This document shows positions 1 to 64,000 of a stretch of DNA of 64,000 nt, in pieces. The notes below the pieces were generated by a model. The model did not search any database. It was not told the origin of the DNA and was given only the letters and a program-made list of their open reading frames with translations. Location: positions 696 to 64,695 of the forward strand of contig DATJLQ010000007.1 in the NCBI GenBank assembly GCA_035509415.1, given 5' to 3'. Each line of letters starts with the position of its first letter. Within the stretch, counting starts at the first letter, position 1. This DNA is from Alphaproteobacteria bacterium (GTDB taxonomy: Bacteria; Pseudomonadota; Alphaproteobacteria; JACZXZ01). Both the position numbers and the translations under genes were made by a program.

Positions 1-797
1 GCCTCGCGGGGGCGCGGCTGCAAGTCGAGGCCATGAAGGCGACCTATCGCCAGCGCCGCGCGGACCTCCAATCGGCCGAGGACACGCTTGCCTATCGCCA
101 GCGCGAGTTCGACCGGCAGAAGCGCCTCATCGGCTCGGGTGTGGCGTCCCAGGCGCAATACGACCAGGCGAGCAACGCGCTCGTGGTCGCGCGCCAGCAG
201 GTCGAGGCGGCGCAGCAGCAGATCGCGAACGTGCTCGCGAGCCTGGGCGGCAATCCCGACATCCCGATCGACCAACACCCGTCGGTCGAGGAGGCCCAGG
301 CCCGGCTCGACCGCGCCAAGCTCGATCTCTCCTACACCGTGATCGCAGCCCCCGACGACGGCATCGTGACGCGCGTCGAGAAGCTCCAGGTGGGCGACTA
401 CGTCAACGCCTCGACGCCGGTGTTCGCCCTTCTCTCGACCCACCGCATCTGGGTCGAGGCCAATTTCAAGGAGGTCGAGCTCACCCACATGCGCGCGGGC
501 CAGCCCGCGACCATCGAGGTCGACACTTATCCGGATCACGATTTCACGGGCAAGGTCGAGAGCCTGAGCCCGGGCACGGGGGCGGTGTTCTCGTTGCTGC
601 CGCCGCAGAACGCGTCGGGCAATTGGGTCAAGGTGGTGCAGCGGCTTCCGGTGCGCATTTCGATCGACGATCCGAGTGCGTCCGCCCCGCTTCATGCGGG
701 GTTGAGCGCCTCGGTCGAGGTCGACACGGGCTATCGGCGCTCGCTCGGCGCGCTGTTCGATTGGCTCTTCGGCTCCTCGAGCTCGAGCAAGCCGTGA
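1..797 (+). CDS. HlyD/EmrA-family membrane fusion protein of an efflux pump. C-terminal part only; the 5' end lies outside the window.
   Basis: The translation (..VIAAPDDGIVTRVEKLQVGDYV...PATIEVDTYPDHDFTGKVESLSPGTGAVFSLLPPQNASGNWVKVVQRLPVRISID) is typical of EmrA/HlyD beta-barrel and MP domains. The ORF is open to the window start. Its stop TGA at 795-797 overlaps the GTG start of the next gene. Confidence 0.8.
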   Translation, partial: LAGARLQVEAMKATYRQRRADLQSAEDTLAYRQREFDRQKRLIGSGVASQAQYDQASNALVVARQQVEAAQQQIANVLASLGGNPDIPIDQHPSVEEAQARLDRAKLDLSYTVIAAPDDGIVTRVEKLQVGDYVNASTPVFALLSTHRIWVEANFKEVELTHMRAGQPATIEVDTYPDHDFTGKVESLSPGTGAVFSLLPPQNASGNWVKVVQRLPVRISIDDPSASAPLHAGLSASVEVDTGYRRSLGALFDWLFGSSSSSKP

Positions 798-2299
798 GCG
801 CCAGCGTCTCGATTTCGGTCGCCCGCAAGGCGGCCCGCTTGGCGTTGCCGGCGCTCCTGAGCATGCTTGCGGCTTGCACGGTCGGGCCCAATTTCAAGCC
901 GCCTCAGACCCCGGCGCCCAGGAGCTACGCGGCCGCGGGCGAGCGCGATCTCGAAGCGGGCGGCATTTCCGAGGCGGGCCAACGCGTCTCGCTCGGCAAG
1001 CAGCCCGCGGGCCCGTGGTGGAACGCGTTCAAGTCGGCGGAGCTCGATCGCACGATCGCATTGGCGCTCGCGGGCAACCGCAATCTCGAATCCGCGCGCG
1101 CGAACCTCGCCGCGGCGGAGGAGGCGGTCGCGGCGGCGGCGGGCGGCGAGCTCCCGCAAGCGAGTGCCGCCGCGAGTGCCGCGCGGGAAAAGCTCAACGC
1201 CCAGTCCTTCGGCCTCAAGCAGCCGATCCCGCGCTTCAATCTCTATTCGATCGGGCCGGCCGTGAGCTTCGATCTCGATCTCTTCGGCGGCACGCGGCGC
1301 CTCGTCGAGGAGAAGGCCGCACTCGCCGAGGTCGCGGACGACAGGCTCGCGGCGGCGCGCCTCGCCCTCGCGGGCAACGTCGCGACCCAGGCGTTCGCCG
1401 TCGCGACGGCGCGCGCGGAGATCGCGACCGTCCAGCAAATCCTCAAGGACGACGCGGAAAACCTGAAGCTCGTACGCGGCGCCTTTTCGGCGGGGGCGGT
1501 GACGCAGGTCGACGTGCTGAGTGCGGAGAGCCAGCTCGCCAACGACCGCACGCTTCTCCCGCCGCTCGACCAGCGTCTCGCCGTGGCGCGTCATGCGCTC
1601 TCGATCCTGGTGGGCCAAGCGCCCGCCGATTGGGCGCCGCCCGCGTTCGATTTCGACCGCATCGCGCTGCCGCAGGATTTGCCGCTGAGCCTGCCTTCGG
1701 CGCTCGCCCACGACCGGCCCGACATCCGCGCCGCCGAGGCCGAGCTTCACGCCGCCACCGCCGAGATCGGCGTCGCGACCGCGCGCCTCTATCCCGACGT
1801 GAACCTCACCGCGTCGCTCGGCCAGACCGCGAACGTCTTCGGCCATTTGTTCGACGGCGCGAACACGGTCTGGAGCCTCGCGACCGGCCTCACCGCGCCG
1901 ATCTTCACTGGCGGCACCCTCGAGGCCGAGAAGCGCGGCGCCGAGGACAAACGCGAGGCGGCCTACGCGGCCTATCAGGAAGTGGTGCTTCAGTCGTTCG
2001 GCCAGGTGGCCGACCGGCTCGAGGCGCTCGCCCATGACGGCGTGCTGTTGGAGGAGAACGAGCGCGCGGCCGACATCGCCGCAGCCTCGCTCAAGCTCAC
2101 GCGCGTGAGCTACAACGCGGGCAATACCGGCATCCTCCAGGTGCTCGACGCCGAGCGCGCGTCGAACGAGGCGCGCCTCGGCACGGTGCGTGCGCGCGCC
2201 GAGCTCTATCGCGACACGGCCGAGCTGTTCCTCGCGCTCGGCGGCACCGTGCCCGCGCCTACGACGCCTGCGGCACCCGAGGCATCGGCCAAGCCCTAA
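794..2299 (+). CDS. Efflux transporter outer-membrane lipoprotein, NodT/OprM family.
   Basis: GTG start at 794 overlaps the upstream stop (GTGA). Lipoprotein signal with lipobox (..LLSMLAAC TVGPNFKPP). Two OEP repeats. Typical RND/MFS outer-membrane factor. Confidence 0.85.
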   Translation: MSASVSISVARKAARLALPALLSMLAACTVGPNFKPPQTPAPRSYAAAGERDLEAGGISEAGQRVSLGKQPAGPWWNAFKSAELDRTIALALAGNRNLESARANLAAAEEAVAAAAGGELPQASAAASAAREKLNAQSFGLKQPIPRFNLYSIGPAVSFDLDLFGGTRRLVEEKAALAEVADDRLAAARLALAGNVATQAFAVATARAEIATVQQILKDDAENLKLVRGAFSAGAVTQVDVLSAESQLANDRTLLPPLDQRLAVARHALSILVGQAPADWAPPAFDFDRIALPQDLPLSLPSALAHDRPDIRAAEAELHAATAEIGVATARLYPDVNLTASLGQTANVFGHLFDGANTVWSLATGLTAPIFTGGTLEAEKRGAEDKREAAYAAYQEVVLQSFGQVADRLEALAHDGVLLEENERAADIAAASLKLTRVSYNAGNTGILQVLDAERASNEARLGTVRARAELYRDTAELFLALGGTVPAPTTPAAPEASAKP

Positions 2300-2390
2300 G
2301 CGGCCGGACCCGATCCGGGCCCGAATCGCCAATCCTTTGAGGGATTTGGACCAAGGCGCCCCTTGACCCGCGACGCCTTGCGGGTTTAAC

Positions 2391-2405
2391 GTTCATGCCG
2401 TGAAC
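2391..2405. promoter_or_regulatory. Inverted repeat GTTCA-N5-TGAAC upstream of cysD, a candidate regulator binding site. It is followed by a second TGAAC direct repeat.
   Basis: GTTCATGCCGTGAAC is seen directly. The same half-sites recur at 9666-9680 and 9910-9924. Confidence 0.45.
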
Positions 2406-2438
2406 ATGAACGCCGTCCGGGCGGCGGAGAAGGCTTTT

Positions 2439-2462
2439 CGCCCGGATTGCGGTAGCATGGGC
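2439..2462 (+). promoter_or_regulatory. Conserved 24-nt element CGCCCGGATTGCGGTAGCATGGGC in the cysD leader or promoter.
   Basis: Matches 10039-10062 at 22 of 24 positions (CACCCGGACTGCGGTAGCATGGGC). Located 35 nt before the cysD ATG. Confidence 0.5.
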
Positions 2463-2497
2463 CGCGCGCCGCATCCACGCCGAACCACGGTCTCCGG

Positions 2498-3295
2498 ATG
2501 ATCTCCCCGCTCGACGGTCTCGAGGCAAGAACCATCCATATTCTGCGCGAGGCGCAGGCGCGCGTGGCGCCGTTGGTGCTTCTCTGGTCGATGGGAAAGG
2601 ACAGCACGGCGCTGTTGTGGATGGCGCGCAAGGCGTTCTTCGGGCGCGTGCCGTTTCCCGTGGTCCAGCTCGATACCGGCATGGAGCTCGACGAGGTCTA
2701 CGCGTTCCGCGACCGCATCGCGCGCGATTGGCAGCTCGACCTCGCGATCGAGCTTTGCCCGCCCGAAGGATCGGTCGCGGCGGATCTGCCGCCCGCCGCG
2801 CGTGCCGCGGCGCGCAAGACCGAGGGACTGAAGAACCTGATCGCGCGGCGCGGGCTCCACGGCATCCTGGTCGGCATCCGGCGCGACGAGCAGGCGACGC
2901 GCGCGAAGGAGCGCATGTTCAGCCCGCGCGGCGCCGGCGGCGAATGGCACTTGCGCGAGCAGCCGGCCGAGCTGTGGGGCCAATACTTGACCGAGGTTCC
3001 GCCGGGCGGCCATGTGCGCATCCATCCACTGCTTCCCTGGCGCGAGATCGACGTGTGGCGCTACACGAAGCGGGAGGCGATCCCTTTCGTTCCGCTCTAT
3101 CTCGCGCGCGGCGGCAAGCGCTACCGCTCTCTCGGCGAGAAGAACATCACGGCCCCCGTCGCCTCGAGCGCCGCGTCGATCGACGCCATCATCGCCGAGC
3201 TCGAGACGACCGAGATCGCCGAGCGCGCCGGACGCGCCATGGATCGCGAGACCGAGGACGCGTTCGAGCGCCTGCGCGCCGCGGGGTACATGTGA
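2498..3295 (+). CDS. cysD: Sulfate adenylyltransferase subunit 2 (CysD/NodP-like).
   Basis: PAPS-reductase-fold ATP-sulfurylase small subunit. Motifs LLWSMGKDSTALLWMA and GIRRDE match. Translationally coupled to the next gene (GTGA). Confidence 0.9.
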   Translation: MISPLDGLEARTIHILREAQARVAPLVLLWSMGKDSTALLWMARKAFFGRVPFPVVQLDTGMELDEVYAFRDRIARDWQLDLAIELCPPEGSVAADLPPAARAAARKTEGLKNLIARRGLHGILVGIRRDEQATRAKERMFSPRGAGGEWHLREQPAELWGQYLTEVPPGGHVRIHPLLPWREIDVWRYTKREAIPFVPLYLARGGKRYRSLGEKNITAPVASSAASIDAIIAELETTEIAERAGRAMDRETEDAFERLRAAGYM

Positions 3296-5202
3296 CGGCG
3301 GCCGAAGAGCCGGCGCCGCGCGAGCGCCTCGCGATCGCCGTGGTCGGCCATGTCGATCACGGCAAATCGACGCTCATCGCGCGGCTCCTCTACGAGGCGG
3401 GGCTGGTGCCCGAAGCGAAACGCGCCGAGCTCGAGGCCGCGAGCCGCCGGCGCGGCACTTCGCTCGAATGGTCCTATCTCCTCGATGCGTTCCAGGCCGA
3501 GCGCGACCAGGCGGTCACCATCGATGCGACCCACGCGGCGCTCGCGACGGCGCGGCGCGACTACCTTCTGATCGACGCGCCCGGCCACAAGGAATTCCTC
3601 AAGAACATGCTCGTGGGGGCTGCGCAGGCGGACGCCGCCATCCTCGTGGTCGACGCGACCGAGGGGGTCGCCGAGCAGACGCGCCGCCACGCCTATCTGC
3701 TTTCGCTGCTCGGCATCGCCGACCTCGTGGTCGCGATCAACAAGATGGACGCGGTCGGCTACGCGGCCGCGCGTTTCGAGGCGCTAAGCGCCGAGATCCG
3801 GCGTCATCTCGAAGCGCTCGGCCTCGCGCCGCCCGCGATCGTGCCGGTCGCGGCGCGCGAGGGGGCCAATCTTGTTAGCCCGTCGAGCGAGATGCCCTGG
3901 CATCGCGGGCCGACGCTGCTCGCTTCCCTCGACCTTCTCGCGGCGCCGAGCGCGCGCGCCGATCTGCCGTTGCGATTTCCGGTCCAGGACGTCTACCGCA
4001 TCGACGGGAAGCGCATCATCGTGGGGCGCATCGAGTCAGGGACGCTCGCGCTCGGCGACCGGCTTCTTTTCGCGCCCGGCAATCACGGCGCGCGCGTGAA
4101 ATCGATCGAGACCTGGCCGGAGCGGCCCGAGTCCGCGGCGCCCGTGCGCGCCGAGGCGGGCCAATCGATCGGCCTCACCCTCGACGAGCCGATCTTCGTC
4201 GAGCGCGGCGACGTCGCGAGCCATGAGACGCGGCCACCCATGCTTACCCACGTGTTTCGCGCGCGGCTCCTCTGGCTCGCGGAGAAGCCGCTCGCCGTCG
4301 GCGCGGTCTACCGCCTGCGGCTCGGCACGCGCGTGGCGCAAGTCACGGTCCAGGCGATCGAGCGCCTGATCGACACGGGCAGCCTCGCGCCGCGCAAGGC
4401 CGACAAGATCGGCCGCAACGAGGTCGGCGAGGCGATCCTGCGTAGTCCGAGCCTGCTCGCCCTCGACGCGCGCAGCGCCGATCCCGCCCTCGGCCGCTTC
4501 GTCCTGGTCGAGGGCTACGAGGTGGTGGGTGCCGGAATCGTCGACATGGAGGGTTTCCCCGACGAGCGCCAAGCGTTCGCGGTCCACGGCGCCGGCCGGT
4601 TCGAGACCGATCATCTCCTCGCCCGCGACGCGCGCGCCCGGCGCAACGGCCATCAGGGGGCGGTCATCTGGTTCACCGGCCTCTCGGGTGCGGGCAAGTC
4701 GACCCTCGCGATGGAGGTCGAGCGGCGCCTGTTCCTCGCCGGCTATCAGGTCTATGTGCTCGACGGCGACAATGTGCGGCGCGGCCTCAACGCCGATCTC
4801 GGCTTCGCGCCCGATGACCGGGTCGAGAACATCCGGCGCGTGGGCGAGGTCGCGATGCTGTTCGCGGACGCGGGCTTCATCGTCATCACCGCCTTCATCT
4901 CGCCCTACATCTCGGACCGCGCCCGCGCGCGCGCCGCGGCGGCCCAGGGCGCCTTCCACGAGGTCTACATCAAGGCCGATCTCGAGCTTTGCGAGCGGCG
5001 CGACCCGAAGGGCCTCTATAAGCGCGCGCGCGCGGGCGAGATCCCGGACTTCACCGGCGTCTCAGCACCCTACGAGCCGCCGCCGGCGCCCGAGCTCACG
5101 GTCGACACGGGTGCTTGCTCGATCGAGGAATCGGTCGCGCGGGTCCTCGCCTATATCGAGCGGCACGTGGCGCTGAAGCCGCCCGACGCGGGACGCGGAT
5201 GA
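3292..5202 (+). CDS. cysNC: Bifunctional sulfate adenylyltransferase subunit 1 / adenylylsulfate kinase (CysN-CysC fusion, NodQ-like).
   Basis: GTG start at 3292 overlaps the cysD stop. N-terminal GTPase (AIAVVGHVDHGKSTL, DAPGH, NKMD). C-terminal APS kinase P-loop (VIWFTGLSGAGKSTLA). The upstream ORF extension to 2617 is a frame artefact. Confidence 0.9.
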   Translation: MTAAEEPAPRERLAIAVVGHVDHGKSTLIARLLYEAGLVPEAKRAELEAASRRRGTSLEWSYLLDAFQAERDQAVTIDATHAALATARRDYLLIDAPGHKEFLKNMLVGAAQADAAILVVDATEGVAEQTRRHAYLLSLLGIADLVVAINKMDAVGYAAARFEALSAEIRRHLEALGLAPPAIVPVAAREGANLVSPSSEMPWHRGPTLLASLDLLAAPSARADLPLRFPVQDVYRIDGKRIIVGRIESGTLALGDRLLFAPGNHGARVKSIETWPERPESAAPVRAEAGQSIGLTLDEPIFVERGDVASHETRPPMLTHVFRARLLWLAEKPLAVGAVYRLRLGTRVAQVTVQAIERLIDTGSLAPRKADKIGRNEVGEAILRSPSLLALDARSADPALGRFVLVEGYEVVGAGIVDMEGFPDERQAFAVHGAGRFETDHLLARDARARRNGHQGAVIWFTGLSGAGKSTLAMEVERRLFLAGYQVYVLDGDNVRRGLNADLGFAPDDRVENIRRVGEVAMLFADAGFIVITAFISPYISDRARARAAAAQGAFHEVYIKADLELCERRDPKGLYKRARAGEIPDFTGVSAPYEPPPAPELTVDTGACSIEESVARVLAYIERHVALKPPDAGRG

Positions 5203-5222
5203 GCGCCGACTCGGGGGATGCG

Positions 5223-6212
5223 TTACGCCGCGCGCGGCTTGGACGCGATCATCATGAAGCCGCTCACGGCGAGGTCCGCGTCGGCGACCGGCGCGAACTC
5301 GCGCGCGAGGTGCGGGCGCATCGCGCGCACGGTCTCGAGCGCCGTCGCACGCAAGCCGGGATCGATTTCGTCCCACGGTATGGGTGCTCCGAGCCCGTCC
5401 TCGCGGCCCGCGAGGTTGGTCACGAGGAAGCGGCAGTCGATTTTCGCCGCCGCGGCCCAGGCCTTGTAGCGATGGAGCAGCACGCGATTGGGCCGGCCGC
5501 TGTTCGCCACCATGCGCCGGAAGATGGCGCGCGGCACGGTGAGGAAGGTGAGCGGATGACGCCCGGCGAACATGCCATGGTCGCGCAGGTCGATCTGATG
5601 CACGAGGACGCCGCCGGGCACGAGCGCCCGCATCATGCCGTCGAGGCCGCGGATCGGATCGAGGAGATGCTCCATCACCGCGGTCGAGAGGATCGCCGAA
5701 TAGGTGGGCGGGAGCGACGCGAAATAATCCTCGGCCGCGACGCCGTAGACGTATTTGACGCCGCGGATGTTGCGCTCGGCGGGCGCGCCGTCGAACAGGC
5801 GCGCGAGATCGTGCTTCTCGGCGAGCGCGCGGTAGATCGGCGTCTGCACTGTTTCGTCGCGCTCCGAGCGGAAGCGGTCGATCGCGTGCACCTCGGCGGC
5901 GCCGCGCGCGAGCAGCAGCAACCCCACGCCCAGATTGTCGCCCGGGCCGATCTCGGCGACGGTGCCCTCGAAACGCGCGCGCCCGACGGCCGCCGCGTAG
6001 CTCTCGGCCACATGCTCGATGTAGCGCACCGACTCTTCGACCGGGATCGTCGCGTGGGTGGTGCCCGATTCGGTGCCGACGCGGCCGAGCGCGAGGCGCA
6101 AGCCGTCGAGCGCGTCGAGCACGAGATAGCCCACGCAGGTGAGGGGCACGCTCGCGCGCACCAGCTTCTTGAGCGCCGCGCGCGGCGAGGCGGGGGTGTC
6201 GGTCGGGCTCAT
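5223..6212 (-). CDS. Class I SAM-dependent methyltransferase.
   Basis: Rossmann motif I (VAEIGPGDNLGVGLLLLARGA) and an acidic post-I residue. 329 aa. Convergent with cysNC. Confidence 0.7.
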   Translation of the reverse strand: MSPTDTPASPRAALKKLVRASVPLTCVGYLVLDALDGLRLALGRVGTESGTTHATIPVEESVRYIEHVAESYAAAVGRARFEGTVAEIGPGDNLGVGLLLLARGAAEVHAIDRFRSERDETVQTPIYRALAEKHDLARLFDGAPAERNIRGVKYVYGVAAEDYFASLPPTYSAILSTAVMEHLLDPIRGLDGMMRALVPGGVLVHQIDLRDHGMFAGRHPLTFLTVPRAIFRRMVANSGRPNRVLLHRYKAWAAAAKIDCRFLVTNLAGREDGLGAPIPWDEIDPGLRATALETVRAMRPHLAREFAPVADADLAVSGFMMIASKPRAA

Positions 6213-6316
6213 GGGCTCCGAAGGGGCTCAGTCGTGGCAGCCGGGCGAGACGGTAGCGCAATCGAGGCGCAGGGAGAAGGCGCCTCGGACGCCGGCACGC
6301 GAGCGGCATACGCGCC

Positions 6317-7441
6317 ATGAAGATCGTCATCCTCTGCCGCTCGCTCGATTATGGCGGCGCCGAGCGCCAGGCGATCCTTCTTGCGCGCGGCCTCGCGGCG
6401 CGCGGCCACGCGGTGGCGTTGGCGCTCTTCTATCGCGGCGGACCGCTCGAGGCCGGGCTCGCGGGGACCGACCTGCGCGTTCACGATCTCGCGAAGCGCG
6501 GGCGCTGGGACGCGCTCGGATTCTTCGTGCGTCTCGTGCGCTTCCTCCGCCGCGAGCGGCCCGACATCGTCTATGGATTCCTTCCCGTGCCGAACCTCGT
6601 GGCGGCGCTCGCGAAGGCTTTCGTGCGCACACCGCGACTCGTGTTCGGCGTGCGCGCGGCGGGCATGGATCTCGCGCATTACGATTGGCTCGCGCGGCTT
6701 TCCTACCGGCTCGAGGCGCAGCTGTCGTCGCGCGCCGATCTTGTCATCGCCAATTCTGAAGAGGGTGCGCGCGACATCGCGCGACGCGGCTTCCGCGCGC
6801 GCAAGGTCGCGGTGGTCGCGAACGGCATCGACACCGAGAATTTCGCGCGCGATCCCGCGGCCCGCTTGGCGCTGCGGCGCGACTGGGGCGTTCCGGAGGG
6901 GGCGTTCCTCGTCGGCCATGCGGGGCGCCTCGATCCGATGAAGGGGCACGATCTGTTCCTTGAGGCGGCGGCAAATCTCGCGCGCGACGATGCGGGCTTG
7001 CGTTTCGTTTCGGTCGGCGCGGGCGACCGCACCTATCTCGCCCGGCTGAAGCTGCGCGCAACTTCGCTCGAGCTCGAGGGACGCCTCATTTGGGCGGGCG
7101 GCCGCGCCGACATGGCGCGTTGCTATGCGGCGCTCGATCTCTTCTGCTCCTCCTCGCGCTACGGCGAGGGATTCCCAAACGTCGTCGCGGAAGCCATGGC
7201 CTGCGGCGTTCCCTGCGTCGCGACCGATCTGGGGGCCGCGCGCGCGATCGTGGGCGAGCTCGGCCTCGTCGTCCCACCCGGAGACGCGAGCGCGCTGGCC
7301 AAGGCCCTCGCAACCATGATCGGGCGCGTCAAGTCGGAAGGTCCGAGCCTCGCGGCATCCACGCGCCGCTCGATCGAGACGCGGTTCGGCGTCGTGCGGC
7401 TTGCGGCCGAGACCGAGGCGCTGCTCCGGGACCTCGCCTGA
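6317..7441 (+). CDS. Glycosyltransferase family 4 (GT-B fold).
   Basis: N-terminal MKIVILCRSLDYGGAERQ and a C-terminal EGFPNVVAEAMACGVPCVATD (EX7E-like) motif typical of GT4. Confidence 0.8.
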   Translation: MKIVILCRSLDYGGAERQAILLARGLAARGHAVALALFYRGGPLEAGLAGTDLRVHDLAKRGRWDALGFFVRLVRFLRRERPDIVYGFLPVPNLVAALAKAFVRTPRLVFGVRAAGMDLAHYDWLARLSYRLEAQLSSRADLVIANSEEGARDIARRGFRARKVAVVANGIDTENFARDPAARLALRRDWGVPEGAFLVGHAGRLDPMKGHDLFLEAAANLARDDAGLRFVSVGAGDRTYLARLKLRATSLELEGRLIWAGGRADMARCYAALDLFCSSSRYGEGFPNVVAEAMACGVPCVATDLGAARAIVGELGLVVPPGDASALAKALATMIGRVKSEGPSLAASTRRSIETRFGVVRLAAETEALLRDLA

Positions 7442-7448
7442 AGGCGCA

Positions 7449-8618
7449 TCAGGTATCGCGCGCGTCGACCAGCTCGCGATAAAGCGCGTCGTAGGCGCCA
7501 ACGCAGGCCGCGAGCGAGAATTCCGCCTCGACGCGCGCGCGGCCCGCTTGGCCCATACGCGCGGCCGACCCGCGATCGCCGGCGAGCGATGCGATCGCAG
7601 CCCCAAGCTTCGCCGGATCGCGCGGCGGCACGAGAAGGCCCGTCGCGCCGTCGGCGACCGCCTCGGGATTGCCGCCCACATTGGTCGCGATCACCGGCAG
7701 CGCCGCCGCCATGGCCTCGAGGATCGCGTTGGAGAAGCCTTCCTCGTGCGACACCAAAAGCGCGAGGTCGGCCGCGACGTAAAGCGGCGCCGTGTCGCTC
7801 ACGAGCCCGAGCCAGCGCAGATTCTCCGCGATGCCGAGGCGGGCCGCGCGCGCCGCGAGCGAGGCACCCGCGCCATCGTCGCGGCCCGCGCATAGGAGCA
7901 GCCACGGCTTGGGCAAACGGCCCTCGATCGCGCCGAGGGCATCGAGCAGATCGGCATGGCCCTTGTAGGGAATGATGTTGGCCACCAGCAGCATGACGAA
8001 GGCGTCGGCGGGAACGCCGAGCGCGCGCCGCGCCTCGGCCCGCTGCGCCGCGGTCGCGACGGGCGCCGTCTCGATGCCGTTATAGATGAGGCGCAGCTTC
8101 TCCGCCGGCACGCCCTCCGCCGCGAGCTCGCCCATCACGGCGCGGCTGTTGCCACTGATGCGCGCCATGAAGGGATGGAGGAGACGCTCGAGCCGGGCGA
8201 GGAGCGGGCGCTCTGCCTGATAGGCGTTGAGGCTGCGCCGGCTCATGACGAGGTTGCGGCGCCCGGTCGCGAGTGCGGCGATCCCACCCACCACGTAGTT
8301 CGCCGGCAGGAAGAAATGCACGATCGCCGGCCGGCGGCGCATCATCTCGATCATCGAGGCGCCCGTCACCGCGAGAAGGCGCAGGCCGCGCGCGAGGATC
8401 GACGCGCGTCCGCTGCGCGCTCGGGCGCCGAAGCGCGACACGCGCACCGGAACGCCCCGGGCCTCGAGCGCGTCGGCCATGCGGCCGCGCTCGACCAGGC
8501 AGTAGATCTCGGGCTGCCAGACGCGCCGGTCGAGGGACGAGGCGATCTGCACGAGATGGCGTTGGGTCCCGCCGATCTTGAGCGAATCGATGACGTAAAG
8601 GATGCGGCGCGGCGTCAT
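7449..8618 (-). CDS. Glycosyltransferase family 4.
   Basis: N-terminal [17 protein letters not shown] and C-terminal [27 protein letters not shown] match GT4. Coupled (ATGA) to the upstream gene on the minus strand. Confidence 0.8.
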
Positions 8619-9565
8619 GGCACGGCAAAGCCCGCGATGGAATCATGAGCATAATGCGCCTCGGCTGAGCGCCATAGCACCTCGAAGCCGCGCCTTCCCT
8701 TGCGATAGATGCCGCCCTTGACCGGCGAGGACGCGCCGTCGTTGCTGCCGGTCGCGAGCAGGCCGCCCGCGCCGAGCCCCTCGAACAAGCGGCCCACGAC
8801 GGACGCCAGCGCCGCGCGGTCGAAATAGGATTCGTTGAGCACGTTCATGGCGCGGACGAGATCGGCCGGGCGCGGGAGCGGCGAGGGGTCGCGGAGATCG
8901 TGGGCGATCAGGTGGAAACGCGCATCGCGCGCGGCGAGCGCCGAGGCGCGCGGCGAGGCAAGGGTGAGCGTCTCGGCCTCGATCCTGTGGGCGCGCTCCG
9001 CCTCGAGGAGGCGCGGGAGGCGGCAGCGCTCGACGTATTGCAGGACGGCGTAATTCACCGGATAGAGCCGGAAATTCTCGCGCTCGCGCGCGACGACGTG
9101 GAACACGAAGGGCCGCGCGCCGAGCTCGAGCACGCGGCCGCCGCGGTCGAGCACCGCATGGACGCGGCCCGCGCGCAGCACGCGGAGCTCGGTGTCGTAG
9201 TCGGACGCGTAATAGTCGAGTTGGGCGTAGCGGGGTGCGAGCTTCTCGAACAGCTCGGCCGCGGTGCGCGCGTCGCTGACGCCGGCATCGTGGACCGTAA
9301 GCGGTGCGTCGGCCGCGAAGCGCTCGGCGACGAATGCCAACACACGCGCGTCGAAATCGTCGAAGCGGTGCCGTTGGGTGCGCTTATAGGCGCCGCGCGC
9401 GTCGGCGAAATGCTCGAGGATGAGCTCGGCCGCGCGCTCCGGGTCGGCGGCTTGGGCGATCTTGGCGTAGAGTGCGACCGAAATGCGCCGCCTTCCGCCG
9501 AACAGGGTGCGGAGCCGTCTCGGGTCGGCAAGCGCCTCGATGTCCTGCACTCCGGTTTTCAGCAT
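8615..9565 (-). CDS. Hypothetical protein, possibly a SAM-dependent methyltransferase. First gene of a minus-strand pair with the GT4.
   Basis: 316 aa. Weak motif-I-like LTVHDAGVSDARTAAEL followed by YYASDYD. No confident family assignment. Confidence 0.5.
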   Translation of the reverse strand: MLKTGVQDIEALADPRRLRTLFGGRRRISVALYAKIAQAADPERAAELILEHFADARGAYKRTQRHRFDDFDARVLAFVAERFAADAPLTVHDAGVSDARTAAELFEKLAPRYAQLDYYASDYDTELRVLRAGRVHAVLDRGGRVLELGARPFVFHVVARERENFRLYPVNYAVLQYVERCRLPRLLEAERAHRIEAETLTLASPRASALAARDARFHLIAHDLRDPSPLPRPADLVRAMNVLNESYFDRAALASVVGRLFEGLGAGGLLATGSNDGASSPVKGGIYRKGRRGFEVLWRSAEAHYAHDSIAGFAVP

Positions 9566-9665
9566 CGCGGCCTATGGGCGCTGGCAAGCGCGGGCGTCGG
9601 GTCGGACCGATGGTCCGCGGCGCGCGAGCCTCCGGGGAACGCGGCCGCACGCTCGAATCGCGCTT

Positions 9666-9680
9666 GTTCGTATCGTGAAC
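9666..9680. promoter_or_regulatory. Inverted repeat GTTCG-N5-TGAAC in the divergent intergenic region. The extended palindrome CTTGTTC-N7-GAACAAG spans 9663-9683.
   Basis: Seen directly. Lies about 100 bp upstream of the minus-strand gene start at 9565. Confidence 0.45.
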
Positions 9681-9909
9681 AAGCAGGGCCGGCAATAATA
9701 AAGCGCCGCCCGGGCGGGGGCACTTCCGCGCTCAAGATCGCTTCGGCGTTAGGCTTTCTCGCCGATCGGGCCGGATTGGCGCGCTTTCGGGTCCCCCGAG
9801 CGAGGCCGGCCTTTGGCTGTAAGATCCCTTGGCTCCACGCTTTTTCCGGCCGAAGGCGCCCGGCTTGGGTACGCGGACCCCTTGACGGCAGGGACGCCCA
9901 AGTGTAATC

Positions 9910-9924
9910 GTTCACGCCATGAAC
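9910..9924. promoter_or_regulatory. Inverted repeat GTTCA-N5-TGAAC upstream of the nonulosonic-acid operon.
   Basis: GTTCACGCCATGAAC, about 150 bp upstream of the ATG at 10077. Confidence 0.45.
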
Positions 9925-10038
9925 AAGGGCGCCGGAGCGGGCGCCCTCGCCCGAGAGGCGCGCGACGTTGGAGTGTTGCACGCCGTCCGATCTCGGCACC
10001 GCCACGCGTCCGTCCATGTTGGTCCGGTGAAGGCACTT

Positions 10039-10062
10039 CACCCGGACTGCGGTAGCATGGGC
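10039..10062 (+). promoter_or_regulatory. Second copy of the conserved 24-nt element, immediately upstream of the nonulosonic-acid operon.
   Basis: Located 15 nt before the ATG at 10077. Near-identical to 2439-2462. Confidence 0.5.
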
Positions 10063-10076
10063 GTCTTCTCGATTTC

Positions 10077-10739
10077 ATGAGCGAAACCTTCCTTCCCATC
10101 ATCGTCATCGGCGCGGGCGGCCACGGACGCGTGGTCGCGGACGCGCTTGCGGCCGCGGGCCGCCGCGTGCTCGGCTTTTGCGACGCCGATCCGGCGCTCG
10201 GCGGCCGCACCGTCGCCGGCCGGCCCGTGCTCGGCGGCGACGACGCGGTCGAGCGACACACGCCGGCGCACGTCGAGCTCGCCATGGGGATCGGCGCCGC
10301 GGGTCGCAAGCCTGCCGCCGCCATGGCCGAGCGCGCTGCGCTCATCGGACGTTGGCGCGCGCGCGGCTACGGGTTCGCGTCGGTGATCCATCCCTCGGCG
10401 ACGCTCGCGCGGGATTGCGCGACGGAAACGGGCCTGCAGGCCATGGCGCGCGTCGTGGTCCAAACCGGAAGCCGCCTCGGCGCCGACTGCATCCTCAACA
10501 CCTCCGCCTCGATCGATCACGATTGCATCGTGGGTGCCAACGCGCAGATCGGGCCGGGTGCCGTGCTCGGCGGTGCGGTGACCGTGGGGGAGGGCGCCTA
10601 TATCGGCATCGGTGCCACGATCCTGCAGGGCGTTACGATCGGCGCGGGCGCCGAGATCGCGGCGGGTGCCGTCGTGCTCGCGGACGTGGCCGCCGGGGCG
10701 CGCGTCATGGGAGTTCCGGCGCGCGAGGTCGCGCGATGA
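10077..10739 (+). CDS. Sugar O-/N-acetyltransferase, NeuD/PglD/LegH family (left-handed beta-helix).
   Basis: N-terminal Rossmann-like IVIGAGGHGRVVADAL followed by hexapeptide repeats (IGPGAVLGGAVTVGEGAYIGIGATILQGVTIGAGAEIAAGAVV). Confidence 0.85.
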   Translation: MSETFLPIIVIGAGGHGRVVADALAAAGRRVLGFCDADPALGGRTVAGRPVLGGDDAVERHTPAHVELAMGIGAAGRKPAAAMAERAALIGRWRARGYGFASVIHPSATLARDCATETGLQAMARVVVQTGSRLGADCILNTSASIDHDCIVGANAQIGPGAVLGGAVTVGEGAYIGIGATILQGVTIGAGAEIAAGAVVLADVAAGARVMGVPAREVAR

Positions 10740-11791
10740 AATCCTGGCGCAAATCGCTGGTCGCACCGGAGCGCACCCTGCGCCAGGCGATGGAGCTCCT
10801 CGAGGCGGAGGGGCTCCAGGTGGTGCTCGTGGCCGACGCCGAGGGCCGCCTCAAGGGTCTCATCACCGACGGCGACATCCGGCGCGGACTCCTCAACGGG
10901 TTGGCGCTCGAGGCGCCGGTGAGTGCGGTGATGAATCCGAGCCCGGTGGTCGGGCGCGTGAGCGACAGCCGCGAGCATTTGACGGCGCTCTTGCGCACCC
11001 ACGAGAAGCGCATCCACCATCTGCCGCTGCTCGACGAGGCCGGCCGCATCGTCGAGCTCTTCACGGTCGACGACATCGTCGCGGTACCCTTGCGCTCGTC
11101 GCTCGTGGTGCTGCTCGCGGGCGGGCGCGGCACGCGGCTCCGCCCACTCACCGAGGATTGCCCCAAGCCCATGCTGCGCGTCGGCGGCCGCCCGATCCTC
11201 GAGACCATCATCGGGCGCTTCCAGCTCCACGGGCTCCATCGCTTCCGCATTGCGATCAACTATCTGGGTGCGATGATCGAGGATTACTTCGGCGACGGCG
11301 CGCGGTGGGGGGCGGAGATCGAGTATTTGCGCGAATCCCAGCCGCTCGGCACCGCGGGGCCGGTCAAGCTTCTCGCACCCCGGCCGGACGAGCCGTTCTT
11401 CGTCATGAACGGCGATCTCCTCACCACGGTCAATTTCGACCATCTCATGAGGTTCCACCAGGAGCACAAGGCGCCGCTCACCATGTGCGTGAGCGAGCAT
11501 GCCTATTCCGTGCCCTACGGTGTCGCCCAGACCGCGGGCGTGTACCTCCGCGAGCTGGTCGAGAAGCCGCGCTACCGGAGCCTGGTCAATGCCGGTATCT
11601 ACGTCGCCGACCCGGACGTGCTCGATCTCATCCCGCCGGACGCCCGCTTCGACATGACCGAGCTGATCGACGCACTGCTCGCCGCGCGCCGCCCGCCGGC
11701 CGTGTTCCCGCTGCACGAATACTGGGTCGATGTGGGCGAGCGCGAGGACTACAATCGCGCGATCCAGGAATACGGCGACATTTTCGAGTAG
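10736..11791 (+). CDS. CBS-domain sugar-phosphate nucleotidyltransferase (PtmE-like).
   Basis: ATGA overlap with the upstream stop. N-terminal CBS pair. Nucleotidyltransferase motif LLAGGRGTRLRPLTEDCPKPML. Confidence 0.8.
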   Translation: MKSWRKSLVAPERTLRQAMELLEAEGLQVVLVADAEGRLKGLITDGDIRRGLLNGLALEAPVSAVMNPSPVVGRVSDSREHLTALLRTHEKRIHHLPLLDEAGRIVELFTVDDIVAVPLRSSLVVLLAGGRGTRLRPLTEDCPKPMLRVGGRPILETIIGRFQLHGLHRFRIAINYLGAMIEDYFGDGARWGAEIEYLRESQPLGTAGPVKLLAPRPDEPFFVMNGDLLTTVNFDHLMRFHQEHKAPLTMCVSEHAYSVPYGVAQTAGVYLRELVEKPRYRSLVNAGIYVADPDVLDLIPPDARFDMTELIDALLAARRPPAVFPLHEYWVDVGEREDYNRAIQEYGDIFE

Positions 11792-11819
11792 ATCGCGAAC
11801 CCGCCGCGGAGTGACGCGC

Positions 11820-12989
11820 ATGATCGACCAATTCTTCTTCCAGCTCAACAACCGGCTCCATTACGGCCTCGGCTGGAGCCGCAAGCTCGGCGCCTTCCTC
11901 CAGGAGAAGGGCTACCGCGCACCCGCCCTTCTGGTCGATGCCGGGGTCGCCGAGCGCAATCCCTATTATCGCGAGATCGCGGGCCTCGTCGCGGCGGCGG
12001 GGTTCGCCGCCCCTGAGATCCTGCTGCGCGCGACCGAGGAGCCGTCCTACGATTATCTCGACGAGGTCGCGGCGCGGGTGCGCGCGTTGCCCGCGCTCGA
12101 CGTCATCGTCGCGATCGGCGGCGGCAGCGCCCTCGACACGGCCAAGGCGGTCGCGGCGTTGCGCACCAATCCGGGCTCCGGTATCGAGTATCGCGGCTTC
12201 GACAAGATCGGCATCGCGCCGGTCGACACGATCTGCATTCCGACCACCGCCGGCACCGGGAGCGAGGTCACGATCAACGCGGTCTTCACCGACAAGCGCG
12301 AGATGCGCAAGCTCGGCATCAACGGCCGTCACATGCACGCGACCTGGGCCGTGCTCGACGCCGAATGGACCGCGAGCTGCCCCAAGAGCGTCGCCGTCTC
12401 GTCGGGCGTCGACGCGTTGGTGCACACGCTCGAAAGCTTCACGACGACCAATTCGAACCCGCTCGTGCGCGCCTTCAACCGCGAGGCGTTCCGGCTTCTC
12501 TACGAGAATCTGCCCGCCTTGGTCGAGGAGCCTGGGAACGCGGAGAAGCGCCAGCACCTGCTGCTCGCGGCCTATCTCGCGGCGGCTGGCCTGTTCAATT
12601 CGGGCTCGGGCATCGCGGGGGCACTCTCATACCCGATCGGGGTCCATTTCAAGGTGCCCCATGGGATCGGCGGCGGCATCTTCGCGGCCTCGATCGTCGC
12701 GTACAATGTCGAGCGCGGCTACCACGACTATGCCGAACTCCTCGACGTGGTCGAGCCCCATCCCGGCTGGAGCGCCGAGCGGAAGGCGCGCCGCTTCGTC
12801 GACGCGCTGCAGGCGCTGGTCGACCGGCTCGGCGTGCCGCGCCATCTCGACCAATGGGGCATCTGCCGCGCGAACCTCAAGGAGGTCGCGACCCTCATGC
12901 TGCCGCTCCAGGCGGCGTTCAACCAGAACCCGGTCGCCTTCTCCGCCGAGCGCGACGTGCCCGCGATCCTCGCGAAGCACGTCGCCTGA
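11820..12989 (+). CDS. Iron-containing alcohol dehydrogenase family protein.
   Basis: Fe-ADH fold signatures (GGGSALDTAKAVA, His-rich metal site HGIGGGIFAASI). In-frame ATG at 11820 within the longer ORF. Confidence 0.75.
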   Translation: MIDQFFFQLNNRLHYGLGWSRKLGAFLQEKGYRAPALLVDAGVAERNPYYREIAGLVAAAGFAAPEILLRATEEPSYDYLDEVAARVRALPALDVIVAIGGGSALDTAKAVAALRTNPGSGIEYRGFDKIGIAPVDTICIPTTAGTGSEVTINAVFTDKREMRKLGINGRHMHATWAVLDAEWTASCPKSVAVSSGVDALVHTLESFTTTNSNPLVRAFNREAFRLLYENLPALVEEPGNAEKRQHLLLAAYLAAAGLFNSGSGIAGALSYPIGVHFKVPHGIGGGIFAASIVAYNVERGYHDYAELLDVVEPHPGWSAERKARRFVDALQALVDRLGVPRHLDQWGICRANLKEVATLMLPLQAAFNQNPVAFSAERDVPAILAKHVA

Positions 12990-13045
12990 GCGGCACCGCC
13001 GGCATTCCCGCAACCGTCTATTCATCGAGCGCACGAGGAAAAACC

Positions 13046-14236
13046 ATGGCCGGCTATGAAGTGTTCGGCGAGGAAGAGCGCCGCGCGATCAACGAGATTT
13101 TCGACCTCAACGGCGGCATCCTGTTCGCCCACGGCTTCGACGCCCTCCGGAAGGGCGTCTACCGCGTGCGCGAGTTCGAGCGCGCCTTCGCGACGCGTCT
13201 CGGCGCCAAGCACGCCCAGGCGGTTTCGTCCGGGACCGCCGCGATCAAGGTGGCGCTTCAGGCGCTCGGCGTCGGGCGCGGCGACGAGGTGATCACCCAG
13301 TCCTTCACCTTCGTCGCAACCGTCGAGGCGATCCTCGAGACCGGCGCCAAGCCGGTGATCGTCGACATCGACGACACGCTGAACATGGACCCGCGCGCGT
13401 TCGAGGCGGCGATCACGCCCAAGACCAAGGCGGTGGTGCCGGTGCACATGATGGGCGAGGCGGCGGCGCTCGACGAAATCGTCGCCATCGCGCGGCGCCA
13501 CAAGATCCTGGTCATGGAGGACACCGCCCAGGCGCTCGGGGCGCGCTACAAGGGCCGCATGCTCGGCACCATCGGCGACATCGCCGCCTTCAGCACCGAC
13601 GCGGGCAAGACCATCAACACGGGCGAGGGCGGGCTCGTGGTCACCAACGAGGATGCGCTCTACGAGCGCGCGCGCGGTCTCCACGATCACGGCCACGAAT
13701 ACAGCAAGACCCTCGGGCGCGGTCAGGAGGGGGCGATCTGCGTCGGCTTCAACTTCCGCATGACCGAGCTCCAGGGTGCGGTCGGCCTGGCGCAGCTCGC
13801 GAAGCTCGACATGATCGTCGGGCGCCAGCGCGAGAACAAGGCGAAGCTCATGGCGCGCCTCAGGAAGCTGCCGCTCAAGTTCCGCCGCAGCCTGGATGGC
13901 GCGGGCGATCTCTCCGACACGATCGTGTTCTTCCTCGCGAGCTCCGCCAAGGCGAACGCTTTCGTCGCCGAGATGGCGAAGGAGGGGCTGGGGACGAAGA
14001 ACCTGCCCGACGCGGTGCGTTGGCATTTCGCGCGCCATTGGCAGCACATGTTCGAGGCGACCGGCTATTACCGCGACAGCTACCGGAGCGAATGGCGCGC
14101 CTCGGCCGATCTCCTCGAGCGCGCGGTCGCGATCCCGGTCATGGTCAAGATGGACGACGCGCGCATCGACACCGTGGCGTCCAAGCTCGAATCGATCACC
14201 GAGCGCGTCGTCTCGTCGAACGAGCCCGCCGCTTGA
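13046..14236 (+). CDS. DegT/DnrJ/EryC1/StrS-family PLP-dependent aminotransferase or dehydratase.
   Basis: Family-typical sequence (TGEGGLVVTNEDALYERARGLHDHG, FNFRMTELQGAVGLAQLAKLD). The upstream ORF extension is a frame artefact. Confidence 0.8.
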   Translation: MAGYEVFGEEERRAINEIFDLNGGILFAHGFDALRKGVYRVREFERAFATRLGAKHAQAVSSGTAAIKVALQALGVGRGDEVITQSFTFVATVEAILETGAKPVIVDIDDTLNMDPRAFEAAITPKTKAVVPVHMMGEAAALDEIVAIARRHKILVMEDTAQALGARYKGRMLGTIGDIAAFSTDAGKTINTGEGGLVVTNEDALYERARGLHDHGHEYSKTLGRGQEGAICVGFNFRMTELQGAVGLAQLAKLDMIVGRQRENKAKLMARLRKLPLKFRRSLDGAGDLSDTIVFFLASSAKANAFVAEMAKEGLGTKNLPDAVRWHFARHWQHMFEATGYYRDSYRSEWRASADLLERAVAIPVMVKMDDARIDTVASKLESITERVVSSNEPAA

Positions 14237-14955
14237 CGCTTCTCGCCTTCATTCCCGCGCGCGGCGGCTCAAAAGGAATCCCGCGCAAGAACATGGCGCT
14301 TCTCGCGGGCCGGCCGCTGCTCGGCTATACGCTCGCCGCGGCCAAGGCGTCGCGCGCGGTCTCCGAGATTTTCGTCTCGACCGACGATGACGAGATCGCG
14401 GCATTCTCCGAGGCCGAAGGCGTCGCGGTTCCCTATCGCCGCCCGAAGGCGCTCGCGACCGACACGGCACCCATCATCGACGCGGTCGTCGACGCGCTCG
14501 ATTGGCGCATGCGCGCGGGGCTGAGCGAGCCGGCTGCGATCGCGCTCCTGCAGCCGACCTCGCCCTTTCGTGCCGCCGCCGATATCGACCGCGCGGCTGC
14601 GGAATTCGAGGCGTCGGGCCGCGAGAGCCTGGTCGCGGTGCACGAAATGGCCGAGCATCCTTACGAATGCGTGCGCGCGAGCGGGGAGGGCTGGAGCCCG
14701 CTCGCGACGCCGCCCACCCCCGCGACGCGACGCCAGGATTACGGCCCCGAGCGCTTTCTTTTCATCAACGGCGCCCTCTATATCGCGACGCCCAGATTCC
14801 TCAGGCGGCGCCACGCCTTCGTCGTTCCCGGCGAGACGGCGCTCTTCGAGATGGACCCGGTGCGGGGCGCCGACATAGACGATCTCGACGATTGGCATCG
14901 CGCCGAGGCGCTGCTCGCCTCGCCCGCGCTCAAGGGGCGCTTGGCGCTCGCCTAG
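14233..14955 (+). CDS. Acylneuraminate cytidylyltransferase-family protein (CMP-nonulosonic acid synthetase, NeuA/LegF-like).
   Basis: TTG start overlaps the upstream stop (TTGA). N-terminal LAFIPARGGSKGIPRKN signature of the CMP-NeuAc/KDO synthetase family. Confidence 0.75.
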   Translation: MTLLAFIPARGGSKGIPRKNMALLAGRPLLGYTLAAAKASRAVSEIFVSTDDDEIAAFSEAEGVAVPYRRPKALATDTAPIIDAVVDALDWRMRAGLSEPAAIALLQPTSPFRAAADIDRAAAEFEASGRESLVAVHEMAEHPYECVRASGEGWSPLATPPTPATRRQDYGPERFLFINGALYIATPRFLRRRHAFVVPGETALFEMDPVRGADIDDLDDWHRAEALLASPALKGRLALA

Positions 14956-14985
14956 AACGACACGCTCGCTTGGAAGGACGACGAG

Positions 14986-16140
14986 ATGCCGAGCCGCGAC
15001 AACGACCCCTATTTCCGCCATCTGCGCCGCGTCGTCGACGAAAGCGATCCTGCGCTTTCGGACGACGCGAAGTCGCGCGCCTGGGCCGAGGGCGAGCGAG
15101 TCCACGCCGAGGTGCTGGCGCCGTTGAAGCTCGCGGGGCGCACGATCCTGCTGGTGGGTGGGGCGGGCTATATCGGGACGCCGCTCACGGCGGCCTTGCT
15201 CGAGCGCGGCTACGGGGTCGTGTGCCTCGATTTGCTGCTCTACCGCAACCAAGCGTGCGTCACGCCGTTTCTCGGCCATCCACGTTATCGCTTCGTGCGC
15301 GGCGATCTCGCCGACGCGGCCGCAATCGAGCGCGCGCTCGAGGGGGTGAGCGACGCGATCCTGCTCGCGGGCCTGGTCGGCGACCCCATCACCGCGCGTT
15401 ATCCCGAGCATGCCCAGGCGATCAACGACGAGGGCATGGCTTCGCTGATCGCGCGGCTCAAGGGGCGCGGGCTCAACAAGCTCGTGTTCGTCTCGACCTG
15501 CTCGAACTACGGCGAAATTCCCGCCGACGCCACGGCGGACGAGGAATTCCCGTTGAAGCCTCTCTCGCTCTACGCCAAGGCCAAGGTGCGCATGGAGGGC
15601 CTCGTGCGCGACGCGCGCGGCAACGCGGACTATTGCGCGACCGTGTTGCGTTTCGCGACCGCCTTCGGCCTCTCGGGCCGCATGCGCTTCGACCTCACGG
15701 TGAGCGAGTTCACGCGCGACCTGTTCGCGGGCCGCACCCTCGAGGTCTACGACGCCGATACCTGGCGCCCCTATTGCCATGTGCGCGATTTCGCGCGCGC
15801 CCTCATCCGCGTGCTCGAGGCGCCGCGCGCGGACGTGGCCTTCGAGGTGTTCAACGCGGGCGGCGACGTGAACAATTTCACCAAGGGCATGATCGTGGAC
15901 GCGGTGCGCAAAGAGCTGCCGCGGGCGCAGTTCAAGTTCGTCGAAGGCGGGCGCGACCGGCGCAATTACCGCGTCGACTTCGCCAAGATCCGACGCGTGC
16001 TCGGCTTCGAGCCGCGCGTCACGGTGGCGGACGGGATTCGCGAGCTGGTCGCGGCCTTGGGCCAGGGCTTCTTCGCCGATTACGACGACCGGCTCGATTT
16101 CTACCGCAACCGGGAAATCGCCTACCAACGCCCGCGATGA
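14986..16140 (+). CDS. NAD-dependent epimerase/dehydratase (extended SDR), a candidate nucleotide-sugar 4,6-dehydratase.
   Basis: GxxGxxG (LVGGAGYIGTPL) and YxxxK (YAKAK) motifs. 384 aa. Confidence 0.75.
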   Translation: MPSRDNDPYFRHLRRVVDESDPALSDDAKSRAWAEGERVHAEVLAPLKLAGRTILLVGGAGYIGTPLTAALLERGYGVVCLDLLLYRNQACVTPFLGHPRYRFVRGDLADAAAIERALEGVSDAILLAGLVGDPITARYPEHAQAINDEGMASLIARLKGRGLNKLVFVSTCSNYGEIPADATADEEFPLKPLSLYAKAKVRMEGLVRDARGNADYCATVLRFATAFGLSGRMRFDLTVSEFTRDLFAGRTLEVYDADTWRPYCHVRDFARALIRVLEAPRADVAFEVFNAGGDVNNFTKGMIVDAVRKELPRAQFKFVEGGRDRRNYRVDFAKIRRVLGFEPRVTVADGIRELVAALGQGFFADYDDRLDFYRNREIAYQRPR

Positions 16141-17360
16141 GCAGCATTTCTTCCAGTCCCGTGACGAAGCCGACGCTCGACTCCGCGACCGATCCTGCGG
16201 TGGCCGCCGTGCTCGCGGCGTTGCGCCAAGTGGCCGGTGCTGCCGCGAATGCGCCGATCGGCCTTCATGAGCCCGAATTCGCGGGCCGCGAATGGGATTA
16301 CGTCAAATCCTGCCTCGATACGGGGTGGGTCTCGTCGGCGGGCGCGTTCGTCGACCGGTTCGAGCGCGAGCTCGCGGACTACACGGGCACGCGTCATTGC
16401 ATCGCGACGGTCAACGGCACGGCGGCACTCCATCTGGCGTTGCGCTTGGCCGGCGTCGAAGCGGGCGACGAGGTGATCGTGCCGACCATCGGCTTCATCG
16501 CGACCTGCAACGCGGTTTCCTATTGCGGCGCCGTGCCTCATCTCGTCGATAGTAACGAAACGACTCTCGGCATGGATCCGGCGAAGCTCGGCTCCTGGCT
16601 CGACGAGATCGCCGAGCGTCGCACCGGCGGCGCGCTCTTGAACCGCCGCACGGGACGGCGCCTCGCGGCAATCGTGCCGATGCACACCTTCGGCCATCCG
16701 GTCGAGATCGATGCGCTCCTCGAGCTCGCCGCGCGTTGGAACATTCCGCTCGTCGAGGACGCGGCCGAATCCTTGGGCTCGACCTATCGCGGGCGCCATT
16801 GCGGCAGCTTCGGGCGTTTGGCGGCGCTGAGTTTCAACGGCAACAAGATCGTGACGACCGGGGGCGGCGGGGCGGTGCTCACCGACGATGCCGAGCTCGC
16901 GCGCCGCGCGAAGCATCTTTCGACCACGGCCAAGCTCTCGCACCGCTGGCGCTTCGACCATGACGAGGTCGGCTACAATTACCGCCTTCCGAACTTGAAC
17001 GCGGCCTTGGGCTGCGCACAGCTCGAGCGCATGCCGTCCTTCCTCGCGCGGAAGCGCCGCCTCGCGGAATCCTACCGCGCCGCCTTCGCCGGCATTGCGG
17101 GCGTGCGCGTCTTCGAGGAGCCGGCCCACGCGCAGAGCAACTACTGGCTCAACGTCATCCTGGTCGAGCCTAAGCTGCGCGACCCGATCCTCGCCGCCAC
17201 CAACGAGGCCGGGCTCATGACGCGTCCCGCTTGGACGCCGATGCATCGCCTCCCCATGTACGAGTCGGCGCCGCGTATGGACGATCTCTCGGTCGCTGAG
17301 GAGATCGAGCGTCGCCTGATCAATCTTCCGAGCAGCGCGGGCCTCGCGGGCCATGACTAG
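16137..17360 (+). CDS. LegC/PseC-type nucleotide-sugar aminotransferase (DegT family).
   Basis: ATGA overlap. Motifs WDYVKSCLDTGWVSSAG and SFNGNKIVTTGGGGAVLT are typical of UDP/GDP-4-keto-6-deoxy sugar aminotransferases. Confidence 0.85.
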   Translation: MSSISSSPVTKPTLDSATDPAVAAVLAALRQVAGAAANAPIGLHEPEFAGREWDYVKSCLDTGWVSSAGAFVDRFERELADYTGTRHCIATVNGTAALHLALRLAGVEAGDEVIVPTIGFIATCNAVSYCGAVPHLVDSNETTLGMDPAKLGSWLDEIAERRTGGALLNRRTGRRLAAIVPMHTFGHPVEIDALLELAARWNIPLVEDAAESLGSTYRGRHCGSFGRLAALSFNGNKIVTTGGGGAVLTDDAELARRAKHLSTTAKLSHRWRFDHDEVGYNYRLPNLNAALGCAQLERMPSFLARKRRLAESYRAAFAGIAGVRVFEEPAHAQSNYWLNVILVEPKLRDPILAATNEAGLMTRPAWTPMHRLPMYESAPRMDDLSVAEEIERRLINLPSSAGLAGHD

Positions 17361-18567
17361 TCCGACGCCCCGGAAAGTCTGCGTCGTCACCGGCTCGCGC
17401 GCGGAATACGGCATCCTGCGCCCGCTGCTCGCGGCCCTCAAGGCAGACCCGGGCTTCGAGCTCCGGCTCGTCGTGTGCGCGATGCATCTCTCGGCCACCT
17501 TCGGCCTCACCTATCGCGAGATCGAGGCGGACGGCTTCGCGATCGACCGCCAGGTCGAGATGGCGCCCGACGCGGACACGGCCGCCGGGGTGACGAAGTC
17601 GATCGGCCGCGGCTGCATCGGCTTCGCCGACGCCTTTGCCGAGCTCAAGCCCGATCTCCTGGTTCTTCTGGGCGACCGCTACGAGATTCTGGCCGCGGCG
17701 GCGGCGGCGCTCGTCGCGCGCATTCCGGTCGCGCACATCCACGGCGGCGAGCTCACCGAGGGCGCCATCGACGACGCGATCCGGCACGCGGTCACCAAGA
17801 TGTCCCATCTCCATTTCTGCGCCGCCGAGACCTATCGCCAACGCGTGATCCAGCTCGGCGAGGCGCCCGAGCGCGTATTCACCGTGGGCGCGCTCGGCCT
17901 CGACAATCTCGCTGCCATCCCGCTCATGAGCCGGCACGAGCTCGAGACCGATCTCGATTTCCGCTTCGGCGACCGGATGGTGGTCGTGACTTACCATCCG
18001 GCGACCCTCGAGGCGGGCGATCCCGCGGCCGGGCTCGCCGCACTCCTCAAGGCGCTCGACCGGTTCCCCGAATTGCGCGCGGTGATCACCTATCCCAACG
18101 CGGATGCGGGGGCGAACGCGCTCATCGACGGGATCGAGGCCTACGCCGCGCGGCGCAAGGGCCGCGTCCTCCTGGTGAAGTCGCTCGGCACCCGGCGTTA
18201 TCTGAGCCTCGTGGCCCAGGCCGCCGCAGTTATCGGCAATTCGTCGAGCGGCATCATCGAGGTTCCGTCCTTCCGCGTGCCCACGGTCAATCTCGGCACG
18301 CGCCAACGTGGCCGCCTGCGCGCGGCGTCGATCGTCGATTGCGCCGAGGAGCCGGAGGCGATCCTGCGCGCGATCCAGACCGCACTCTCGTCCGAGTTCC
18401 GCGCAGGGCTCATGGGCATGGCGAATCCCTATGGCGACGGCAAGACCGCGCCGCGCATTCTCGAGCGCCTGCGCGCGGCCGATCTCGAGGCGCTGCCGAT
18501 GAAGCGCTTTTACGATCTGCCGCGCGTGACGGCGGACGCGCGCGAGACGGCGGCGGCGAATCCATGA
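17353..18567 (+). CDS. neuC: UDP/GDP-N-acetylglucosamine 2-epimerase (hydrolysing), NeuC/LegG family.
   Basis: Motifs KVCVVTGSRAEYGILRPLL and HIHGGELTEGAIDDAIRHAVTKMSHLHF are characteristic of NeuC. Confidence 0.85.
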   Translation: MTSPTPRKVCVVTGSRAEYGILRPLLAALKADPGFELRLVVCAMHLSATFGLTYREIEADGFAIDRQVEMAPDADTAAGVTKSIGRGCIGFADAFAELKPDLLVLLGDRYEILAAAAAALVARIPVAHIHGGELTEGAIDDAIRHAVTKMSHLHFCAAETYRQRVIQLGEAPERVFTVGALGLDNLAAIPLMSRHELETDLDFRFGDRMVVVTYHPATLEAGDPAAGLAALLKALDRFPELRAVITYPNADAGANALIDGIEAYAARRKGRVLLVKSLGTRRYLSLVAQAAAVIGNSSSGIIEVPSFRVPTVNLGTRQRGRLRAASIVDCAEEPEAILRAIQTALSSEFRAGLMGMANPYGDGKTAPRILERLRAADLEALPMKRFYDLPRVTADARETAAANP

Positions 18568-19637
18568 CGCGCACGCTCGTCATCGCCGAGGCCGGGGTCA
18601 ATCATAACGGCTCGGCCGAGCTCGCGCTCGAGCTCGTCGACGTCGCGGCGGCGGCGGGCGCCGACGTGGTCAAGTTCCAGACCTTCCGCGCCGACGCGCT
18701 CGTCACGCGCGACGCCCCCAAGGCCGCGTACCAGAAGGAGCGCACTGCCGGCGACGATCAATACGCGATGCTCAAGGCGCTCGAGCTCGACCGCGCGATG
18801 CATGAGCGGCTCGCCGCGCGCTGCACGGAGAAGGGGATCGAGTTTCTCTCGACCGCCTTCGACCTCGAGAGCCTGGACCTCGTGGTCGCGACGGGCGTCA
18901 AGCGCCTCAAGATTCCATCGGGCGAGATCACCAACGGCCCGTTCCTCCTGGCCGCCGCGCGCAAGAAGCTTCCCATGGTGCTTTCGACCGGCATGTCGAC
19001 CCTCGACGAGATCGAGGAAGCGCTCGGCGTCGTCGCCTTCGGCCTCCTCGCGCCGTCGCAATCGAAGCCGACCCGCGCCGCTTTCGCCGAGGCCTTTCGC
19101 GCCCCCGAGGCCGCGGCGGCATTGCGCGCCAAAGTGACGCTGCTTCATTGCACCACGAGCTATCCGGCCGCGCTCGCGGACGTGAATTTGCGCGCCATGG
19201 ACACGATGGCCGAGCGCTTCGGCCTTCCGGTCGGCTATTCCGACCACAGCGAGGGGATCGAAGTGGCGCTCGCGGCGGTGGCGCGCGGGGCCACCACCCT
19301 CGAGAAGCACTTCACGCTCTCGCGCGATTTGCCGGGCCCGGACCACAAAGCCTCCCTCGAGCCCGCCGAGCTCAGGGCGATGATCGCGGGCATCCGGCGC
19401 GTCGAGGCGTGTCTCGGCAGTGCCGCCAAGGCGCCGACCGCGGCCGAGCGTCCGATGCAGGGGATCGCGCGTCATAGCCTCGTCGCCGCGTGCGCGATCG
19501 CGGCGGGCGAGGTGTTCAGCGAAAGGAACCTCGCCTCGAAGCGGCCCGGCACCGGCCTTTCGCCCATGGGCTATTGGGACCTGCTCGGCCGCCGCGCCGC
19601 GCGCGCCTACGCGCCCGACGAGCTGATCGACCAATGA
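18564..19637 (+). CDS. neuB: N-acylneuraminate (nonulosonic acid) synthase NeuB/LegI with C-terminal SAF domain.
   Basis: ATGA overlap. N-terminal LVIAEAGVNHNGS and a complete SAF/antifreeze-like C-terminus. The upstream ORF extension is an artefact. Confidence 0.9.
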   Translation: MTRTLVIAEAGVNHNGSAELALELVDVAAAAGADVVKFQTFRADALVTRDAPKAAYQKERTAGDDQYAMLKALELDRAMHERLAARCTEKGIEFLSTAFDLESLDLVVATGVKRLKIPSGEITNGPFLLAAARKKLPMVLSTGMSTLDEIEEALGVVAFGLLAPSQSKPTRAAFAEAFRAPEAAAALRAKVTLLHCTTSYPAALADVNLRAMDTMAERFGLPVGYSDHSEGIEVALAAVARGATTLEKHFTLSRDLPGPDHKASLEPAELRAMIAGIRRVEACLGSAAKAPTAAERPMQGIARHSLVAACAIAAGEVFSERNLASKRPGTGLSPMGYWDLLGRRAARAYAPDELIDQ

Positions 19638-19648
19638 TTTCGAGCCCC

Positions 19649-20863
19649 TCAATCGCGCGGCTTTGCGCCGTCGGAATAAACCGCGTCGCCGAGGAGGGCC
19701 CGCGCGGCCGTGAGCGCCGTGGGCTCGCGCGAGGCGCCGGGGCGGGCGAGGAAAGCGCGCGCATAGGCGTCGTAGGCCGCGTCGTCGAGCGTGGCCCAAT
19801 CGCGCGGCAACGCGGGCTCGGCCATGTCGAGCCGCGGCGCGCCGAGCCAGCTTGCGAAGCGCGCGATCGTGACGCCGTAGGGAGTCGCTTCCATCGCGGC
19901 GCCCGCGAGCAGCAGCACCGGCTTCCGGAACGCGACCGCGAAGCCGAGCGAGGTCGAGCAATGGGCGAGCACGAGACGCGCCCCCCGTACGAGCGCCGCC
20001 GTGCGGCCTTGCGCGATCTCGCGCCCGCCGAAGAGCTCGGCGGACCCGTAGCGCGCCTTGGGATGGGCGGCCACGACGACGTTGAGCCCGGTCTCGCGCT
20101 CGATGCGGTCGAAGGCGTTGCGCAGCAGCTCGAAATAGCGCTCCGGTGCGATGGGCGGCGGCGCCGCGCCGATGAGCGCGAAATCGGGATGGGATACGAA
20201 CATCTCATCGAGGAACACGGCATAGGCGCCGTCGGGTGCGGGCTCGGGCCGCGCCATCTCGGCGCGCGCGAGGCCCATGTCGAAGCTCTCGACGTCGACC
20301 ACGCGCGCGCGCGCGGGATGGGGGAAATGGGCCGTAAGCGCGCCGGGCGCATCCCCCGCCTTGAGCCAGATTGCCGGTGCGGCGAGTGCCGCGTAGCCGA
20401 GATCCCGGTCGAAGCGCCGGCACGCGAAACGCTTTGCGAGATGAGCCCAAAGGAGCGCATCCTGCGCGCGCGCGTGGAGATATTCATCCATGCCGCGCGT
20501 CGTCTTCCAGGGGCGGCGATGGAAAGTCGGGAGGGCGCCTTGGGTGAAGACCGCGTAGCGCACGCCCTTTCGCGCGAAGAGCCGGTAGAGCCAGGCGCTC
20601 TCATGATTGAGCGCCACGTCGGCCAGGACCGCGTCATGATCGGTGAGGCGCGCGAGATGGCTTTCGGCCGCCGCGACCGTTTGAGGCCGCACGGTGCTGG
20701 GGAAGAGAGGGGCTGCGGCCCCATCGACCGTGAGGCCGACCGGCCCATGGAGCTCGACGATCTCGACCTCGAGCCCGCGGCGCCGTGCCTCGTCGAGGCC
20801 GAGACGGGCCCAATCCCGCTCGGCGAACACGCCGCCATAGACGAAGACGATCCGGCTTGCCAT
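19649..20863 (-). CDS. Hypothetical protein. Possibly a GT-B-like glycosyl (ulosonic-acid) transferase.
   Basis: About 404 aa from the internal ATG at 20863. The ATG at 20941 would overlap the divergent ABC gene. The C-terminal half has Rossmann-like VVVAAHPKARYG...LVLAHCSTSLGFAVAFRKPVLLL. No confident family. Confidence 0.5.
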   Translation of the reverse strand: MASRIVFVYGGVFAERDWARLGLDEARRRGLEVEIVELHGPVGLTVDGAAAPLFPSTVRPQTVAAAESHLARLTDHDAVLADVALNHESAWLYRLFARKGVRYAVFTQGALPTFHRRPWKTTRGMDEYLHARAQDALLWAHLAKRFACRRFDRDLGYAALAAPAIWLKAGDAPGALTAHFPHPARARVVDVESFDMGLARAEMARPEPAPDGAYAVFLDEMFVSHPDFALIGAAPPPIAPERYFELLRNAFDRIERETGLNVVVAAHPKARYGSAELFGGREIAQGRTAALVRGARLVLAHCSTSLGFAVAFRKPVLLLAGAAMEATPYGVTIARFASWLGAPRLDMAEPALPRDWATLDDAAYDAYARAFLARPGASREPTALTAARALLGDAVYSDGAKPRD

Positions 20864-20940
20864 CGCGCGCGAGCCCCCGAGGACGCATGCCGCGCCCGTC
20901 ATATCGCACTCTCCGTGCGCCGCGCCAGGGGAATTCGGCA

Positions 20941-22779
20941 ATGAGGAACCGGCTCGCCGGCTATGTCGCCTTCGCGCGCCAATGCGCGACGCTGCTCGCC
21001 GACAACAAGGCGATCTTCGCCGTCTTCCTCGTGGTGTCGCTCCTGGGGGCGCTCACCGAGGGCCTCACCATCTCGCTCCTGGTGCCGATCCTCGACAACC
21101 AGGGCGGCCAGGGCTCGTTCGCCGGCGTTCCCTATTTCGGCGCCATCGCCGGCCTGTTCGGCGAGGTTTCGCCGAGCGAGCGCATCGAGATCGCCGCGAT
21201 CGCGATCGCGGTCCTGATCGTGCTCCGGAACCTGCTCCAATTCTCGGTCGACGCGTTGAGTGCCGTGATCCCGCTGCGCCTCCAGGAGAATTTCGCCAAC
21301 CGCGGCTACCGCGCGCTGATGGAGGTCGAGATCGGCTTCATCCACGCGCGCGAATACGGCGTGCTGTTCAACGGCGTGAGCGGCTGGGCCAAGGGTGTCA
21401 CGATGCTGCTCACCAACGTCGCGACCGTGGTGTGGGGAGCGCTCATCGTCGCGATCTACCTGGTCATGATGCTCGCGATCTCGGTGCCGCTCACGTTGCT
21501 CTCGATCGCGTTCATGGGCGGAATGTCGCTGGTGCTGCGCTGGCTGACCTCGGGGCCGCTCCGGCGCGCGGGCAAGCGCTCGAACGACGCGGTCGGCCGG
21601 GTCAACCAGCTGCTCATGGAATCGGTGGGCGGGATGAAGGTGATCCGCCTCGCGAGCGCCGAGACGACCATGATCGGCGCGTTCGGCGCCGCGGTCAGGA
21701 ACTCGCTCGAGGCCGAGCGCGGGGCGGCCAAGATCCAGGCGACCGTCCAGCCCGTGATGACGGCGGGCGCGGGACTGTTCATCTGCGCGCTCCTGCTTGG
21801 GAACGCGGCCTTCAACGCGTCGAACCCGAACGCCTGGGTCGGCTCGATCCTCCTGTTCCTGTTCCTGCTCTACCGCCTGGTGGGACCGATCGGCAACATC
21901 AACGGCGCGCGCGCGCGTATCGTCAAATACATCCATTCCTTCGACATGCTCAACGAATTCTACCGCGAGACCGCGGCGGCGCGGCAGCCCAACGGCACGC
22001 GCGCCTTCGAGGCCTGGCGCCGCGACATCGCGTTCGACCGCGTTTCCTTCGCCTACGCCAAGGCGGACGCGCCCGCGCTCCACGACGTCTCGACGCGCAT
22101 CGAGCGCGGCACGATGGTCGCGATCGTCGGCCCGTCGGGGGCCGGGAAGACAACCTTCATCTCGCTGCTCGCGCGCCTCTACGACCCGCGGGAGGGGAGC
22201 GTGCGCATCGACGGCACCGACCTCCGCGAATTCGACGTGCGCGGCTGGCGCCACCATTTGGCCGTGGTGACCCAGGACACCTTCATCTTCAACGACACCG
22301 CCGCGCGCAACATCGCGTTCGGGCGCGAGAACGCGACCCTCGACGAGATCCGCAACGCGGCCCGGCTCGCGGCCGCGGACGAGTTCATCGCCGGCATGCC
22401 CGAGGGCTACGACACGGTGCTCGGCGATCGCGGCGTGCGCCTTTCGGGCGGTCAGCAGCAGCGCATCGCGATCGCGCGCGCGGTGCTCGCGAACCCGGAC
22501 CTATTGATCCTCGACGAGGCCACGAGCCACCTCGATACCTTCACCGAGCGCGCGATCCAGGACGCGATCGATCGTGTGTCGCGCGAATGCACCGTGGTGG
22601 TGATCGCGCACCGCCTCTCGACCGTGCGCCGCGCCGACAAGGTGATCGTGATGGAGGGCGGACGCATCGTCGAGGAGGGATCGCACAAGGCGCTCATGGC
22701 GCGCCGCGGCCTCTATTGGGAGATGGTCGAGCATCAGCGCTTCGACATGTCGGACGAAGCGAGCGCGGCGTCGGCATGA
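20941..22779 (+). CDS. ABC transporter, fused permease/ATP-binding protein (type I exporter, MsbA-like).
   Basis: Six predicted TM helices, then Walker A (GPSGAGKTT), the ABC signature (LSGGQQQRIAIARA) and Walker B (ILDEATSHLD). Confidence 0.85.
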   Translation: MRNRLAGYVAFARQCATLLADNKAIFAVFLVVSLLGALTEGLTISLLVPILDNQGGQGSFAGVPYFGAIAGLFGEVSPSERIEIAAIAIAVLIVLRNLLQFSVDALSAVIPLRLQENFANRGYRALMEVEIGFIHAREYGVLFNGVSGWAKGVTMLLTNVATVVWGALIVAIYLVMMLAISVPLTLLSIAFMGGMSLVLRWLTSGPLRRAGKRSNDAVGRVNQLLMESVGGMKVIRLASAETTMIGAFGAAVRNSLEAERGAAKIQATVQPVMTAGAGLFICALLLGNAAFNASNPNAWVGSILLFLFLLYRLVGPIGNINGARARIVKYIHSFDMLNEFYRETAAARQPNGTRAFEAWRRDIAFDRVSFAYAKADAPALHDVSTRIERGTMVAIVGPSGAGKTTFISLLARLYDPREGSVRIDGTDLREFDVRGWRHHLAVVTQDTFIFNDTAARNIAFGRENATLDEIRNAARLAAADEFIAGMPEGYDTVLGDRGVRLSGGQQQRIAIARAVLANPDLLILDEATSHLDTFTERAIQDAIDRVSRECTVVVIAHRLSTVRRADKVIVMEGGRIVEEGSHKALMARRGLYWEMVEHQRFDMSDEASAASA

Positions 22780-23771
22780 CCGCATTTCCGAAGCGCGCCG
22801 CCGTCACCACGGCGCCGTTCGGCGCCCTCGACCCCGCGCCCCTCGAGCTCGCGGCGGCGGCGGGTGTCGCGCTCACGCTCAATCCCTACGGCCGGCGCCT
22901 CCAGGCGCACGAGGTCGCGGGCTTCCTCAAGGATCATCCGGTCGTGATCGCGGGCACCGAGCCGCTCAACGAAGCGGTGATGGACGCGTGCCCGGGGCTC
23001 AAGGCGATCTGCCGGGTCGGGGTCGGCCTCGACAGCGTGGATTTGAGTGCCGCGCGGCGGCGCGGCATCGCCGTCTCCTACACGCCCGACGCGCCCTCGA
23101 CCGCGGTCGCCGAGCTCGCGGTCGGCCTCATTCTCGATCTCTTGCGCGGCGTGGCGCCCGCGGACCGCGCGCTGCGCCAGGGCGAATGGACGCGCACGAC
23201 CGGCGCGCGCATCGCCCGCTCGACCGTGGGCGTGCTCGGCGTGGGACGCATCGGGCGGCGCGTCATCCACCATCTCCTCGGCGGATTCCCGGGCGTGCGC
23301 GTTCTCGCGCACGATCTCAATCCCGACCTGTCCCTCGACGGCGTCGAATGGGTCGACAAGGAGACGATCTATCGCACGGCGGACGTCGTCACCGTGCATC
23401 TGCCGCTCACCGCCGCGACCAAGGACCTGATCGGCGCGCGCGAGCTCGCCGCGATGCGGCCCTCGGCGGTGCTGGTGAACACGGCGCGTGGCGGCATCGT
23501 GAACGAGCGGGACCTTGCCGCGGCGCTTGCCCAAGGCGTCATCCAGGCCGCGGCGATTGACGTTTTCGAGCACGAGCCCTACAAGGGCCCGCTCGCTCAG
23601 TCGCCGCGTACGCTCCTGACCTGCCACATGGGCTCGATGACCGCCGATTGCCGCGCCCAGATGGAGACGGAGGCGATGCGCGAGGCGATCCGCTTTCTCG
23701 CGGGCGAGCCCTTCGCGTCGCCGGTACCGGACGAGGAATATGCCATTGCCGAGCAGCTTCACCGGGCTTGA
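22776..23771 (+). CDS. D-isomer-specific 2-hydroxyacid dehydrogenase (phosphoglycerate dehydrogenase-like).
   Basis: ATGA overlap. NAD-binding motif VGVLGVGRIGRRV and catalytic R/E/H motifs. The long ORF 20982-23771 is a frame fusion artefact. Confidence 0.8.
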   Translation: MTAFPKRAAVTTAPFGALDPAPLELAAAAGVALTLNPYGRRLQAHEVAGFLKDHPVVIAGTEPLNEAVMDACPGLKAICRVGVGLDSVDLSAARRRGIAVSYTPDAPSTAVAELAVGLILDLLRGVAPADRALRQGEWTRTTGARIARSTVGVLGVGRIGRRVIHHLLGGFPGVRVLAHDLNPDLSLDGVEWVDKETIYRTADVVTVHLPLTAATKDLIGARELAAMRPSAVLVNTARGGIVNERDLAAALAQGVIQAAAIDVFEHEPYKGPLAQSPRTLLTCHMGSMTADCRAQMETEAMREAIRFLAGEPFASPVPDEEYAIAEQLHRA

Positions 23772-24447
23772 GCGCGGCCTCGAGGCCGCGATCCTCGATT
23801 TCGACGGCGTCGTCGTCGAATCGACCGGGATCAAGACCGAAGCGTTCCGCGCGCTGTTCGCCGATTTCCCCGCGCGCGTCGACGCGATCGCGGCCCTCCA
23901 CCAGCGCCATGCGGGCGTCGACCGCTACGCCAAGTTCGACATGATTTATCGCGACATTCTCGGCCTGCCGCTTTCGGCCGAGACGCGGCGCGCGTTGGGC
24001 GAACGCTTCGCGCGTTTGGTCGAGGAGCGGGTCGTCGCCTGCCCGATGGTCGTCGGGGCCGGCGAGCTGCTGGCTTCCCTCGAGGGGCGCGTGCCGGTCG
24101 CAATCGCCTCGGCGACGCCCCAGGCCGAGATCGAGCGCATCGTCGCCAAACGCGGGCTCGGGCGATTCTTCGCCGCGGTACGCGGAAGCCCGCCGGACAA
24201 GACGGGCATCGTGCGGGCACTCCTGGCCGAGCGGGGCTGGAACCCATCGGCGACGCTCATGATCGGGGACGCGATCGCGGATTTCGAGGCGGCGCGCGCG
24301 AGCGGCCTCGCCTTCATCGGCCGCGCCGTGCCGGGCGAGCGCCATCCGTTCCCGGACGGCGTCGCGGTGGTCGACGATCTGACCGGCCTCGCCGCGACCC
24401 TTCTGGGCGATGCGCGCGGCACCATGCGCGCGAGGGCGATTTCATGA
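23740..24447 (+). CDS. HAD-superfamily hydrolase (phosphatase or beta-phosphoglucomutase-like).
   Basis: Motif I ILDFDGVVVEST plus later HAD motifs. The predicted start overlaps the upstream gene by 32 nt, so the true start may be downstream. Confidence 0.65.
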   Translation: MPLPSSFTGLERGLEAAILDFDGVVVESTGIKTEAFRALFADFPARVDAIAALHQRHAGVDRYAKFDMIYRDILGLPLSAETRRALGERFARLVEERVVACPMVVGAGELLASLEGRVPVAIASATPQAEIERIVAKRGLGRFFAAVRGSPPDKTGIVRALLAERGWNPSATLMIGDAIADFEAARASGLAFIGRAVPGERHPFPDGVAVVDDLTGLAATLLGDARGTMRARAIS

Positions 24448-25322
24448 GAATTCTCGTGACCGGCGGCAGCGGCTTCCTCGGCAGCCACGTCGCGGACGCG
24501 CTCACCGAGGCGGGCCACGAGACGATCGTGTTCGACCGCGCGCCGTCTCGCTGGATCGGGCCCAAGCAGCGCATGATCGTGGGCGACGTGCTCGATGCCG
24601 GCGCCGTCGCGACGGCGATGGAGGGATGCGGCGCCGTCTACCATCTCGCGGCCCTTGCCGACATCGACGCCGCGCTCGAGCGCCCGCGCGAGACCGTCGA
24701 GGTCAACATCATGGGCACGGTGAATTTGCTCGAGGCGGCGCGCGCGGCCAAGATCGGGCGCTTCGTGTTCTCGAGCTCGATCTACGTCTATTCGCGTCAG
24801 GGCTCGTTCTACCGCACCACCAAGCAGGCGTGCGAGCATTTGATCGAGGACTACCGCGAGCGCTTCGGCCTCGCCTACACGATCCTGCGTTACGGCTCGC
24901 TCTACGGACCGCGCGCCGACCGCAGCAACTATCTCCATAGCCTGCTCGCCCAGGCGCTCGAGGCGCGGCGCATGGACCATTACGGCACCGGCGACGAAGT
25001 GCGCGAGTACATCCACGTGCGCGACGCGGCCGCCATGAGCGTCGACGTGCTCGCGCCCGAGTTCGCCGACCAGATCATCCATCTCGCGGGCCGCGAGCGC
25101 ATGACCAGCCGCGACATGCTCGCCATGATCCGCGAGATGCTGGGCGGCGACGTGACGGTCAATTTCGAGAATGCCCTCTCGCCCGGCCATTACGTCCAGA
25201 CGCCGTACAACTACACGCCGCGGCTCGGCCGGCGCCTGACGCGCGACACCTACATCGACCTCGGCCTCGGGCTCCTCGATTGCCTGCAGCAGATCGACGC
25301 CGAGCGCACGCAAGAACGCTAG
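24444..25322 (+). CDS. NAD-dependent epimerase/dehydratase (SDR).
   Basis: ILVTGGSGFLGSHV motif and YxxxK (YRTTKQA). Confidence 0.8.
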   Translation: MRILVTGGSGFLGSHVADALTEAGHETIVFDRAPSRWIGPKQRMIVGDVLDAGAVATAMEGCGAVYHLAALADIDAALERPRETVEVNIMGTVNLLEAARAAKIGRFVFSSSIYVYSRQGSFYRTTKQACEHLIEDYRERFGLAYTILRYGSLYGPRADRSNYLHSLLAQALEARRMDHYGTGDEVREYIHVRDAAAMSVDVLAPEFADQIIHLAGRERMTSRDMLAMIREMLGGDVTVNFENALSPGHYVQTPYNYTPRLGRRLTRDTYIDLGLGLLDCLQQIDAERTQER

Positions 25323-25332
25323 GGAGCGAAGC

Positions 25333-26079
25333 ATGATCGTCGCCATCCTCATCGGCCGCGAAGGCTCGTCCGGCTATCCGGGGAAGAACGTGCTTCCGGT
25401 CCTGGGGAAGCCGCTGGTCGCCTGGCCGCTCGAGGCCGCGAAGTCGGTCGCCGAGATCGGACGCATCTACGTCTCGACCGATAGCCCGTCGATCAAGGCG
25501 ATCGCGCGCGAATACGGCGCACGCATCATCGAGCGGCCGGCCCATCTCGCGACCAAGGCGGCGCTCGGCGAGCACGCCTACGAGCATGCGCACCAGGTGA
25601 TCGCGGCCGAGCTCGCGCGCGAGGGGCAGACGGCCGAGCTCTACGTGCTGCTGATGGCGAACGCGCCGACCGTCTCGGCGGCGCAACTGCGCGAAGGCAT
25701 CGCGGTGCTGCGCGCCCATCCAGAGTACGATTCCGCGGTGACCGTGTCCTGCTACAACATGTGGAGCCCGTTGCGCGCGCGCAAGATCGGTGCCGACGGG
25801 CTCCTGCATCCCTTCGTGCCGTTCGAGACGTTCGGCGATCCGAAGACGCTCAATTGCGACCGCGACAGCCAGGGCGATTCCTGGTTCGCCGACATGGGCG
25901 TGTCGATCGTGCGGCCGAAGAATCTCGACCGGCTCGAGGACGGGCTTCTGCCGCAGAAATGGATGGGCCAGAAAATCTACCCGATCAGGAACGAAGGCGG
26001 GCTCGACGTCGATTATCCGTACCAGATGCCGCAAGCCGAGTTCTGGCTCAAGGCCCAGGGCGGCACCAAGGGGAAATGA
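25333..26079 (+). CDS. Acylneuraminate cytidylyltransferase-family protein (second CMP-sugar-acid synthetase paralogue).
   Basis: N-terminal AILIGREGSSGYPGKN matches the family motif. Confidence 0.8.
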   Translation: MIVAILIGREGSSGYPGKNVLPVLGKPLVAWPLEAAKSVAEIGRIYVSTDSPSIKAIAREYGARIIERPAHLATKAALGEHAYEHAHQVIAAELAREGQTAELYVLLMANAPTVSAAQLREGIAVLRAHPEYDSAVTVSCYNMWSPLRARKIGADGLLHPFVPFETFGDPKTLNCDRDSQGDSWFADMGVSIVRPKNLDRLEDGLLPQKWMGQKIYPIRNEGGLDVDYPYQMPQAEFWLKAQGGTKGK

Positions 26080-27221
26080 CCGTGCCCAAGCGCGAGGACG
26101 GCGGCGCTCCAAGGATGGGCGCGGCCCCGCGGCCCCGGGACCATCTCGCCGGCTTGAGCCGCGACAGCGATTGTCTCGGCGAGCGCACGCGCTTCGTGTG
26201 CCTCGACCGGAACGAGCGGCCGAGCGCGTGGCCGGAGGCGGATTTCCGCGCGGCCCTCGCGACCCTCAAGCCGACCGACTTCAATCATTATCCCGATCTC
26301 GGCCCGCTCTATGAGCGGCTGGTGCGCGCGACCGGCTTGCCCCAGGCGCGGCTTGCGGTGGGTGCCGGCTCGGACGCCCTCATCCGGCGCGCGCTTCACG
26401 CCTATCTCAGGCCAGGCGACAAGCTGCTCTCGCCCGATCCGAGCTACGGCATGTACGCGGTGTGGGCGCGTATCTTCGAGGCGGAGCATGTCGCGGTCCC
26501 CTACGGCGCCGATCTGCGTCTCGACCTCGACGGCTTCATCGCGCGCATCGAGACGGCGCGGCCGCGCGTGGTCGCGATCGCCAACGCCGACCAACCGACC
26601 GGCGCCATGCTCGCGCGCGACTCCCTGCTCGCCATCGTCGATGCCTGCGCGCGCATGGGCGCGTTGTGCCTCGTCGACGAGGCCTATCACCCGTTCTCGC
26701 CCGTGACCCTGCTCGGCGACGTGCGCGACCGTCCGTCGCTCCTGGTGCTGCGTAGCTTCTCCAAGAGCGGCGGCATCGCGGGCCTGCGCGTCGGCTTCGC
26801 CGCGGGCGACGCGGAGGCGATCCGCGCCCTCCACGCCGTGCGCAGCCCGGGCGAGGTCGCCTCGCTCTCGGCCGCGATCGCCTGCTACCTGCTCGACCGG
26901 CCGGAGATTTTCGAGCGCCATCGCGCCGAGGTCGAGGAGGGGCGCGCGCGCCTCCTCGCGGCGGCGGCGTCGCTCGGCTTCGAATGCCCGCCCTGCCACG
27001 GCAATTTCCAGCTCGTGCGCACGGCGCCGCTCGCGCCCAAGGCGCTCGCCGCAGCCCTCGAGCGGCGCGGCTACCTCGTCCGCGCCGGCTTCGGCTTCGC
27101 GCCCCTCAAGGACGCGATCCGCGTGACGCTCGACGGCCCGGCGGTGATCGATCCCTTCGTCGCGGCGCTCGAGGAAAGCTGCGCCGAGCTGCGCGCGGCC
27201 GCGGCACCCGCCGGCACCTGA
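26076..27221 (+). CDS. HisC-like class I/II PLP-dependent aminotransferase (CobD-type decarboxylase not excluded).
   Basis: ATGA overlap. PLP-lysine region SFSKSGGIAGLRVGF is typical of histidinol-phosphate aminotransferase and CobD homologues. Confidence 0.75.
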   Translation: MTVPKREDGGAPRMGAAPRPRDHLAGLSRDSDCLGERTRFVCLDRNERPSAWPEADFRAALATLKPTDFNHYPDLGPLYERLVRATGLPQARLAVGAGSDALIRRALHAYLRPGDKLLSPDPSYGMYAVWARIFEAEHVAVPYGADLRLDLDGFIARIETARPRVVAIANADQPTGAMLARDSLLAIVDACARMGALCLVDEAYHPFSPVTLLGDVRDRPSLLVLRSFSKSGGIAGLRVGFAAGDAEAIRALHAVRSPGEVASLSAAIACYLLDRPEIFERHRAEVEEGRARLLAAAASLGFECPPCHGNFQLVRTAPLAPKALAAALERRGYLVRAGFGFAPLKDAIRVTLDGPAVIDPFVAALEESCAELRAAAAPAGT

Positions 27222-27266
27222 GCGCGCCCAGATCGTTCGCCCGGATTCCCCGACCGAGGAGCCACT

Positions 27267-28358
27267 ATGACCGTGAAGATCGCCCTCATCGGCTGCGGCC
27301 GCGTCGCCGGCCATCATCTGCGCTCGGTCGCCTCGATCGAGGGCGCCCAGGTGGTCGCGGTGTGCGACCTCGTGGCCGACAAGGCGCGCGCATACGGCGA
27401 GAAGTTCAACGTCGCCTGGTTCACCGACTACCACGCCATGCTGCGCGCGCTGCCGGAGATCGACGTGGTCTCGATCATCACGCCGTCGGGCATGCATGCC
27501 GAGCACGGCATCGACGTGATGCGCCGCTACAAGAAGCACATCCTGGTCGAGAAGCCGACCTTCATGCACCCGGCGCAGCTCAACGAGGCCTACGACCTCG
27601 CCGAGGCGTCGGGCTTGCGCATCTTTCCAGTGTTCCAGAACCGCTACAATCGCGCCGTGGCGCGGGTCAAGGCAGCACTCGCGCGCGGCGAGCTCGGCGA
27701 GATCCGCATCATGGCGGTGCGCGTGCGCTGGTGCCGGCCCCAGCGCTATTACGAGCTCGCACCCTGGCGCGGCACCTTCTCCCACGATGGCGGCTGCCTC
27801 GGCAATCAGGGCATCCACCATATCGATCTGCTGCGCTATCTCGGCGGCGAGGTCGACCGGCTCAATGCCACGCTACGCACCCTTGGCGCCACGATCGAGG
27901 TCGAGGACACGGCGATCGCCACGCTCACCTACCGCAGCGGGGCCGTGGGCGTGGTCGAGGTCACGACGGCGGCGCGACCGGACGATTTCGAGGCGTCGCT
28001 CTCGATCGTGGGCTCGAAGGGGCTCGCCGAGCTCGGCGGCTGGGCGGTCAACGAGCTCCGGACCTTCACGCCCGATCCGGCCGTTTGCGCCGAGGCGAGC
28101 GAGAAGTTTCCCGACGTCTACGGCTTCGGCCATTTCGAGGTCTATCGCAACCTGGTGGCCGACCTCGCCGGGCGCCGGTCCTTTCCGGTCGACCGGCGCG
28201 ACTGTCTCAGCTCGATCAACCTGCTCCACGCCTTCTATCGCTCCGACGAGGAGGGCGGCTGGATCGACGTCGCGGCGGGCCGCGCGTCCGACCGGCTGGG
28301 CCGGCCGAACGAGGCGCTCTCCAACCTCTACCGCACGCCGGCGCCGAGCGCGCCCTGA
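27267..28358 (+). CDS. Gfo/Idh/MocA-family oxidoreductase.
   Basis: N-terminal KIALIGCGRVAGHHL Rossmann fold and EKP motif (ILVEKPTF). Confidence 0.8.
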   Translation: MTVKIALIGCGRVAGHHLRSVASIEGAQVVAVCDLVADKARAYGEKFNVAWFTDYHAMLRALPEIDVVSIITPSGMHAEHGIDVMRRYKKHILVEKPTFMHPAQLNEAYDLAEASGLRIFPVFQNRYNRAVARVKAALARGELGEIRIMAVRVRWCRPQRYYELAPWRGTFSHDGGCLGNQGIHHIDLLRYLGGEVDRLNATLRTLGATIEVEDTAIATLTYRSGAVGVVEVTTAARPDDFEASLSIVGSKGLAELGGWAVNELRTFTPDPAVCAEASEKFPDVYGFGHFEVYRNLVADLAGRRSFPVDRRDCLSSINLLHAFYRSDEEGGWIDVAAGRASDRLGRPNEALSNLYRTPAPSAP

Positions 28359-28361
28359 AAG

Positions 28362-29147
28362 TTGCCGCTCGTGACCGCGAAGAACATCGTCTACCGGACC
28401 GACGGGATCGCGCGCTATTTCGAGCGCCATCGCCGCCATTGGGACGAGTTCTATCCCTCCGAGCGCTGGGTGTTCGAGGCGATCGCGCGCGAGCGGTCGA
28501 GCCTCGGCGCGGTGCTCGACGTCGGCTGCGCGTTGGGCGGCCTGGGCACGGCCTTGGCCGAGCGCTTCCCGCTCGAGCGCTATGTCGGCGTCGACATCAA
28601 CCGCCAGGCGATCGAGGCGGCGCAGGCGCGTCCCGCCGCGATCCCGAGCGAGTTCATCGCGGGCGATATTTGCGATTGCGCGCCGCTTGCGGGCCGCGTC
28701 TTCGATCTCGTCGCGGCGCTGAGCGTGGTCGATTGGAATCTCGACGGCACCGGCATCCTCAAGGCGTGCTGGGAGCGCGTGGCGCCGGGCGGCCATCTCG
28801 TGCTTTCGCTCCGGCTCACCCCGGGCGCGGGCGTGCGCGATCCCGCGCGAAGCTTCCAGTACATCTGGCACGGCGCCGAGCCGCCGCCCGCGGACGCGGA
28901 GCGCGCACCCTATGTGGTGCTCAATGGGGTCGACGCGCTGCGGCTTCTCGCGAGCCAAGTGCCCGCACCCGCGCGCATTCTCGGCTACGGCTATTGGGGC
29001 CGTCCGTCCGCGACCGCGCGCACGCTTTACGAGCGGCTCGTCTTCGCGGTGTTCGCGCTCCGCAAGGCCGCGGCGGGCGAGACGCCGGACGAGCCGGCGC
29101 TCGAGCTTCATTTGCCATCGTCGGTGCTGCTTCCGGCGGCGCGATGA
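28362..29147 (+). CDS. Class I SAM-dependent methyltransferase.
   Basis: Motif I VLDVGCALGGLG. Non-ATG (TTG) start assumed. 261 aa. Confidence 0.65.
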   Translation: MPLVTAKNIVYRTDGIARYFERHRRHWDEFYPSERWVFEAIARERSSLGAVLDVGCALGGLGTALAERFPLERYVGVDINRQAIEAAQARPAAIPSEFIAGDICDCAPLAGRVFDLVAALSVVDWNLDGTGILKACWERVAPGGHLVLSLRLTPGAGVRDPARSFQYIWHGAEPPPADAERAPYVVLNGVDALRLLASQVPAPARILGYGYWGRPSATARTLYERLVFAVFALRKAAAGETPDEPALELHLPSSVLLPAAR

Positions 29148-31024
29148 CGGGCGCGGCCGAGATCGTCATGCTGCCCGCGGACGAGGCGAGCCCGGATGCG
29201 CTCGAAGCGTGTGCCGCGCGCGGCGCCTTCGCGGTGCTTTATCTGGGATCGTCCTTCGCGGCCCTGGCCGCGCTCGAGCGCGCGCTCCCCGCGGGCTGGA
29301 CGCTGGTGCCGGTGGGCGACGGGCTGCGGCGTGCGGCGGAGTCGCTACGCCGGGAATTCCTCGATCTCGACGCCGCGGTGCTGCGCCCGGGTGTCGCGCG
29401 CGATTGGTGGGACGCGACCCATCTCGGCGAGCGCAATCCCTTGTCCTCGACCCTCGGGCTCGATCTCGCGCGTTTCTTTTTTCTGCTCGAGACGCTGCGG
29501 CGCCACGAGCGATTGCTCGTGCTGTGCGACGATCGCGCGCGTTGCCGCCTCTACGACGCCGAGATGCGCCGCCGCGGCCATCGCGTCGGCTGGGGCGGGC
29601 CGGGACGCGCGCGGCCATTGGGCGAGGGGGTGCGCGCCATCGGCTACGTCTTGCGTTGCCTTGCGCGCGGCGTCCGGGTCCGGCTTCGCGGCTGCGCCGA
29701 CTATCGCCGGCGCCGCCGCCTGTTGCGCTCGCTTCGACTTGCGCGGCCGCTCGACCTCGAAGGTTTACGGCGCGCCCGGGTGCTGCTGGTCTCGTGGCTA
29801 CGCGCCGAGACCTTTCCGCCGGGTGCGGCCTTGCCCGACGACGCCTATCTCCCGGGCTTCGCGGCGACCGCGACGGCCGCGGGCGAGGGCGTCGCCTATC
29901 TCATGCGCGCGGCTCCCGGGCTCGAGGATTACGCGGCCGCGGCGCAGGGTGCCCTCGCCTCGAGGGTTCCAGTGCTGATGTTCGAGGAGCTGGCGCCCGC
30001 GGGCGCGATGCTCGCGGCGGCGTTCATTTCCATGGCGCTGCCGTGGCGCGTGCCGCGCGCGACGCTCGCGGGCGAGGACGTGGGCGCCATCCTACGTCTC
30101 GGCGCCTGGCGCGAGCTCGGCAGCTTCGACGTCGTGACCGCCTTCGGCCACAAGGCCCTGTGCCAGACGCTCGCGCGGCTCGGCGCCGCACCCGCCTCGC
30201 TCGCCCATCCCTACGAGCATCAGCCCTGGGAAAAGATGCTGCGCCGAGGATTGCGCCGCTGGCTGCCCGATGCGCGCGTGATCGGGGTGCAGCACGTCCC
30301 GTTCGCCCGGACCTATCTGAGCCTGTTTCCGAGCCGGCGCGAGATCGAAAGCGGCCTCATTCCGGACCGGCTTTTGGTCGCGGGCGAGGGATACGCGGAC
30401 TGGTTCCGCGCCGTGGGTTTCCCTCCCGGGCGCCTCGCGGTTCTGGGCGCCGTGCGTTATGCCAAGCCGTCGCGCGCGGCCGAAACGGGAGGCCGTGGTA
30501 TCCTGTGTTGCACGAGCATCGATCTCGCGGAATCGATCGAGCTCGTCGCCAAGGCAGCGCTCGCGAGCCGCGGGCTCGGCCGCACCGTCACGGTCAATTA
30601 TCACCCCGCGACGGGCGAGGATTTCCGCCGCGCGTTGCGCGAGGGGGCGGCGCGCATCGCAGGCGGCGACCTCGACCATCTCGGCTACGTCGACGCACCG
30701 GCCGCGACGCTCCTCGACGACGCGCACCTGGTCCTTTATTGCACCTCGGCCGCGGTCTTCGACGCGCTGCTTGCGGGCAAGCCTGCGGTCTTCGTCGGGC
30801 GCGAGACCGATCTCGACTACGACAAGGCGCCCGACGGATTGACGACGCGGTGCCGCACGGTCGGGGAATTGCGCGCGATCCTGGCCGCTTCCTTTGCCGA
30901 GCCCGCCGGCGACGCGGCGCGCGCGCCGCGTACGGCCGAGCTCGAGCGCTGGATCGCGCCGGTCAAGGAGTCGATCCTGCGCGCGGCCCTGTCGCTCGCG
31001 CCGCGCGAAGCCGTTCCGGCGTGA
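29144..31024 (+). CDS. Large hypothetical protein (626 aa). A candidate glycosyltransferase, possibly of the KpsC/KpsS capsule-synthesis type.
   Basis: ATGA overlap with the upstream stop. Two-lobed Rossmann-like organisation. No confident motif match. The long ORF 26984-31024 is a frame artefact. Confidence 0.5.
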   Translation: MTGAAEIVMLPADEASPDALEACAARGAFAVLYLGSSFAALAALERALPAGWTLVPVGDGLRRAAESLRREFLDLDAAVLRPGVARDWWDATHLGERNPLSSTLGLDLARFFFLLETLRRHERLLVLCDDRARCRLYDAEMRRRGHRVGWGGPGRARPLGEGVRAIGYVLRCLARGVRVRLRGCADYRRRRRLLRSLRLARPLDLEGLRRARVLLVSWLRAETFPPGAALPDDAYLPGFAATATAAGEGVAYLMRAAPGLEDYAAAAQGALASRVPVLMFEELAPAGAMLAAAFISMALPWRVPRATLAGEDVGAILRLGAWRELGSFDVVTAFGHKALCQTLARLGAAPASLAHPYEHQPWEKMLRRGLRRWLPDARVIGVQHVPFARTYLSLFPSRREIESGLIPDRLLVAGEGYADWFRAVGFPPGRLAVLGAVRYAKPSRAAETGGRGILCCTSIDLAESIELVAKAALASRGLGRTVTVNYHPATGEDFRRALREGAARIAGGDLDHLGYVDAPAATLLDDAHLVLYCTSAAVFDALLAGKPAVFVGRETDLDYDKAPDGLTTRCRTVGELRAILAASFAEPAGDAARAPRTAELERWIAPVKESILRAALSLAPREAVPA

Positions 31025-31097
31025 CGCGCGCCCCGAAATCCGAAGAATTCCAGCGATCATTGCGCGCCCGAGCGCGCGCCCCCAGAGGAGAACGACC

Positions 31098-31973
31098 ATG
31101 ACCGCCCAGCCCGTCCGCATCGGCAAGAAGTCCGTCGGTCCCGGCCAGCCCTGCTACATCGTGGGCGAGATCGGCATCAACCACAATGGCGACCTCGCGA
31201 TCGCGAAGAAGCTCATCGACCGAGCGGTCGAATTCGGCTTCGACGCGGTCAAGTTCCAGAAACGCACGGTCGACGTGGTCTACACGCCCGAGGATCTGGC
31301 GCGCGAGCGCGAATCGCCGTTCGGCAGCACCAATGGCGACCTGAAACGCGGCCTCGAGTTCGGCGCGGCGCAATACAAGGAAATCGATGCGTATTGCCGC
31401 GCGCACGGCATCGATTGGTTCTGCTCGCCCTGGGACGAGGGCAGCGTCGACTTTCTCGAGCGCTTCGACCCCGTATGCTACAAGATCGCGTCGGCCTGCC
31501 TGACCGACGACGGGCTCCTCAAGCACATCAAGGCCACGAAGCGTCCGATCGTCCTCTCGACCGGCATGAGCACGCTCGACCAGATCGACCGCGCGGTCGC
31601 GATCCTCGAGGGCACGCCGCTCATCCTTCTCCACACCAACTCGACCTATCCCTCGAAGCACGAGGAGCTCAACCTCTCGGTGATTGCGAGCTTGCGCGCG
31701 CGTTACGGGAAGCCGGTCGGCTACAGCGGCCACGAGCCGGACGTGATCCCATCGGTCATGGCGGCGTCTGCCTACGACGCCTGCATGGTCGAGCGCCACA
31801 TCACCCTCGACCGCGCGATGTGGGGCACCGATCAGGCGGCGAGCCTCGAGCCGCGTGGCATGGAGCTGATGGCGAAATACATCCGCACTTGGGAAGTGGT
31901 GCGCGGCGACGGCAAGAAGCGCGTTTACGACAGCGAGATCCCGATCCTCAAGAAGCTGCGCCGGGTCGGCTGA
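31098..31973 (+). CDS. NeuB-family sugar-acid synthase lacking a C-terminal SAF domain (KDN/Neu5Ac-9-phosphate-synthase-like or PseI-like).
   Basis: RBS AGGAG 7 nt upstream. N-terminal CYIVGEIGINHNGDL and the NeuB TIM-barrel core. 291 aa, with no SAF domain. Confidence 0.8.
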   Translation: MTAQPVRIGKKSVGPGQPCYIVGEIGINHNGDLAIAKKLIDRAVEFGFDAVKFQKRTVDVVYTPEDLARERESPFGSTNGDLKRGLEFGAAQYKEIDAYCRAHGIDWFCSPWDEGSVDFLERFDPVCYKIASACLTDDGLLKHIKATKRPIVLSTGMSTLDQIDRAVAILEGTPLILLHTNSTYPSKHEELNLSVIASLRARYGKPVGYSGHEPDVIPSVMAASAYDACMVERHITLDRAMWGTDQAASLEPRGMELMAKYIRTWEVVRGDGKKRVYDSEIPILKKLRRVG

Positions 31974-31990
31974 GGCGCGCACCCATTCCC

Positions 31991-33148
31991 ATGACCGCGA
32001 CGCTCCGCCTTCTGCATTTGGTGAACAGCCACAGCACCAACGTGGGCAATGGGGCGCTCGCCGACGGTGCCGAGCGCGTGCTGGGCGAGGATCTGGCGGC
32101 ACCGGTCTCGTGGTCGCGCGTGCCGTGGGACGATTACACCTTCGGGCTCAAGAAATTCGATCGGGATTTCGTAGGCGCGATCAACCGCTCGGACGGCATG
32201 ATCGTGGGCGGTGCGGTCACGATCAACGGGCGCGCCTATCTCGAGCACGCGGGCATGCGCTTCGACCTTCCGCCAGCGCTTTGGCCGGAGATCCGTAAAC
32301 CATTGATCTTCTACGGGATTTCCTACCGACATTGGGCGGGCCAGCGGTTCCATCACGCGGACAAGCTGCGTTGGGCGTTCGACCACGCGCTCGGGCGCCA
32401 AGACATGCTGCTCGCGTTGCGCAACGACGGCACGCGCGAATGGCTCGAAGGCGCGCTCGGCATCGCGAGCGATCGGCTCCACGTAATCCCCGATCCCGCG
32501 GTGTTCGTCGAAGCCGACGACGCGGCGGCCGCGGCGGACGATCTTGCGCTCGATCCCGGGCGACCCAACATCGTGCTCGCCCTCAACGACGAGGATTCGG
32601 CCGAGCGCTACGGCACACCCGAGCGGCGCATGGAAGTGCTGCGCGGGATTGCCCAGGCGCTCGAGCCCGTGCTCGATGCGCGCGGCGCAAATCTCGTCTT
32701 GGCGCCCCATTATTTCGACGATCATCGCATGATCGCCGACTTCATCGCGTGCTGCCGCCCGCAGCTCGCGCACCAGCGCATGATCTCGACCGGCCTCGCG
32801 CGCATGGCGGACGCGAAGCGCTTCTACGGCCGCTACGCCCGTGCCCAGCTCGTGATCGCGATGCGCGTCCACGCCATGTCGCCCTCGATCGGCCTCGGCG
32901 TGCCGATGATCCCGCTCGTGACCCAGGACCGGCTCGGCCGCTTTCTCGACGATGTCGGCTTGGGCGACCTGGCGATCGACGCGCTCGCACCCGATCTCGC
33001 GGGTCGCCTCCGCGTTGCCATCGAGGCGGCGCTCGACCGGCCCGACGAGCTGCGGCGCCGCTTCCGCGTCACGCGCGACGGCATGCGCGCGCGGCTCGGT
33101 GCCTTCAATCGAAAGGTGGGGGAATTGCTTCATGGCCAAACGCGCTAA
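31991..33148 (+). CDS. Polysaccharide pyruvyl transferase family protein (CsaB/WcaK-like).
   Basis: 385 aa. PS_pyruv_trans-like pattern (LHLVNSHSTNVGNGAL...). Confidence 0.7.
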   Translation: MTATLRLLHLVNSHSTNVGNGALADGAERVLGEDLAAPVSWSRVPWDDYTFGLKKFDRDFVGAINRSDGMIVGGAVTINGRAYLEHAGMRFDLPPALWPEIRKPLIFYGISYRHWAGQRFHHADKLRWAFDHALGRQDMLLALRNDGTREWLEGALGIASDRLHVIPDPAVFVEADDAAAAADDLALDPGRPNIVLALNDEDSAERYGTPERRMEVLRGIAQALEPVLDARGANLVLAPHYFDDHRMIADFIACCRPQLAHQRMISTGLARMADAKRFYGRYARAQLVIAMRVHAMSPSIGLGVPMIPLVTQDRLGRFLDDVGLGDLAIDALAPDLAGRLRVAIEAALDRPDELRRRFRVTRDGMRARLGAFNRKVGELLHGQTR

Positions 33149-33644
33149 GTCCGCCGCGCGTCCGCGTCTCGATCCGGCGCGCGTGGCGCTCATCGTGTTC
33201 GATTTCGACGGCGTGCTCACCGACAACCGCGTGCTTGTGCTCGAGGACGGACGCGAGGCGGTCCTTTGCAGCCGCGCCGACGGGCTCGGCTTCGACGCGT
33301 TGCGCGCGGCGCGCATTCCGACGCTCATTCTCTCGACCGAGCGCAATCCGGTGGTGGCGGCGCGCGCGCGAAAGCTCGGCGTGCCGGTGCTCCAGGCGGT
33401 CGCCGACAAGGCGCAGGCGCTCGAGGCCCATTGCATTGCCGCGGGCATCGCGCTCGCGAGCGTGGTCTATGTCGGGAACGACCTCAACGATCTCAAGGCC
33501 ATGGGGACGGTCGGGCATCCGGTCGCGGTCGCCGACGCCCATGAGCGTGTGCGTAAGGCGGCGCGTTACGTGCTTAAAGCGGCGGGCGGCGAGGGGGCCG
33601 CGCGCGAGCTGGTCGAGCGGCTCATGGGCCTCGCGGTCGGATAG
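33132..33644 (+). CDS. KdsC-family HAD-IIIA phosphatase (3-deoxy-ulosonate-phosphate or acylneuraminate-9-phosphate phosphatase-like).
   Basis: Motif I VFDFDGVLTDN and C-terminal GNDLNDL motif as in KDO-8-P and KDN-9-P phosphatases. Confidence 0.8.
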   Translation: MAKRAKSAARPRLDPARVALIVFDFDGVLTDNRVLVLEDGREAVLCSRADGLGFDALRAARIPTLILSTERNPVVAARARKLGVPVLQAVADKAQALEAHCIAAGIALASVVYVGNDLNDLKAMGTVGHPVAVADAHERVRKAARYVLKAAGGEGAARELVERLMGLAVG

Positions 33645-33647
33645 GCG

Positions 33648-34394
33648 ATGGCCGAGATTCTCGCCCTCATTCCCGCGCGCGGCGGGTCGAAGTCGATCCC
33701 GCGCAAGAACCTGCTCCCGCTCGCGGGGCGGCCGCTCATCGTCCATTCGATCGAGCAGGCGCGCGCCTCGCGCCTGGTTTCGCGCGTGATCGTCACGACC
33801 GACGACGCCGAGATCGCGGCGGTCGCCAAGGCGGCGGGTGCCGAGGTGCCGTTCTTGCGGCCCGCCGAGCTCGCGCGCGACGACTCCCTCGACATCGAGT
33901 TTCATCGCCACGCGCTCGACTGGCTCGGCGCGCAAGAGCGCTATCGGCCCGACGCCGTCGTCAATCTTCGGCCCACCAATCCGACCCGGCGCCCCGCGAC
34001 CATCGACCGCGCGATCGAGACGTTCCTCGCCCATCCCGAGGCGGATTCGCTCCGCTCGGTCTCGCTCGCCGAGCAAACGCCCTACAAAATGTGGCTCATC
34101 GGCGCCGATGGCTGCTTGGCGCCGGTGGCCGCGCTCCCGGGCACGACCGAGCCCTACAACCTTCCGCGCCAGCGCCTGCCGCTGGTCTATTGGCAGAACG
34201 GCTATGTCGACATCGCCTGGACGCGCACCGTGATGGAGAAGCAATCGACCACGGGGACGCGCATCCTGCCCTTCGTGATCGAGGAGCGGAGCGTCGACAT
34301 CGACTATCCGGACGAGGTCGCGGACGCCGAACGCGCCATCGCCGAGGGCGACGCCGAGGCGAACGGCTCGGCCGGAAAGCGTCACCCGTCATGA
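33648..34394 (+). CDS. Acylneuraminate cytidylyltransferase-family protein (third paralogue).
   Basis: N-terminal LALIPARGGSKSIPRKN. Confidence 0.8.
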   Translation: MAEILALIPARGGSKSIPRKNLLPLAGRPLIVHSIEQARASRLVSRVIVTTDDAEIAAVAKAAGAEVPFLRPAELARDDSLDIEFHRHALDWLGAQERYRPDAVVNLRPTNPTRRPATIDRAIETFLAHPEADSLRSVSLAEQTPYKMWLIGADGCLAPVAALPGTTEPYNLPRQRLPLVYWQNGYVDIAWTRTVMEKQSTTGTRILPFVIEERSVDIDYPDEVADAERAIAEGDAEANGSAGKRHPS

Positions 34395-35422
34395 AGTTCC
34401 TCGTTTGCGGCCTGGGCTCGATCGGCCAGCGCCATGTGCGCGTGCTGCGCTCGCTCCTCGGCGACGAGGCCACGATCTACGTCCATAGGAAACGCGGCCT
34501 CGACATCGTCATCAACGACGACATGACGGCGATCCAGGGCCGCGATCCGGTCGCCCATTACGGGCTCATCGACGAGCCGTCCTTCGAGCGCGCCCTTGAG
34601 CGCGAGCTCGATGCCGTGCTGGTGACCAATCCGATCTCGATGCATGTGGAAACCGCGCTCGCCGCGGCCGAGCGCGGGCACAATCTCTTCATCGAGAAAC
34701 CCTTGGGCGCCTCGCTCGACGGGGTCGAGCGGCTCGAATCGCTGGTCGCGCGGAGCGGGCTCGTGACCCATGTGGGCTATCAGCTGCGCTTCCATCCCGC
34801 CCTGCGCCTGATGCGCGAGCTGTTGCAGGAGGGTGCCATCGGCGATCCGATCGCCGCGGAGGTCCATTTCGGCGAATGGCTGCCGGGCATGCACCCCTAC
34901 GAAGATTACCGCACGAGCCATGCGGCGCGGCGTGACCAGGGTGGGGGTGCCATCCTGTGCCTGAGCCACGACATCGATTACGCCACGTGGTTGTTCGGCC
35001 TGCCGAGGGTGCTGTTCGCGGTCGGCGGCAAGCTTTCCGATCTCGAGATGGACGTCGAGGACACGGCCTCGATCCTGATGCAATGCGGCGCGAGCGGCCG
35101 GCCGGTGCCGGTCCAGGTCCATGTCGACTTCGTCCAACGCGTGCCGCGGCGGTTTTGTCGCATCGCCGGCACGCGCGGCACGATCGCGTGGGATTATCAC
35201 CGGAACCAGGTGACGATCGTGGATGCGGCCGGGAACGAGACAGAGCGGAGCTTCCCCGGCTGGCAGCGCAACGACATGTTCCGGGCCCAGATGGCCCATT
35301 TCATCGCCTGCCTCGGCGGCGCGGAGCGGCCGCAGATCCCCGTTTCGGCCGGGGCCGCGACGCTCAGAGTCTGCCTGGCGGCGAAGCAATCCCTCGAGAC
35401 CGGGAAGGCGGTGACCCTATGA
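34391..35422 (+). CDS. Gfo/Idh/MocA-family oxidoreductase.
   Basis: ATGA overlap. KFLVCGLGSIGQRHV Rossmann fold and EKP motif. Confidence 0.8.
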   Translation: MKFLVCGLGSIGQRHVRVLRSLLGDEATIYVHRKRGLDIVINDDMTAIQGRDPVAHYGLIDEPSFERALERELDAVLVTNPISMHVETALAAAERGHNLFIEKPLGASLDGVERLESLVARSGLVTHVGYQLRFHPALRLMRELLQEGAIGDPIAAEVHFGEWLPGMHPYEDYRTSHAARRDQGGGAILCLSHDIDYATWLFGLPRVLFAVGGKLSDLEMDVEDTASILMQCGASGRPVPVQVHVDFVQRVPRRFCRIAGTRGTIAWDYHRNQVTIVDAAGNETERSFPGWQRNDMFRAQMAHFIACLGGAERPQIPVSAGAATLRVCLAAKQSLETGKAVTL

Positions 35423-36267
35423 GCACGAGCTCCAAGGACGGCGGCGTCGGCGCGCGCTTCCGCCTCGACGGCAAGGTGATCGCGATCACCGGCGGCGGCG
35501 GCTTCTTGGGCCCGCGCCACGCCGAGGCGATCGCGGAAGCGGGCGGCGTTCCGGTGCTGCTCGACATCAGGCGCGCGGCAGCCGAGGCGGCAGCGGCGGC
35601 GATCTCGAAGACCGGCGCCGAGGCACTCGGCCTCGGCTGCGACATCACCGACCCGGCCGCGGTGCGCGCCGCGCTCGCTACGGTGCTCGCGCGTTACGGC
35701 CGCATCGACGGGCTCGTCAACAACGCCGCCAACGATCCCAAGGTCGACACCGACGGCGCGGTCCAGAATTCGAGCCGGCTCGAGACCTTCCCGCTCGCGC
35801 TCTGGAACGCGGACCTCGCGGTCGGGCTCACGGGCGCTTTCGTGTGCGCGCAGGCGTTCGGCGGCGAGATGGCGCGCCGGCGCTCGGGCGTCATCCTCAA
35901 CATCGCGTCCGACCTCGCCGTGATCGCGCCCGACCAGCGCCTCTATCGCCAGCCCGGCCTCGCGCCCGAGGCGCAGCCGGTCAAGCCCGTGACCTATTCG
36001 GTGTTCAAGGCCGGGCTCCTGGGCCTCAACCGCTATCTCGCGACCTATTGGGCCGAGGCGGGGGTGCGCGTCAACGCGCTCTCGCCGGGCGGCGTCCATA
36101 ACGGCCAGGACGACGCCTTCGTCGCGCGCCTCGCGGACCTGATCCCGCTCGGCCGCATGGCGCGCGCGGACGAATACAAGGCGGCCGTCGTGTTCCTGCT
36201 GTCCGACGCTTCGTCCTACATGACCGGCGCCAACCTGGTCATGGATGGCGGCCGCAGCACCTGGTAG
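35419..36267 (+). CDS. SDR-family oxidoreductase (short-chain dehydrogenase).
   Basis: ATGA overlap. Motifs VIAITGGGGFLG, NNAA and YSVFK (YxxxK). Confidence 0.8.
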   Translation: MSTSSKDGGVGARFRLDGKVIAITGGGGFLGPRHAEAIAEAGGVPVLLDIRRAAAEAAAAAISKTGAEALGLGCDITDPAAVRAALATVLARYGRIDGLVNNAANDPKVDTDGAVQNSSRLETFPLALWNADLAVGLTGAFVCAQAFGGEMARRRSGVILNIASDLAVIAPDQRLYRQPGLAPEAQPVKPVTYSVFKAGLLGLNRYLATYWAEAGVRVNALSPGGVHNGQDDAFVARLADLIPLGRMARADEYKAAVVFLLSDASSYMTGANLVMDGGRSTW

Positions 36268-36311
36268 CGCGCAGGACCGCGCAACAAGAAACGGAAACGG
36301 GCCGCATCGAG

Positions 36312-37613
36312 ATGGTTAAAAGAGTTTATTTCCACATCGACGAGGTGGCGCGCGATTCGGTCGTCGCCGCCAATCTGAAGCGCGTGCTGGCGGCGCGCGG
36401 CATCGAGCTCGTCTACGGCAACCGGCCGTCGAGCCGGTTCCTGCCGCGCGTGTGCCCGTTCGACGCGCTCGTCCTGCCGACCGTGCAGTTCGTCCAGGCG
36501 GTCGCCCCGGATCCCACGGCTCCCATGCCGCCCATGATCGTGCTGCCGACCGAGGGCATCGGCGGCATTCCCGAGGACCCGAAGCGCGCGGCGTTGAAGT
36601 TCCTGGGCGATCCCTTCATGGCCGGCGACCGGCGCTGGGTCGAGAAGGTCGCGGCCTTTTGCCTCTGGGGCAAGCAGCAGCTCATCGGCTTCGAGCAGTT
36701 CGCGCCCCATCTCGCGGATCGCTGCCACGTGATCGGCCATCCGCGCTTCGACCGGCGCTGCCTGCCGCGGCCGCGGCCGCGCGCGGCGAGCGGCGACGGG
36801 ACCGTGCGCATCGGGCTCCTGACCCGCTACTCGATGCTCAACCCGTTCGACGGGCGCACGGCCTTGACCTATGTCCACTCGGCGCGCCGCTCCAAATTCC
36901 ACCATATCCAGCTGCAGCCCGACCCGACCCTCGATATCGAGGATCTTTATTTCACCAACGTGTCGGATTTGCGCGTCACCTTCGATCTCATCGACCGGCT
37001 CGACCCGCAACGCCATCGCGTGGCGCTACGCATCCATCCGCGCGAGGACCGCACCCATTGGGAAGCGCTGGCGGCGGCGCAGCGTCTGCCGATCTCGATC
37101 GCACCCTGGGACCAGCCCTTCATCCATTGGCTCGAGGAGGTCGACTGGATGGTGGCCCCGCCCTCCACCAGCTTCTACGACGCCTTCGTCATGGGAAAAC
37201 CGGTGGTCTGCATCGATCGCATCGCGCCCAAGCGCAAGGCGCATGTGCTGCCCTTGAGCGACGATTCCTCGCGCATCATCGATTACACGTTCCGGCCCAA
37301 GAGCTTGGACGAGCTCATGGCCCTGATCGCGCGCCCGCCGGCCGGGCCGGTCGAGCTCTCGGCGCCGGTCGCAACGCTTCTCGCCAACGACGCCCATTAC
37401 CCCGAGTGCGGCCGCTCGCTCGACGCGCTCGCCGACGTGTGCGAGCTCGTGATGCGCGCGCACCCGGTCGAGCAGCGCGCGTCCGAAAGTCTCCGCTACG
37501 GGCTCCTCACCGCGGTCGACGGGCTGCGCCAGCGCCGGATGGTGGACCAGGGGGCCTGGTTCCGGCTCGACCGCGGCCGGCGCCGCTGGATCGACGGGCT
37601 GGCGGCCGTCTAG
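36312..37613 (+). CDS. Hypothetical protein (433 aa). A candidate surface-carbohydrate biosynthesis protein or glycosyltransferase.
   Basis: No defined motif. Last gene of the long plus-strand operon. Confidence 0.5.
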   Translation: MVKRVYFHIDEVARDSVVAANLKRVLAARGIELVYGNRPSSRFLPRVCPFDALVLPTVQFVQAVAPDPTAPMPPMIVLPTEGIGGIPEDPKRAALKFLGDPFMAGDRRWVEKVAAFCLWGKQQLIGFEQFAPHLADRCHVIGHPRFDRRCLPRPRPRAASGDGTVRIGLLTRYSMLNPFDGRTALTYVHSARRSKFHHIQLQPDPTLDIEDLYFTNVSDLRVTFDLIDRLDPQRHRVALRIHPREDRTHWEALAAAQRLPISIAPWDQPFIHWLEEVDWMVAPPSTSFYDAFVMGKPVVCIDRIAPKRKAHVLPLSDDSSRIIDYTFRPKSLDELMALIARPPAGPVELSAPVATLLANDAHYPECGRSLDALADVCELVMRAHPVEQRASESLRYGLLTAVDGLRQRRMVDQGAWFRLDRGRRRWIDGLAAV

Positions 37614-38428
37614 GACTCGACGAGCTCGATGCGCTCGAGCGTTGCGACTGCGGCGGGGTCGAGGGCACCCGGCCCGAAGATCACCGGATAGGTGCGCCCC
37701 GACTTCGTGTGCCGGATGTTCGCGTCCATCAAGCACAGCGTCATGGCGCGCCGCGAATTGTCGGTCTTGTTGGGGCCGGAGCGGTGGAGGAGGGCGCAGT
37801 GGAACACGACCGCGTCGCCCGCCTCGAGCTCGATCATGCGGCGCCGGTCGGCCGGCGCGTAGCGCGCCTCGTCCTCGGCCTTGAGCAGGTGGCCGTCGCC
37901 GATGCGGCCGTGCTTGTGCGAGCCGACCGCGAATTCCATGCACCCGCTTTCGACCGTGGCGTCGTCGAGCGCGATCCAGAGCGTGAGCGAGGGCGATGCG
38001 CTCATCGGCCATTTGGCGCTCACGTCCTGGTGGAACGGCAGCTCGCCCGCGATGCGCGCCGGTTTGTTGAACAGCATCGCGCGCATGCTCGAGACCGCGG
38101 GCCCGATCAAGGCCTCCGAGAGCGAGCGGATGGTCGCGCACTGGAACAGCGCCAGGAACAGCGGGTCGTACTCGAAGCCCTTGATCTTGCGGTAGTCGCG
38201 GCTCGGGCCGCTGAACCGCGTCGTGTCCCACTGCACGCCGTCATAGTCGCCGGTGCCGGAGTCGCGCTGGAAGAACATGCCCGGGCGGGCGATGCGCCCA
38301 TCCATCAGATCGTCGATGCGGCGCGACAATTCGGCGGTCTCGGCCGGCGTCAACAGGTCGCGCAGGAAGAAGAAGCCGTCCTCCTCGAACTGGCGGCGCT
38401 GCGTTTCGGTGAACGGACGCGTGGTCAT
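37610..38428 (-). CDS. Phytanoyl-CoA dioxygenase (PhyH) family Fe(II)/2-oxoglutarate-dependent oxygenase.
   Basis: Facial triad HxD...H (PFHQDVS...H) in a 272-aa protein from the ATG at 38428. The longer ORF to 38797 is a GC-rich upstream extension. Confidence 0.75.
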   Translation of the reverse strand: MTTRPFTETQRRQFEEDGFFFLRDLLTPAETAELSRRIDDLMDGRIARPGMFFQRDSGTGDYDGVQWDTTRFSGPSRDYRKIKGFEYDPLFLALFQCATIRSLSEALIGPAVSSMRAMLFNKPARIAGELPFHQDVSAKWPMSASPSLTLWIALDDATVESGCMEFAVGSHKHGRIGDGHLLKAEDEARYAPADRRRMIELEAGDAVVFHCALLHRSGPNKTDNSRRAMTLCLMDANIRHTKSGRTYPVIFGPGALDPAAVATLERIELVES

Positions 38429-38519
38429 GGCTTGGCCCCGGGCTCGAAAGCGGCCGGCATCATAGGTCGGCGGCCGCGTCGTGACAATCGTTTGGCTGCC
38501 GGCTCCTGCGTCGCGGCGC

Positions 38520-39440
38520 TCAGCCCGCCTCGGCCGCGAGGTAATAATGCCGCACCGCCGCGTCCGCCGCGGCTCCCGTGCCGAGGCGAAGCGGGATCGC
38601 GCGCGCCTCGCGCACGGCAAGGCCGGCCTCCTCGGCATAATCCCGGTAATCGTGCGACCAGGCGAAATTGCCGCGCCAGCGGCTGTGTGCGCCGAGCGGC
38701 CGCCCGTCGGGGCGCCAGGTCTCGCCGAAGATCGTGCGCAGCCTGCCGCGACGCGCGAAGGCTTGGAACATCGCGGCGACATGCTCCGGCTGCACATATT
38801 GAAGCGCTCCGTTGGAATAGAGGATGAGCGGCGGCACCTCGGGAATGCGCGCCATGAGCGCGTGGGCGCGCGCGACCTCGAAGCGGAGGTTGGGGAGACG
38901 ATGGACGCGCGCCGCGCGCGCGACGATGGCGGGGTCGATGTCGGTGCCGAGGAAGGACAGTGCGGGAAAGCGCTGCGCGTAATGGGCCATTTCGCGGCCC
39001 GACGAGCAGCCGATCTGGACCGTGAGTGCGTTGGGCGGGGCCGCGGCCAACGCCGCCTCCAGCCCGTCGAACCAGGGGCAGGCCGCGTCGAACGCGAGAT
39101 CGCCGACCTTGCCTTCGCGCCGGATCGGCGTCTCTTCGTAATGCTCGGCCCAGGACACGCCGGACTCGCCGGCCATGCAGATGTCCTTGAGCGCCTCGCG
39201 CCGGTCGGGATCGGGCTCGGCGAGGTAGCGCGTCGCGATCCAGCGTTCGAAAAGGGCCGGGAAGGCGAGGCGCTCGAAGCCCGTGCGGCGCTCCGGAAGA
39301 TGCCAAGTCGCCAGCACCCGCTCGATGCGCGCCGCGGGCCAAAGCGTCAGAAGACAAGCGCCGAGCGCGCGCGTCGCGGCCGTGCGCGCGGCGGCGCGCG
39401 GATCGCGCACGGCGGTCGTGAGCTTCCTCAGGACTTGCAT
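38520..39440 (-). CDS. Putative class I SAM-dependent methyltransferase.
   Basis: Motif-I-like LTVQIGCSSGREMAHY. Start chosen at the internal ATG (39440) to avoid a head-on overlap with the divergent GT2 gene. Confidence 0.55.
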   Translation of the reverse strand: MQVLRKLTTAVRDPRAAARTAATRALGACLLTLWPAARIERVLATWHLPERRTGFERLAFPALFERWIATRYLAEPDPDRREALKDICMAGESGVSWAEHYEETPIRREGKVGDLAFDAACPWFDGLEAALAAAPPNALTVQIGCSSGREMAHYAQRFPALSFLGTDIDPAIVARAARVHRLPNLRFEVARAHALMARIPEVPPLILYSNGALQYVQPEHVAAMFQAFARRGRLRTIFGETWRPDGRPLGAHSRWRGNFAWSHDYRDYAEEAGLAVREARAIPLRLGTGAAADAAVRHYYLAAEAG

Positions 39441-39549
39441 CGATGACCCGAATCGGAACGAACGGCGGCAGCGAGCCTCGCGTGGATGACGGTGGCGCAG
39501 GGTCGTGCGTCCGTCAAGAGCGCTCGGCGCGCGCGCGGGGAGGTCCATC

Positions 39550-40455
39550 GTGAGCGCCGCACGCCCGCGCGTCTCGGTGCTGATGACGAGCTACAATCCC
39601 GGGCCCTATCTCAAGCCCGCGCTCGACAGCATCCTCGCCCAGACGCTCACGGACTTCGAGCTCGTGGTGGTCGAGGACGGGTCGACCGACGGCTCGAAGG
39701 CGCTGCTCCACACCTATGCGGCGGCCGACGCGCGTATCCGGCTCCACGACCTCGGGAAGAACATCGGCCGCACGCCCGCGCTCAATCTCGGCCTAAGCGC
39801 CGCGCGCGGCGATTATGTCGCGGTGCTCGACGCGGACGATCTCGCGGCACCCGACCGGCTCGCGCGCGAGGCCGAGCTCCTCGATCGCCGTCCCGACGTG
39901 GTCCTGGTCGGAAGCTTCGTCCGCTTCGTCGACGATTCGAACACCGTGCTCGGCGTCTCGACGCCGCCGACCGACGCCACGGCGCTTTCCGAGGCGCTCG
40001 CCTATTCCAACCCGTTCCCCCATTCGAGCGTGATGTACCGGCGGCGCGCGGCGCTCGCGGCGGGCGGCTATCCGAAGGACTTCGCCTACGCCCAGGATTT
40101 CGCGCTCTGGATCGCGCTCGCCGGCAAGGGCGCCTTCGCCATGATCGACGCGTTCCTCGCCGAGGTGCGCGAGCATCGCACGCCGACCCGCCTCGCGGTG
40201 AGCCCGCAACATCTCGCGAGCCGCGCCCGCGACGGCGTCATCCTCTATCGGCGCGCGCGGAAGTTGCCCGGTCTCTCCGCCGCGGCGCGACAGCGCGGTC
40301 GGGTGTTCCTCGCGGGCCTCCGCTACGGCTACGCGCGCGAGTTCGCGGCGGCCGGGCGTTGGGGCCCGGCGCTCCGGGAGCTCGCGGGCGCATTCGGCGC
40401 GGCGCCGCTCCATTGTCTCGGCCGGCTTTTCACGCGGCGCGCCGCCGGACGCTGA
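39550..40455 (+). CDS. Glycosyltransferase family 2.
   Basis: GGGGAGG RBS 6 nt before the GTG at 39550. Motifs VSVLMTSYNPGPYL and DxD (LDADDL) match GT2. Confidence 0.8.
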   Translation: MSAARPRVSVLMTSYNPGPYLKPALDSILAQTLTDFELVVVEDGSTDGSKALLHTYAAADARIRLHDLGKNIGRTPALNLGLSAARGDYVAVLDADDLAAPDRLAREAELLDRRPDVVLVGSFVRFVDDSNTVLGVSTPPTDATALSEALAYSNPFPHSSVMYRRRAALAAGGYPKDFAYAQDFALWIALAGKGAFAMIDAFLAEVREHRTPTRLAVSPQHLASRARDGVILYRRARKLPGLSAAARQRGRVFLAGLRYGYAREFAAAGRWGPALRELAGAFGAAPLHCLGRLFTRRAAGR

Positions 40456-40475
40456 GCGCCCATCGATCGCCCCTC

Positions 40476-40511
40476 GAGGGCCGGGTTCGCGCCGCGAATC
40501 CGGCCTTTTTT
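40476..40511 (+). terminator. Rho-independent terminator between the convergent GT2 gene and lptD.
   Basis: GC-rich hairpin GGCCGGGTTCGCG/CCGCGAATCCGGCC followed by TTTTTTATT. Confidence 0.5.
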
Positions 40512-42756
40512 ATTGGTTGTTGCTGTTGCTGTTGTTGAGGCTGCCGCCGATCGGGATCGTGGTGAAGCTCTTGAAGATCAGCGTCACGAGGATGCTGGTG
40601 CTGGGCATGACGGGGCCGCTTTGGGTGTAGCTGCGCGAGAGCACCGCGGTCATGTTGAAGCATTCGTCGTCGTAGATCGCCGACGCCGAGATGCTGCTCA
40701 AGCGGCCGACGGTGAAGTTGTAGACGGTGCCGGAAGTGGCGCTCCAATGGTCGGTGATCTTGACGTTCGGCGTGAATTGCCCCTCCTGCACGCCCTGGAT
40801 GCCGACCCCCGGCACCTGCTGGGTGACCGAGAGGTAATTGGCGCTGAGCGTGTAGCCCGAAGGGCCGAGCGTCGCGCTGACGAGCGTGCTGCGCGGCGAG
40901 AAGTCGGTCGGCGAGAGCAGGTAGCGGTAGGTGACGTCGACGTCCTTCAAGGGCTTGATCTGCACGTGGCCGACATAATCCGACTGGTGGCCCGAAAGGC
41001 CGGAGTAGGTGGTGAACGTGTCGTCGGTGTGCGGCCGGTAGAGCTGGCCGAAGAACATGTTGGCGGTGCCGCCCTTGCTGCCGTAGGCGCCGATGCTGGT
41101 GCCGTAGATCACGCGCTCGCCGCCGTCGACTCGGTCGACGCCGGGAAACGGATTGAGGTTGTACATGTTCGTGTCGTCGAGCTCGAAGGCGAGGCTGTCC
41201 TGGTTCGGGATCAGGAAGCTGTTGCGACCCTGGGGACCGCCGATGAACGCGACGTGCGGCTCGATCAGCTCCTCGACCGTACCGGCCTGGCGCACCCAGG
41301 GATAACGCCAATCGAGCTTGATCTGGGGCAGCATGCGCCCCGCCGAGGTGTCGGTCCTGAGGGCGGTCGGGTTGTTCGGGTTGATGTTGTCGCTGGTCGA
41401 GTAGCCGTCGGTCTCGAAGCTGAGGGCGAGGTCGTACATCTGACCGTCGGACGCGGTGTAGGGCAGGTCCCACTGGGTGCGTTGAGACAGGCGCCGCGAG
41501 TCGACGCCGACCGGCGTCGAGAGGTTGAGAGCGCTCGCGTCGACGGTCCAGCGCTGGCCGTGCGAGCCCGGCTCGCTCACATAGTTGAACTGGTAGGACG
41601 GCGCGATGACGGGCAGCGTGTCGGTCGGCACGGTCGTGCGCAAATCCTGGAACGCGTAGGCATCGAGCGAGTTGTAGCTGCGGCCGAAGAATCCCTCGGC
41701 ATAGGCGCGCGAGGTGAGCAGCGTGCTGCTCGGCGCGGTGAGGAGCTTGTAGTAGGCGATGTAGGTCTGGGTGGTTTCGCGATAAGCGTCGAAGCCGGCG
41801 CGCCAATTGTCGTTGATGTCGACGATGCCGCGCGCGTTCACGTTGCCGCCGATCGAATCCTGGTGGCTGTCGAGGGGCGAGCTGGCCCCCGTGAGGCTGC
41901 CCTGGACGTCGAGCGCCGCGTCGCCCCAGCGCTCGCGGTACTCGCCGTCGAACACCTGGCCGCCCTTGGTGGTGAAGATCGGGTTGAGCAGCACGTCCTT
42001 GTCGGGGCCGAGGGTCTGGAAGTAGGGCACCTGGATCAGCGTGCCGAGTTGGGTGCTGACGCCGTAGGTGGGCATCAGGAAGCCGCTCTTGCGCTTCACC
42101 GTCGGGTCGGGGAACTGGAAGTAGGGCGTCCAGCCGACCGGGACGCCGAACATCTCCATGGTCGCGTCCTCGAAGCGGATCTCGTGGTCGGTGTCGTCGT
42201 GGGTGATGTCGCGCGCCTCGACCTGCCACAGGGGTGCGCGCGTCGGGTCCTTCTTGCACGGCGCGCACAGCGAATAGACGCCGTTCGCCATCTCGGTGAG
42301 GTTGCCGTTGCCGCCGAGGCGCGCGCCGGTCGCCGCCATGCGCGCGTGGTCCGAAAGCAGCAGGCGGAAATCCTGGATCGCGCCCTGCTTCAGCCCCTCG
42401 CTCAGCTCCATGTAGCTCGCGAACACGACGTCGCCGTCGGGCTGCAGCAGGCTCACATTGCCCGACGCGGTCACGAGATCGACGCGCTGGTTGTAGGTGA
42501 CCGTGTCGGCGAGCAGCACGCGCTCGTTCTGCGAGATCTGGACGTGGCCGGAGGCGACCACGATGCCGAGATCCTGGTCGTAGGAGACGCGGTCGGCCTT
42601 AAGCAGCGCCGGTGCCGAGGAGCGGGTGAGCTTGCCGCCGTAGCCCGGCGACTTCGACTGCGACGGGGGCGTGCCGGGTGTGCCCTGGGCGCGCGCCAAG
42701 GGCGCGAACAGCACCATGAGCCCGCATAGCAGGAGTGCCGGGAAAGTCCGCCGCAC
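40510..42756 (-). CDS. lptD: LPS-assembly outer-membrane protein LptD (OstA).
   Basis: 748 aa. Signal peptide, N-terminal OstA domain and a large C-terminal beta-barrel. Confidence 0.9.
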   Translation of the reverse strand: MRRTFPALLLCGLMVLFAPLARAQGTPGTPPSQSKSPGYGGKLTRSSAPALLKADRVSYDQDLGIVVASGHVQISQNERVLLADTVTYNQRVDLVTASGNVSLLQPDGDVVFASYMELSEGLKQGAIQDFRLLLSDHARMAATGARLGGNGNLTEMANGVYSLCAPCKKDPTRAPLWQVEARDITHDDTDHEIRFEDATMEMFGVPVGWTPYFQFPDPTVKRKSGFLMPTYGVSTQLGTLIQVPYFQTLGPDKDVLLNPIFTTKGGQVFDGEYRERWGDAALDVQGSLTGASSPLDSHQDSIGGNVNARGIVDINDNWRAGFDAYRETTQTYIAYYKLLTAPSSTLLTSRAYAEGFFGRSYNSLDAYAFQDLRTTVPTDTLPVIAPSYQFNYVSEPGSHGQRWTVDASALNLSTPVGVDSRRLSQRTQWDLPYTASDGQMYDLALSFETDGYSTSDNINPNNPTALRTDTSAGRMLPQIKLDWRYPWVRQAGTVEELIEPHVAFIGGPQGRNSFLIPNQDSLAFELDDTNMYNLNPFPGVDRVDGGERVIYGTSIGAYGSKGGTANMFFGQLYRPHTDDTFTTYSGLSGHQSDYVGHVQIKPLKDVDVTYRYLLSPTDFSPRSTLVSATLGPSGYTLSANYLSVTQQVPGVGIQGVQEGQFTPNVKITDHWSATSGTVYNFTVGRLSSISASAIYDDECFNMTAVLSRSYTQSGPVMPSTSILVTLIFKSFTTIPIGGSLNNSNSNNQ

Positions 42757-42762
42757 GGCCTC

Positions 42763-43866
42763 TTACCCGTCCTCGAGATGGAACAGGACGGCGCTGCCGA
42801 GCAGCGTGCTCGCACCCGCCGGACTCCACGCCGCGAGGAAGATCGGAATCGTGGCGCTGAGGCCGAGCGCGAACACCACGTCGGAGAGGAAGTAGATGAG
42901 GAAGCCGGTGAAGACGCCGAGCGCGATCAAGAGCAGCGTGCCGCCGCGCCGCTGGTGGCGCAGCGAGAAGCTCGCGGCGATCAGCACCATGGCGCATTGG
43001 AGCAGCGGGTCGGCGAGCAGCGAGTTCCAATAGAGCCGGTGGCGCTGGGCCGAAAAGCCCGCGCGCTGGAGCACGTCGATGAAGCGCGGCAGGTCCCAGA
43101 ACGAGATCGATTCGGGCGAGGCGAAGCTGTTCTGGATCTCGTTGAAGGTGAGCTCGGTCGGGACGCGGAGCGTCTTCTCGAAGCGCGGCGGCCGGTCGGG
43201 CGACGCGCGCCAGGCGTTCGTGAGGTCCCAGTCGCCGGCCTTGAGCCGTGCGCTCGTCGCGTCGATGCGGCCGACGAAGCGGTCGTTGGCGCCGAAGCGG
43301 AAGAAGGTCACGTCGTGGAGCTCGAAATTGTTGAAATCGTGCGACGTCACGCGCAGCGCGTGCACGATCACGTCGCCGCCGGGATCGTTCTCGCGCAGCC
43401 AGAATCCGGTGTCGGAGACCGAGAGCATGCTGGTCTTGCCCTTGAGGTACTTGTTCTCGAGCTCCTCGTAGCGGAACAGCATGGCGGACGCGACCGGGTT
43501 GAGCATGGTGATCTTCGCGACCCCGATCAGGAACGCGAGAAAGAGCGCCGGGAAGATGAACTGCCAGACCGAGACGCCGACCGAGCGCACCACGATCAGC
43601 TCCTGGCTGCGCGTCAAGCGCCAGAAGGCGAGCATGGCGCCGAACAGGACCGCGAACGGGATCACCTGCTCGGTCAGGTGCGGCAGCTTGAACAGCGACA
43701 TCGACAGCACGACCGAGAACACCGCGTTGTCCTTCGAGTTCGCGCGCCGCAGCGTCTCGACCAGGTCGAACAGAAAGCTCACGCTCACGAAGGCCATGAG
43801 GATGGCGCCGAACGCGGCCAGGAACTGGCGTCCGAAATAGATCGAGAGCGTGGGCGAGGTGCGCAT
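42763..43866 (-). CDS. lptG: LPS export ABC permease LptG.
   Basis: YjgP/YjgQ-family permease. Six TM helices with a periplasmic beta-jellyroll. Confidence 0.85.
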   Translation of the reverse strand: MRTSPTLSIYFGRQFLAAFGAILMAFVSVSFLFDLVETLRRANSKDNAVFSVVLSMSLFKLPHLTEQVIPFAVLFGAMLAFWRLTRSQELIVVRSVGVSVWQFIFPALFLAFLIGVAKITMLNPVASAMLFRYEELENKYLKGKTSMLSVSDTGFWLRENDPGGDVIVHALRVTSHDFNNFELHDVTFFRFGANDRFVGRIDATSARLKAGDWDLTNAWRASPDRPPRFEKTLRVPTELTFNEIQNSFASPESISFWDLPRFIDVLQRAGFSAQRHRLYWNSLLADPLLQCAMVLIAASFSLRHQRRGGTLLLIALGVFTGFLIYFLSDVVFALGLSATIPIFLAAWSPAGASTLLGSAVLFHLEDG

Positions 43867-43913
43867 CTAGCGCTCCTTCCGCGCGCAGGCGCCGTTCGAG
43901 GCGGCCCGGCGCG

Positions 43914-45059
43914 TCACGGCGAGCCCGCGGCTTCCGCCGGGCCGTCGAGCCCCTCGAACCAGGCCTTGGGGCGGCGCCGCGGCGGGCGCACGAGGTAGAG
44001 GGCGGCGAGCGCGAGCGGCACGAAGCAATTGACGTAGAGGAGCGGGAGGAGCGAGAGGTCCTTCCCGGCGACGTTCTGGATGCCGACCTCGGCCGCCTGC
44101 AGGAAAACGACGCACAGGATCGCGACCAGGACGCGCAGCGTCTGGCCCTGGCGGCTGAAATCGCCCGAGAGCAGGGCCGCGAGCCCGATGAGCGTGAAGG
44201 TGAAGGCGTAGAACGGGCTCACCAGGCGCTGGTGCGCCTCGACGATGAGCTGGCCGAAATAGAACCGGTCGTTGGCATCGTTCATGTTGGGATGGAGCAG
44301 CTCGCCGAGGAAGCGCTCCTGGGGCCGGCGCCATTGGTTCTCGATGCCTTGGGAGAGCCAGCTCAAATCGACGCTGTACCGGTCGAAATAGAGGATCGAG
44401 AGGCGGCCGTCGGTGGGGTTCACCTCCTGGCGGTTGCCGTTGAACAGGACCACGCGCGGCCCGTCGGGCGAGGAGATCAGCTCGCCGCGCTCGGCGGTGT
44501 AGGTCACCGGACGTTTCGGGTTGCGCATGTCCTCGACCAGGATGCCCGCGAGCTCGCCGTCGCCGACGCGCGAGCGCACATAGACCGTGAGCCCGTCGCC
44601 GATCGTGTTGAACTTGCCCTCCTGCAGCAGGAGCGCCGAGAAGTTGTTGTGGATCGCGAACTCGAGGTCCCGGAAGTCGCGGTACGAGGCCGGGAGGAAA
44701 TAGAGGTTGATCGCGTAGGCGGCGACCAGCACGACGCCCGCGATCGCCAGGGCCGGAAGGGCGAGCGACATCTGGCTCACGCCGATCGAGCGCAGCACCA
44801 CCAGCTCGCGGTCCATCCAGAGCTTGTTGTAGGTGAACAGCACCGAGCTGAAGAGGGCGATCGGCAGCACGATCGCGAGGAAGCTCGGCAGCAGGAGCGC
44901 CGTGAGGTAGAGGAAGGTGCCGAACGAAATGCCCTTGTCGACGATCAATTCGACGAAGCGCAGCGACTGGGTGAGCCAGATGGCGCAAGTCAGGCAGAAG
45001 CTGACGAACAGCATCGCGACGAGAAGCTGCTTCAGAATGTAACGGCCGTGCGCCTTCAT
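43914..45059 (-). CDS. lptF: LPS export ABC permease LptF.
   Basis: YjgP/YjgQ family. Start at the internal ATG 45059 (MKAHGRYILKQLL). Confidence 0.85.
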   Translation of the reverse strand: MKAHGRYILKQLLVAMLFVSFCLTCAIWLTQSLRFVELIVDKGISFGTFLYLTALLLPSFLAIVLPIALFSSVLFTYNKLWMDRELVVLRSIGVSQMSLALPALAIAGVVLVAAYAINLYFLPASYRDFRDLEFAIHNNFSALLLQEGKFNTIGDGLTVYVRSRVGDGELAGILVEDMRNPKRPVTYTAERGELISSPDGPRVVLFNGNRQEVNPTDGRLSILYFDRYSVDLSWLSQGIENQWRRPQERFLGELLHPNMNDANDRFYFGQLIVEAHQRLVSPFYAFTFTLIGLAALLSGDFSRQGQTLRVLVAILCVVFLQAAEVGIQNVAGKDLSLLPLLYVNCFVPLALAALYLVRPPRRRPKAWFEGLDGPAEAAGSP

Positions 45060-45294
45060 GGAAGGCTTTATAACCCGGCGCGCGCTTCCTGGATAGGCCG
45101 AAATGCCGCGCTTGCCCAAGAGGTTAGGCGCTCCGGGCGAAGGCGCGGCGCCTTGCAGGACGGGCCCATGCCGTCATGCTTGCGTAAGCGTGCCGGCGGC
45201 CGCGCGCACCCGACGCGCGGCGTGCGCCTGTGTCGCGCAAAAAAGCGCGCGGGCGACCCGGGCGTCGTCGATCCGGATCGCCCGCGCGAGACCG

Positions 45295-45540
45295 CTACTC
45301 GGCGTCGGTTTCCTCGAACTCCTCGATCTCGCCGTGATGCTCGGCGTGCAGCTTGCCCGCTTCGCCCGCATGGTGCTCGGCGTGAAGATGGTGGCCGTGG
45401 GCGACATGCGCGTGGTGCGCCGCCGTCTCGTGCTCCTCGTCCTTGTGGAGCTCCGCCGCGCGGCGGTGATGGAGTGCCGCCTGCTCGTGATGGTGGGCGG
45501 CGGTCTCGTGGTGCTGGGCGAGCTTTTCGACGTGCTTCAT
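45295..45540 (-). CDS. Histidine-rich small acidic protein (81 aa, about 28% His). Putative metal-binding or stress protein.
   Basis: AGGAG RBS 8 nt upstream. The sequence has HH/HHH runs (MKHVEKLAQHHETAAHHHEQAALHH...HAEHHAGE...). Confidence 0.6.
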   Translation of the reverse strand: MKHVEKLAQHHETAAHHHEQAALHHRRAAELHKDEEHETAAHHAHVAHGHHLHAEHHAGEAGKLHAEHHGEIEEFEETDAE

Positions 45541-45686
45541 GGGATGTCACTCCTAGGGGGACGCGGACCGTCCGTCCGCGCCCCACCCTTAGGAGCTTTG
45601 GATTGCAGCGAGGGCGCCGATTCGAAGTCGCGTCGGCCGCAATTCGGCGACGGGTTCGTGATGGTGCCGTGTCGCTTTCGCGTCGC

Positions 45687-46556
45687 CTAGAAGCGGCCCG
45701 CCTCGTAATCCTTGAACGCCTCGAGGATTTCCTCGCGGCTGTTCATGACGAAGGGGCCGTAGCGCACGACCGGCTCGTCGAGCGGCTGCCCCGCGATGAG
45801 CAGGAGGCCCGCCGCCTTGCCGTGGGCCGCGACCGCCAGCGTCTCGCCGTCGGAAAGCAGCGCCGTCGTCCCGCGCGGCACGATCTCGTCGCCGATCTTG
45901 GCCTCGCCCTTGTAGACGTAGGCGAAGGCCGTGTGGCCGGGCGTCACCGGCACGGTCCAGGCCGCACCTTTGTCGAGGCGCAGATCGAGGAACTCGGGCG
46001 CCACGTCGATGCCGCGCACCGGCCCCTCGACGCCGCCGACCTTGCCCGCGATCACGCGCGCGAGCACGCCCGGCGCGGGCTCGATCTCGGGGATCTTGCC
46101 GGCGGCGAACTCCTGGTAACGCGGCGCCCGCATCTTGTCGCGCGCGGGCAGGTTGACCCAGAGCTGGAAGCCCCACAGCAATCCCTTTTCCTGCTCGGGC
46201 ATCTCGGAATGGACGATGCCGCGGCCCGCGGTCATCCATTGCACGTCGCCCGCCTCGATCACGCCGTTGTGACCCTTGTTGTCGCCGTGGCGCATCTTTC
46301 CCGCGAGCATGTAGGTCACGGTCTCGAAACCGCGATGGGGATGCTCGGGGAAGCCGGCGATGTAGGCGCCCGGATCATCGGAGCGGATCTCGTCGAGCAG
46401 AAGGAACGGATCGAGCTCGCTGAGGCGCGGATTGCCGATCGCGCGGTTGAGGCTGACGCCGCCGCCGTCCTGGGTCGGCATCGCCGGTATCGTCTTGGTA
46501 ACGCCGCGCGCGGCTCGCGTGCCCGCGGCGTCCTTGGTCTTGGTTTCCGTGGCCAT
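45687..46556 (-). CDS. Pirin-family protein (bicupin).
   Basis: Motif FPEHPHRGFETVTYMLAG with the His metal site. 289 aa. Confidence 0.85.
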   Translation of the reverse strand: MATETKTKDAAGTRAARGVTKTIPAMPTQDGGGVSLNRAIGNPRLSELDPFLLLDEIRSDDPGAYIAGFPEHPHRGFETVTYMLAGKMRHGDNKGHNGVIEAGDVQWMTAGRGIVHSEMPEQEKGLLWGFQLWVNLPARDKMRAPRYQEFAAGKIPEIEPAPGVLARVIAGKVGGVEGPVRGIDVAPEFLDLRLDKGAAWTVPVTPGHTAFAYVYKGEAKIGDEIVPRGTTALLSDGETLAVAAHGKAAGLLLIAGQPLDEPVVRYGPFVMNSREEILEAFKDYEAGRF

Positions 46557-46618
46557 GTTGGCATCCTCCGTTGGCGCGTTAGATCGGGCGCCGCGCGCAC
46601 GCCGTCAAGTGCGGGCAC

Positions 46619-47242
46619 CTAGACGTAACCGAGGCTTTGCAGCACCTCGGCGCTGCCCTCGAGGATCATGTTGATCGCGACCAAGGCCACCGCCGCGAGG
46701 CCGACATAGACGAGCCATGGATAGCGCCCGAGATAGCGCGCGATCGCGTGCGCCGCGAACGCCATGAGGGCGATCGAGAGCGCGAGGCCGATGCCGAGCA
46801 CCCAGGGATGCTGATGCGCGGCCCCCGCGACCGCGAGCACGTTGTCGAGCGAGAGCGACAGGTCGGCGAGCGCCACCTGGAAAATCGCCTGGCGCATGGT
46901 CTTGGGTGCCTGGCGCGACGCCGGCTCGGACCCCGCGTTTGTCGGCGGCGCCAATTCGTGGCGCGTCTCGCGCCAGATCTTCCACGCGACCCATAGAAGA
47001 AGGAGGCCGCCCGCGAGCGTGAGCCCCACGATCGCGAGCAGCGGCACCGCGACGAAGGCGAGCGCCACGCGCAGAAGGGTCGCGAGTGCGACACCGTAGA
47101 AGATCACGCGCCCGCGGCGCTCGGGCTCAAGGCCGCTCGCGGCGAGGCCGAGGATGATCGCGTTGTCGCCCGACAGCACGATGTCGATCACGATCACCGC
47201 GCCCAGGCTCGCGAGGGCGGCAAAATCGAATTCCGGGCTCAT
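46619..47242 (-). CDS. TerC-family integral membrane protein.
   Basis: Duplicated TerC motifs LSGDNAIILG and LSLDNVLAV. Confidence 0.8.
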   Translation of the reverse strand: MSPEFDFAALASLGAVIVIDIVLSGDNAIILGLAASGLEPERRGRVIFYGVALATLLRVALAFVAVPLLAIVGLTLAGGLLLLWVAWKIWRETRHELAPPTNAGSEPASRQAPKTMRQAIFQVALADLSLSLDNVLAVAGAAHQHPWVLGIGLALSIALMAFAAHAIARYLGRYPWLVYVGLAAVALVAINMILEGSAEVLQSLGYV

Positions 47243-47440
47243 GGCCCGGAAATCCTACACCATTCGGGGTGCCGACGGTCGAGCGGCCAAACCCGGCGGC
47301 CGAACCCGGCCGAGCGAGACCCGGCGGGACGAGATCGGGCCCAAATCCCGGTTGCGACGCCGCCTGACTTGTGTCAACCAACCGGAGCCGGGCCGCCGGT
47401 CGGTCAATAGAAGTCCCGCGGCGCGGCAGGAGAGCCCATT

Positions 47441-48562
47441 TTGGTAAGCCGCATCACCGCGATCTACCGCATCGAGAGCGACGCGCACGCGATCGGCGCG
47501 CGCGCCCAGGCGCTCGCGGTCGAGCAAAGCGTAGAGATGCCGGTCGCGGCGATCGACGACCGCATGGTGCTCGACGAGATCGTCGGGCGCATCGAGGGGA
47601 TCGAGGAGTTGGCACCCGGCCGGTTCGAGGTGCGTATCGGGCTCGCGGTCGCGACCACCGGCCCCGAGGTCGGCCAGCTCATGAACATGCTGTTCGGCAA
47701 CAGCTCGATCCACCCGGACATCGAGCTCCACGACGCGATCCTGCCGCCCGAAATCCTGACCGCGTTCGGCGGGCCGCGCCACGGGCTCGAGGGATTGCGC
47801 GCGCGCGTCCGCGCCGAGGGGCGCGCCATGACCTGCTCGGCCTTGAAGCCGCAGGGTTTCGCGCCCGCGCGCCTTGCCGAGCTCGCGCGGCGCTTCGCTC
47901 TCGGCGGCATCGACTACATCAAGGACGATCACGGCCTCGCCGACCAGGCCTATAGCCCGTTCGACGAGCGCGTGGGCGTCTGCGCCGAGGCGGTCGCGAA
48001 GGCGGCGCGCGAGACCGGCCATCCGACGCGCTATTTGCCGAGTCTCTCGGGCGATCTCGACCGGCTCCGGGCGCAGGTGAAGCGCGCGCGCGCGGCCGGG
48101 CTCGACACACTCCTGATCGCGCCGCTGGTCGTGGGGTTGCCCGCGTTCCATGCGTTGGTGCGCGAGAATCCGGACATGGCGTTCATGGCCCATCCCGCAC
48201 TCGCGGGCGCCGCGCGTTTCGCGCCCCCACTTCTGTTGGGAAAGCTGTTTCGGCTGTTCGGTGCCGACGCGACCGTGTTCCCGAATCACGGCGGCCGCTT
48301 CGGCTATTCGCGCGAGACCTGCGCGGCGCTGGCCGACGCGGCGCGCGGCGCCTGGGGTGCGCTCGAGCCCGCGGTGCCGGTGCCCGCGGGCGGGATGACG
48401 CCGGAGCGCGTGCCGGAGATGCTTGACTTCTATGGGACCGAGGTCATGCTCCTCATCGGCGGCGGACTGCTCGCGGCGCGCGAGCGGTTGACCCAGGAGA
48501 CGGCGGCGTTCGTCGCGCGCGTCGCCGAGATCAAGGGCACGAGCCGCGGGCGCAGGCGATAG
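47441..48562 (+). CDS. RuBisCO-like protein (form IV RLP).
   Basis: RuBisCO large-subunit barrel with the GGIDYIKDDHG motif, but no canonical carboxylase active-site set. 373 aa. Confidence 0.8.
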   Translation: MVSRITAIYRIESDAHAIGARAQALAVEQSVEMPVAAIDDRMVLDEIVGRIEGIEELAPGRFEVRIGLAVATTGPEVGQLMNMLFGNSSIHPDIELHDAILPPEILTAFGGPRHGLEGLRARVRAEGRAMTCSALKPQGFAPARLAELARRFALGGIDYIKDDHGLADQAYSPFDERVGVCAEAVAKAARETGHPTRYLPSLSGDLDRLRAQVKRARAAGLDTLLIAPLVVGLPAFHALVRENPDMAFMAHPALAGAARFAPPLLLGKLFRLFGADATVFPNHGGRFGYSRETCAALADAARGAWGALEPAVPVPAGGMTPERVPEMLDFYGTEVMLLIGGGLLAARERLTQETAAFVARVAEIKGTSRGRRR

Positions 48563-48571
48563 TCGAGGCCA

Positions 48572-48622
48572 GGCGAACGTCGTGACTGGGCGAACGTCGT
48601 GACTGGTCGAACGTCGTGACTG
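48572..48622. repeat. Tandem direct repeat, 3 x 17 bp (GGCGAACGTCGTGACTG), between the RLP and cupin genes.
   Basis: Seen directly. The third copy has G to T at position 2. Confidence 0.85.
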
Positions 48623-48649
48623 GGCCATCGCCGTAAGAGGGCGGAAGCC

Positions 48650-49168
48650 ATGAGCGTCGATCTCAAGAACAAGAGCAAGACCGTATCCGCGCGCGCGGCG
48701 CCGACGCGCGACGACGATGCGCGTTTCCGCGCCTTTGCGGACGGCTTCGAATGGAGCGGGGTCGAGCGCCTTCCATACAAGGAGGAGGGCAGCGCTCCCT
48801 TCAAGTCGATCTCGCGCCAGATTCTGTTCGCCGACCCGAAGCTCCACTGCGAGCTGCGTTATTTCGAGATGGCGCCGGGCGGCTACTCGACCCTCGAGCG
48901 GCACGAGCACGTGCATGCGGTGATGATCCTGCGCGGCCGCGGCGAGTGCCTGCTCGGGAATTCGGTGCGCGCGGTGAAGACGAACGACCTGATCTCGATC
49001 CCGTCGATGACCTGGCACCAGTTCAAGGCCTCGGCGGGCGAGCCGTTCGGCTTTCTCTGCATGGTGAATGCGGAGCGCGACAAGCCGCAGCTCCCGAGCG
49101 CGGACGAGCTTGCATCCCTCAAGGCCGACCCGCGGCTTGCGGCGTTTCTCGCCAATTATCGCTCTTGA
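48650..49168 (+). CDS. Cupin-domain protein.
   Basis: Cupin motifs (TLERHEHVHAVMILRGRG). RBS AGAGGG upstream. Confidence 0.75.
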   Translation: MSVDLKNKSKTVSARAAPTRDDDARFRAFADGFEWSGVERLPYKEEGSAPFKSISRQILFADPKLHCELRYFEMAPGGYSTLERHEHVHAVMILRGRGECLLGNSVRAVKTNDLISIPSMTWHQFKASAGEPFGFLCMVNAERDKPQLPSADELASLKADPRLAAFLANYRS

Positions 49169-49746
49169 AGTACGTGCGCGCGGCTCAGGCGGACGCGCCC
49201 TCGGTCGCCGCGATCTTGCGCCGCACGGCGACGCGCGCCTCGCTCACGGTGCGGAACGCGCTGCCGTCGAGCCCGTCGAGCGGCGGTACCGACGAGTAGA
49301 ACAGGAATCCCTCGCTCGCGCGCACCAGAATCCCGGCGGGCGCCCCGAGGAGCGTGAAGATCACGGTGTCCGACTTGCGCATTCGCTCGATCCTTGGCCC
49401 GTTTCCTCGCGCGGCAGGTCTCAATTCCTTGCCGGACCAGACTCGCGCCGCCGGCCCGACTTCGGACCGACTCTTCACATACAGGAATTTCGTGACATTC
49501 CTGCGGAAGCCTGTCGAGCCTACGGCCGGGGGCCGGGTTTTAGGGGGCGCTGTCTAGCATAGTTTTGATCTAGATCAAAAATCTTTCCCCATGCTGCAGC
49601 GCGACGACGGCTCTGCCACGGCGCGCGAATGGGGGCGCTGCGGCGCACAATCGCCGGGAAACGACCTGACGACATCGTGCGAACCATGCATAATTCGCAA
49701 GGCAAGCTTGCGCGCGCCTTCGGCGGCCTAGGAGCGGGACGATCCC

Positions 49747-51750
49747 ATGAAGATCAAAAAGACGCGGGCCACGCCGTCCCGGAAGAAGATCGCGAAGGGT
49801 GCGCCGCAGCGCGAACGCCGGCGCGGCGAGGTCGCGGCCCTGCGCACCGAGCTCGCGACCAGCGAGGCGCGTTTCAGCTTGCTGACCGCGATCGCGGCAG
49901 CCCCCATCCTGCTGCTCACGCCGGCGCTCGAGGTATTCGAGATCAACGACGAGGCCGAGGCGGTCTACGGCCGCCGGCGCGCCAATCTCGTCGGGCGCGA
50001 TTATTTCGCGGCCCTCGATCCCGAGCGCATCGGCGGGCTCACCGAATCCGATTTCGATGCCGTGCTCGCGGGGCGCACCGTGCGCGGCGTCGAGGGTGTG
50101 GTGCGCCGGCCCGACGGCAGCGAGCGCGCCCTCCTGTGGAACGCGAGCCGGCTTCTCGACTCGGCCGGCCGCGTCCTCGGCATCGTCGCGGTCGCCCAGG
50201 ACGTGACCGAGCGGCGCCAGGTCGAGGAGGCGCTGCGCGAGCGCGAGGCGCGGCTGAGCTCGATCATCGCGACGGCACCCGACGCGATCATCACCATCGA
50301 CGGGCGCGGCACGATCCAGTCCTTCAGCATCGCCGCCGAGAAGATGTTCGGCTACGAGGCGGGCGAGGTGATCGGGCGCAACATCAAGATGCTCATGCCC
50401 AATCCCTACCGCGACCGCCACGACGGCTATCTCGCGCGCTACCGCCGCACCGGCGAGAAGCGCATCATCGGCACCGGCCGCGAGGTCGAGGCGCAGAAGA
50501 AGGACGGCAGCGTGTTCCCGATGGAGCTCGCGGTGGGCGAGGTCAAGGTCGGCGGCACGCGCATCTTCACCGGCTTCATCCGCGACCTCTCGGCGCGCGC
50601 GCGCATGGAGGCCGAGCTGCGCCAGGCGCAGAAGATGGAGGCGGTCGGCCAATTGACCGGCGGCGTCGCGCACGACTTCAACAATCTCCTGACCGTGATC
50701 ATGGGCAATCTGGAGATGCTCGGAGACCGGGTCGTGTCGGCGGCCGAGCGCGAGCTCGTGGGCGAGGCGCAGGAGGCGGCCGAGCTCGGCGCCCAGCTCG
50801 CGGGCCGCCTCCTCGCCTTCGGCCGGCGCCAGGCGCTGAGCCCGAAGCCGATCCAGTTGAGCGCGCTGGTCAAGGACATGGTCGTGCTGTTGTACCGCTC
50901 CCTCGGCGAGACGGTGCGCATCGAGACGCGCCTCGCCCAGGATTTGCCGCTTACCCTCGCGGATCCGGGACAGGTCGAGAACGCGCTCCTGAACCTCGCG
51001 ATCAACGCGCGCGACGCCATGCCCCAGGGCGGCCTGCTCACGATCGAGACCGCGACCGTCGAGCTCGGCGTCGAGGACGCCGTCTATACCGAGATTCATC
51101 CCGGCCGCTACGTCATGCTGGCGGTGATCGACACCGGAATCGGCATGCCGCCCGAGGTCGCCGAGCGCGCCTTCGAGCCCTTCTTCACGACCAAGCAGGC
51201 GGGGCTCGGCAGCGGCTTGGGCCTGAGCATGGTCTATGGCTTCGTGCGCCAGTCGGGCGGTGCCGTGCGGCTCGAAAGCGCTCCCGGGCGCGGCACCACA
51301 GTACGCATGTTCCTCCCCGTGGCGCCCGACGAGATCCCCGCGACCGACGAGCGGGGCGGCGAGACGTCGCAGTCGGTCGGCGGCGGCGAGACCATCCTCG
51401 TGGTCGAGGACGATGCGCGCGTGCGGCGCGTCTCGGTGCGGCACCTCGAGGCGCTCGGCTACAAGGTGATCGCGGTCGAGGACGGGCCCGCGGCGCTCGC
51501 GTTGCTCGACGCCGGGACGCCGGTCGATCTTCTCTTCACCGACGTCGTCATGCCGGGCGGAATGAGCGGGCTCGATCTCGCGCACGAGGCGCGCGCGCGC
51601 CGGCCCGAGCTGCCCATTCTCGTGACCTCTGGCTATACCGATCCCGGAACCGCCGAGCGCGGGCTGCCCTCGGGGAGAACCGGCTGGCTCGCCAAGCCCT
51701 ATCAGACGGGCGCGCTCGAGGCGTCGCTACGCGAGCTTCTGGGAGGCTAG
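49747..51750 (+). CDS. fixL: Hybrid oxygen-sensor histidine kinase FixL (heme-PAS, HisKA, HATPase, C-terminal receiver).
   Basis: The FixL heme-PAS signature (FGYEAGEVIGRNIKMLMPNPYRDRHDGYLARYRRTGEKRIIGTGREVEAQKKDGSVFPMELAVGE) is followed by the H-box (VAHDFNNLL), N/G boxes and a receiver (ILVVEDD...DLLFTDVVMPG). The minus-strand ORF 49570-51585 is its antisense shadow. Confidence 0.85.
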   Translation: MKIKKTRATPSRKKIAKGAPQRERRRGEVAALRTELATSEARFSLLTAIAAAPILLLTPALEVFEINDEAEAVYGRRRANLVGRDYFAALDPERIGGLTESDFDAVLAGRTVRGVEGVVRRPDGSERALLWNASRLLDSAGRVLGIVAVAQDVTERRQVEEALREREARLSSIIATAPDAIITIDGRGTIQSFSIAAEKMFGYEAGEVIGRNIKMLMPNPYRDRHDGYLARYRRTGEKRIIGTGREVEAQKKDGSVFPMELAVGEVKVGGTRIFTGFIRDLSARARMEAELRQAQKMEAVGQLTGGVAHDFNNLLTVIMGNLEMLGDRVVSAAERELVGEAQEAAELGAQLAGRLLAFGRRQALSPKPIQLSALVKDMVVLLYRSLGETVRIETRLAQDLPLTLADPGQVENALLNLAINARDAMPQGGLLTIETATVELGVEDAVYTEIHPGRYVMLAVIDTGIGMPPEVAERAFEPFFTTKQAGLGSGLGLSMVYGFVRQSGGAVRLESAPGRGTTVRMFLPVAPDEIPATDERGGETSQSVGGGETILVVEDDARVRRVSVRHLEALGYKVIAVEDGPAALALLDAGTPVDLLFTDVVMPGGMSGLDLAHEARARRPELPILVTSGYTDPGTAERGLPSGRTGWLAKPYQTGALEASLRELLGG

Positions 51751-51825
51751 GCCGCTATCGTATCGAAATAAGGCGCACCCCCACCCAGCTTGCGCTAGGG
51801 CGCGGCTTCGCCTCGCCAACCCTGC

Positions 51826-51847
51826 GCAACCCTCCCCCCTTCAGGGG
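51826..51847. terminator. Bidirectional hairpin terminator between convergent fixL and the OmpR-type regulator.
   Basis: Perfect 9-bp stem CCCTCCCCC-TTCA-GGGGGAGGG. G/T-rich flank. Confidence 0.5.
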
Positions 51848-51901
51848 GAGGGTAGGGTGGGGGGTGACGGTTTGGAATAGCCGACGGAGCATTAGGCCGC
51901 G

Positions 51902-52630
51902 TTAGGCCTCGGTCACCTCGGTCGCGAAGATGTAGCCCGCACCGCGCACCGTCTTGATCAGCTCGGGATGCGCGGGGTCGCGCTCGATCTTGCGCCGGAG
52001 CCGCACGACCTGGGTGTCGATCGCGCGGTCGAACGCCGCCCAATCGCGCCCCTTGACCCGGTCCATGAGCTGGTCGCGGTCGAGCACGCGATTGGGGCTC
52101 GAGACGAAAGCGCGCAGCAACTCGAATTCGCCGCCGGTGAGCTCGACCGGCTCGCCGCTCGCGCGCCTCAATTCGCGCTTCAAGAGATCGAGGCGCCAGC
52201 CCGCGAAGGCGAGCACGTGGCCGCGCTCCGATTTCGCCTCGACCGGCTCGGCCGGCGCGCAGGGGGCGCGGCGCAGCACGCTACGCACGCGCGCCAGCAC
52301 CTCGCGCAAATGGAACGGCTTGGCGATGTAGTCGTCCGCCCCCGCCTCGAGCCCCGCGACCCGGTCGATCGGATCGCCCATGCCGGTCAGGATGATGATC
52401 GGCACCGCCGAGCGCTGGCGTACCTCGCGCGCGAGGCTGAGCCCGTCGTCGCCGGGCATGACGAGGTCCAAGAGGATCAGATCGATCCCGCCCTGGGCGA
52501 ACGCGGCGCGTAGGCCGGCGCCGTTCTCGGCCAGGCTCACGCGCAGGCCCGCCTCCACGAGGTAATTCTGCAGCATGGTGCGGATGCGCTTGTCGTCGTC
52601 GACCACCAGGATATGGGGGACATCGCTCAT
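51902..52630 (-). CDS. OmpR/PhoB-family DNA-binding response regulator (FxkR-like).
   Basis: Receiver (ILVVDDD...LILLDLVMPGDDG) plus C-terminal winged helix (LTGGEFELL...GAGY). Confidence 0.8.
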   Translation of the reverse strand: MSDVPHILVVDDDKRIRTMLQNYLVEAGLRVSLAENGAGLRAAFAQGGIDLILLDLVMPGDDGLSLAREVRQRSAVPIIILTGMGDPIDRVAGLEAGADDYIAKPFHLREVLARVRSVLRRAPCAPAEPVEAKSERGHVLAFAGWRLDLLKRELRRASGEPVELTGGEFELLRAFVSSPNRVLDRDQLMDRVKGRDWAAFDRAIDTQVVRLRRKIERDPAHPELIKTVRGAGYIFATEVTEA

Positions 52631-52828
52631 GGCTGGGACAAAACGCGTTACATATCAATGCGTTGATCTTGGCCGCGCGGTGCTTCGCGCCGTCACCTTT
52701 TGTCACATTTCGCCAATTGTTGAAACCACTTTCCGCTTTCCCCGCCATCAACGCGCGACAGGACGCCCTTAAGTCTGAACGCGGCGCCGGGGACCGACCC
52801 TGGTGCGAGGCAAACCGAGGAGGGCACC

Positions 52829-53560
52829 ATGTACGCACACGCCGCCGCTGCCGCAGTTCTCGCTGCGGCTCCCGTCTTCAACCGAGGCGCTTCCGCGATC
52901 TTCCAGGGCACCGAGCGCATGGGCGCCGTGCGCATGGGGGCCGCGGGCACGGTCCAGAAGCTCGAATCGGGCAAGACCCTGTTCGCCGAGGGCGACGACG
53001 CCGAGAACGTCTACGAGCTGATGAGCGGCATGGTGAAGCTCTTCAAGCTGCTCCCCGACGGACGGCGCCAGATCACCGGCTTCCTCTGGTCGGGCGACAT
53101 CATGGGCGTGGCCCATTCCGAGCTCTATCTCTACGGCGCCGAGGCGATCACGGACGTGGTCCTGTGCCGCTACCCGCGCGCGCGCTTCGACGACCTGGTC
53201 GACCAGGTTCCCGGTCTCGGGCGTCGCGTGCTCAAGGTCATCGCGCGCGAGCTGAGTGCCGCGCAGGAGCAGATGCTGCTGCTCGGCCGCAAGACCGCGG
53301 TCGAGAAGATCGCGAGCTTCCTCCTCGACATGGCCGAGCGTCAGCTCGAGCAGCTCGAGACGCGGGGCTGCGTGCTGGTGCCGATGGGCCGCAGCGACAT
53401 CGCCGACTATCTCGGCCTCACGACCGAGACCGTGAGCCGCACCCTCACCAAGCTCAAGCAGGACCACGTGATCGCGTTGCCGAGCCCGGCGCGCGTGACG
53501 GTCGAGAACCGCGATCGCCTCGCGGAGCTCGCTGCGGGGGACGGCGACGAGGATTTCTAA
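52829..53560 (+). CDS. fixK: Crp/Fnr-family transcriptional regulator, FixK-type (no N-terminal Cys cluster).
   Basis: cNMP-like domain (VKLFKLLPDGRRQITGF) and C-terminal helix-turn-helix (RSDIADYLGLTTETVSRTL). RBS GAGGAGGG upstream. Confidence 0.85.
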   Translation: MYAHAAAAAVLAAAPVFNRGASAIFQGTERMGAVRMGAAGTVQKLESGKTLFAEGDDAENVYELMSGMVKLFKLLPDGRRQITGFLWSGDIMGVAHSELYLYGAEAITDVVLCRYPRARFDDLVDQVPGLGRRVLKVIARELSAAQEQMLLLGRKTAVEKIASFLLDMAERQLEQLETRGCVLVPMGRSDIADYLGLTTETVSRTLTKLKQDHVIALPSPARVTVENRDRLAELAAGDGDEDF

Positions 53561-54022
53561 ATGCGTCACATGGAAGGACATGGGGGCATGATCGCGGCAT
53601 TGAGAGCGGCGCCGCCCAAATCGGGAAAGCCCTATCTCGGGCGGCGCGCCCTCGTGATCGAGGGCGATGCCAAGTCGCGCGCGCTGTGCGTCGAGCGGCT
53701 CGAGCGTCTGGGCTTCGAGGTGGTCGAGGCCGTGGGCGGCGTCGATGCGCTGCGCGCGGCGCGCCTCGAGACGCCGGACGTGATCCTGCTCGATACCGAG
53801 CTGCACGACGTGCCGGGGGTCGAGCTGATCCGCTGGCTTTGCGCCGATCCTGCGCTTGCGCGCGTGCCGATCGCGGTCGTGGTCGCATCGGCGCGGCGGC
53901 GCTCGGCGCCGAGCGCGATCGCGGCCGGCGTCCGCGCCGTGCTCGAGAAGCCGTTCACCGCCGCCGACATCGACGACGCGATCGCAGAGGCACTTCCGCT
54001 TCCCGACCCGGCATCGCCATGA
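53561..54022 (+). CDS. Single-domain response-regulator receiver protein (FixT-like candidate).
   Basis: REC fold (VILLDTELHDVPG, K in EKPF). Its start abuts the fixK stop. Confidence 0.65.
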   Translation: MRHMEGHGGMIAALRAAPPKSGKPYLGRRALVIEGDAKSRALCVERLERLGFEVVEAVGGVDALRAARLETPDVILLDTELHDVPGVELIRWLCADPALARVPIAVVVASARRRSAPSAIAAGVRAVLEKPFTAADIDDAIAEALPLPDPASP

Positions 54023-54395
54023 GGGGCCGCGATTCGGGCGCGGCGCTCGGCTGAAGAAAGCCTCGAGCCCGCGCCCGGTCGCGAAGTCGGCGTCGCCACG
54101 CTAGCGTGCATTTTAGGAAAATACCGACATTCGCGGCGTCAACGCCGCGCATTTCCGCGTTTCCGCGCCCCGCCTGTGCGAGCGAAGCGATATGGCACCG
54201 GGTGCCCGCACTTTTTTCGGGCAAAGCCGTGCTTGAATTCGCACGTCGCTCGACCGCGCCGCAATAATTTGGCACTCTCATATACGATCCAACGGGGCGG
54301 CGGCCCGGCTCGCTTTCGAACGACCAGCGTGACGGACCGTTGCCGCGCATCGGGGACATTTCCAGTGCGTGTCATTCAACGGAGGGAGCCGTCAC

Positions 54396-55394
54396 ATGAG
54401 CATCGTTCAGAATCTGTTCGGATCGCCGGCCCGCGGGCGGGGCCAGCCCGAACCCACTCTGCGCGCGCCCGAACTCCATCGCGACGCGAGCGCCGTTCCG
54501 GCGCACGTCGAAGTGGCGAATTGGCGTTACGAGAACATCGACGTCGAGCTCGATCCCGAGGCACGGACCTTCTGGTGCTTCATGCGCACCAAGGAGCGCG
54601 GCAGCTTCACGCTCGAGCTGATGCAGGACATCGCGCACATGCAGCGCTCCTTCCCGCGCCTGTTCGCCGAGCGCGCGCACGAGCCGGAGAAGCCGTTCGA
54701 GTACTTCGTGTTCGCGTCGCGCATTCCGGGCACCTACAATCTGGGCGGCGATCTCGGCTTCTTCGCCGAGCGCATCCGCGCGCGCGACCGCGCGGCCTTG
54801 AGCCTCTACGCCCACACCGCGGTGCGCGCGATCCACAAGAACCACACCGCGTTCGACGTGCCGGTCGTGACCATGGCCTTGGTCCAGGGCGACGCGCTCG
54901 GCGGCGGGTTCGAGTGCGCGCTCTCGCTCGACATGATCGTGGCCGAGCGCAGCGCCAAGATGGGGCTGCCGGAGATCCTGTTCAATCTCTTCCCCGGCAT
55001 GGGCGCCTACAGCTTCCTCTCGCGCCGGCTCGACGCCGCGCGCGCCGAGAAGATGATCCTCTCGGGGAAGATCTACAGCGCCGAGGAGCTCCACGAGCTC
55101 GGCATCGTCGACGTTCTGGCGGACGACGGCAACGGCGAGGAGGCGGTGCGCGAGTACATCGACCGCCACGCCTACCGGCACAACGCCTATCGCGGCGTGT
55201 TCCAGGCGCGGCGCCGGGTCAATCCGGTGCCGTTCGACGAGCTGCGCGACGTGGTCGACATCTGGGTCGAGGCGGCGCTCAGCCTCAAGGAAGCGGACTT
55301 GCGCAAGATGGAGCGGCTCACCGCGGCGCAGAACCGGCGCCGTGCCGCGACCGCCCAGCCCGAGCCGGTCGTCTCGGCGCTGCCGGCGGAGTGA
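54396..55394 (+). CDS. Enoyl-CoA hydratase/isomerase (crotonase) superfamily protein. Candidate RpfF/DSF-synthase-like enzyme.
   Basis: Crotonase fold (ALVQGDALGGGFECALSLDMIVA, LPEILFNLFPGMGA). GGAGGG RBS 9 nt before the ATG at 54396. Confidence 0.7.
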   Translation: MSIVQNLFGSPARGRGQPEPTLRAPELHRDASAVPAHVEVANWRYENIDVELDPEARTFWCFMRTKERGSFTLELMQDIAHMQRSFPRLFAERAHEPEKPFEYFVFASRIPGTYNLGGDLGFFAERIRARDRAALSLYAHTAVRAIHKNHTAFDVPVVTMALVQGDALGGGFECALSLDMIVAERSAKMGLPEILFNLFPGMGAYSFLSRRLDAARAEKMILSGKIYSAEELHELGIVDVLADDGNGEEAVREYIDRHAYRHNAYRGVFQARRRVNPVPFDELRDVVDIWVEAALSLKEADLRKMERLTAAQNRRRAATAQPEPVVSALPAE

Positions 55395-55552
55395 CGGGTC
55401 CGGCCGCGGCCGTTTGACGGTTCAGAAGGCCCTGCCCGGCGACGGGCAGGGCCCCTCCGCGCGGAAGCCGTCCGCGGCGGATGCGAGACGACACCCGGCG
55501 CCCGTCGCGGGCGTCGGCCCCCCCAAGGCCCGATCGGGCCCGATCCAGCCCC

Positions 55553-58093
55553 TCAGCTCGTGCTTTCCGACTGATTGTCCGCGGCGAGATGCTGCTGCAG
55601 CGCGCGCCGCAAGCGCTCGAACTCGGCCCTGAGCCGCTCGACGTGGCGCGGCCCGTGCTCGGCGAGCTCGGCCAGCGTGATCTGGCGCCATTGCAGGCAG
55701 AGATCGTAGAGCGCCTTGGCGCCGATGTTGGCGGCGCCGCTCCTGAGCGCGTGCACCTTGGCGCGGAACGCCGGCACGTCGCCCTCGTCGACCGAGGTCG
55801 CGAGGCTCTCGAGCACCACTTCGGCGTCGCGCAGGAACTCCTTCACGAGCTCGGCGAGGAACGGTTTTCCGCCCAGCTCCTCGAGCTCGCCGAGCGTCGC
55901 GCGGTCGACGGTCGGAACGAAGCTCGCGGCCTGGAAGCGCGGATGGGACGCGATGTCGGTCACGGGTGCGCGCTCGGCGTCGGTCGCAGCGGCAAGCGGG
56001 GCCGCGGGCGCGAGGCTGCGGATCACCTCGAGGAGCCGCGCCGGCTCGACCGGCTTGGTGACGCAGGTGTCGAGCCCGGCCTCGGCGCAACGCGCCGCGA
56101 CCTCGGGCGTGGTGTCGGCGGTGAGGGCGATGATCGGCACGTGCGGCTCGCCGAGCGAGGCGAAGCGATAGAGCTTGGTCGCCTCGATGCCGTTCATCAC
56201 CGGCATGTTGATGTCCATCAGCACGAGGTCGAAGCGCGACTGCTCGAGCGCGTCGAGCGCCTCCTCGCCGTTGCTGACGATGCGCGATTCGTAGCCCGCG
56301 CGCTCGAGGATCTTCGCGATCACGCGCTGGTTGATGCGGTTGTCGTCGGCGACCAGGATACGCAGCTTCCGGTGCGCGCGGGGTGCCGGCACCGGCGCCT
56401 CGCCCACGGCGGGTGCCCGGCGCAGGATCGCCGCGATCGAGAGCGCGCCCCAGAGCTCGCTCTCGCCGAGGGCGGGCGAGAGGGCGGTGGCGAAATGCCG
56501 GCGCAGCGCCAGTGCCGGAAGCTGCGGCGGCACCGCGTCGTCGATCAGCACCAGCGGGAGCCGGCCCGCGGGATCGAGGCCCTGAAGCGCCGAGGCGAGC
56601 GCGTCGACGTCGGCGGTGACGCCCGCGCGATGCAGCATGAGCGTGTGCCACGAGCCGTCGACCGAGTTGCGCAAGAGGCCGATCGCCTGGGCGGCGCTCG
56701 CGACCGTGCGCAGGGTGACGCTCCAGGGAGCGAGGCGTTGGCGCAGCCGCTCCGCGAGCCCGCTGTCGGCGCTGAGCAGCAGCACCTCGGAGCCCGCGAA
56801 GGCGGGGGCCGTCGGCGCCTCGGCCTGGCGCTCGAGATCGAGGGTGAACCAGAAGGTGCTGCCCGCGCCGAGCGAGCTCTCGACGCCGATCTCGCCGCCG
56901 AGCCGCTTCACCAGGCGCTGGCAGATCGCGAGGCCGAGGCCGGTGCCGCCGAAGCGGTCGATGATGGTCTCGTCCGCCTGGGTGAAGCTCTCGAAGATGC
57001 GGCCCACCGCGTCGGGCGCGATGCCGATGCCGGTGTCCGACACCTCGACGCGCAGGCGCACCTTGGAATCCGCGAGCGGCGTCGCGTCGACCGCGAACAC
57101 CACGCCGCCCGCGTCCGTGAACTTGACCGCGTTGCCGGCGAGGTTGAGCAGGATCTCGTGGAGATGGCGCCGCTCGCCATGGAGCAGCAGCGGCGTGCGC
57201 GTCGTGAGGTGGATGGCGAGGCGCAAATTCTTCGCGCGCGCCTGGGCGGTCACCAGGCCGCGCACGTCGCTCAAGAGCTCGCCCAGGTCGAAATCGACCA
57301 GGTTCACGGGCATGGCCCCCGCCTCGATGCGCGAGAGATCGAGGATGCCGTCGATGAGCGCGAGCAACGACTTCGCGGCCCCCTGGATGGTGCGCGTCAT
57401 GTCGTGCTGCTCGGGATCGAGGCGCGTGTCCGTCAAGAGTCCGCCCATGCCGATGATGGCGTTGAGCGGCGTACGCAGCTCGTGGCTCACGCTGGCCAAG
57501 AACATGCTCTTCGCCTGGTTCGCCGCCTCGGCCTGCTGCTTCGCGACCGAGAGCTTCTTGATCAGCGTCCCGGCATAGAGCGGGATGATGAGGAGGCCCG
57601 CGAGCAGGCCGAGCGAAAGATTGAGATGGTCGCCCCAGAAGGGCGTGGTCGCGATCACGAGCGAGAAGCCGAGCATCGCCTCGGCGGTCGCGATCAGGAG
57701 GGACCGGACGCCGAAGCGGAAGCCGTTCCCCAGCACGACCCAAAGATAGATCGGGAAGATCGCGGCCGTGACGGCGCCGCCGAGATAGAGCTGGATCGAC
57801 ACCCCCGCCATGTCGCCCGCAAGGGCGATGTTCCGGCGCACCAGCGAGGCGTGCGGGCGCCACAGGATGTGGGCGAAGATCGCGATCGTGACGCCGGTAT
57901 AGACGAACATCACGACCAGCGCCGGGTCGAGCGCGCCGCCGCGGTGGATCAGAAGATAGACGATGATGGCGATGCAGAAGGCGAGCCGGTTGAAGCTCAT
58001 CTCGTGCTCGCTGTCGGGACGGCCGCGCAGCTCGGCCGCGAGGCGGCCGATGACCGAGAGCGAGTTCTTGGGTGCCGCGTCGGGTTCGCTCAT
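55553..58093 (-). CDS. Hybrid sensor histidine kinase with 5-6 TM input domain, HisKA, HATPase, receiver and C-terminal HPt (RpfC-like architecture).
   Basis: H-box [14 protein letters not shown]-box GGTGLGLAI, receiver ILVADDN...LVLMDINMP, HPt [13 protein letters not shown]. Start set at ATG 58093. A GTG at 58162 is possible. The plus-strand ORF 55481-58405 is its antisense shadow. Confidence 0.8.
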
Positions 58094-58100
58094 CCTCGGC

Positions 58101-58664
58101 TCAGCCCTTTCGTCCGCGCGTGCGGAAGACGCGCGCGTGCCGCTCCTCGGCCGCCTCGGCACCCCGGCGCACGAGCGGCAGCACGTAGGTCTCGAGCGTT
58201 TTCACGGGCGCCGGCTCGTCGCGCGCGACCGGGCGCACCACGAGGCCGCCGAATACGTGGCTCAAAGCGCCCGCGTCGTCCGCGAGCGGCGCCAACACGG
58301 TCTCGACCCGGCAGGGATGCGCATCGAGCGCGCAGGTGCCGGCCGCGACCGCGGGTGCCGACGACGCGATCACGAGCTCGAACGCCTCGATCCAGGACGC
58401 GGTGAAGGCGCCGAACTCGAAGTCGCGCACGCTGCAGCCGCGCACGTCGCGGCGGAACGCGTGCGCCGCCTCCTCGCCCATGAGGCGCATGCGCGCCTCG
58501 GCGCCGTCGATCTCGGCGAGCAGGACCACCGGCAACAGGCTCGGGATCTCGACCGGATCGATGTCGCGCCGCGCGGGCATTTGACGCGTGCCGCGCTTGC
58601 GGTTCCAGTAGCGCAGCACCGCCGCCAGGCGCGGAAACTGCACGTCGGTCTCTTCGGTCGTCAT
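58101..58664 (-). CDS. Small PAS-domain protein, co-oriented upstream of the hybrid kinase.
   Basis: PAS-like fold. Start uncertain: ATG at 58664 or GTG at 58694. Confidence 0.55.
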
Positions 58665-58982
58665 TCCTCCGGCCCCAACTTTGGCGCGTCGCACCCGGAC
58701 GTTACGCTCGTACGACGCGGCATTCTACCGGGATTTTGCGGTTTGTTGAGCCGAATGCGCGCGGGGCGCCGCCGCACCCGCGTCCCACGCGCGTGCGTGG
58801 GACGCGGCCCAATCCCAGTAATGGTTCGACGGTTACTGGCTCGATCGGGCACAGCAGCGCGCAATCCTTGCGCGTTCCGGGCCTCGATTGGGCATCGGCA
58901 ACTAACGGCGCGCCGCGCGCCCGCCGCGATGTCGAAAATATTAGAGATATATTATCGATTAGATCACCACGGTCGCTAAAGA

Positions 58983-60671
<1,689 letters not shown>

Positions 60672-60912
60672 GGCGCGCTATCGCGGGTTCTGCGCCGTCA
60701 ATCCGCGACGCGCCTTCGGTCGCGCCCGAACAGGCGCGTCGGCGCCGCCTGGTTCGAGAGATACGGGTCGCGTCCCTGCGAGGGATCGCCCGCCGCGAGC
60801 GTGTCGTGGATCGGCGTGTCCAATGCGGTCACCGGGACGGGCGCTCGGTATTAGGGCGCAAACGCCACCAATGGGCGCTTGGGTTTAGGCATGAGCGGCT
60901 TATCTTGGCACC

Positions 60913-61380
60913 ATGGCCGAGCCGCAAGTCATATACGCACTGCGCAAGAAGCGCAACAAGATCGAAGCCGCGATTGCTGGGTACGAGCGCAAGATCAAGG
61001 AAGCCCAAGCCGACCTGGCGCACGTCACGGCGTCCCTGCGGCTGTTCGAGCTCTCGGGCGACCCGAGCGAGTTCCCGGCCTACATCGACCTTAACCGAAT
61101 CCTGCGGCGCGGAGAGACGACGCGCCTGTGCCTGGACGCCCTCAAGGCCGAAGGGCCGCTCGACACGCGCCAGCTCACCCAGCGCGTCATGGCGACCAAA
61201 GGGCTCAACCAGGACGACCGGGTGTTGGCAAAGGCCATTGCGCTGCGAATCGTCCAAACCTTGCGCGTGAAGGCTCTACGAGGTGGCTTGTTGGACGGTT
61301 CCGAACGCCGAAAGGGCGCATGTGTTTGGCGACTAACGTTGGGGACCACCCGAATTGACGCGCGGCCACGAGAAGGCTAA
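60913..61380 (+). CDS. Hypothetical protein.
   Basis: 155-aa ORF at the boundary where GC content starts to drop. No recognisable family. Confidence 0.4.
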   Translation: MAEPQVIYALRKKRNKIEAAIAGYERKIKEAQADLAHVTASLRLFELSGDPSEFPAYIDLNRILRRGETTRLCLDALKAEGPLDTRQLTQRVMATKGLNQDDRVLAKAIALRIVQTLRVKALRGGLLDGSERRKGACVWRLTLGTTRIDARPREG

Positions 61381-61859
61381 AGCTGGAGTAACTGAGATAT
61401 CACAATATGGTTACAGAGGATCGAAATTGTGGCCGAAAAATATCACGTGAAATCAAAGGATTGCTGGCTTCGTGTCTTTGGGTCCGCTGGAGTTGCTTTC
61501 GTTGCCATTGGCGCTACATCAGATAACCTAGTAAAGTTCCTATGGGGGCCGGGTTATATGTGGATCGTGGGCGGCAGCGTTTTGGCAGCGCTTTGGGCCT
61601 ATGAGACATACTGCTTTTGGGCGCCACAAGATGGATCTTGAGCATCACATCTGCCGGGTTTGTACATTCCTGGGGCGAGATGTCCCATGGGGATTTATGA
61701 TTGCGGCAGCGATCATTTCTATAACGCCTTTGGGAGAGGGCTGGCAGAGGTGGTCGGCATATTTGCTCGCCTTTAGTTTGTTTCTCCTTGCAATCACTTA
61801 TCTCGTAAGGAGATTTGTTCTTTCGCGTCATTAGCCTGGACCTAAGTGGTCTACCCATA

Positions 61860-63000
61860 AATCAGGCGCGCGACGCTCCAGCTGTGCGGACTGCCGATCA
61901 TTATTTGACCGTCAAACGTAACCATGGTTACGTTTATAAGTGGCTTTTTTCTCTAAATGCCGCTGCCAGTAACCACAGAAATCGACTGACGGCTTGCGCT
62001 TCATCGCGAGCGCCGCAATTTGGTTGACCTGATCGCCGTTCGGCGTGCGGCGATTATCTTCACGCCACGATGCCTCTTGTGCGTACCGAAGTAGATAAGG
62101 GCCTGCAATGTGGTGGTGATGCCCAATCTCACCCCGGCGCATGCGGCTAAAAAATTCCTCAGCCCAATTCGTGCATGCTCCGTCGAGGCTGTACGCTTCC
62201 TCGTGATTGATGCGCTTCATTTCGAAGCGGTCGTGTAGTTCGTCCCAGGCACGGGCTTCATCGGCATTGACGGTCGTGCCTTTCGCGATGCGGGACCGAA
62301 TGAAATCAAGCGCCTGCCCTTCGGTACGAAAGACGGCGGGAAGCGAATTGCCGCCACGCTCGCGGATCACCACGACGCATTGGCGCTTCCCGCTCTTGTT
62401 CTGCCACAAGCGCCGATCGCGCCTGTTCTCCCGCTCGTTTGCAGGCTTGACGTAGCCGCCAAAAAATCCGCCGTCGATTTCGCGGGTCTTGCCATCTCCG
62501 CCGACCACGCGCCCTTTCAATTCGCCTGCCATCACTTCGCGCATCTTGTGCGCCAAGACGAAACTGGCCTTGTACGAAATGCCGAGATCGCGGCTAAGCG
62601 CGAGCATGCTCTTGCCCTTAACCTCATTACAGAAAATCGCAATTGCCGCGAGATAGCCGCGCAAGGGCAGTTTGTGTGAAGCGAACAGGGTGCCGGACGT
62701 AACCGAGAAATCTGCCCGGCAGCCCCCGCACCGCCAACGCGGGGCCCCGTGAGGGCGCCGGCAGTCGTACACCTTCGGTGAGCCGCATTTCGGGCGGTAC
62801 GGCGCGCCGTCAGTCTCGGGCCAGCGCACCTTGCAAAACAGCGCTTCCGCTTCGACGTCCGAAAGCCGCATGACCTGGGCCAAGGTCAGGCTTTTCGCGG
62901 CTCGGGACAGGAGGAAGTGCTGTGCCATGGGTGTCATTTATGACACCTACGGGCGGCCTTGTCAAAGGGAAACGTGTCAGATATGCTCCTTTTTAGTCAG
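61860..63000 (-). mobile_element. IS1595-family insertion sequence (approximate extent).
   Basis: Transposase gene flanked by palindromes at 61916-61935 and 62932-62947. Exact terminal inverted repeats were not resolved. Confidence 0.45.
61912..62937 (-). CDS. IS1595-family transposase (ISXO2-like DDE domain with N-terminal zinc-ribbon).
   Basis: Zn-ribbon CGSPKVYDC...RWRCGGCRADFSVTSGTLF plus a DDE_Tnp_IS1595 core. The gene lies in a low-GC segment. Confidence 0.85.
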   Translation of the reverse strand: MTPMAQHFLLSRAAKSLTLAQVMRLSDVEAEALFCKVRWPETDGAPYRPKCGSPKVYDCRRPHGAPRWRCGGCRADFSVTSGTLFASHKLPLRGYLAAIAIFCNEVKGKSMLALSRDLGISYKASFVLAHKMREVMAGELKGRVVGGDGKTREIDGGFFGGYVKPANERENRRDRRLWQNKSGKRQCVVVIRERGGNSLPAVFRTEGQALDFIRSRIAKGTTVNADEARAWDELHDRFEMKRINHEEAYSLDGACTNWAEEFFSRMRRGEIGHHHHIAGPYLLRYAQEASWREDNRRTPNGDQVNQIAALAMKRKPSVDFCGYWQRHLEKKATYKRNHGYV

Positions 63001-63002
63001 GA

Positions 63003-63254
63003 GTGACCCCTTTGGGCCTAGCTAAATCCGAGGCTGAAGTTGCCGAACGCGCATCCCGCTATCTCAAGGCGGAGCTAAAGCGCGCTGGCATTACCTATGA
63101 GGAATTGGCTCAACGATTGAAAAAACATGGTTTACCGGACGAAACCGTTGATTCCATCAAGGCCAAGCTCAAGCGCGGCACGTTTGCCGCGACCTTCTTT
63201 CTGGCTTGCCTCGCGGCGCTTGAATTGGAGGGAGTTCGGTTAGAAGATATTTAG
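63003..63254 (+). CDS. Hypothetical small protein in the low-GC segment.
   Basis: 83-aa ORF, Lys/Glu-rich. No family assignment. Confidence 0.35.
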   Translation: MTPLGLAKSEAEVAERASRYLKAELKRAGITYEELAQRLKKHGLPDETVDSIKAKLKRGTFAATFFLACLAALELEGVRLEDI

Positions 63255-63300
63255 GCAATACTATCCTTTTGAACGCGGTGACCGTATGGGGAGGGCGGGC

Positions 63301-64000
63301 ATGACGCTAAAAGAGCAATGGCGCCACCCCGCTCACATACAGAAGCAAAAGAACGCCGAGAGAAAAGAGCGGGAACGCCAGCAACACAATGACCATATAC
63401 AAATAGTCACTGCGCTTAACCGCATCAGCGACCAACTTGCCGCTGATGAACAGCAAGAGAGTCGCGATCACAGAAAGCGTGCATGTCGTGAGTGGATGAC
63501 TATCATTTTGATTTTTGCGACCGTGACGACGGCCGGAATCGGAGACTGGATATTCTATCTGACGATGCGGGACGCCCGTATCGCTTCTGCTAATCAGCAC
63601 AGTGACAGCACTTCGGTTATGATTGCTGATAGCCGTGCGTGGGTCGGACCAGTCGATTCGAATTTTAGGTCGCCCCCTGTGAAAGATCAGGAAATTATAG
63701 GAATCATTCTTTACCATAATACTGGGCGCGAACCCGGTCAGAACAGTGCACACGACGTAGTTGCGTACATCGGAAGCGTTGCTGATGATAACAGCGGCAA
63801 ACTCACCTCCAAAATCAACCAATATGTGACTAACTGTCTCGCCGCGCCAGAGCACGTGGGAGGGGAGGTAATTTACCCATCGACCGGATTTAGCTCGATG
63901 ACGACTGAATTCCAGGTTCCAAAAGAGGATGTAACCCAAGACGTAATTGATGGAAAAGCCTACATTGTCGTGCAGGGTTGCTTCATCTACAGAACCGCTG
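63301..64000 (+). CDS. Hypothetical membrane-anchored protein (5' partial; continues past the window end).
   Basis: ATG at 63301 preceded by GGGGAGGG. The ORF is open to 64000. A charged N-terminus is followed by a TM helix (WMTIILIFATVTTAGIGDWIFYL). It is more protein-like than the antisense ORF 63307-63939. Confidence 0.45.
   Translation, partial: MTLKEQWRHPAHIQKQKNAERKERERQQHNDHIQIVTALNRISDQLAADEQQESRDHRKRACREWMTIILIFATVTTAGIGDWIFYLTMRDARIASANQHSDSTSVMIADSRAWVGPVDSNFRSPPVKDQEIIGIILYHNTGREPGQNSAHDVVAYIGSVADDNSGKLTSKINQYVTNCLAAPEHVGGEVIYPSTGFSSMTTEFQVPKEDVTQDVIDGKAYIVVQGCFIYRTA

Follow-up and report, generated by a model that had tools for sequence, protein, structure and literature searches.

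A histidine-rich gene and its flanking signals

The DNA analyzed here is a single stretch of 64,000 nucleotides, referred to as the window. An ATG-initiated open reading frame (ORF) of 81 amino acids (aa) lies on its minus strand at positions 45295-45540 and encodes the product MKHVEKLAQHHETAAHHHEQAALHHRRAAELHKDEEHETAAHHAHVAHGHHLHAEHHAGEAGKLHAEHHGEIEEFEETDAE. A preliminary description of this DNA had placed a His-rich ORF with an acidic tail here, and the ORF is present together with both of the peptide strings that were quoted from it. The protein contains 22 His residues, or 27% of its length; in other words, the richness in His holds, and the earlier count of about 23 is one too many. The protein also contains 16 Glu, 16 Ala, and zero Cys. 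Its acidic residues (Asp plus Glu) number 18 versus 6 basic ones (Lys plus Arg), and its hydrophobic residues comprise 5 Leu, 2 Val, 1 Ile, and 1 Phe. No run of His exceeds HHH, and the C-terminal end is an acidic tail, EIEEFEETDAE. The GC3 of the ORF is 0.87, similar to that of the flanking genes. A search of the 81-aa sequence for a signal peptide or a hydrophobic segment found none. The protein appears to be cytoplasmic because its N-terminus, MKHVEKLAQHHE, is hydrophilic and its GRAVY is -1.28. Long spurious ORFs overlap positions 45295-45540 on both strands, as they do throughout the 69% G+C window.

The genes upstream on the same strand encode pirin (45687-46556) and TerC (46619-47242), the two neighbors that the preliminary description had recognized. 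The downstream genes encode LptF, LptG, and LptD. The features of the locus are as follows.

45295..45540, minus strand: coding sequence of the His/Ala/Glu-rich protein (ORF list, composition, GC3, family profile match, AlphaFold2 model)
45550..45554, minus strand: Shine-Dalgarno sequence AGGAG, 9 nt 5' of the ATG (direct reading)
45549..45596, minus strand: GC-rich leader stem-loop, GCUCCUAAGGGUGGGGCGCGGAC-GGACG-GUCCGCGUCCCCCUAGGAGU (RNA fold)
45239..45288, minus strand: intrinsic terminator with a GC-rich stem of 16 bp and then UUUUUU (RNA fold; inverted repeat I1)
45541..45686, minus strand: pirin-to-gene intergenic region, 146 nt (promoter and motif scans)

The Shine-Dalgarno sequence agrees with the ribosome-binding site reported earlier. 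An imperfect GC-rich hairpin in the leader had also been reported; it exists, and it is more stable than was described. RNA folding gives it a free energy of -36.9 kcal/mol (z = -5.4), a stability that was not reached by any of 200 dinucleotide shuffles. The Shine-Dalgarno sequence lies inside the 3' arm of this hairpin, where CUCCU pairs with AGGAG. The hairpin is unique in the window and is therefore no dispersed repeat. A search of Rfam with the leader and with the whole window gave no match, and the hairpin corresponds to no known thermometer or riboswitch. Three homologous loci of the closest subgroup (L034, L096, and L029) likewise have a GC-rich hairpin just 5' of the ribosome-binding site, and the hairpin sequences differ. 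A metagenome scan for close relatives of the gene found only those of up to 70% identity, with different leaders. By occluding the ribosome-binding site, the leader hairpin probably limits translation, stabilizes the mRNA, or does both.

The terminator stem begins 6 nt past the stop codon. Folding of positions 45225-45300 (76 nt) gave a minimum free energy of -40.7 kcal/mol, and the centroid, which consists of the stem alone, gave -36.8 kcal/mol. A simple scan overlooked this terminator because its loop exceeds 8 nt. At the other end of the gene, a scan of positions 44900-47500 for sigma-70-like promoters gave no match, and a scan of the entire 64-kb window for GGAAC-N16/17-CGTT, the motif of the general stress sigma factor EcfG, gave zero matches. 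A motif, GCTGCAAT, which precedes the foot of the leader hairpin by ~10 nt, is also present at L029. Co-transcription with pirin is possible because the interval between pirin and the gene lacks a U-tract terminator.

A large family under strong purifying selection

How widespread is the protein? A word-index search with the window protein returned 16 relatives, labelled 'hypothetical'. A profile made from these 16 relatives was run against 1.84 billion representative proteins and matched 1574 clusters at E<=1e-3, of which 561 reached E<=1e-10; the clusters of the family (~1,500) are counted at 50% identity. When one genome per GTDB species was scanned, at least 77 genome loci were confirmed in at least eight phyla, mostly in soil and peat bacteria. 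Conservation in relatives, on which the preliminary description had made its reading depend, is thus observed. Among the loci listed, at least 40 belong to Alphaproteobacteria (Xanthobacteraceae/Bradyrhizobium, Methylocella, Acetobacteraceae/Rhodopila, and Rhizomicrobium), at least 21 to Acidobacteriota, at least 5 to Gammaproteobacteria/Burkholderiales, and at least 3 to Gemmatimonadota. Planctomycetota and Verrucomicrobiota are represented among them by at least two loci each; Nitrospirota, Bacteroidota, and Melainabacteria by at least one each; and at least one further locus is labelled only 'Proteobacteria'.

The family is defined by alignment A2. After start correction, its genes encode proteins of 68-77 aa with 9-26 His residues (median 20), and the low-His members (L076, L081, and L066) retain 9-10 of them. 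Identity between the window protein and 33 family members ranges from 37% to 63%. When the six-frame translation was searched with the family profile by hmmsearch, the one match in the window was this ORF (E = 2.6e-21, 71.5 bits). The identical protein is encoded on four independent metagenome contigs in the gene order TerC-pirin-X-LptF-LptG-LptD, where X is the gene for the His-rich protein. Paralogs are common within genomes and sometimes occur within one locus (L045, L064; L011 and L025 in one MAG, or metagenome-assembled genome).

The family is large and appears to be undescribed, with no entry in Pfam, NCBIfam, or the PDB. Its members are called 'hypothetical protein' in every naming source, save for two automatic JGI labels. 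When the window protein and 34 members were scanned with Pfam and NCBIfam models, no real family emerged, only weak matches to DUF1771, SNAP, and AdAR-repeat that are typical of Ala-rich helical hairpins. Neither the window protein by itself nor the family profile found anything relevant among PDB sequences; the profile gave only YibL (E = 0.12). A tblastn search against plasmids gave no match, the query probably having been masked by the low-complexity filter. Literature searches with peptide strings, and with histidine-rich in combination with EcfG/general stress or with Bradyrhizobium, found nothing on the family.

The median dN/dS over 34 homolog pairs is 0.05; that is, the family evolves under strong purifying selection. 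This observation bears on the question of whether the ORF is a gene at all. The alternative that the ORF arose by chance in GC-rich DNA, or as an antisense shadow of another gene, was considered and rejected. The long spurious ORFs that overlap the gene on both strands are what such an explanation has in its favor, but it fails to account for a His-rich frame that is conserved in low- and high-G+C genomes with a dN/dS of 0.05, or for the Shine-Dalgarno site, the terminator, and the exact protein called on four independent metagenome contigs, and we regard its probability as practically nil. Because the His-rich frame is kept across relatives of differing G+C, the dN/dS is this low, and the GC3 resembles that of the neighbors, the 81-aa ORF is a genuine gene, and it has its own transcription terminator.

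Gene neighborhoods and stress promoters of the homologs

The preliminary description had drawn a functional argument from the adjacency of pirin and TerC, which it regarded as metal and stress genes. This argument does not hold across the family. Genes for pirin, TerC, or Lpt proteins are absent near the homolog at all 77 genome loci listed and at all 14 further metagenome loci; the pirin/TerC/Lpt context was found only at near-identical copies of the window locus. Since the pirin/TerC neighborhood is absent in relatives, it is uninformative on function. Other contexts recur within lineages. At 13 loci of the Xanthobacteraceae type, the gene has a gene for a TPR protein on one side and flagellar genes (FlgA/F/G, DksA, and FliX) on the other. 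In some Acidobacteriota, the gene adjoins a PHO4 transporter gene, and elsewhere the neighbors are mostly small hypothetical genes. A search among the listed loci for a neighbor common to all lineages found none, and no gene for a metal transporter, a metal sensor, or a metalloenzyme was conserved.

A link to stress comes from the promoters of certain homologs. The strict motif GGAAC-N16/17-CGTT occurs 60-83 nt upstream of 5 of 78 homologs versus an expectation of 0.27 (P ~1e-5). These five homologs (L017, L019, L030, L043, and L074) comprise two from Bradyrhizobium, two from Rhizomicrobium, and one from an uncultured alphaproteobacterium. The EcfG-type motifs at these five therefore indicate that at least some members belong to the alphaproteobacterial general stress response. 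Judged from these motifs, expression of the family is probably stress-linked.

Conserved positions and a predicted helical hairpin

Residue conservation was computed across 157 family representatives. At window positions 10, 11, 17, 24, 25, 37, 42, 43, 45, 50, 57, 65, and 69, conservation of His amounts to 90-99%. The same holds for family position 31, where the window copy has Leu, and position 53 is His in 89% of the representatives. Ala is 90-100% conserved at positions 14, 21, 22, 28, 29, 40, 41, 44, 47, 54, and 61. Gly is conserved at positions 35, 49, and 70, of which position 35 is Glu in the window copy. Of the 14 positions with a His conservation of 90% or more, the window protein thus retains 13 (the exception being 31), as well as His 53 and all 11 of the Ala positions; it departs from the family at the loop Gly35 and at several charged positions. 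The pattern of the family consists of four AAxHHxx heptads, a loop, and then AAHHAHxAxGHxxHA...EAxKxH...HG, and the window protein follows it. The DNA repeats show a 21-nt periodicity that matches the heptads.

The AlphaFold2 model of the window protein is a two-helix hairpin with a mean pLDDT of 89.4. Helix 1 spans residues 2-33 and helix 2 residues 37-75, with the loop at residues 34-36 between them; from about residue 70, confidence is low for the acidic tail. Helix 1 is formed by the four AAxHHxx heptads. In both helices, heptad position a is Ala and position d is His, and helix 1 additionally has Ala at b and His at e. With Ala at a and His at d, one broad face of each helix would therefore be a stripe of small Ala residues and imidazoles. 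The model predicts an ordered hairpin that carries such Ala/imidazole stripes on its inter-helix and outer faces. As far as the conserved pattern and the model indicate, the window protein is no low-complexity His-rich peptide.

What might such a face bind? Strict positional conservation together with a dN/dS of 0.05 would be compatible with a specific protein or cofactor partner, too. One possibility is that the protein is a small regulator or adaptor whose His/Ala face binds a specific partner such as a sigma or anti-sigma factor, the ribosome, or an enzyme. In that case, the histidines would function in recognition, or in an interaction gated by metal or pH, and not in metal storage. Small helical hairpins are common as regulators; NepR is one, and it acts in the same stress pathway. 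Strong purifying selection and near-invariant positions across phyla typify partner-binding surfaces, and it is also in favor of this reading that the gene stands alone in variable contexts. However, no conserved neighbor indicates a partner, none of 34 members has a Pfam match, NepR included, and several paralogs per genome or locus better fit a dosage or effector role. On this evidence, a regulator or adaptor is quite unlikely.

The geometry of the predicted hairpin also recalls heme proteins. A dimer of hairpins could ligate heme or another tetrapyrrole through pairs of core histidines, with Ala giving room for it, and could function in heme sequestration, chaperoning, or detoxification. 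Designed four-helix maquettes with bis-His sites ligate heme between their helices, and HRP2 of Plasmodium binds heme. His at d in both helices, Ala at a, and the conserved Gly 49 are consistent with the geometry of bis-His ligation. Moreover, the His/Ala proteins of the fungal DELD group, discussed below, are similar in composition to HRPII, which is implicated in heme detoxification (PMC3192844). Four observations nevertheless make it decidedly improbable: no gene for heme biosynthesis, heme uptake, or heme oxygenase is present among the conserved neighbors; the conserved histidines far outnumber the need of heme sites; the few hydrophobic residues (5 Leu, 2 Val, 1 Ile, and 1 Phe) offer little for a pocket; and there is no similarity to any heme protein in the PDB.

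Comparison with known small histidine-rich proteins

To our knowledge, the small His-rich proteins that bind metals are few isolated cases, namely Hpn, SmbP, and the fungal DELD proteins. Hpn and Hpn-like store and detoxify Ni, and the DELD protein Dld1 and SmbP bind several metal ions. The preliminary description had likened the window protein to Hpn. True homology to the Hpn/Hpn-like nickel-storage peptides of Helicobacter pylori was rejected, because BLASTP with an approximate Hpn sequence aligned only 2 residues with E = 31. There is a likeness in composition, since Hpn and Hpn-like are likewise small, cytoplasmic, and very His-rich with Glu or Gln, and the window protein has 27% His plus Glu in fewer than 100 aa. 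The resemblance goes no further than this. Hpn, which is restricted to one genus, has EEGCC motifs and runs of six to seven His, whereas the window family lacks these features and occurs in at least eight phyla. Unlike Hpn, the family is positionally conserved, with about 15 fixed His positions, and is predicted to form an ordered heptad hairpin instead of a low-complexity sequence. The window protein has neither Cys pairs nor long His runs. Homology to Hpn is thus extremely improbable.

SmbP offers another comparison. It is a bacterial, helical, His-rich protein of ~90 aa that is built of repeats of about seven residues. However, SmbP carries a signal peptide and resides in the periplasm, its repeat differs from AAxHHxx, and its histidines are single, with no HH pairs. 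Homology was again rejected, since the hhalign probability was 0.7% with an approximate SmbP sequence. A search of PDB sequences with the family profile returned no His-rich or metal-binding protein. SmbP binds several divalent metal ions and serves as an IMAC tag (PMC8929023, among others). As a heptad-like helical protein that bears His and binds several metal ions, it stands as a working analogy for the window protein.

Among structures, the top Foldseek neighbor of the window model is 5LOS, the structure of Dld1, with TMq 0.70 and an E-value of 0.95, which is not significant. The two align with 20% identity over 88 columns, and the family profile gives no sequence match to 5LOS. Other Foldseek matches of the window model are generic ferritin or rubrerythrin hairpins. 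Dld1 (PIIN_05872 of Serendipita/Piriformospora indica) is a DELD protein that, like the window protein, is small and without Cys. DELD proteins have regularly spaced His and Ala residues, two antiparallel helices, and a central conserved Gly (PMC3192844). In the window family, too, His and Ala are regularly spaced on two helices with a Gly between them; in the loop of the window copy, this Gly is replaced with Glu. The differences are considerable. As a secreted effector of a fungus, Dld1 carries a signal peptide together with a C-terminal RSIDELD motif (PMC3192844), both of which are absent from the window protein; moreover, Dld1 is a protein of 101-135 aa known from Sebacinales fungi only, whereas the window protein is bacterial and cytoplasmic. 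The resemblance to Dld1 is more likely convergence. Dld1 reportedly binds Zn and Fe ions, a result attributed to Nostadt et al. 2020.

Two further groups share a concept with the window family, and no homology to either was found. ROP/Alacoil proteins form dimers of hairpins of ~60-70 aa with small residues at the core heptad positions. The copper storage proteins Csp1 and Csp3, of which Csp3 is cytosolic, have a four-helix bundle whose core is lined with Cys and holds many ions. With His ligands in place of the Cys of Csp, borderline or hard divalent ions would be expected to bind, and not Cu(I).

Two hairpins and a possible metal-binding interface

Do two hairpins act together? The sequences of tandem fusions suggest that they do. 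Two family members (P0157 and P0158, 159 aa) are natural fusions of two hairpin domains in tandem. In both, many of the His residues at positions d and e are exchanged for Tyr, Phe, Trp, Met, or Leu, a substitution that may be explained if these positions lie in a buried interface, which would tolerate such residues. The model of the tandem fusion has a pTM of 0.77. In a Foldseek search of the PDB, the neighbors of this model were all four-helix bundles, with non-significant scores (E>=0.07, TM<=0.41, rmsd ~17 A). Any dimerization of the single hairpins into a four-helix bundle is therefore putative.

Metal binding is, in our judgment, the most plausible biochemical activity of the window protein. 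In the model that we favor, the protein is a cytoplasmic hairpin, probably dimeric, with a His-lined interface that would bind and buffer several divalent metals under stress; we place this model a little short of an even chance. Two hairpins would pack via their Ala/His faces to form a four-helix bundle of the ROP/Alacoil kind, with histidines lining the interface. The histidine array would bind several divalent ions, which may be Zn, Ni, Co, Cu(II), or Fe; these would be favored over Cu(I) because the protein has no Cys and offers His and Glu as ligands. The metal-loaded protein would then buffer or sequester metals under stress and so limit metal-catalyzed damage, and some alphaproteobacterial homologs may be driven by EcfG general-stress promoters. 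Several points weigh against this model. Metal-related genes are not among the conserved neighbors, the window lacks the EcfG motif, and the four-helix bundles matched by the tandem model are non-significant. A hairpin of -37 kcal/mol that covers the Shine-Dalgarno site suggests that translation is usually poor, which is a further argument against it. In addition, pure bulk storage of metal fits somewhat poorly with so strong a positional constraint and with members that have few His.

An interface made of histidines also implies that folding and assembly should depend on pH as well as on metal, and this leads to another explanation, in which the protein is a pH-responsive protectant or proton buffer. 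It would absorb protons, or switch its fold, assembly, or partner, in acid stress, and would not take part in metal homeostasis. Some 20 imidazoles titrate between pH 5.5 and 7. The computed net charge of the window copy swings from -10.5 at pH 7 to +12 at pH 5, and that of the family consensus from about +3 to +22. These values also qualify the word acidic in the preliminary description, which fits the window copy and a few other members, but not the family. Histidines at core positions would render the fold pH-sensitive. Moreover, the carriers are mainly bacteria of acidic soil, peat, and bog (Acidobacteriota, Methylocella, Beijerinckia, Rhodopila, and Rhodanobacter), MAGs from palsa, bog, and SPRUCE peat are among them, and some homologs are tied to the general stress sigma factor. 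On the other hand, bulk buffering requires neither fixed His positions nor a dN/dS of 0.05, and a 9-kDa buffer would need extreme abundance. The ecological skew may reflect which soils were sequenced, and members with few histidines exist. A role in acid stress in place of metal homeostasis is therefore unlikely, if worth keeping in view.

The metal-binding model can be extended from the window protein to the family. It is conceivable, although we consider it rather doubtful, that the family forms a widespread and hitherto unrecognized cytoplasmic 'histidine-zipper' class in soil bacteria, whose members would dimerize into four-helix bundles with a ladder of ~15 conserved imidazoles per chain, gated by metal or protons, storing or buffering several Zn, Ni, Co, Cu(II), or Fe ions, and under general-stress control.

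Implications

What is new is a broad and strongly constrained bacterial family that is non-homologous to the known small His-rich metal binders. The window protein is short, soluble, and free of Cys, which makes it an easy experimental subject. If metal binding is true, the family would represent a new cytoplasmic device for metal buffering in dominant soil phyla, the Acidobacteriota and Alphaproteobacteria. It would then be relevant for survival in acidic soils that mobilize metals, and it may provide a natural scaffold or affinity tag. A histidine-zipper class, if it exists, would be the His-based counterpart of the Cys-lined bundles of the Csp copper storage proteins.

Gene boundaries and neighbors of the His-rich gene

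The His-rich gene is transcribed in the same direction as pirin and LptF, its neighbors on either side.

45635-45698, minus strand: imperfect 18-nt inverted repeat across the pirin stop codon (GGCCGCUUCUAGGCGACG ... CGUCGCCGAAUUGCGGCC)
43914-45119, minus strand: LptF, start codon ambiguous

The inverted repeat has no U-tract, so between pirin and the His-rich gene it may act either as a weak terminator or as an element for mRNA processing. On the other side, LptF is 401 aa long as the longest ORF, which uses a TTG start, but 381 aa according to gene callers on identical metagenome contigs. The 381-aa version leaves a gap of ~235 nt 3' of the terminator of the His-rich gene.

Two other genes of the window were also identified.

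47441-48562, plus strand: 373-aa protein, divergent orientation relative to TerC
61912-62937, minus strand: IS1595-family transposase, close to the window end

The 373-aa protein is classed, by sequence match, as RuBisCO-like because its match to the RuBisCO large chain is confined to the catalytic domain (E = 6e-21).

Fusion proteins, paralogues, and carriers

The His/Ala hairpin domain of the family also occurs within longer proteins. Each of two natural 159-aa metagenome proteins (P0157 and P0158) carries two hairpin domains fused in tandem through a linker of ~20 residues, and in both proteins Tyr, Phe, Trp, Met or Leu replaces many of the His residues conserved in the family. The AlphaFold2 model of this tandem type had a pTM of 0.77. 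In a 145-aa protein found on 17 contigs (P0222), the family domain is fused in-frame to a C-terminal fragment of the histidine-kinase ATPase domain (PF02518), and the remainder of the kinase is absent. This protein could be a fusion specific to one lineage, or it may be a remnant.

Several paralogues can be present per genome. One MAG holds both loci L011 and L025, and another holds both L044 and L065. In some cases, two copies lie <3 kb apart on opposite strands, as at two loci.

L045: 3926-4132, plus strand, and 6542-6333, minus strand
L064: 2463-2642, plus strand, and 3292-3104, minus strand

The listed carriers (record titles of L005-L081 and the Beijerinckia protein hit P0140) come overwhelmingly from soil, peat, and bog, and many are acid-tolerant; no enteric or marine model organisms are among them. 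Examples are Acidobacteriota, Methylocella, Beijerinckia, Rhodopila, Rhodanobacter, and MAGs from palsa, bog, and SPRUCE peat. This skew may reflect sampling bias.

Upstream elements of the homologues

In the Xanthobacteraceae-type subgroup, where the family gene is flanked by a TPR-protein gene and flagellar genes (FlgA/F/G, DksA, FliX), a common conserved block, GTCGCAAAT(G/A)nnTCATCGAnCCCGGCGATGC, lies ~40-80 nt 5' of the family gene (L008, L010-L012, L018, L022, L023, L028, L037, L040, L046, L052, L054, L055, L071, L077, and L093-L102). No recognised promoter or operator type fits this block. Its CCCGG can pair with the ribosome-binding site of these homologues, CCGGGAG.

One alphaproteobacterial clade, whose proteins begin MSKKA(A/S)EHH and contain THAARHH, keeps a near-perfect 16-bp palindrome, TGAGC(G/A)ATTTTGCTCA, ~70-100 nt 5' of the gene (L033, L038, L041, L047, and L050). 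The palindrome looks like an operator for a dimeric regulator.

Five homologues (L017, L019, L030, L043, and L074), from Bradyrhizobium, Rhizomicrobium, and an uncultured alphaproteobacterium, carry a strict EcfG-type promoter motif (GGAAC-N16/17-CGTT) 60-83 nt 5' of the gene. These promoters predict that the five homologues would belong to the general stress regulon.

Follow-up and report, generated by a model that had tools for sequence, protein, structure and literature searches.

A predicted MTA-isoprenoid shunt gene pair and the lineage-restricted 17-bp tandem repeat between its genes in an uncultured alphaproteobacterium

The locus examined here carries a gene for a RuBisCO-like protein (RLP) followed by a cupin gene, with a short tandem repeat between them. 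It raises two questions: whether the two genes make up the module of the MTA-isoprenoid shunt known from Rhodospirillum rubrum, and whether the repeat serves to regulate the cupin. A preliminary description of this DNA had suggested both, taking the repeat units for iterated operator sites. We analysed the 64-kb stretch of DNA around the pair (the window), and the results make it very probable that the pair is an ordinary copy of the known shunt module and that the 17-bp array arose recently by slippage-type expansion. The features of the locus are listed in Table 1.

Table 1. Positions of the genes, ribosome-binding sites and repeat units at the RLP-cupin locus, numbered within the window
Feature	Position	Strand	Description
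Shine-Dalgarno-like AGGAGAG	47428-47434	+	6 nt 5' of the RLP TTG; direct reading
RLP gene	47441-48562	+	TTG start, 373 aa; predicted DeepYkr-type RuBisCO-like protein
Degenerate 'copy 0' of the repeat	48555-48571		11/17 matches; contains the RLP stop TAG, 48560-48562
17-bp tandem repeat	48572-48625		3.2 copies of GGCGAACGTCGTGACTG; Tandem Repeats Finder; within the RLP-cupin spacer
Shine-Dalgarno-like AAGAGGG	48635-48641	+	8 nt 5' of the cupin ATG; direct reading
Cupin gene	48650-49168	+	ATG start, 172 aa

Identity of the RuBisCO-like protein and the cupin

The RLP and the cupin that follows it were both found as open reading frames, with the lengths and at the positions previously described. 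Two minus-strand frames at 43867-45586, also of 373 and 172 aa, gave Arg/Pro-rich translations and were set aside as antisense artefacts in the lptF region. The TTG start of the RLP agrees with a full-length alignment to R. rubrum Rru_A1998 from residue 1, and the two proteins, the R. rubrum one being of 374 aa, are 61% identical over 363 aa with one gap in the pairwise alignment. The catalytic TIM-barrel domain was recognised by Pfam RuBisCO_large PF00016 with a score of 75.4 bits (cut-off 30.1) and an E value of 6.2e-21. When the PDB was searched, the best match was the short RLP 3qfw (428 bits, E 2.2e-127), whereas YkrW-type structures reached at most 130 bits, Photo-type structures (1tel, 1ykw, 2qyg) at most 108 and true RuBisCO at most 93. 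With Rru_A1998 as the query, the RLP and RuBisCO structures were ranked in the same way.

Across 19 sequences including Rru_A1998, residues K136, K161, D162, D163, H164 and N87 do not vary, and every family-invariant residue is retained in the window RLP. K136 occupies the position of RuBisCO K175, and Asn87 aligns with Lys98 of the Geobacillus kaustophilus enolase structure 2oek, the motif KDDH standing in place of KDDE. This combination of Asn87 and KDDH is shared with Rru_A1998 and is invariant in the family. The roles of the catalytic residues in RLPs and enolases reportedly go back to work by Imker et al. in 2007 and 2008, and Lys98 of the YkrW-type enolase is the catalytic base.

These residues also bear on whether the RLP could be a YkrW/MtnW-type 2,3-diketo-5-methylthiopentyl-1-phosphate enolase of classical methionine salvage. 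Two MtnW equivalog models were its best NCBIfam matches, but the scores fell far below the cut-offs (180 versus 409 for NF007095 and 130.6 versus 513.6 for TIGR03332). Moreover, the RLP falls short of the enolases in length by about 40 residues, carries Asn87 at the Lys98 position, and resembles 3qfw and Rru_A1998 far more than the enolase structures by the bit scores and identity given above; the neighbours mtnB, mtnX and mtnD were not found. The enolase identity is thus effectively refuted. A bona fide RuBisCO of forms I-III was likewise rejected, given NCBIfam scores of 111.8 versus 497 (form III), 110.3 versus 438 and 55.7 versus 489, and KDDH rather than KDDE. The RLP is predicted to be a 5-methylthioribulose-1-phosphate 1,3-isomerase (EC 5.3.3.23) of the DeepYkr clade, a placement made by identity and by the ranking of PDB scores rather than by a formal tree.

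The ATG start of the cupin is supported by its N-terminus, MSVDLK, which is conserved in the two closest relatives. At 172 aa it is close to the 150-170 aa or so of the methylsulfurylase family. The protein is a single-domain barrel matching Pfam Cupin_2 PF07883 (E 4.1e-11), and its top PDB match was 3jzv, the structure of R. rubrum Rru_A2000 (E 1.4e-57), followed by 3kgz (E 3.2e-55), with the next unrelated cupin at an E value of only 0.0027. The entries 3qfw and 3kgz are those that we take to be the Rhodopseudomonas palustris RLP and cupin structures, although the literature searched gave no confirmation of the organism for 3qfw. Identity to Rru_A2000 amounts to 60% over 147 aa, with an ungapped core, and the E-x-H-x-H-x-H, WHQF and GFLC motifs occur in both proteins. 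Residues E83, H85, H87, H89, H123 and C137, comprising the metal-site His/Glu cluster and a conserved Cys, are invariant in 26 family members; C137 aligns with C121 of Rru_A2000, the residue to which Warlick et al. in 2012 reportedly assigned a catalytic role in the R. rubrum cupin. The R. rubrum homologue bears the NCBI name '1-methylthio-xylulose 5-phosphate sulfo-lyase', and the window cupin, its orthologue, is predicted to be an MTXu-5-P methylsulfurylase.

Neither enzyme has a dedicated NCBIfam or Pfam model in the libraries searched, and both assignments were made from identity in pairwise alignments, the retained residues and synteny. The proposed match to the R. rubrum system held for both proteins. 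The alignment of catalytic residues, put forward earlier as a check, showed the family-invariant residues kept in the RLP and in the cupin, and neither of the outcomes that had been named as speaking against the module was observed: the RLP did not fall into another clade, and the cupin did not lack the conserved residues.

Gene order and the predicted pathway

Published work has already presented the pairing of these two genes as a widespread signature of the MTA-isoprenoid shunt. Among the loci with enough downstream sequence, drawn from more than 500 matching species-level genomes, the gene directly 3' of the RLP was the co-oriented cupin in 77 of 77 GTDB species loci and in 67 of 68 metagenome loci, i.e., in 144 of 145. 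This regularity supports the use of the pair as an annotation rule. For surveys of carbon fixation, the names that annotation now gives these proteins ('RuBisCO large subunit C-terminal-like domain-containing protein', 'ribulose 1,5-bisphosphate carboxylase' and 'quercetin dioxygenase-like cupin') either mislead or say little. In most relatives the two genes abut or overlap; here they lie on the same strand with a spacer of 87 nt, and the span between conserved end-points is 169 nt, compared with a median of 19 nt. Neither an internal promoter nor a terminator was found in the spacer, and the genes are probably co-transcribed.

In the pathway predicted for this organism, with roles assigned by orthology, MtnP and MtnA, whose genes would lie outside the window, would convert 5'-methylthioadenosine to 5-methylthioribulose-1-phosphate (MTRu-1-P), which the RLP would turn into 1-methylthioxylulose-5-phosphate (MTXu-5-P) via a 1,3-proton shift. 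The cupin, with glutathione, would strip the methylthio group from this compound, and the products would be 1-deoxy-D-xylulose-5-phosphate, which could enter isoprenoid synthesis, and a methanethiol equivalent, which could be used for the resynthesis of methionine. From MTRu-1-P, isomerases of the DeepYkr class form MTXu-5-P together with MTRu-5-P at a ratio of 3:1. The locus would thus add one more uncultured alphaproteobacterium, of soil or freshwater type, to those predicted to run the shunt, and the results pose no challenge to the current understanding.

The earlier observation that the window contains no mtnA or mtnP was borne out by a Pfam scan of 52 hand-picked ORFs, a result that is strong although not exhaustive. 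None of these ORFs in the 64 kb of genome matched IF-2B, PNP_UDP_1, APH or Aldolase_II, and none encoded mtnP (or mtnN/mtnK), mtnA or an O-acetylhomoserine sulfhydrylase. This absence is no anomaly, since the two genes are unlinked to the shunt pair in both model organisms, at A0360/A0361 versus A1998/A2000 in R. rubrum and at RPA4820/4821 versus RPA2169/2170 in R. palustris (PMC5893883, PMC4334135).

The same absence could be taken to mean that the pair, though orthologous by sequence, acts in this non-phototrophic lineage on another sugar phosphate, e.g., a 5-deoxy- or another thio-pentulose phosphate, and not in MTA salvage; lack of linkage is, however, the rule in the model organisms. The RLP superfamily is functionally diverse, and a NitT/TauT-type ABC transporter adjoins the pair in 18 of 80 related loci, which hints that some lineages use a sulfur compound taken up from outside. 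However, identity is about 60% to both characterised enzymes, with all the family-invariant residues kept, and the R. rubrum RLP and R. palustris RLP1 have the same activity, with kcat of 1.2 and 1.3 s-1, at 53% identity to each other (PMC5893883). The window RLP is therefore within the characterised range, and we regard a different substrate as unlikely.

The 17-bp tandem repeat in the spacer

The three tandem 17-bp copies reported between the genes are real. Tandem Repeats Finder gave a period of 17, 94% matches and a score of 101, the highest of any tandem array in the window, where one other array scores at least 60. The first two copies match exactly, and the third departs from them at a single base; a 4-copy row at 48553-48620 was also returned. 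The 17-mer on the 3' flank (48623-48639) shares 11 of its 17 bases with the unit, as does the degenerate copy on the 5' side, and the array may thus consist of some five units, the outermost of them decayed.

An identical array was found in an independent metagenome contig, L001, and the known sequences of the repeat-bearing lineage, the window and this contig (n=2), both contain three copies. The closest relatives outside it, L082 (85% RLP identity, spacer of 34 nt) and L083 (81%, 49 nt), have no repeat; L082 displays the same synteny as the window, pirin-TerC-RLP-cupin-kinase-regulator. The repeat was also absent from the approximately 160 other RLP-cupin loci examined, the exact two-unit pattern gave 0 matches in metagenome contigs, and within the window no further unit was detected above chance, the single match with 3 mismatches being at chance level. 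The GTDB scan gave no relative closer than 72% and the protein-guided metagenome scan none closer than about 71%, and the history of the repeat is hence drawn from L001, L082 and L083. Unrelated tandem arrays have arisen independently at the RLP-cupin junction in two other loci, L011 and L065. The 17-bp repeat is confined to one lineage and, judging from these sequences, appears to be recent.

Three near-perfect direct repeats placed directly 5' of the cupin ribosome-binding site, and preserved identically in a second contig, could be read as iterated operator sites through which a DNA-binding regulator governs the cupin independently of the RLP, and genes for candidate regulators lie nearby, one for a response regulator of OmpR type (51902-52630) and one for a regulator of Crp type (52829-53560). 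Yet L082 has the same neighbouring regulators and no repeat, and the distribution set out above, with closest relatives devoid of the array, 0 of about 160 other loci carrying it and no extra copy in the window, is not what operator sites would lead one to expect. Furthermore, the spacer offers no promoter-like site on which an operator could act, a period of 17 bp would place consecutive sites on different faces of the helix, and the decayed outer copies are more in keeping with slippage than with sites that are maintained. The operator proposal of the preliminary description did not stand up to this evidence, and we consider it improbable.

A function at the RNA level found no support in the searches made. 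The predicted fold of the repeat had a minimum free energy no better than that of shuffled sequences (z = +0.66), and no Rfam family reached its gathering score in the window, permissive settings giving nothing beyond sub-threshold noise; a riboswitch or other known RNA in the leader or the spacer was rejected on the strength of this Rfam search. Upstream of the pair, a regulatory element was considered as broadly conserved and rejected, the element found being limited to the three closest relatives.

Our preferred reading of the array is a slippage-type expansion within a junction that is normally very short or overlapping. Its sole likely effect would be that the cupin is translated from its own Shine-Dalgarno sequence instead of through stop/start coupling. 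One might go further and see in it a recently gained, lineage-specific regulatory insertion that, with TGA in all three frames, would break the ancestral stop/start coupling of RLP and cupin and could offer three sites to a protein or a small RNA. Cupin output would then be independent of RLP output, and the duplications in L011 and L065 might mean recurrent tuning of the RLP-cupin boundary; we give this idea little credence. A neutral slippage expansion is the most likely explanation, its neutrality being argued from absence and from the two sequences of the lineage.

Comparison with known systems

The R. rubrum genes Rru_A1998 and Rru_A2000 have the strand and order of the window pair. They are about 930 bp apart, with an opposite-strand BrnA-antitoxin gene between them, whereas the window genes are separated by the repeat-bearing spacer alone. 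The hosts differ as well, the window coming from an uncultured alphaproteobacterium represented by a metagenome-assembled genome only, with no sign of phototrophy in its 64 kb. The arrangement in R. palustris is closer: RPA2169 (RLP1) and RPA2170 (cupin) are adjacent and functional (PMC5893883). As in the window, the RLP precedes the cupin, directly adjacent in that organism, and mtnP and mtnA are unlinked; in the published descriptions consulted, no tandem repeat is reported at the R. palustris junction.

With the YkrW/MtnW enolase 2oek, the window RLP shares the fold of the RuBisCO large subunit and, by prediction, a role in methionine salvage, and the carbamylatable Lys of 2oek, K173, and the Lys upstream of it, K147, correspond to K161 and K136 of the window protein. 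The latter differs from the Bacillus subtilis and G. kaustophilus enolases in the low score and the Asn87 and KDDH signature described above, and also in a shorter N-terminal domain, another predicted reaction and other partner genes. As for the array, copy-number polymorphism is the usual hallmark of VNTR-like slippage arrays, whereas those of the window and L001 (n=2) are identical; with such arrays it has in common head-to-tail identical units, decayed outer copies, restriction to a lineage and a location in a non-coding spacer.

Family assignment of the RLP and the cupin

Both open reading frames and, with Tandem Repeats Finder, the array between them were recovered, so the positions and features that the preliminary description had given for the RuBisCO-like protein (RLP), the cupin and the repeat were right. 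The window belongs to a MAG that bears the label Alphaproteobacteria bacterium (P0001). The RLP contains the RuBisCO large-subunit catalytic domain, and every NCBIfam equivalog cut-off was missed by far: the MtnW enolase models gave 180 versus 409 and 130.6 versus 513.6, and the form III RuBisCO model 111.8 versus 497. The best-matching structure was the short RLP 3qfw (E 2.2e-127, 428 bits), compared with at most 130 bits for YkrW-type enolases, 108 for Photo-type RLPs and 93 for true RuBisCOs. Identity to the Rhodospirillum rubrum RLP, Rru_A1998, was 61% over 363 aa, with one gap. When aligned with the Geobacillus kaustophilus enolase 2oek, K136, K161 and D163 corresponded to K147, K173 and D175, whereas H164 stood for E176, giving KDDH rather than KDDE, and N87 occupied the position of K98. 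This lysine was reportedly identified by Imker et al. in 2007 as the general base of the enolase. KDDH and the asparagine are common to the window RLP and Rru_A1998, and K136, K161, D162, D163, H164 and N87 did not vary in a 19-sequence family alignment that included Rru_A1998. Assignments as an MtnW enolase and as a true RuBisCO were both rejected, because the defining features tested for each were missing.

The top structure match of the cupin was 3jzv, deposited as 'uncharacterized protein Rru_A2000' (E 1.4e-57), followed by 3kgz (E 3.2e-55) and then 3ibm, with unrelated cupins at about E 0.003. Identity to Rru_A2000 was 60% over 147 aa, gapless. The R. rubrum sequence was taken from this alignment and used as a search query, and it retrieved the 100% identical P0121, named by NCBI '1-methylthio-xylulose 5-phosphate sulfo-lyase [Rhodospirillum rubrum]'. 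Residues E83, H85, H87, H89, H123 and C137 were unvarying among 26 family members; C137 aligned with R. rubrum Cys121, which Warlick et al. are said to have found important for catalysis in 2012. The proposal that the pair is an MTA-isoprenoid shunt module was thus borne out at the sequence level by these identities and kept residues, and all the defining features tested for the DeepYkr-RLP and cupin module were present.

Coordinates of features in the window and in related loci
Feature	Position	Strand	Remarks
CysD + CysN/CysC fusion	2498-5199		sulfate activation, NodPQ-like
NeuB	30894-31973		polysaccharide cluster
CMP-sugar cytidylyltransferase	33648-34394		polysaccharide cluster
lptF, lptG, lptD	40510-45119	opposite	upstream of RLP
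Pirin	45687-46556	opposite	upstream of RLP
TerC-family membrane protein	46619-47242	opposite	upstream of RLP
Conserved upstream element	47333-47385; L082 9920-9965; L083 ~215-260
RLP ORF	47441-48562	+	TTG start, preceded by AGGAGAG; 373 aa
Tandem repeat	48572-48625		unit GGCGAACGTCGTGACTG, 17 bp, 3.2 copies; Tandem Repeats Finder, 94% matches, score 101
Cupin ORF	48650-49168	+	ATG start, preceded by AAGAGGG; 172 aa
65-aa ORF converging on cupin	49185-49382; L082 11714-11911; L001 828-1025	-	MRKSDTVIFTLLGAPAGILVRASEGFLFYSSVPPLDGLDGSAFRTV...
PAS hybrid histidine kinase	49747-51750		downstream of cupin
IS1595-family transposase	61912-62937	-	within low-GC 60700-64000

The tandem repeat between the genes

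The array, in a spacer of 87 nt, was the strongest of the 64-kb window; its first two copies are the same and the third has one change. On each side the flanking 17-mer agrees with the unit in 11 of 17 bases, and the left one holds the RLP stop codon; this suggests an array of about five units with decayed outer copies. The 17-bp period is not divisible by 3, and as a result the three units give every reading frame a TGA. The two ORFs share one reading frame, with starts 1209 nt apart, and only the TAG at 48560 and the TGA at 48617 lie between them. A short JGI metagenome contig (L001) had a cupin and an array identical to those of the window, and the repeat therefore cannot be put down to misassembly in a single data set.

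The repeats had been proposed as iterated operator sites, and this was not borne out. The spacers of the two closest relatives among the matches listed, L082 (34 nt) and L083 (81% identity; 49 nt), contain no 17-bp unit and no recognisable similarity to the array; that of the window is 53 nt longer than in L082, about three units. The unit did not recur elsewhere in the window, where a single match with 3 mismatches was within the chance range, and no promoter resembling sigma-70 and no terminator were found in the spacer. The exact two-unit pattern gave 0 matches in the metagenome collection, folding of the repeat RNA was no better than that of shuffles (z = +0.66), and no Rfam family matched. 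Moreover, with a 17-bp period each unit would be displaced from the next by about 1.6 helical turns, a spacing that would disfavour cooperative binding to the same face of the helix. The operator array was rejected, as its defining features that were tested were missing, and a regulatory role specific to this lineage is very improbable. The repeat is real, and nothing was found in support of a function.

Short arrays of unrelated sequence lie at the same junction in two other lineages, with a 15-bp unit in 2 copies (L011, 7093-7122) and in about 4 copies (L065, 5866-5935); in the latter each unit has an ATG, giving four in-frame candidate cupin starts. In all, about 10 kb of junction sequence held 3 arrays, compared with a density of 0.0465 per kb over all loci; this comparison is confounded by non-coding versus coding sequence. 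The junction may favour slippage. The simplest reading is that the repeat expanded by replication slippage within a tolerant spacer. As a likely by-product, translation of the cupin would start here by way of its own Shine-Dalgarno sequence and not through stop/start coupling.

Flanking genes and the rest of the window

In the divergent TerC-RLP intergenic region, 60-100 nt before the RLP start, we observed the element AAATCCCGGTTG-(~24 nt)-CAACCGGAG, with 7-nt inverted arms (CCGGTTG/CAACCGG). It was present in the window, L082 and L083 and missing from 154 other RLP upstream regions. This element may serve as the local promoter or operator or may instead form a hairpin in the leader, with no covariation to separate these options. 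In L082, the closest relative among the matches listed (a 1.4-Mb contig whose RLP is 85% identical), gene order is unchanged from pirin through to the PAS_5 protein; the 65-aa ORF, which had no Pfam match, is highly conserved there. Further downstream lie OmpR-type and Crp-type regulators and more signalling genes. No evidence was found linking any flanking gene to methionine salvage. Two minus-strand ORFs, 43867-44988 and 45068-45586, match the RLP and cupin in length (373 and 172 aa), and this was dismissed as coincidence: their translations are Arg/Pro-rich, and they lie out of frame on the lptF strand, in or beside lptF, as is typical of 70% GC DNA.

Positions 1-40500 hold a large surface-polysaccharide cluster with HlyD/OEP export genes, several GT4/GT2 glycosyltransferases, a DegT aminotransferase, a UDP-GlcNAc 2-epimerase, an ABC exporter and a PhyH dioxygenase, whose content suggests a sulfated polysaccharide with nonulosonic acid. 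At 60700-64000, GC falls from about 0.69 to 0.56-0.62, and this drop, together with the transposase, indicates that the segment was probably recently acquired or is mobile.

Gene order and comparison with known systems

A GTDB-wide scan returned more than 524 stretches encoding relatives and a metagenome scan 351 matching stretches; 160 loci were kept among the matches listed, and 145 had enough downstream sequence for the gene-order test. The cupin directly followed the RLP on the same strand in 144 of these (77/77 GTDB, 67/68 metagenome), the RLP stop and cupin start overlapping or within about 10 nt in most loci. The distance between conserved end points had a median of 19 nt across loci versus 169 nt in the window. 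No other neighbour was conserved across loci; the next commonest, and the sole recurrent one, was a NitT/TauT-type ABC transporter (18 of 80 GTDB loci). Its ABC_tran ATPase, BPD_transp_1 permease and NMT1-like binding protein flank the pair (for example, L065 6431-7228, L050 3945-4790 and L018 9299-10279), and it might import a sulfur compound feeding the pathway.

The statement that the window lacks mtnA and mtnP also stood in a scan of 52 hand-picked window ORFs, none of which matched IF-2B, PNP_UDP_1, APH or Aldolase_II. This lack is expected and uninformative; the genomes of the two model organisms carry mtnP and mtnA at other sites (PMC5893883, PMC4334135).

The pairing had already been noted for other bacteria, 'in a similar gene organization' (PMC4958253). 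In the R. rubrum locus (L084), a 374-aa RuBisCO_large gene, which by locus-tag order is Rru_A1998, lies two genes upstream of the cupin. A BrnA-antitoxin gene (7136-7450, opposite strand) intervenes, so that R. rubrum departs from the direct adjacency that is otherwise near-universal. The R. rubrum RLP and R. palustris RLP1 are only 53% identical, and they perform 5-methylthioribulose-1-P 1,3-isomerisation with kcat values of 1.2 and 1.3 s-1; at 56% identity, the cupin of R. palustris likewise works in vivo (PMC5893883). The same activity at 53% identity, together with the in vivo function of that cupin, therefore places the window proteins inside the sequence range shown to be active. Judged from its sequence, the window pair belongs to a known type, the DeepYkr-RLP and cupin module of the MTA-isoprenoid shunt; this module is already published and widespread, though usually misnamed by automatic annotation, and the window copy is an ordinary one.

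Follow-up and report, generated by a model that had tools for sequence, protein, structure and literature searches.

Gene content of the locus

The window analysed here is a 64-kb stretch (64,000 nucleotides) of the high-GC (about 70%) genome of an uncultured soil alphaproteobacterium, and the cluster of interest within it comprises four genes. ORF positions within the 64-kb window, together with Pfam and NCBIfam domain searches, show that all four are real and confirm the coordinates and domains that a sequence-only reading had assigned to them: hfixL (49747–51750, plus strand), encoding a soluble hybrid histidine kinase; a gene for an OmpR/PhoB-family response regulator (51902–52630, minus strand), convergent with hfixL and divergent from fixK; fixK itself (52829–53560, plus strand); and a single-domain receiver gene (53588–54022, plus strand) co-oriented with fixK. 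In the close relative L098 this cluster sits within a contig of 1.4 Mb, which suggests that it is probably chromosomal.

hFixL has the architecture PAS – heme-PAS – HisKA (H309) – HATPase – C-terminal receiver (D599, K650), in which Pfam recognizes HisKA, HATPase_c and, at residues 550–661, Response_reg, and in which inspection of the sequence by eye finds no transmembrane segment. The second PAS domain matches the solved FixL heme domains in the PDB with E-values of 1e-42 to 1e-46, and its heme pocket aligns in register (proximal H225, R231 at +6, I240-I241 at +15/+16 and R245 at +20), which with the Response_reg match bears out the earlier description of a complete heme-PAS signature followed by a C-terminal receiver. 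Over 527 aa the protein is 54% identical to hFixL9 of Rhizobium leguminosarum.

The OmpR-type regulator combines a receiver domain (Response_reg, 7.5e-28), in which the residues D11-D13, D55, T82 and K104 are intact, with a winged helix (Trans_reg_C, 7.5e-25). The recognition helix DRAIDTQVVRLR contains T206, which aligns with residues that we take to be V203 of OmpR and V197 of PhoB. Alignment with FxkR9 (pRL90026), the genetically validated regulator of R. leguminosarum, gives 54% identity, a value equalled by OmpR paralogues that are not linked to fixK (L007, 56%; L009, 54%). In a neighbour-joining tree the regulator lies inside a clade that unites FxkR9 with essentially all fixK- or hfixL-linked homologues (bootstrap 65–69%) and groups with the proteins of loci L093 and L094 at 95%, which places it, with moderate support, among the FxkR proteins.

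FixK, a Crp/Fnr-family protein with cNMP_binding, HTH_Crp_2 and Crp matches in Pfam, carries the DNA-reading motif E200-x-x-S203-R204 (ETVSR, residues 200–204) and has no N-terminal cysteine cluster, its only cysteines being at 113 and 181. In NCBIfam the FixK and FnrL models match best, with scores short of their cut-offs; because the score for the FixK equivalog model is 172.7 bits where 300 are required, the protein is better described as FixK-like than as an exact equivalog. It is 42% identical to FixK9b of R. leguminosarum.

Between the convergent hfixL and the regulator gene, the intergenic region (51751–51901) has a predicted fold of -77.8 kcal/mol (z = -3.26), within which a GC-rich hairpin, CCCTCCCCCC-TTC-AGGGGGAGGG (51830–51852), is nested in a longer stem. 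The hairpin sequence is unique within the window and probably acts as a bidirectional transcription stop.

The region upstream of hfixL, shared with a conserved divergent ORF of 65 aa on the minus strand, contains a perfect FixK/FNR anaerobox, TTGATCTAGATCAA (49565–49578), 169 bp before the hfixL ATG, a site that the sequence-only reading had overlooked. It is the single perfect match in the 64 kb, where three matches with at most one mismatch occur against 0.34 expected. The syntenic relative L098 keeps the site at the same aligned position as TTGACCTAGATCAA; none was found upstream of hfixL in L093. A consensus scan gives a candidate sigma-70-like hfixL promoter, CTGACG-17-CATAAT (49666–49694, plus strand); its CATAAT block and flanking bases recur unchanged in L098. 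Since the anaerobox lies about 130 bp upstream of this promoter, the best of its kind found, and is equidistant from the divergent 65-aa ORF, its target is ambiguous.

A receiver family linked to fixK

The ORF of the single-domain receiver, recognized by Pfam as Response_reg, is open from 53561, directly past the fixK stop (53561–54022), where the gene had been said to begin. The best start is nevertheless the ATG at 53588, 27 nt past that stop, which the closest relative, P0035, shares and which gene callers picked on identical metagenome contigs. By sequence comparison the fixK-linked receivers form a small family that carries no name, with about 45 proteins well separated from generic receivers. 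In all ten of the contexts surveyed the family member lies directly after a Crp/Fnr (fixK-like) gene, with a gap of 22–30 nt.

The acid pocket of the receiver is degenerate (E34-G35-D36, D78, V108 and K130 in the 153-aa numbering). The position corresponding to D13 of CheY is non-acidic in about 36 of 38 family members, and valine occupies the Thr87 position in the window protein. The protein may still be phosphorylated, as the phospho-accepting D78 and the lysine K130 are kept. This leaves room for a cascade otherwise as described below in which the receiver is a true phospho-acceptor, serving as a phosphate sink that competes with FxkR or as a relay step of the hybrid kinase. The idea draws on the retention of the phospho-accepting aspartate in 34 of 38 family members and on a nearly invariant aspartate, two residues past the first acidic position, that might complete the metal site; hybrid kinases, moreover, often use extra receivers. 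Against it stand the non-acidic CheY-D13 position, the valine at the Thr87 position and the lack of an Hpt gene in the conserved unit. The remaining 4 of 38 members have Glu or Ala in place of the phospho-Asp, with Glu in P0035, the closest relative of the window receiver, and Ala in two others, so phosphorylation is not essential to the family. We regard a phospho-acceptor role as unlikely.

The receiver had also been suggested to act as an anti-kinase in the manner of Caulobacter FixT. Its linkage to fixK and its degenerate phosphorylation pocket agree with that suggestion by analogy, but a sequence relationship to FixT was not detected. In a BLASTP comparison with S. meliloti FixT1 the alignment is confined to a KPF patch of 12 residues (E 0.003 in a single comparison), and the NCBIfam FixT model NF051882, which does recognize S. 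meliloti FixT1, is absent from the 25 best NCBIfam models both of the window receiver and of its relatives. The best PDB match of the receiver is DivK. It contains two cysteines (C43, C94) in no motif arrangement and lacks the 4-Cys Fe-S motif, which is specific to the FixT of Caulobacter (PMC7078487). A FixT-like feedback role is our best guess for the receiver, made by analogy.

A variant K-box upstream of fixK

Upstream of fixK, on the plus strand, the sequence GTCACCTTTTGTCACA (GTCACC-TTTT-GTCACA, 52692–52707) presents two direct repeats 10 bp apart that point towards fixK; the site is separated by 61 bp from the ATG of fxkR and by 121 bp from that of fixK, which it precedes. The sequence-only reading had reported that no full K-box is present; this proved wrong, since in a scan with a matrix built from the sites of relatives, the window site being left out, this site scores highest of about 128,000 positions in the 64-kb window. 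It is also the sole match in the window to GTYACM-N4-GTYACM, for which 0.01 would be expected. Compared with GTTACA-N4-GTTACA it agrees at 9 of 12 consensus positions, and its three mismatches are by themselves not a rare finding (about 0.16 such sites expected in the intergenic region by our estimate). Judged on its bases, then, the site departs from the exact consensus and falls within the motif class, and it is the predicted binding site of phosphorylated FxkR.

Direct repeats resembling a K-box are oriented alike in every syntenic locus, and the window site agrees with those of the other loci in position too. The GTCAC type, with the full form GTCACA-N4-GTCACA in relatives, lies upstream of fixK in nine related loci (including L093, L094, L098 and L100–L104), and the GTCACA type is present even in L100, L102 and L104, where fxkR is not adjacent to fixK. 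The half-site tracks the residue at position 206 of the recognition helix, which is A, T, N or S in the FxkR clade as opposed to V, I, M or L in the sampled OmpR paralogues: Ala goes with GTTACA, Thr with GTCACA (6 proteins) and Asn with GATACA (4 proteins), a co-variation that is partly confounded by shared ancestry and represents few independent events.

Footprinting across six fixK upstream regions found three conserved elements and no others: the K-box, an element of -35 type and a CCATCAA block. The putative -35-like hexamer TTGAAA (52720–52725, plus strand) follows the K-box by 12 nt, and relatives, including R. leguminosarum fixK9b, have TTGATA, TTGACT, TTAACA or similar hexamers at the same offset. 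The conserved block CCATCAACGCGCGAC (52745–52759, plus strand), 37 nt after the K-box, is invariant or nearly so at fixed spacing in all six aligned regions and is also found in L102–L104; it is a candidate for the core-promoter or start-site region of fixK, or for another operator.

These observations bear on whether the OmpR-type regulator belongs to the circuit at all. It could be an unrelated protein, a neighbour of fixK by chance, with fixK driven by FixLJ or another regulator encoded elsewhere; NCBIfam gives it no specific name (OmpR is the best model, below its cut-off), percent identity fails to separate it from the paralogues not linked to fixK, and the search for fixJ covered the 64-kb window only, so that a copy could lie elsewhere. 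Homologues in many genera, however, share its synteny with fixK and hfixL: about 17 genomes, drawn from several families, and further metagenome contigs carry a fxkR homologue that diverges from fixK and has hfixL as a neighbour, and about 25 loci show fxkR–fixK–hfixL synteny. The clade shared with the validated FxkR9 and a conserved K-box whose variant bases track the recognition-helix residue of this very protein argue the same way. The earlier description of a cascade without FixJ stands for the 64-kb window, in which a tblastn search with S. meliloti FixJ returned receiver-level similarity only (31% over about 100–120 aa). A chance neighbour is therefore very improbable.

Scarcely credible, in turn, is an operator formed by the GTTACA half-site, placed by the sequence-only reading at 52640–52645 and actually located at 52647–52652, together with the palindrome ATCAATGCGTTGAT (ATCAA-N4-TTGAT, 52654–52667). 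The hexamer equals a consensus K-box half-site, the palindrome is a perfect 5+5, and the pair (52647–52667) lies just upstream of the fxkR start, where in R. leguminosarum an anaerobox is thought to repress fxkR9 (PMC7888657), but L098, L093 and L094 conserve neither element, and the matrix gives the single half-site a score of 10.9, whereas the full variant K-box, 45 bp further downstream, reaches 17.6. The palindrome was also rejected as an anaerobox, its half-sites being everted relative to the FixK/FNR order TTGAT-N4-ATCAA.

Discussion

The cluster described here is of a kind already known from Rhizobium, from which it is set apart by an altered K-box and by the receiver gene attached to fixK. 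The core of the relay proposed by the sequence-only reading, hFixL to a FxkR-type OmpR regulator to FixK, holds on the grounds of homology, synteny, clade placement and the position and orientation of the K-box. In such a relay oxygen would be bound at the heme-PAS domain of hFixL, which, to judge by its strong homology, would autophosphorylate as oxygen falls; homology and synteny suggest that the signal then passes to the convergently encoded FxkR-type regulator, whether directly or by way of the kinase's own receiver. Phosphorylated FxkR would bind the K-box variant at 52692–52707 and activate a fixK–receiver bicistron. FixK would in turn act on TTGAT-N4-ATCAA anaeroboxes, the copy before hfixL possibly providing positive feedback; targets such as ccoNOQP are not present within the 64-kb window. 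At the weakest step, the receiver co-produced with FixK, which resembles a pseudo-receiver, may feed back on the kinase in the manner of FixT. Taking these elements together, we consider it likely that the locus encodes a chromosomal hFixL–FxkR–FixK low-oxygen relay.

The hFixL–FxkR–FixK cascade reportedly operates in R. etli CFN42, R. leguminosarum (johnstonii) 3841 and S. meliloti. The same three proteins occur here, fxkR and fixK are likewise transcribed divergently, and the interval between them holds a direct-repeat K-box (6+4+6 bp) directed towards fixK, as in the fixK9b–fxkR9 cluster, and the cluster likewise lacks fixJ; the roles of FxkR9, hFixL9 and FixK9b in R. leguminosarum have been shown genetically (Rutten 2021, PMC7888657). 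The two arrangements differ in that hfixL is here convergent with fxkR and has its own anaerobox-bearing upstream region, whereas fixK and hfixL form an operon in Rhizobium. Both half-sites are GTCAC here as opposed to GTTAC, Thr206 replaces the rhizobial Ala, and the rhizobial clusters lack the dedicated receiver after fixK. The host, too, is an uncultured high-GC bacterium with a probably chromosomal cluster that has no nif or cco genes nearby. With OmpR/PhoB regulators in general the FxkR-type protein shares its receiver and Trans_reg_C architecture and a direct-repeat operator with 10-bp spacing, but the FxkR clade is distinguished by small or polar residues at position 206 and by its dedication to the fixK promoter.

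A FixLJ–FixK–FixT loop is said to operate in S. meliloti. In that system and in that of C. crescentus a small single-domain receiver is likewise under an oxygen cascade, which for the window receiver is predicted from gene position, and the canonical acidic pair is missing from S. meliloti FixT1 as well (V-A-A-D as against I-E-G-D in the window receiver). FixT has never been seen phosphorylated and inhibits FixL autophosphorylation (Stein 2020, PMC7078487). The present system departs from this loop in its soluble hybrid kinase, in a regulator of OmpR rather than FixJ type, in the position of the receiver gene directly after fixK and in a receiver with neither significant FixT1 similarity nor the 4-Cys motif. 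On this analogy we judge the chances roughly balanced that the receiver is a pseudo-receiver-like feedback protein of the kinase, working like FixT and not a detectable FixT homologue. That it belongs instead to the RpfF-like and RpfC-like (DSF-type quorum-sensing) genes at 54396–58093 is most improbable: genes for an RpfF-like crotonase and for an RpfC-like, Hpt-bearing hybrid kinase do lie directly downstream, and do so again in L098, but the receiver and crotonase genes are 346 bp apart, and the crotonase/kinase pair is missing from L093 and L100–L104, whereas the receiver family invariably follows fixK in the contexts surveyed.

A broader proposal, which we offer tentatively and hold to be possible rather than probable, is that one sub-lineage of hFixL–FxkR–FixK systems jointly retuned operator and regulator, the K-box changing from GTTACA to GTCACA as the recognition-helix residue changed from Ala to Thr, with GATACA and Asn as a third state elsewhere, and gained an undescribed family of pseudo-receivers cotranscribed with fixK, an independently evolved counterpart of FixT providing anti-kinase feedback for hybrid FixL kinases. 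If this is true, the specificity of a FxkR protein would be readable, as a code, from its recognition-helix residue, and such a code could keep parallel FxkR circuits insulated from one another.

Gene content and genomic setting

Four genes at 49747-54022 had been proposed, in a sequence-only reading, to form an oxygen-responsive relay, and all four are borne out with the domains described: a hybrid FixL, an OmpR-type regulator, a Crp/Fnr protein and a receiver. The hfixL gene (49747-51750, + strand) encodes a 667-aa protein ordered as PAS, PAS, HisKA, HATPase and receiver. Its second PAS domain matches the heme-domain structures determined for FixL from B. japonicum and S. meliloti with E values of 1e-42 to 1e-46 and carries, in register with them, the proximal histidine (H225), an arginine at +6, the Ile-Ile pair at +15/+16 and an arginine at +20. 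A Lys/Arg-rich, highly basic N-terminal extension (residues 1-48; 49747-49890) precedes the first PAS domain, and a basic N-terminal region is also seen in the hFixL homologue of the related locus L093. At another homologous locus, L101 (2770-4333), hFixL is divided between two genes, one for a PAS-kinase (405 aa) and one for a receiver (105 aa), which reflects either a form that is naturally not hybrid or a frameshift in the assembly. The OmpR/PhoB-type regulator (51902-52630, - strand, 242 aa) is convergent with hfixL, and the space between the two genes holds a strong GC-rich nested hairpin. The Crp/Fnr protein (52829-53560, + strand) is FixK-like and not FnrN-like, because it has no N-terminal Cys cluster and presents the DNA-reading motif ETVSR. 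No homologues of fixJ, ccoNOQP or hemN are found within the 64-kb window.

The window has a G+C content of ~70%, and DNA 99.0-99.97% identical to it occurs in three environmental assemblies. Among the species representatives of the genome collection none is close, the best match being 58% identical (Microvirga). A syntenic relative, L098, lies on a 1.4-Mb metagenome contig and shares 79% (FxkR), 74% (hFixL) and 71% (FixK) identity with the window proteins. Since this close relative has the same cluster on so long a contig, the window cluster appears to be a chromosomal locus of an uncultured soil alphaproteobacterium.

Just upstream of the cluster (47441-49168, + strand) are genes for a cupin and a RuBisCO-like protein (RLP), the latter of form IV and similar, below cut-offs, to methylthio-pentyl-phosphate enolase; the order pirin-TerC-RLP-cupin is common to the window and L098. 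At the right end of the window (60000-64000) G+C falls from ~69% to 56-62%, and an IS1595-family transposase (~61912-62937, - strand) and a DUF6471 gene were mapped there from a 99.97% identical contig, L090; this region looks like an insertion or foreign segment.

The OmpR-type regulator belongs to the FxkR clade

The OmpR-type protein aligns with FxkR9 (pRL90026) of R. leguminosarum 3841 at 54% identity over 234 aa. In the same species, hFixL9 shares 54% identity with the window hFixL, and FixK9b shares 42% with the window FixK. Deletion of fxkR9 lowers microaerobic expression of fnrN and fixNOQP in R. leguminosarum (PMC7888657). Percent identity alone is nevertheless non-discriminating for FxkR, because some OmpR paralogues without fix neighbours are equally similar to the window regulator; it is context and phylogeny that discriminate. 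In a neighbour-joining tree with bootstrap of 80 loci fetched with the window regulator as query, a divergent fixK and/or an adjacent hfixL homologue is found in one clade and essentially only there. The loci so linked come from Rhizobium, Ensifer, Shinella, Neorhizobium, Microvirga, Roseiarcus, Methylocystis, Devosia, Salinarimonas, Roseicyclus and several metagenome-assembled genomes. Both FxkR9 and the window protein fall inside this clade (bootstrap 65-69%), the window protein grouping with those of L093 and L094 at 95% bootstrap. The layout of the window, with hfixL convergent with fxkR and fixK divergent from it, recurs in L015, L017, L024, L035, L036, L093, L094, L097 and L098. The core reading of the cluster as an hFixL-FxkR-FixK relay thus stands on homology, synteny, clade placement and the presence of a K-box.

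In one Salinarimonas metagenome-assembled genome (L019, 5600-6003) an FxkR homologue has a convergent hfixL and a K-box, GTTACACTTCGTCACG, and its divergent gene is by eye ECF sigma factor-like and not fixK, an arrangement suggestive of a rewiring of FxkR-type regulators to other outputs.

The K-box and the fixK promoter

In the literature the FxkR site is given as GTTACA-N4-GTTACA, and in R. leguminosarum its centre lies at -62 relative to the start site of fixK (PMC7888657; PMC4999443). Every syntenic locus has such a direct repeat in its fxkR-fixK spacer, and the repeat always reads toward fixK. A position matrix built from 16 such sites, with none from the window, places GTCACCTTTTGTCACA (52692-52707, + strand) first among all positions of the 64 kb with a score of 17.6, making it the predicted FxkR site. 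The statement that no full K-box is present was therefore mistaken: this GTCACC-N4-GTCACA variant is the top match, and its GTCAC form is kept in relatives. The runner-up (17.4), GTTACATTCTGAAGCA at 45028-45043 (- strand), lies inside coding sequence, in the first codons of a membrane-protein ORF, and was judged a chance match. The pattern GTYACM-N4-GTYACM, set after the site was seen, has a single match in the window, where 0.01 would be expected.

Closer relatives, reached by way of FixK and of the receiver family, have GTCAC-type boxes at the equivalent place without exception: GTCACAGACTGTCACA in both L093 and L100, GTCACAAACCGTCACA in L094, GTCACGTTTTGTCGCA in L098, GTCACAGACTGACACA in L101, GTCACAGACCGTCACA in L102, GTCACAAAACGTTACA in L103 and GTCACAATCTGTCACA in L104. 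Because L100, L102 and L104 have the box and no adjacent fxkR, the K-box travels with fixK. Alignment of six fixK upstream regions shows only three conserved elements, namely the K-box, a -35-like hexamer 12-13 nt 3' of it (TTGAAA, 52720-52725) and a CCATCAA..CG.GAC block 37 nt 3' of it (52745-52759). A sigma-54 reading of this last block was dropped by eye, the window copy being without the GG/GC spacing.

The operator details offered earlier fail. The GTTACA half-site, placed at 52640-52645, is actually at 52647-52652, scores 10.9 with the matrix and adjoins the ATCAA-N4-TTGAT palindrome at 52654-52667; neither element is conserved in L093, in L094 or even in L098, and the half-site order of the palindrome is wrong for an anaerobox (TTGAT-N4-ATCAA, the FixK/FNR site). 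The best anaerobox in the fxkR-fixK spacer has at least 3 mismatches, and hence the spacer gives no sign of FixK autoregulation.

Co-variation of regulator and operator

The recognition helix of the FxkR clade reads DRxID-X-Q..RLR, and residue X tracks the K-box half-site. Alanine at X accompanies GTTACA at 13 loci, including those of R. leguminosarum and S. meliloti, with C at position 3 in only 4 of 26 half-sites; threonine accompanies GTCACA in the window (T206), L093, L094, L098, L101 and L103; asparagine accompanies GATACA in L015, L024, L035 and L036 (7/8 half-sites); and in L097 a serine is paired with a mixed site. In OmpR paralogues outside the clade, X is V, I, M or L; in the window protein it presumably corresponds to V203 of OmpR and V197 of PhoB on the DNA-reading face. 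The pattern is as would be expected from regulator-operator co-evolution and would tie the window FxkR to the 52692-52707 site, the co-variation resting on few independent events, since the Thr group forms a single clade (95% bootstrap) and resolution of the Asn group is poor.

The region upstream of hfixL

The sole perfect anaerobox in the 64 kb, TTGATCTAGATCAA (49565-49578), is situated 169 bp upstream of hfixL; it is kept with one change in L098, and no copy is seen in the hfixL upstream region of L093. A conserved sigma-70-like element, CTGACG-17-CATAAT, follows ~130 bp downstream, and on the other side the anaerobox is as close to a divergent 65-aa ORF (49185-49382, - strand) as to hfixL. 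This ORF matches no family, has a counterpart of 86% identity in L098 and is included in the gene calls of the metagenome contigs. Given the ~130 bp to the sigma-70-like element and the equal proximity of the ORF, the target is ambiguous, and the anaerobox may serve a second, FixK-dependent hfixL promoter, the 65-aa ORF, or both; the ORF product could be a FixK-regulated small protein. Between ORF and anaerobox, a perfect inverted repeat, CAGGAAT-N8-ATTCCTG (49482-49503), is 100% conserved in L098 despite diverged flanks and could function as an operator or form an RNA hairpin.

A receiver family linked to fixK

The receiver had been described as starting right at the fixK stop. Its frame is indeed open from 53561, but the best-supported start is the ATG at 53588, which gene calling assigns in three near-identical metagenome contigs; the closest relative conserves it and has no ATG abutting its fixK stop. 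A single-sequence search of 5.8 billion proteins returned almost no relatives, and the genomic context of its best match, P0002, is unrelated. The family is recovered only by profile search: a profile combining three relatives with the window protein retrieves a compact set of ~45 proteins, most of ~145-195 aa, at 100-240 bits, generic CheY/DivK-type receivers scoring below ~80 bits. In 10/10 independent contexts a member lies directly 3' of a same-strand Crp/Fnr gene, the two genes being 22-30 nt apart where gene calls exist, and in seven of the ten a divergent OmpR-type regulator lies upstream. In one branch of the family the pair is followed by a conserved protein of ~154 aa (L093:6574-7038, L095:1276-1752, L100:6815-7279, L102:5579-6040, L104:2203-2667; the L093 and L095 copies 46% identical), which has no Pfam or NCBIfam match and is absent from the window.

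Compared with CheY, the equivalent of Lys109 is invariant, and the motifs QLRD, after the acceptor position, and WLRS are near-invariant. The Asp13 position is non-acidic in ~36/38 members (mostly Ala, with Gly in the window protein and Ser in its closest relative), and that of Thr87 is variable (Val in the window). The phospho-accepting Asp is replaced by Glu in two members, one of them the closest relative, P0035, and by Ala in two others. As function seems to survive this loss in some members, its dependence on phosphorylation is unlikely.

FixT is itself a single receiver domain, and the FixLJ cascade induces it; it has never been seen phosphorylated and blocks FixL autophosphorylation (PMC7078487). 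The suggested likeness of the window receiver to FixT is one of analogy, the acidic pair of S. meliloti FixT1 being likewise degenerate, and does not extend to sequence membership. Pairwise BLASTP finds no significant similarity to FixT1, the NCBIfam FixT model is absent among the top matches, and the 4-Cys motif of Caulobacter FixT is lacking, so the protein is not a demonstrable FixT-family member and at best works like FixT.

Downstream of the receiver are genes for an RpfF-like crotonase (54396-55394, + strand; 375 bits to NCBIfam PRK08788 and 221 bits, short of the cut-off, to the RpfF model), an RpfC-like hybrid kinase convergent with it (55553-58093, - strand; HisKA-HATPase-receiver-Hpt) and a PAS_5 protein (58101-58664, - strand), which together look like a DSF-type quorum-sensing module. 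Its genes are 86-88% conserved in L098 and missing from other fixK-receiver loci. Assignment of the receiver to this module was rejected on context: because RpfF-like and RpfC-like genes follow it, beyond the window, only in L098, they are neighbours and not partners.

Discussion

In the relay that we infer, in every binding and phosphotransfer step, from the computed domain identities, sites, conservation and co-variation, low O2 would lead to hFixL autophosphorylation, and phosphorylated FxkR would bind GTCACC-N4-GTCACA and activate the fixK-receiver operon. The same K-box, only 61 bp from the fxkR ATG, may for that reason also autoregulate fxkR, as suggested for fxkR9. FixK would then activate anaerobox promoters, possibly including that of hfixL, while the pseudo-receiver made together with FixK would damp the kinase.

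The cascade as such has been described before, in a searchable literature that covers rhizobia, almost only legume symbionts, and one comparative study places its origin in the Rhizobiaceae ancestor (PMC4999443). The window locus departs from the rhizobial clusters: its genes are ordered differently, with hfixL under separate control; the K-box is of the GTCAC type and the regulator carries the corresponding Thr; and fixK is accompanied by a pseudo-receiver of a family dedicated to it. The searchable literature yielded no description of such a family for hFixL systems, nor of any FixT-type negative-feedback element for them.

Here the complete hFixL-FxkR-FixK module lies outside legume symbionts, in an uncultured soil alphaproteobacterium and apparently on its chromosome, and the same gene linkage in Microvirga, Methylocystis, Devosia, Roseiarcus, Salinarimonas and Roseicyclus marks it as a general microaerobic switch. 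The pairing of residue X with the half-site offers a testable one-residue/one-base specificity rule for FxkR and the K-box, and the fixK-linked receivers, if the proposal is true, would be a testable candidate for the negative feedback that FixT gives FixLJ systems.
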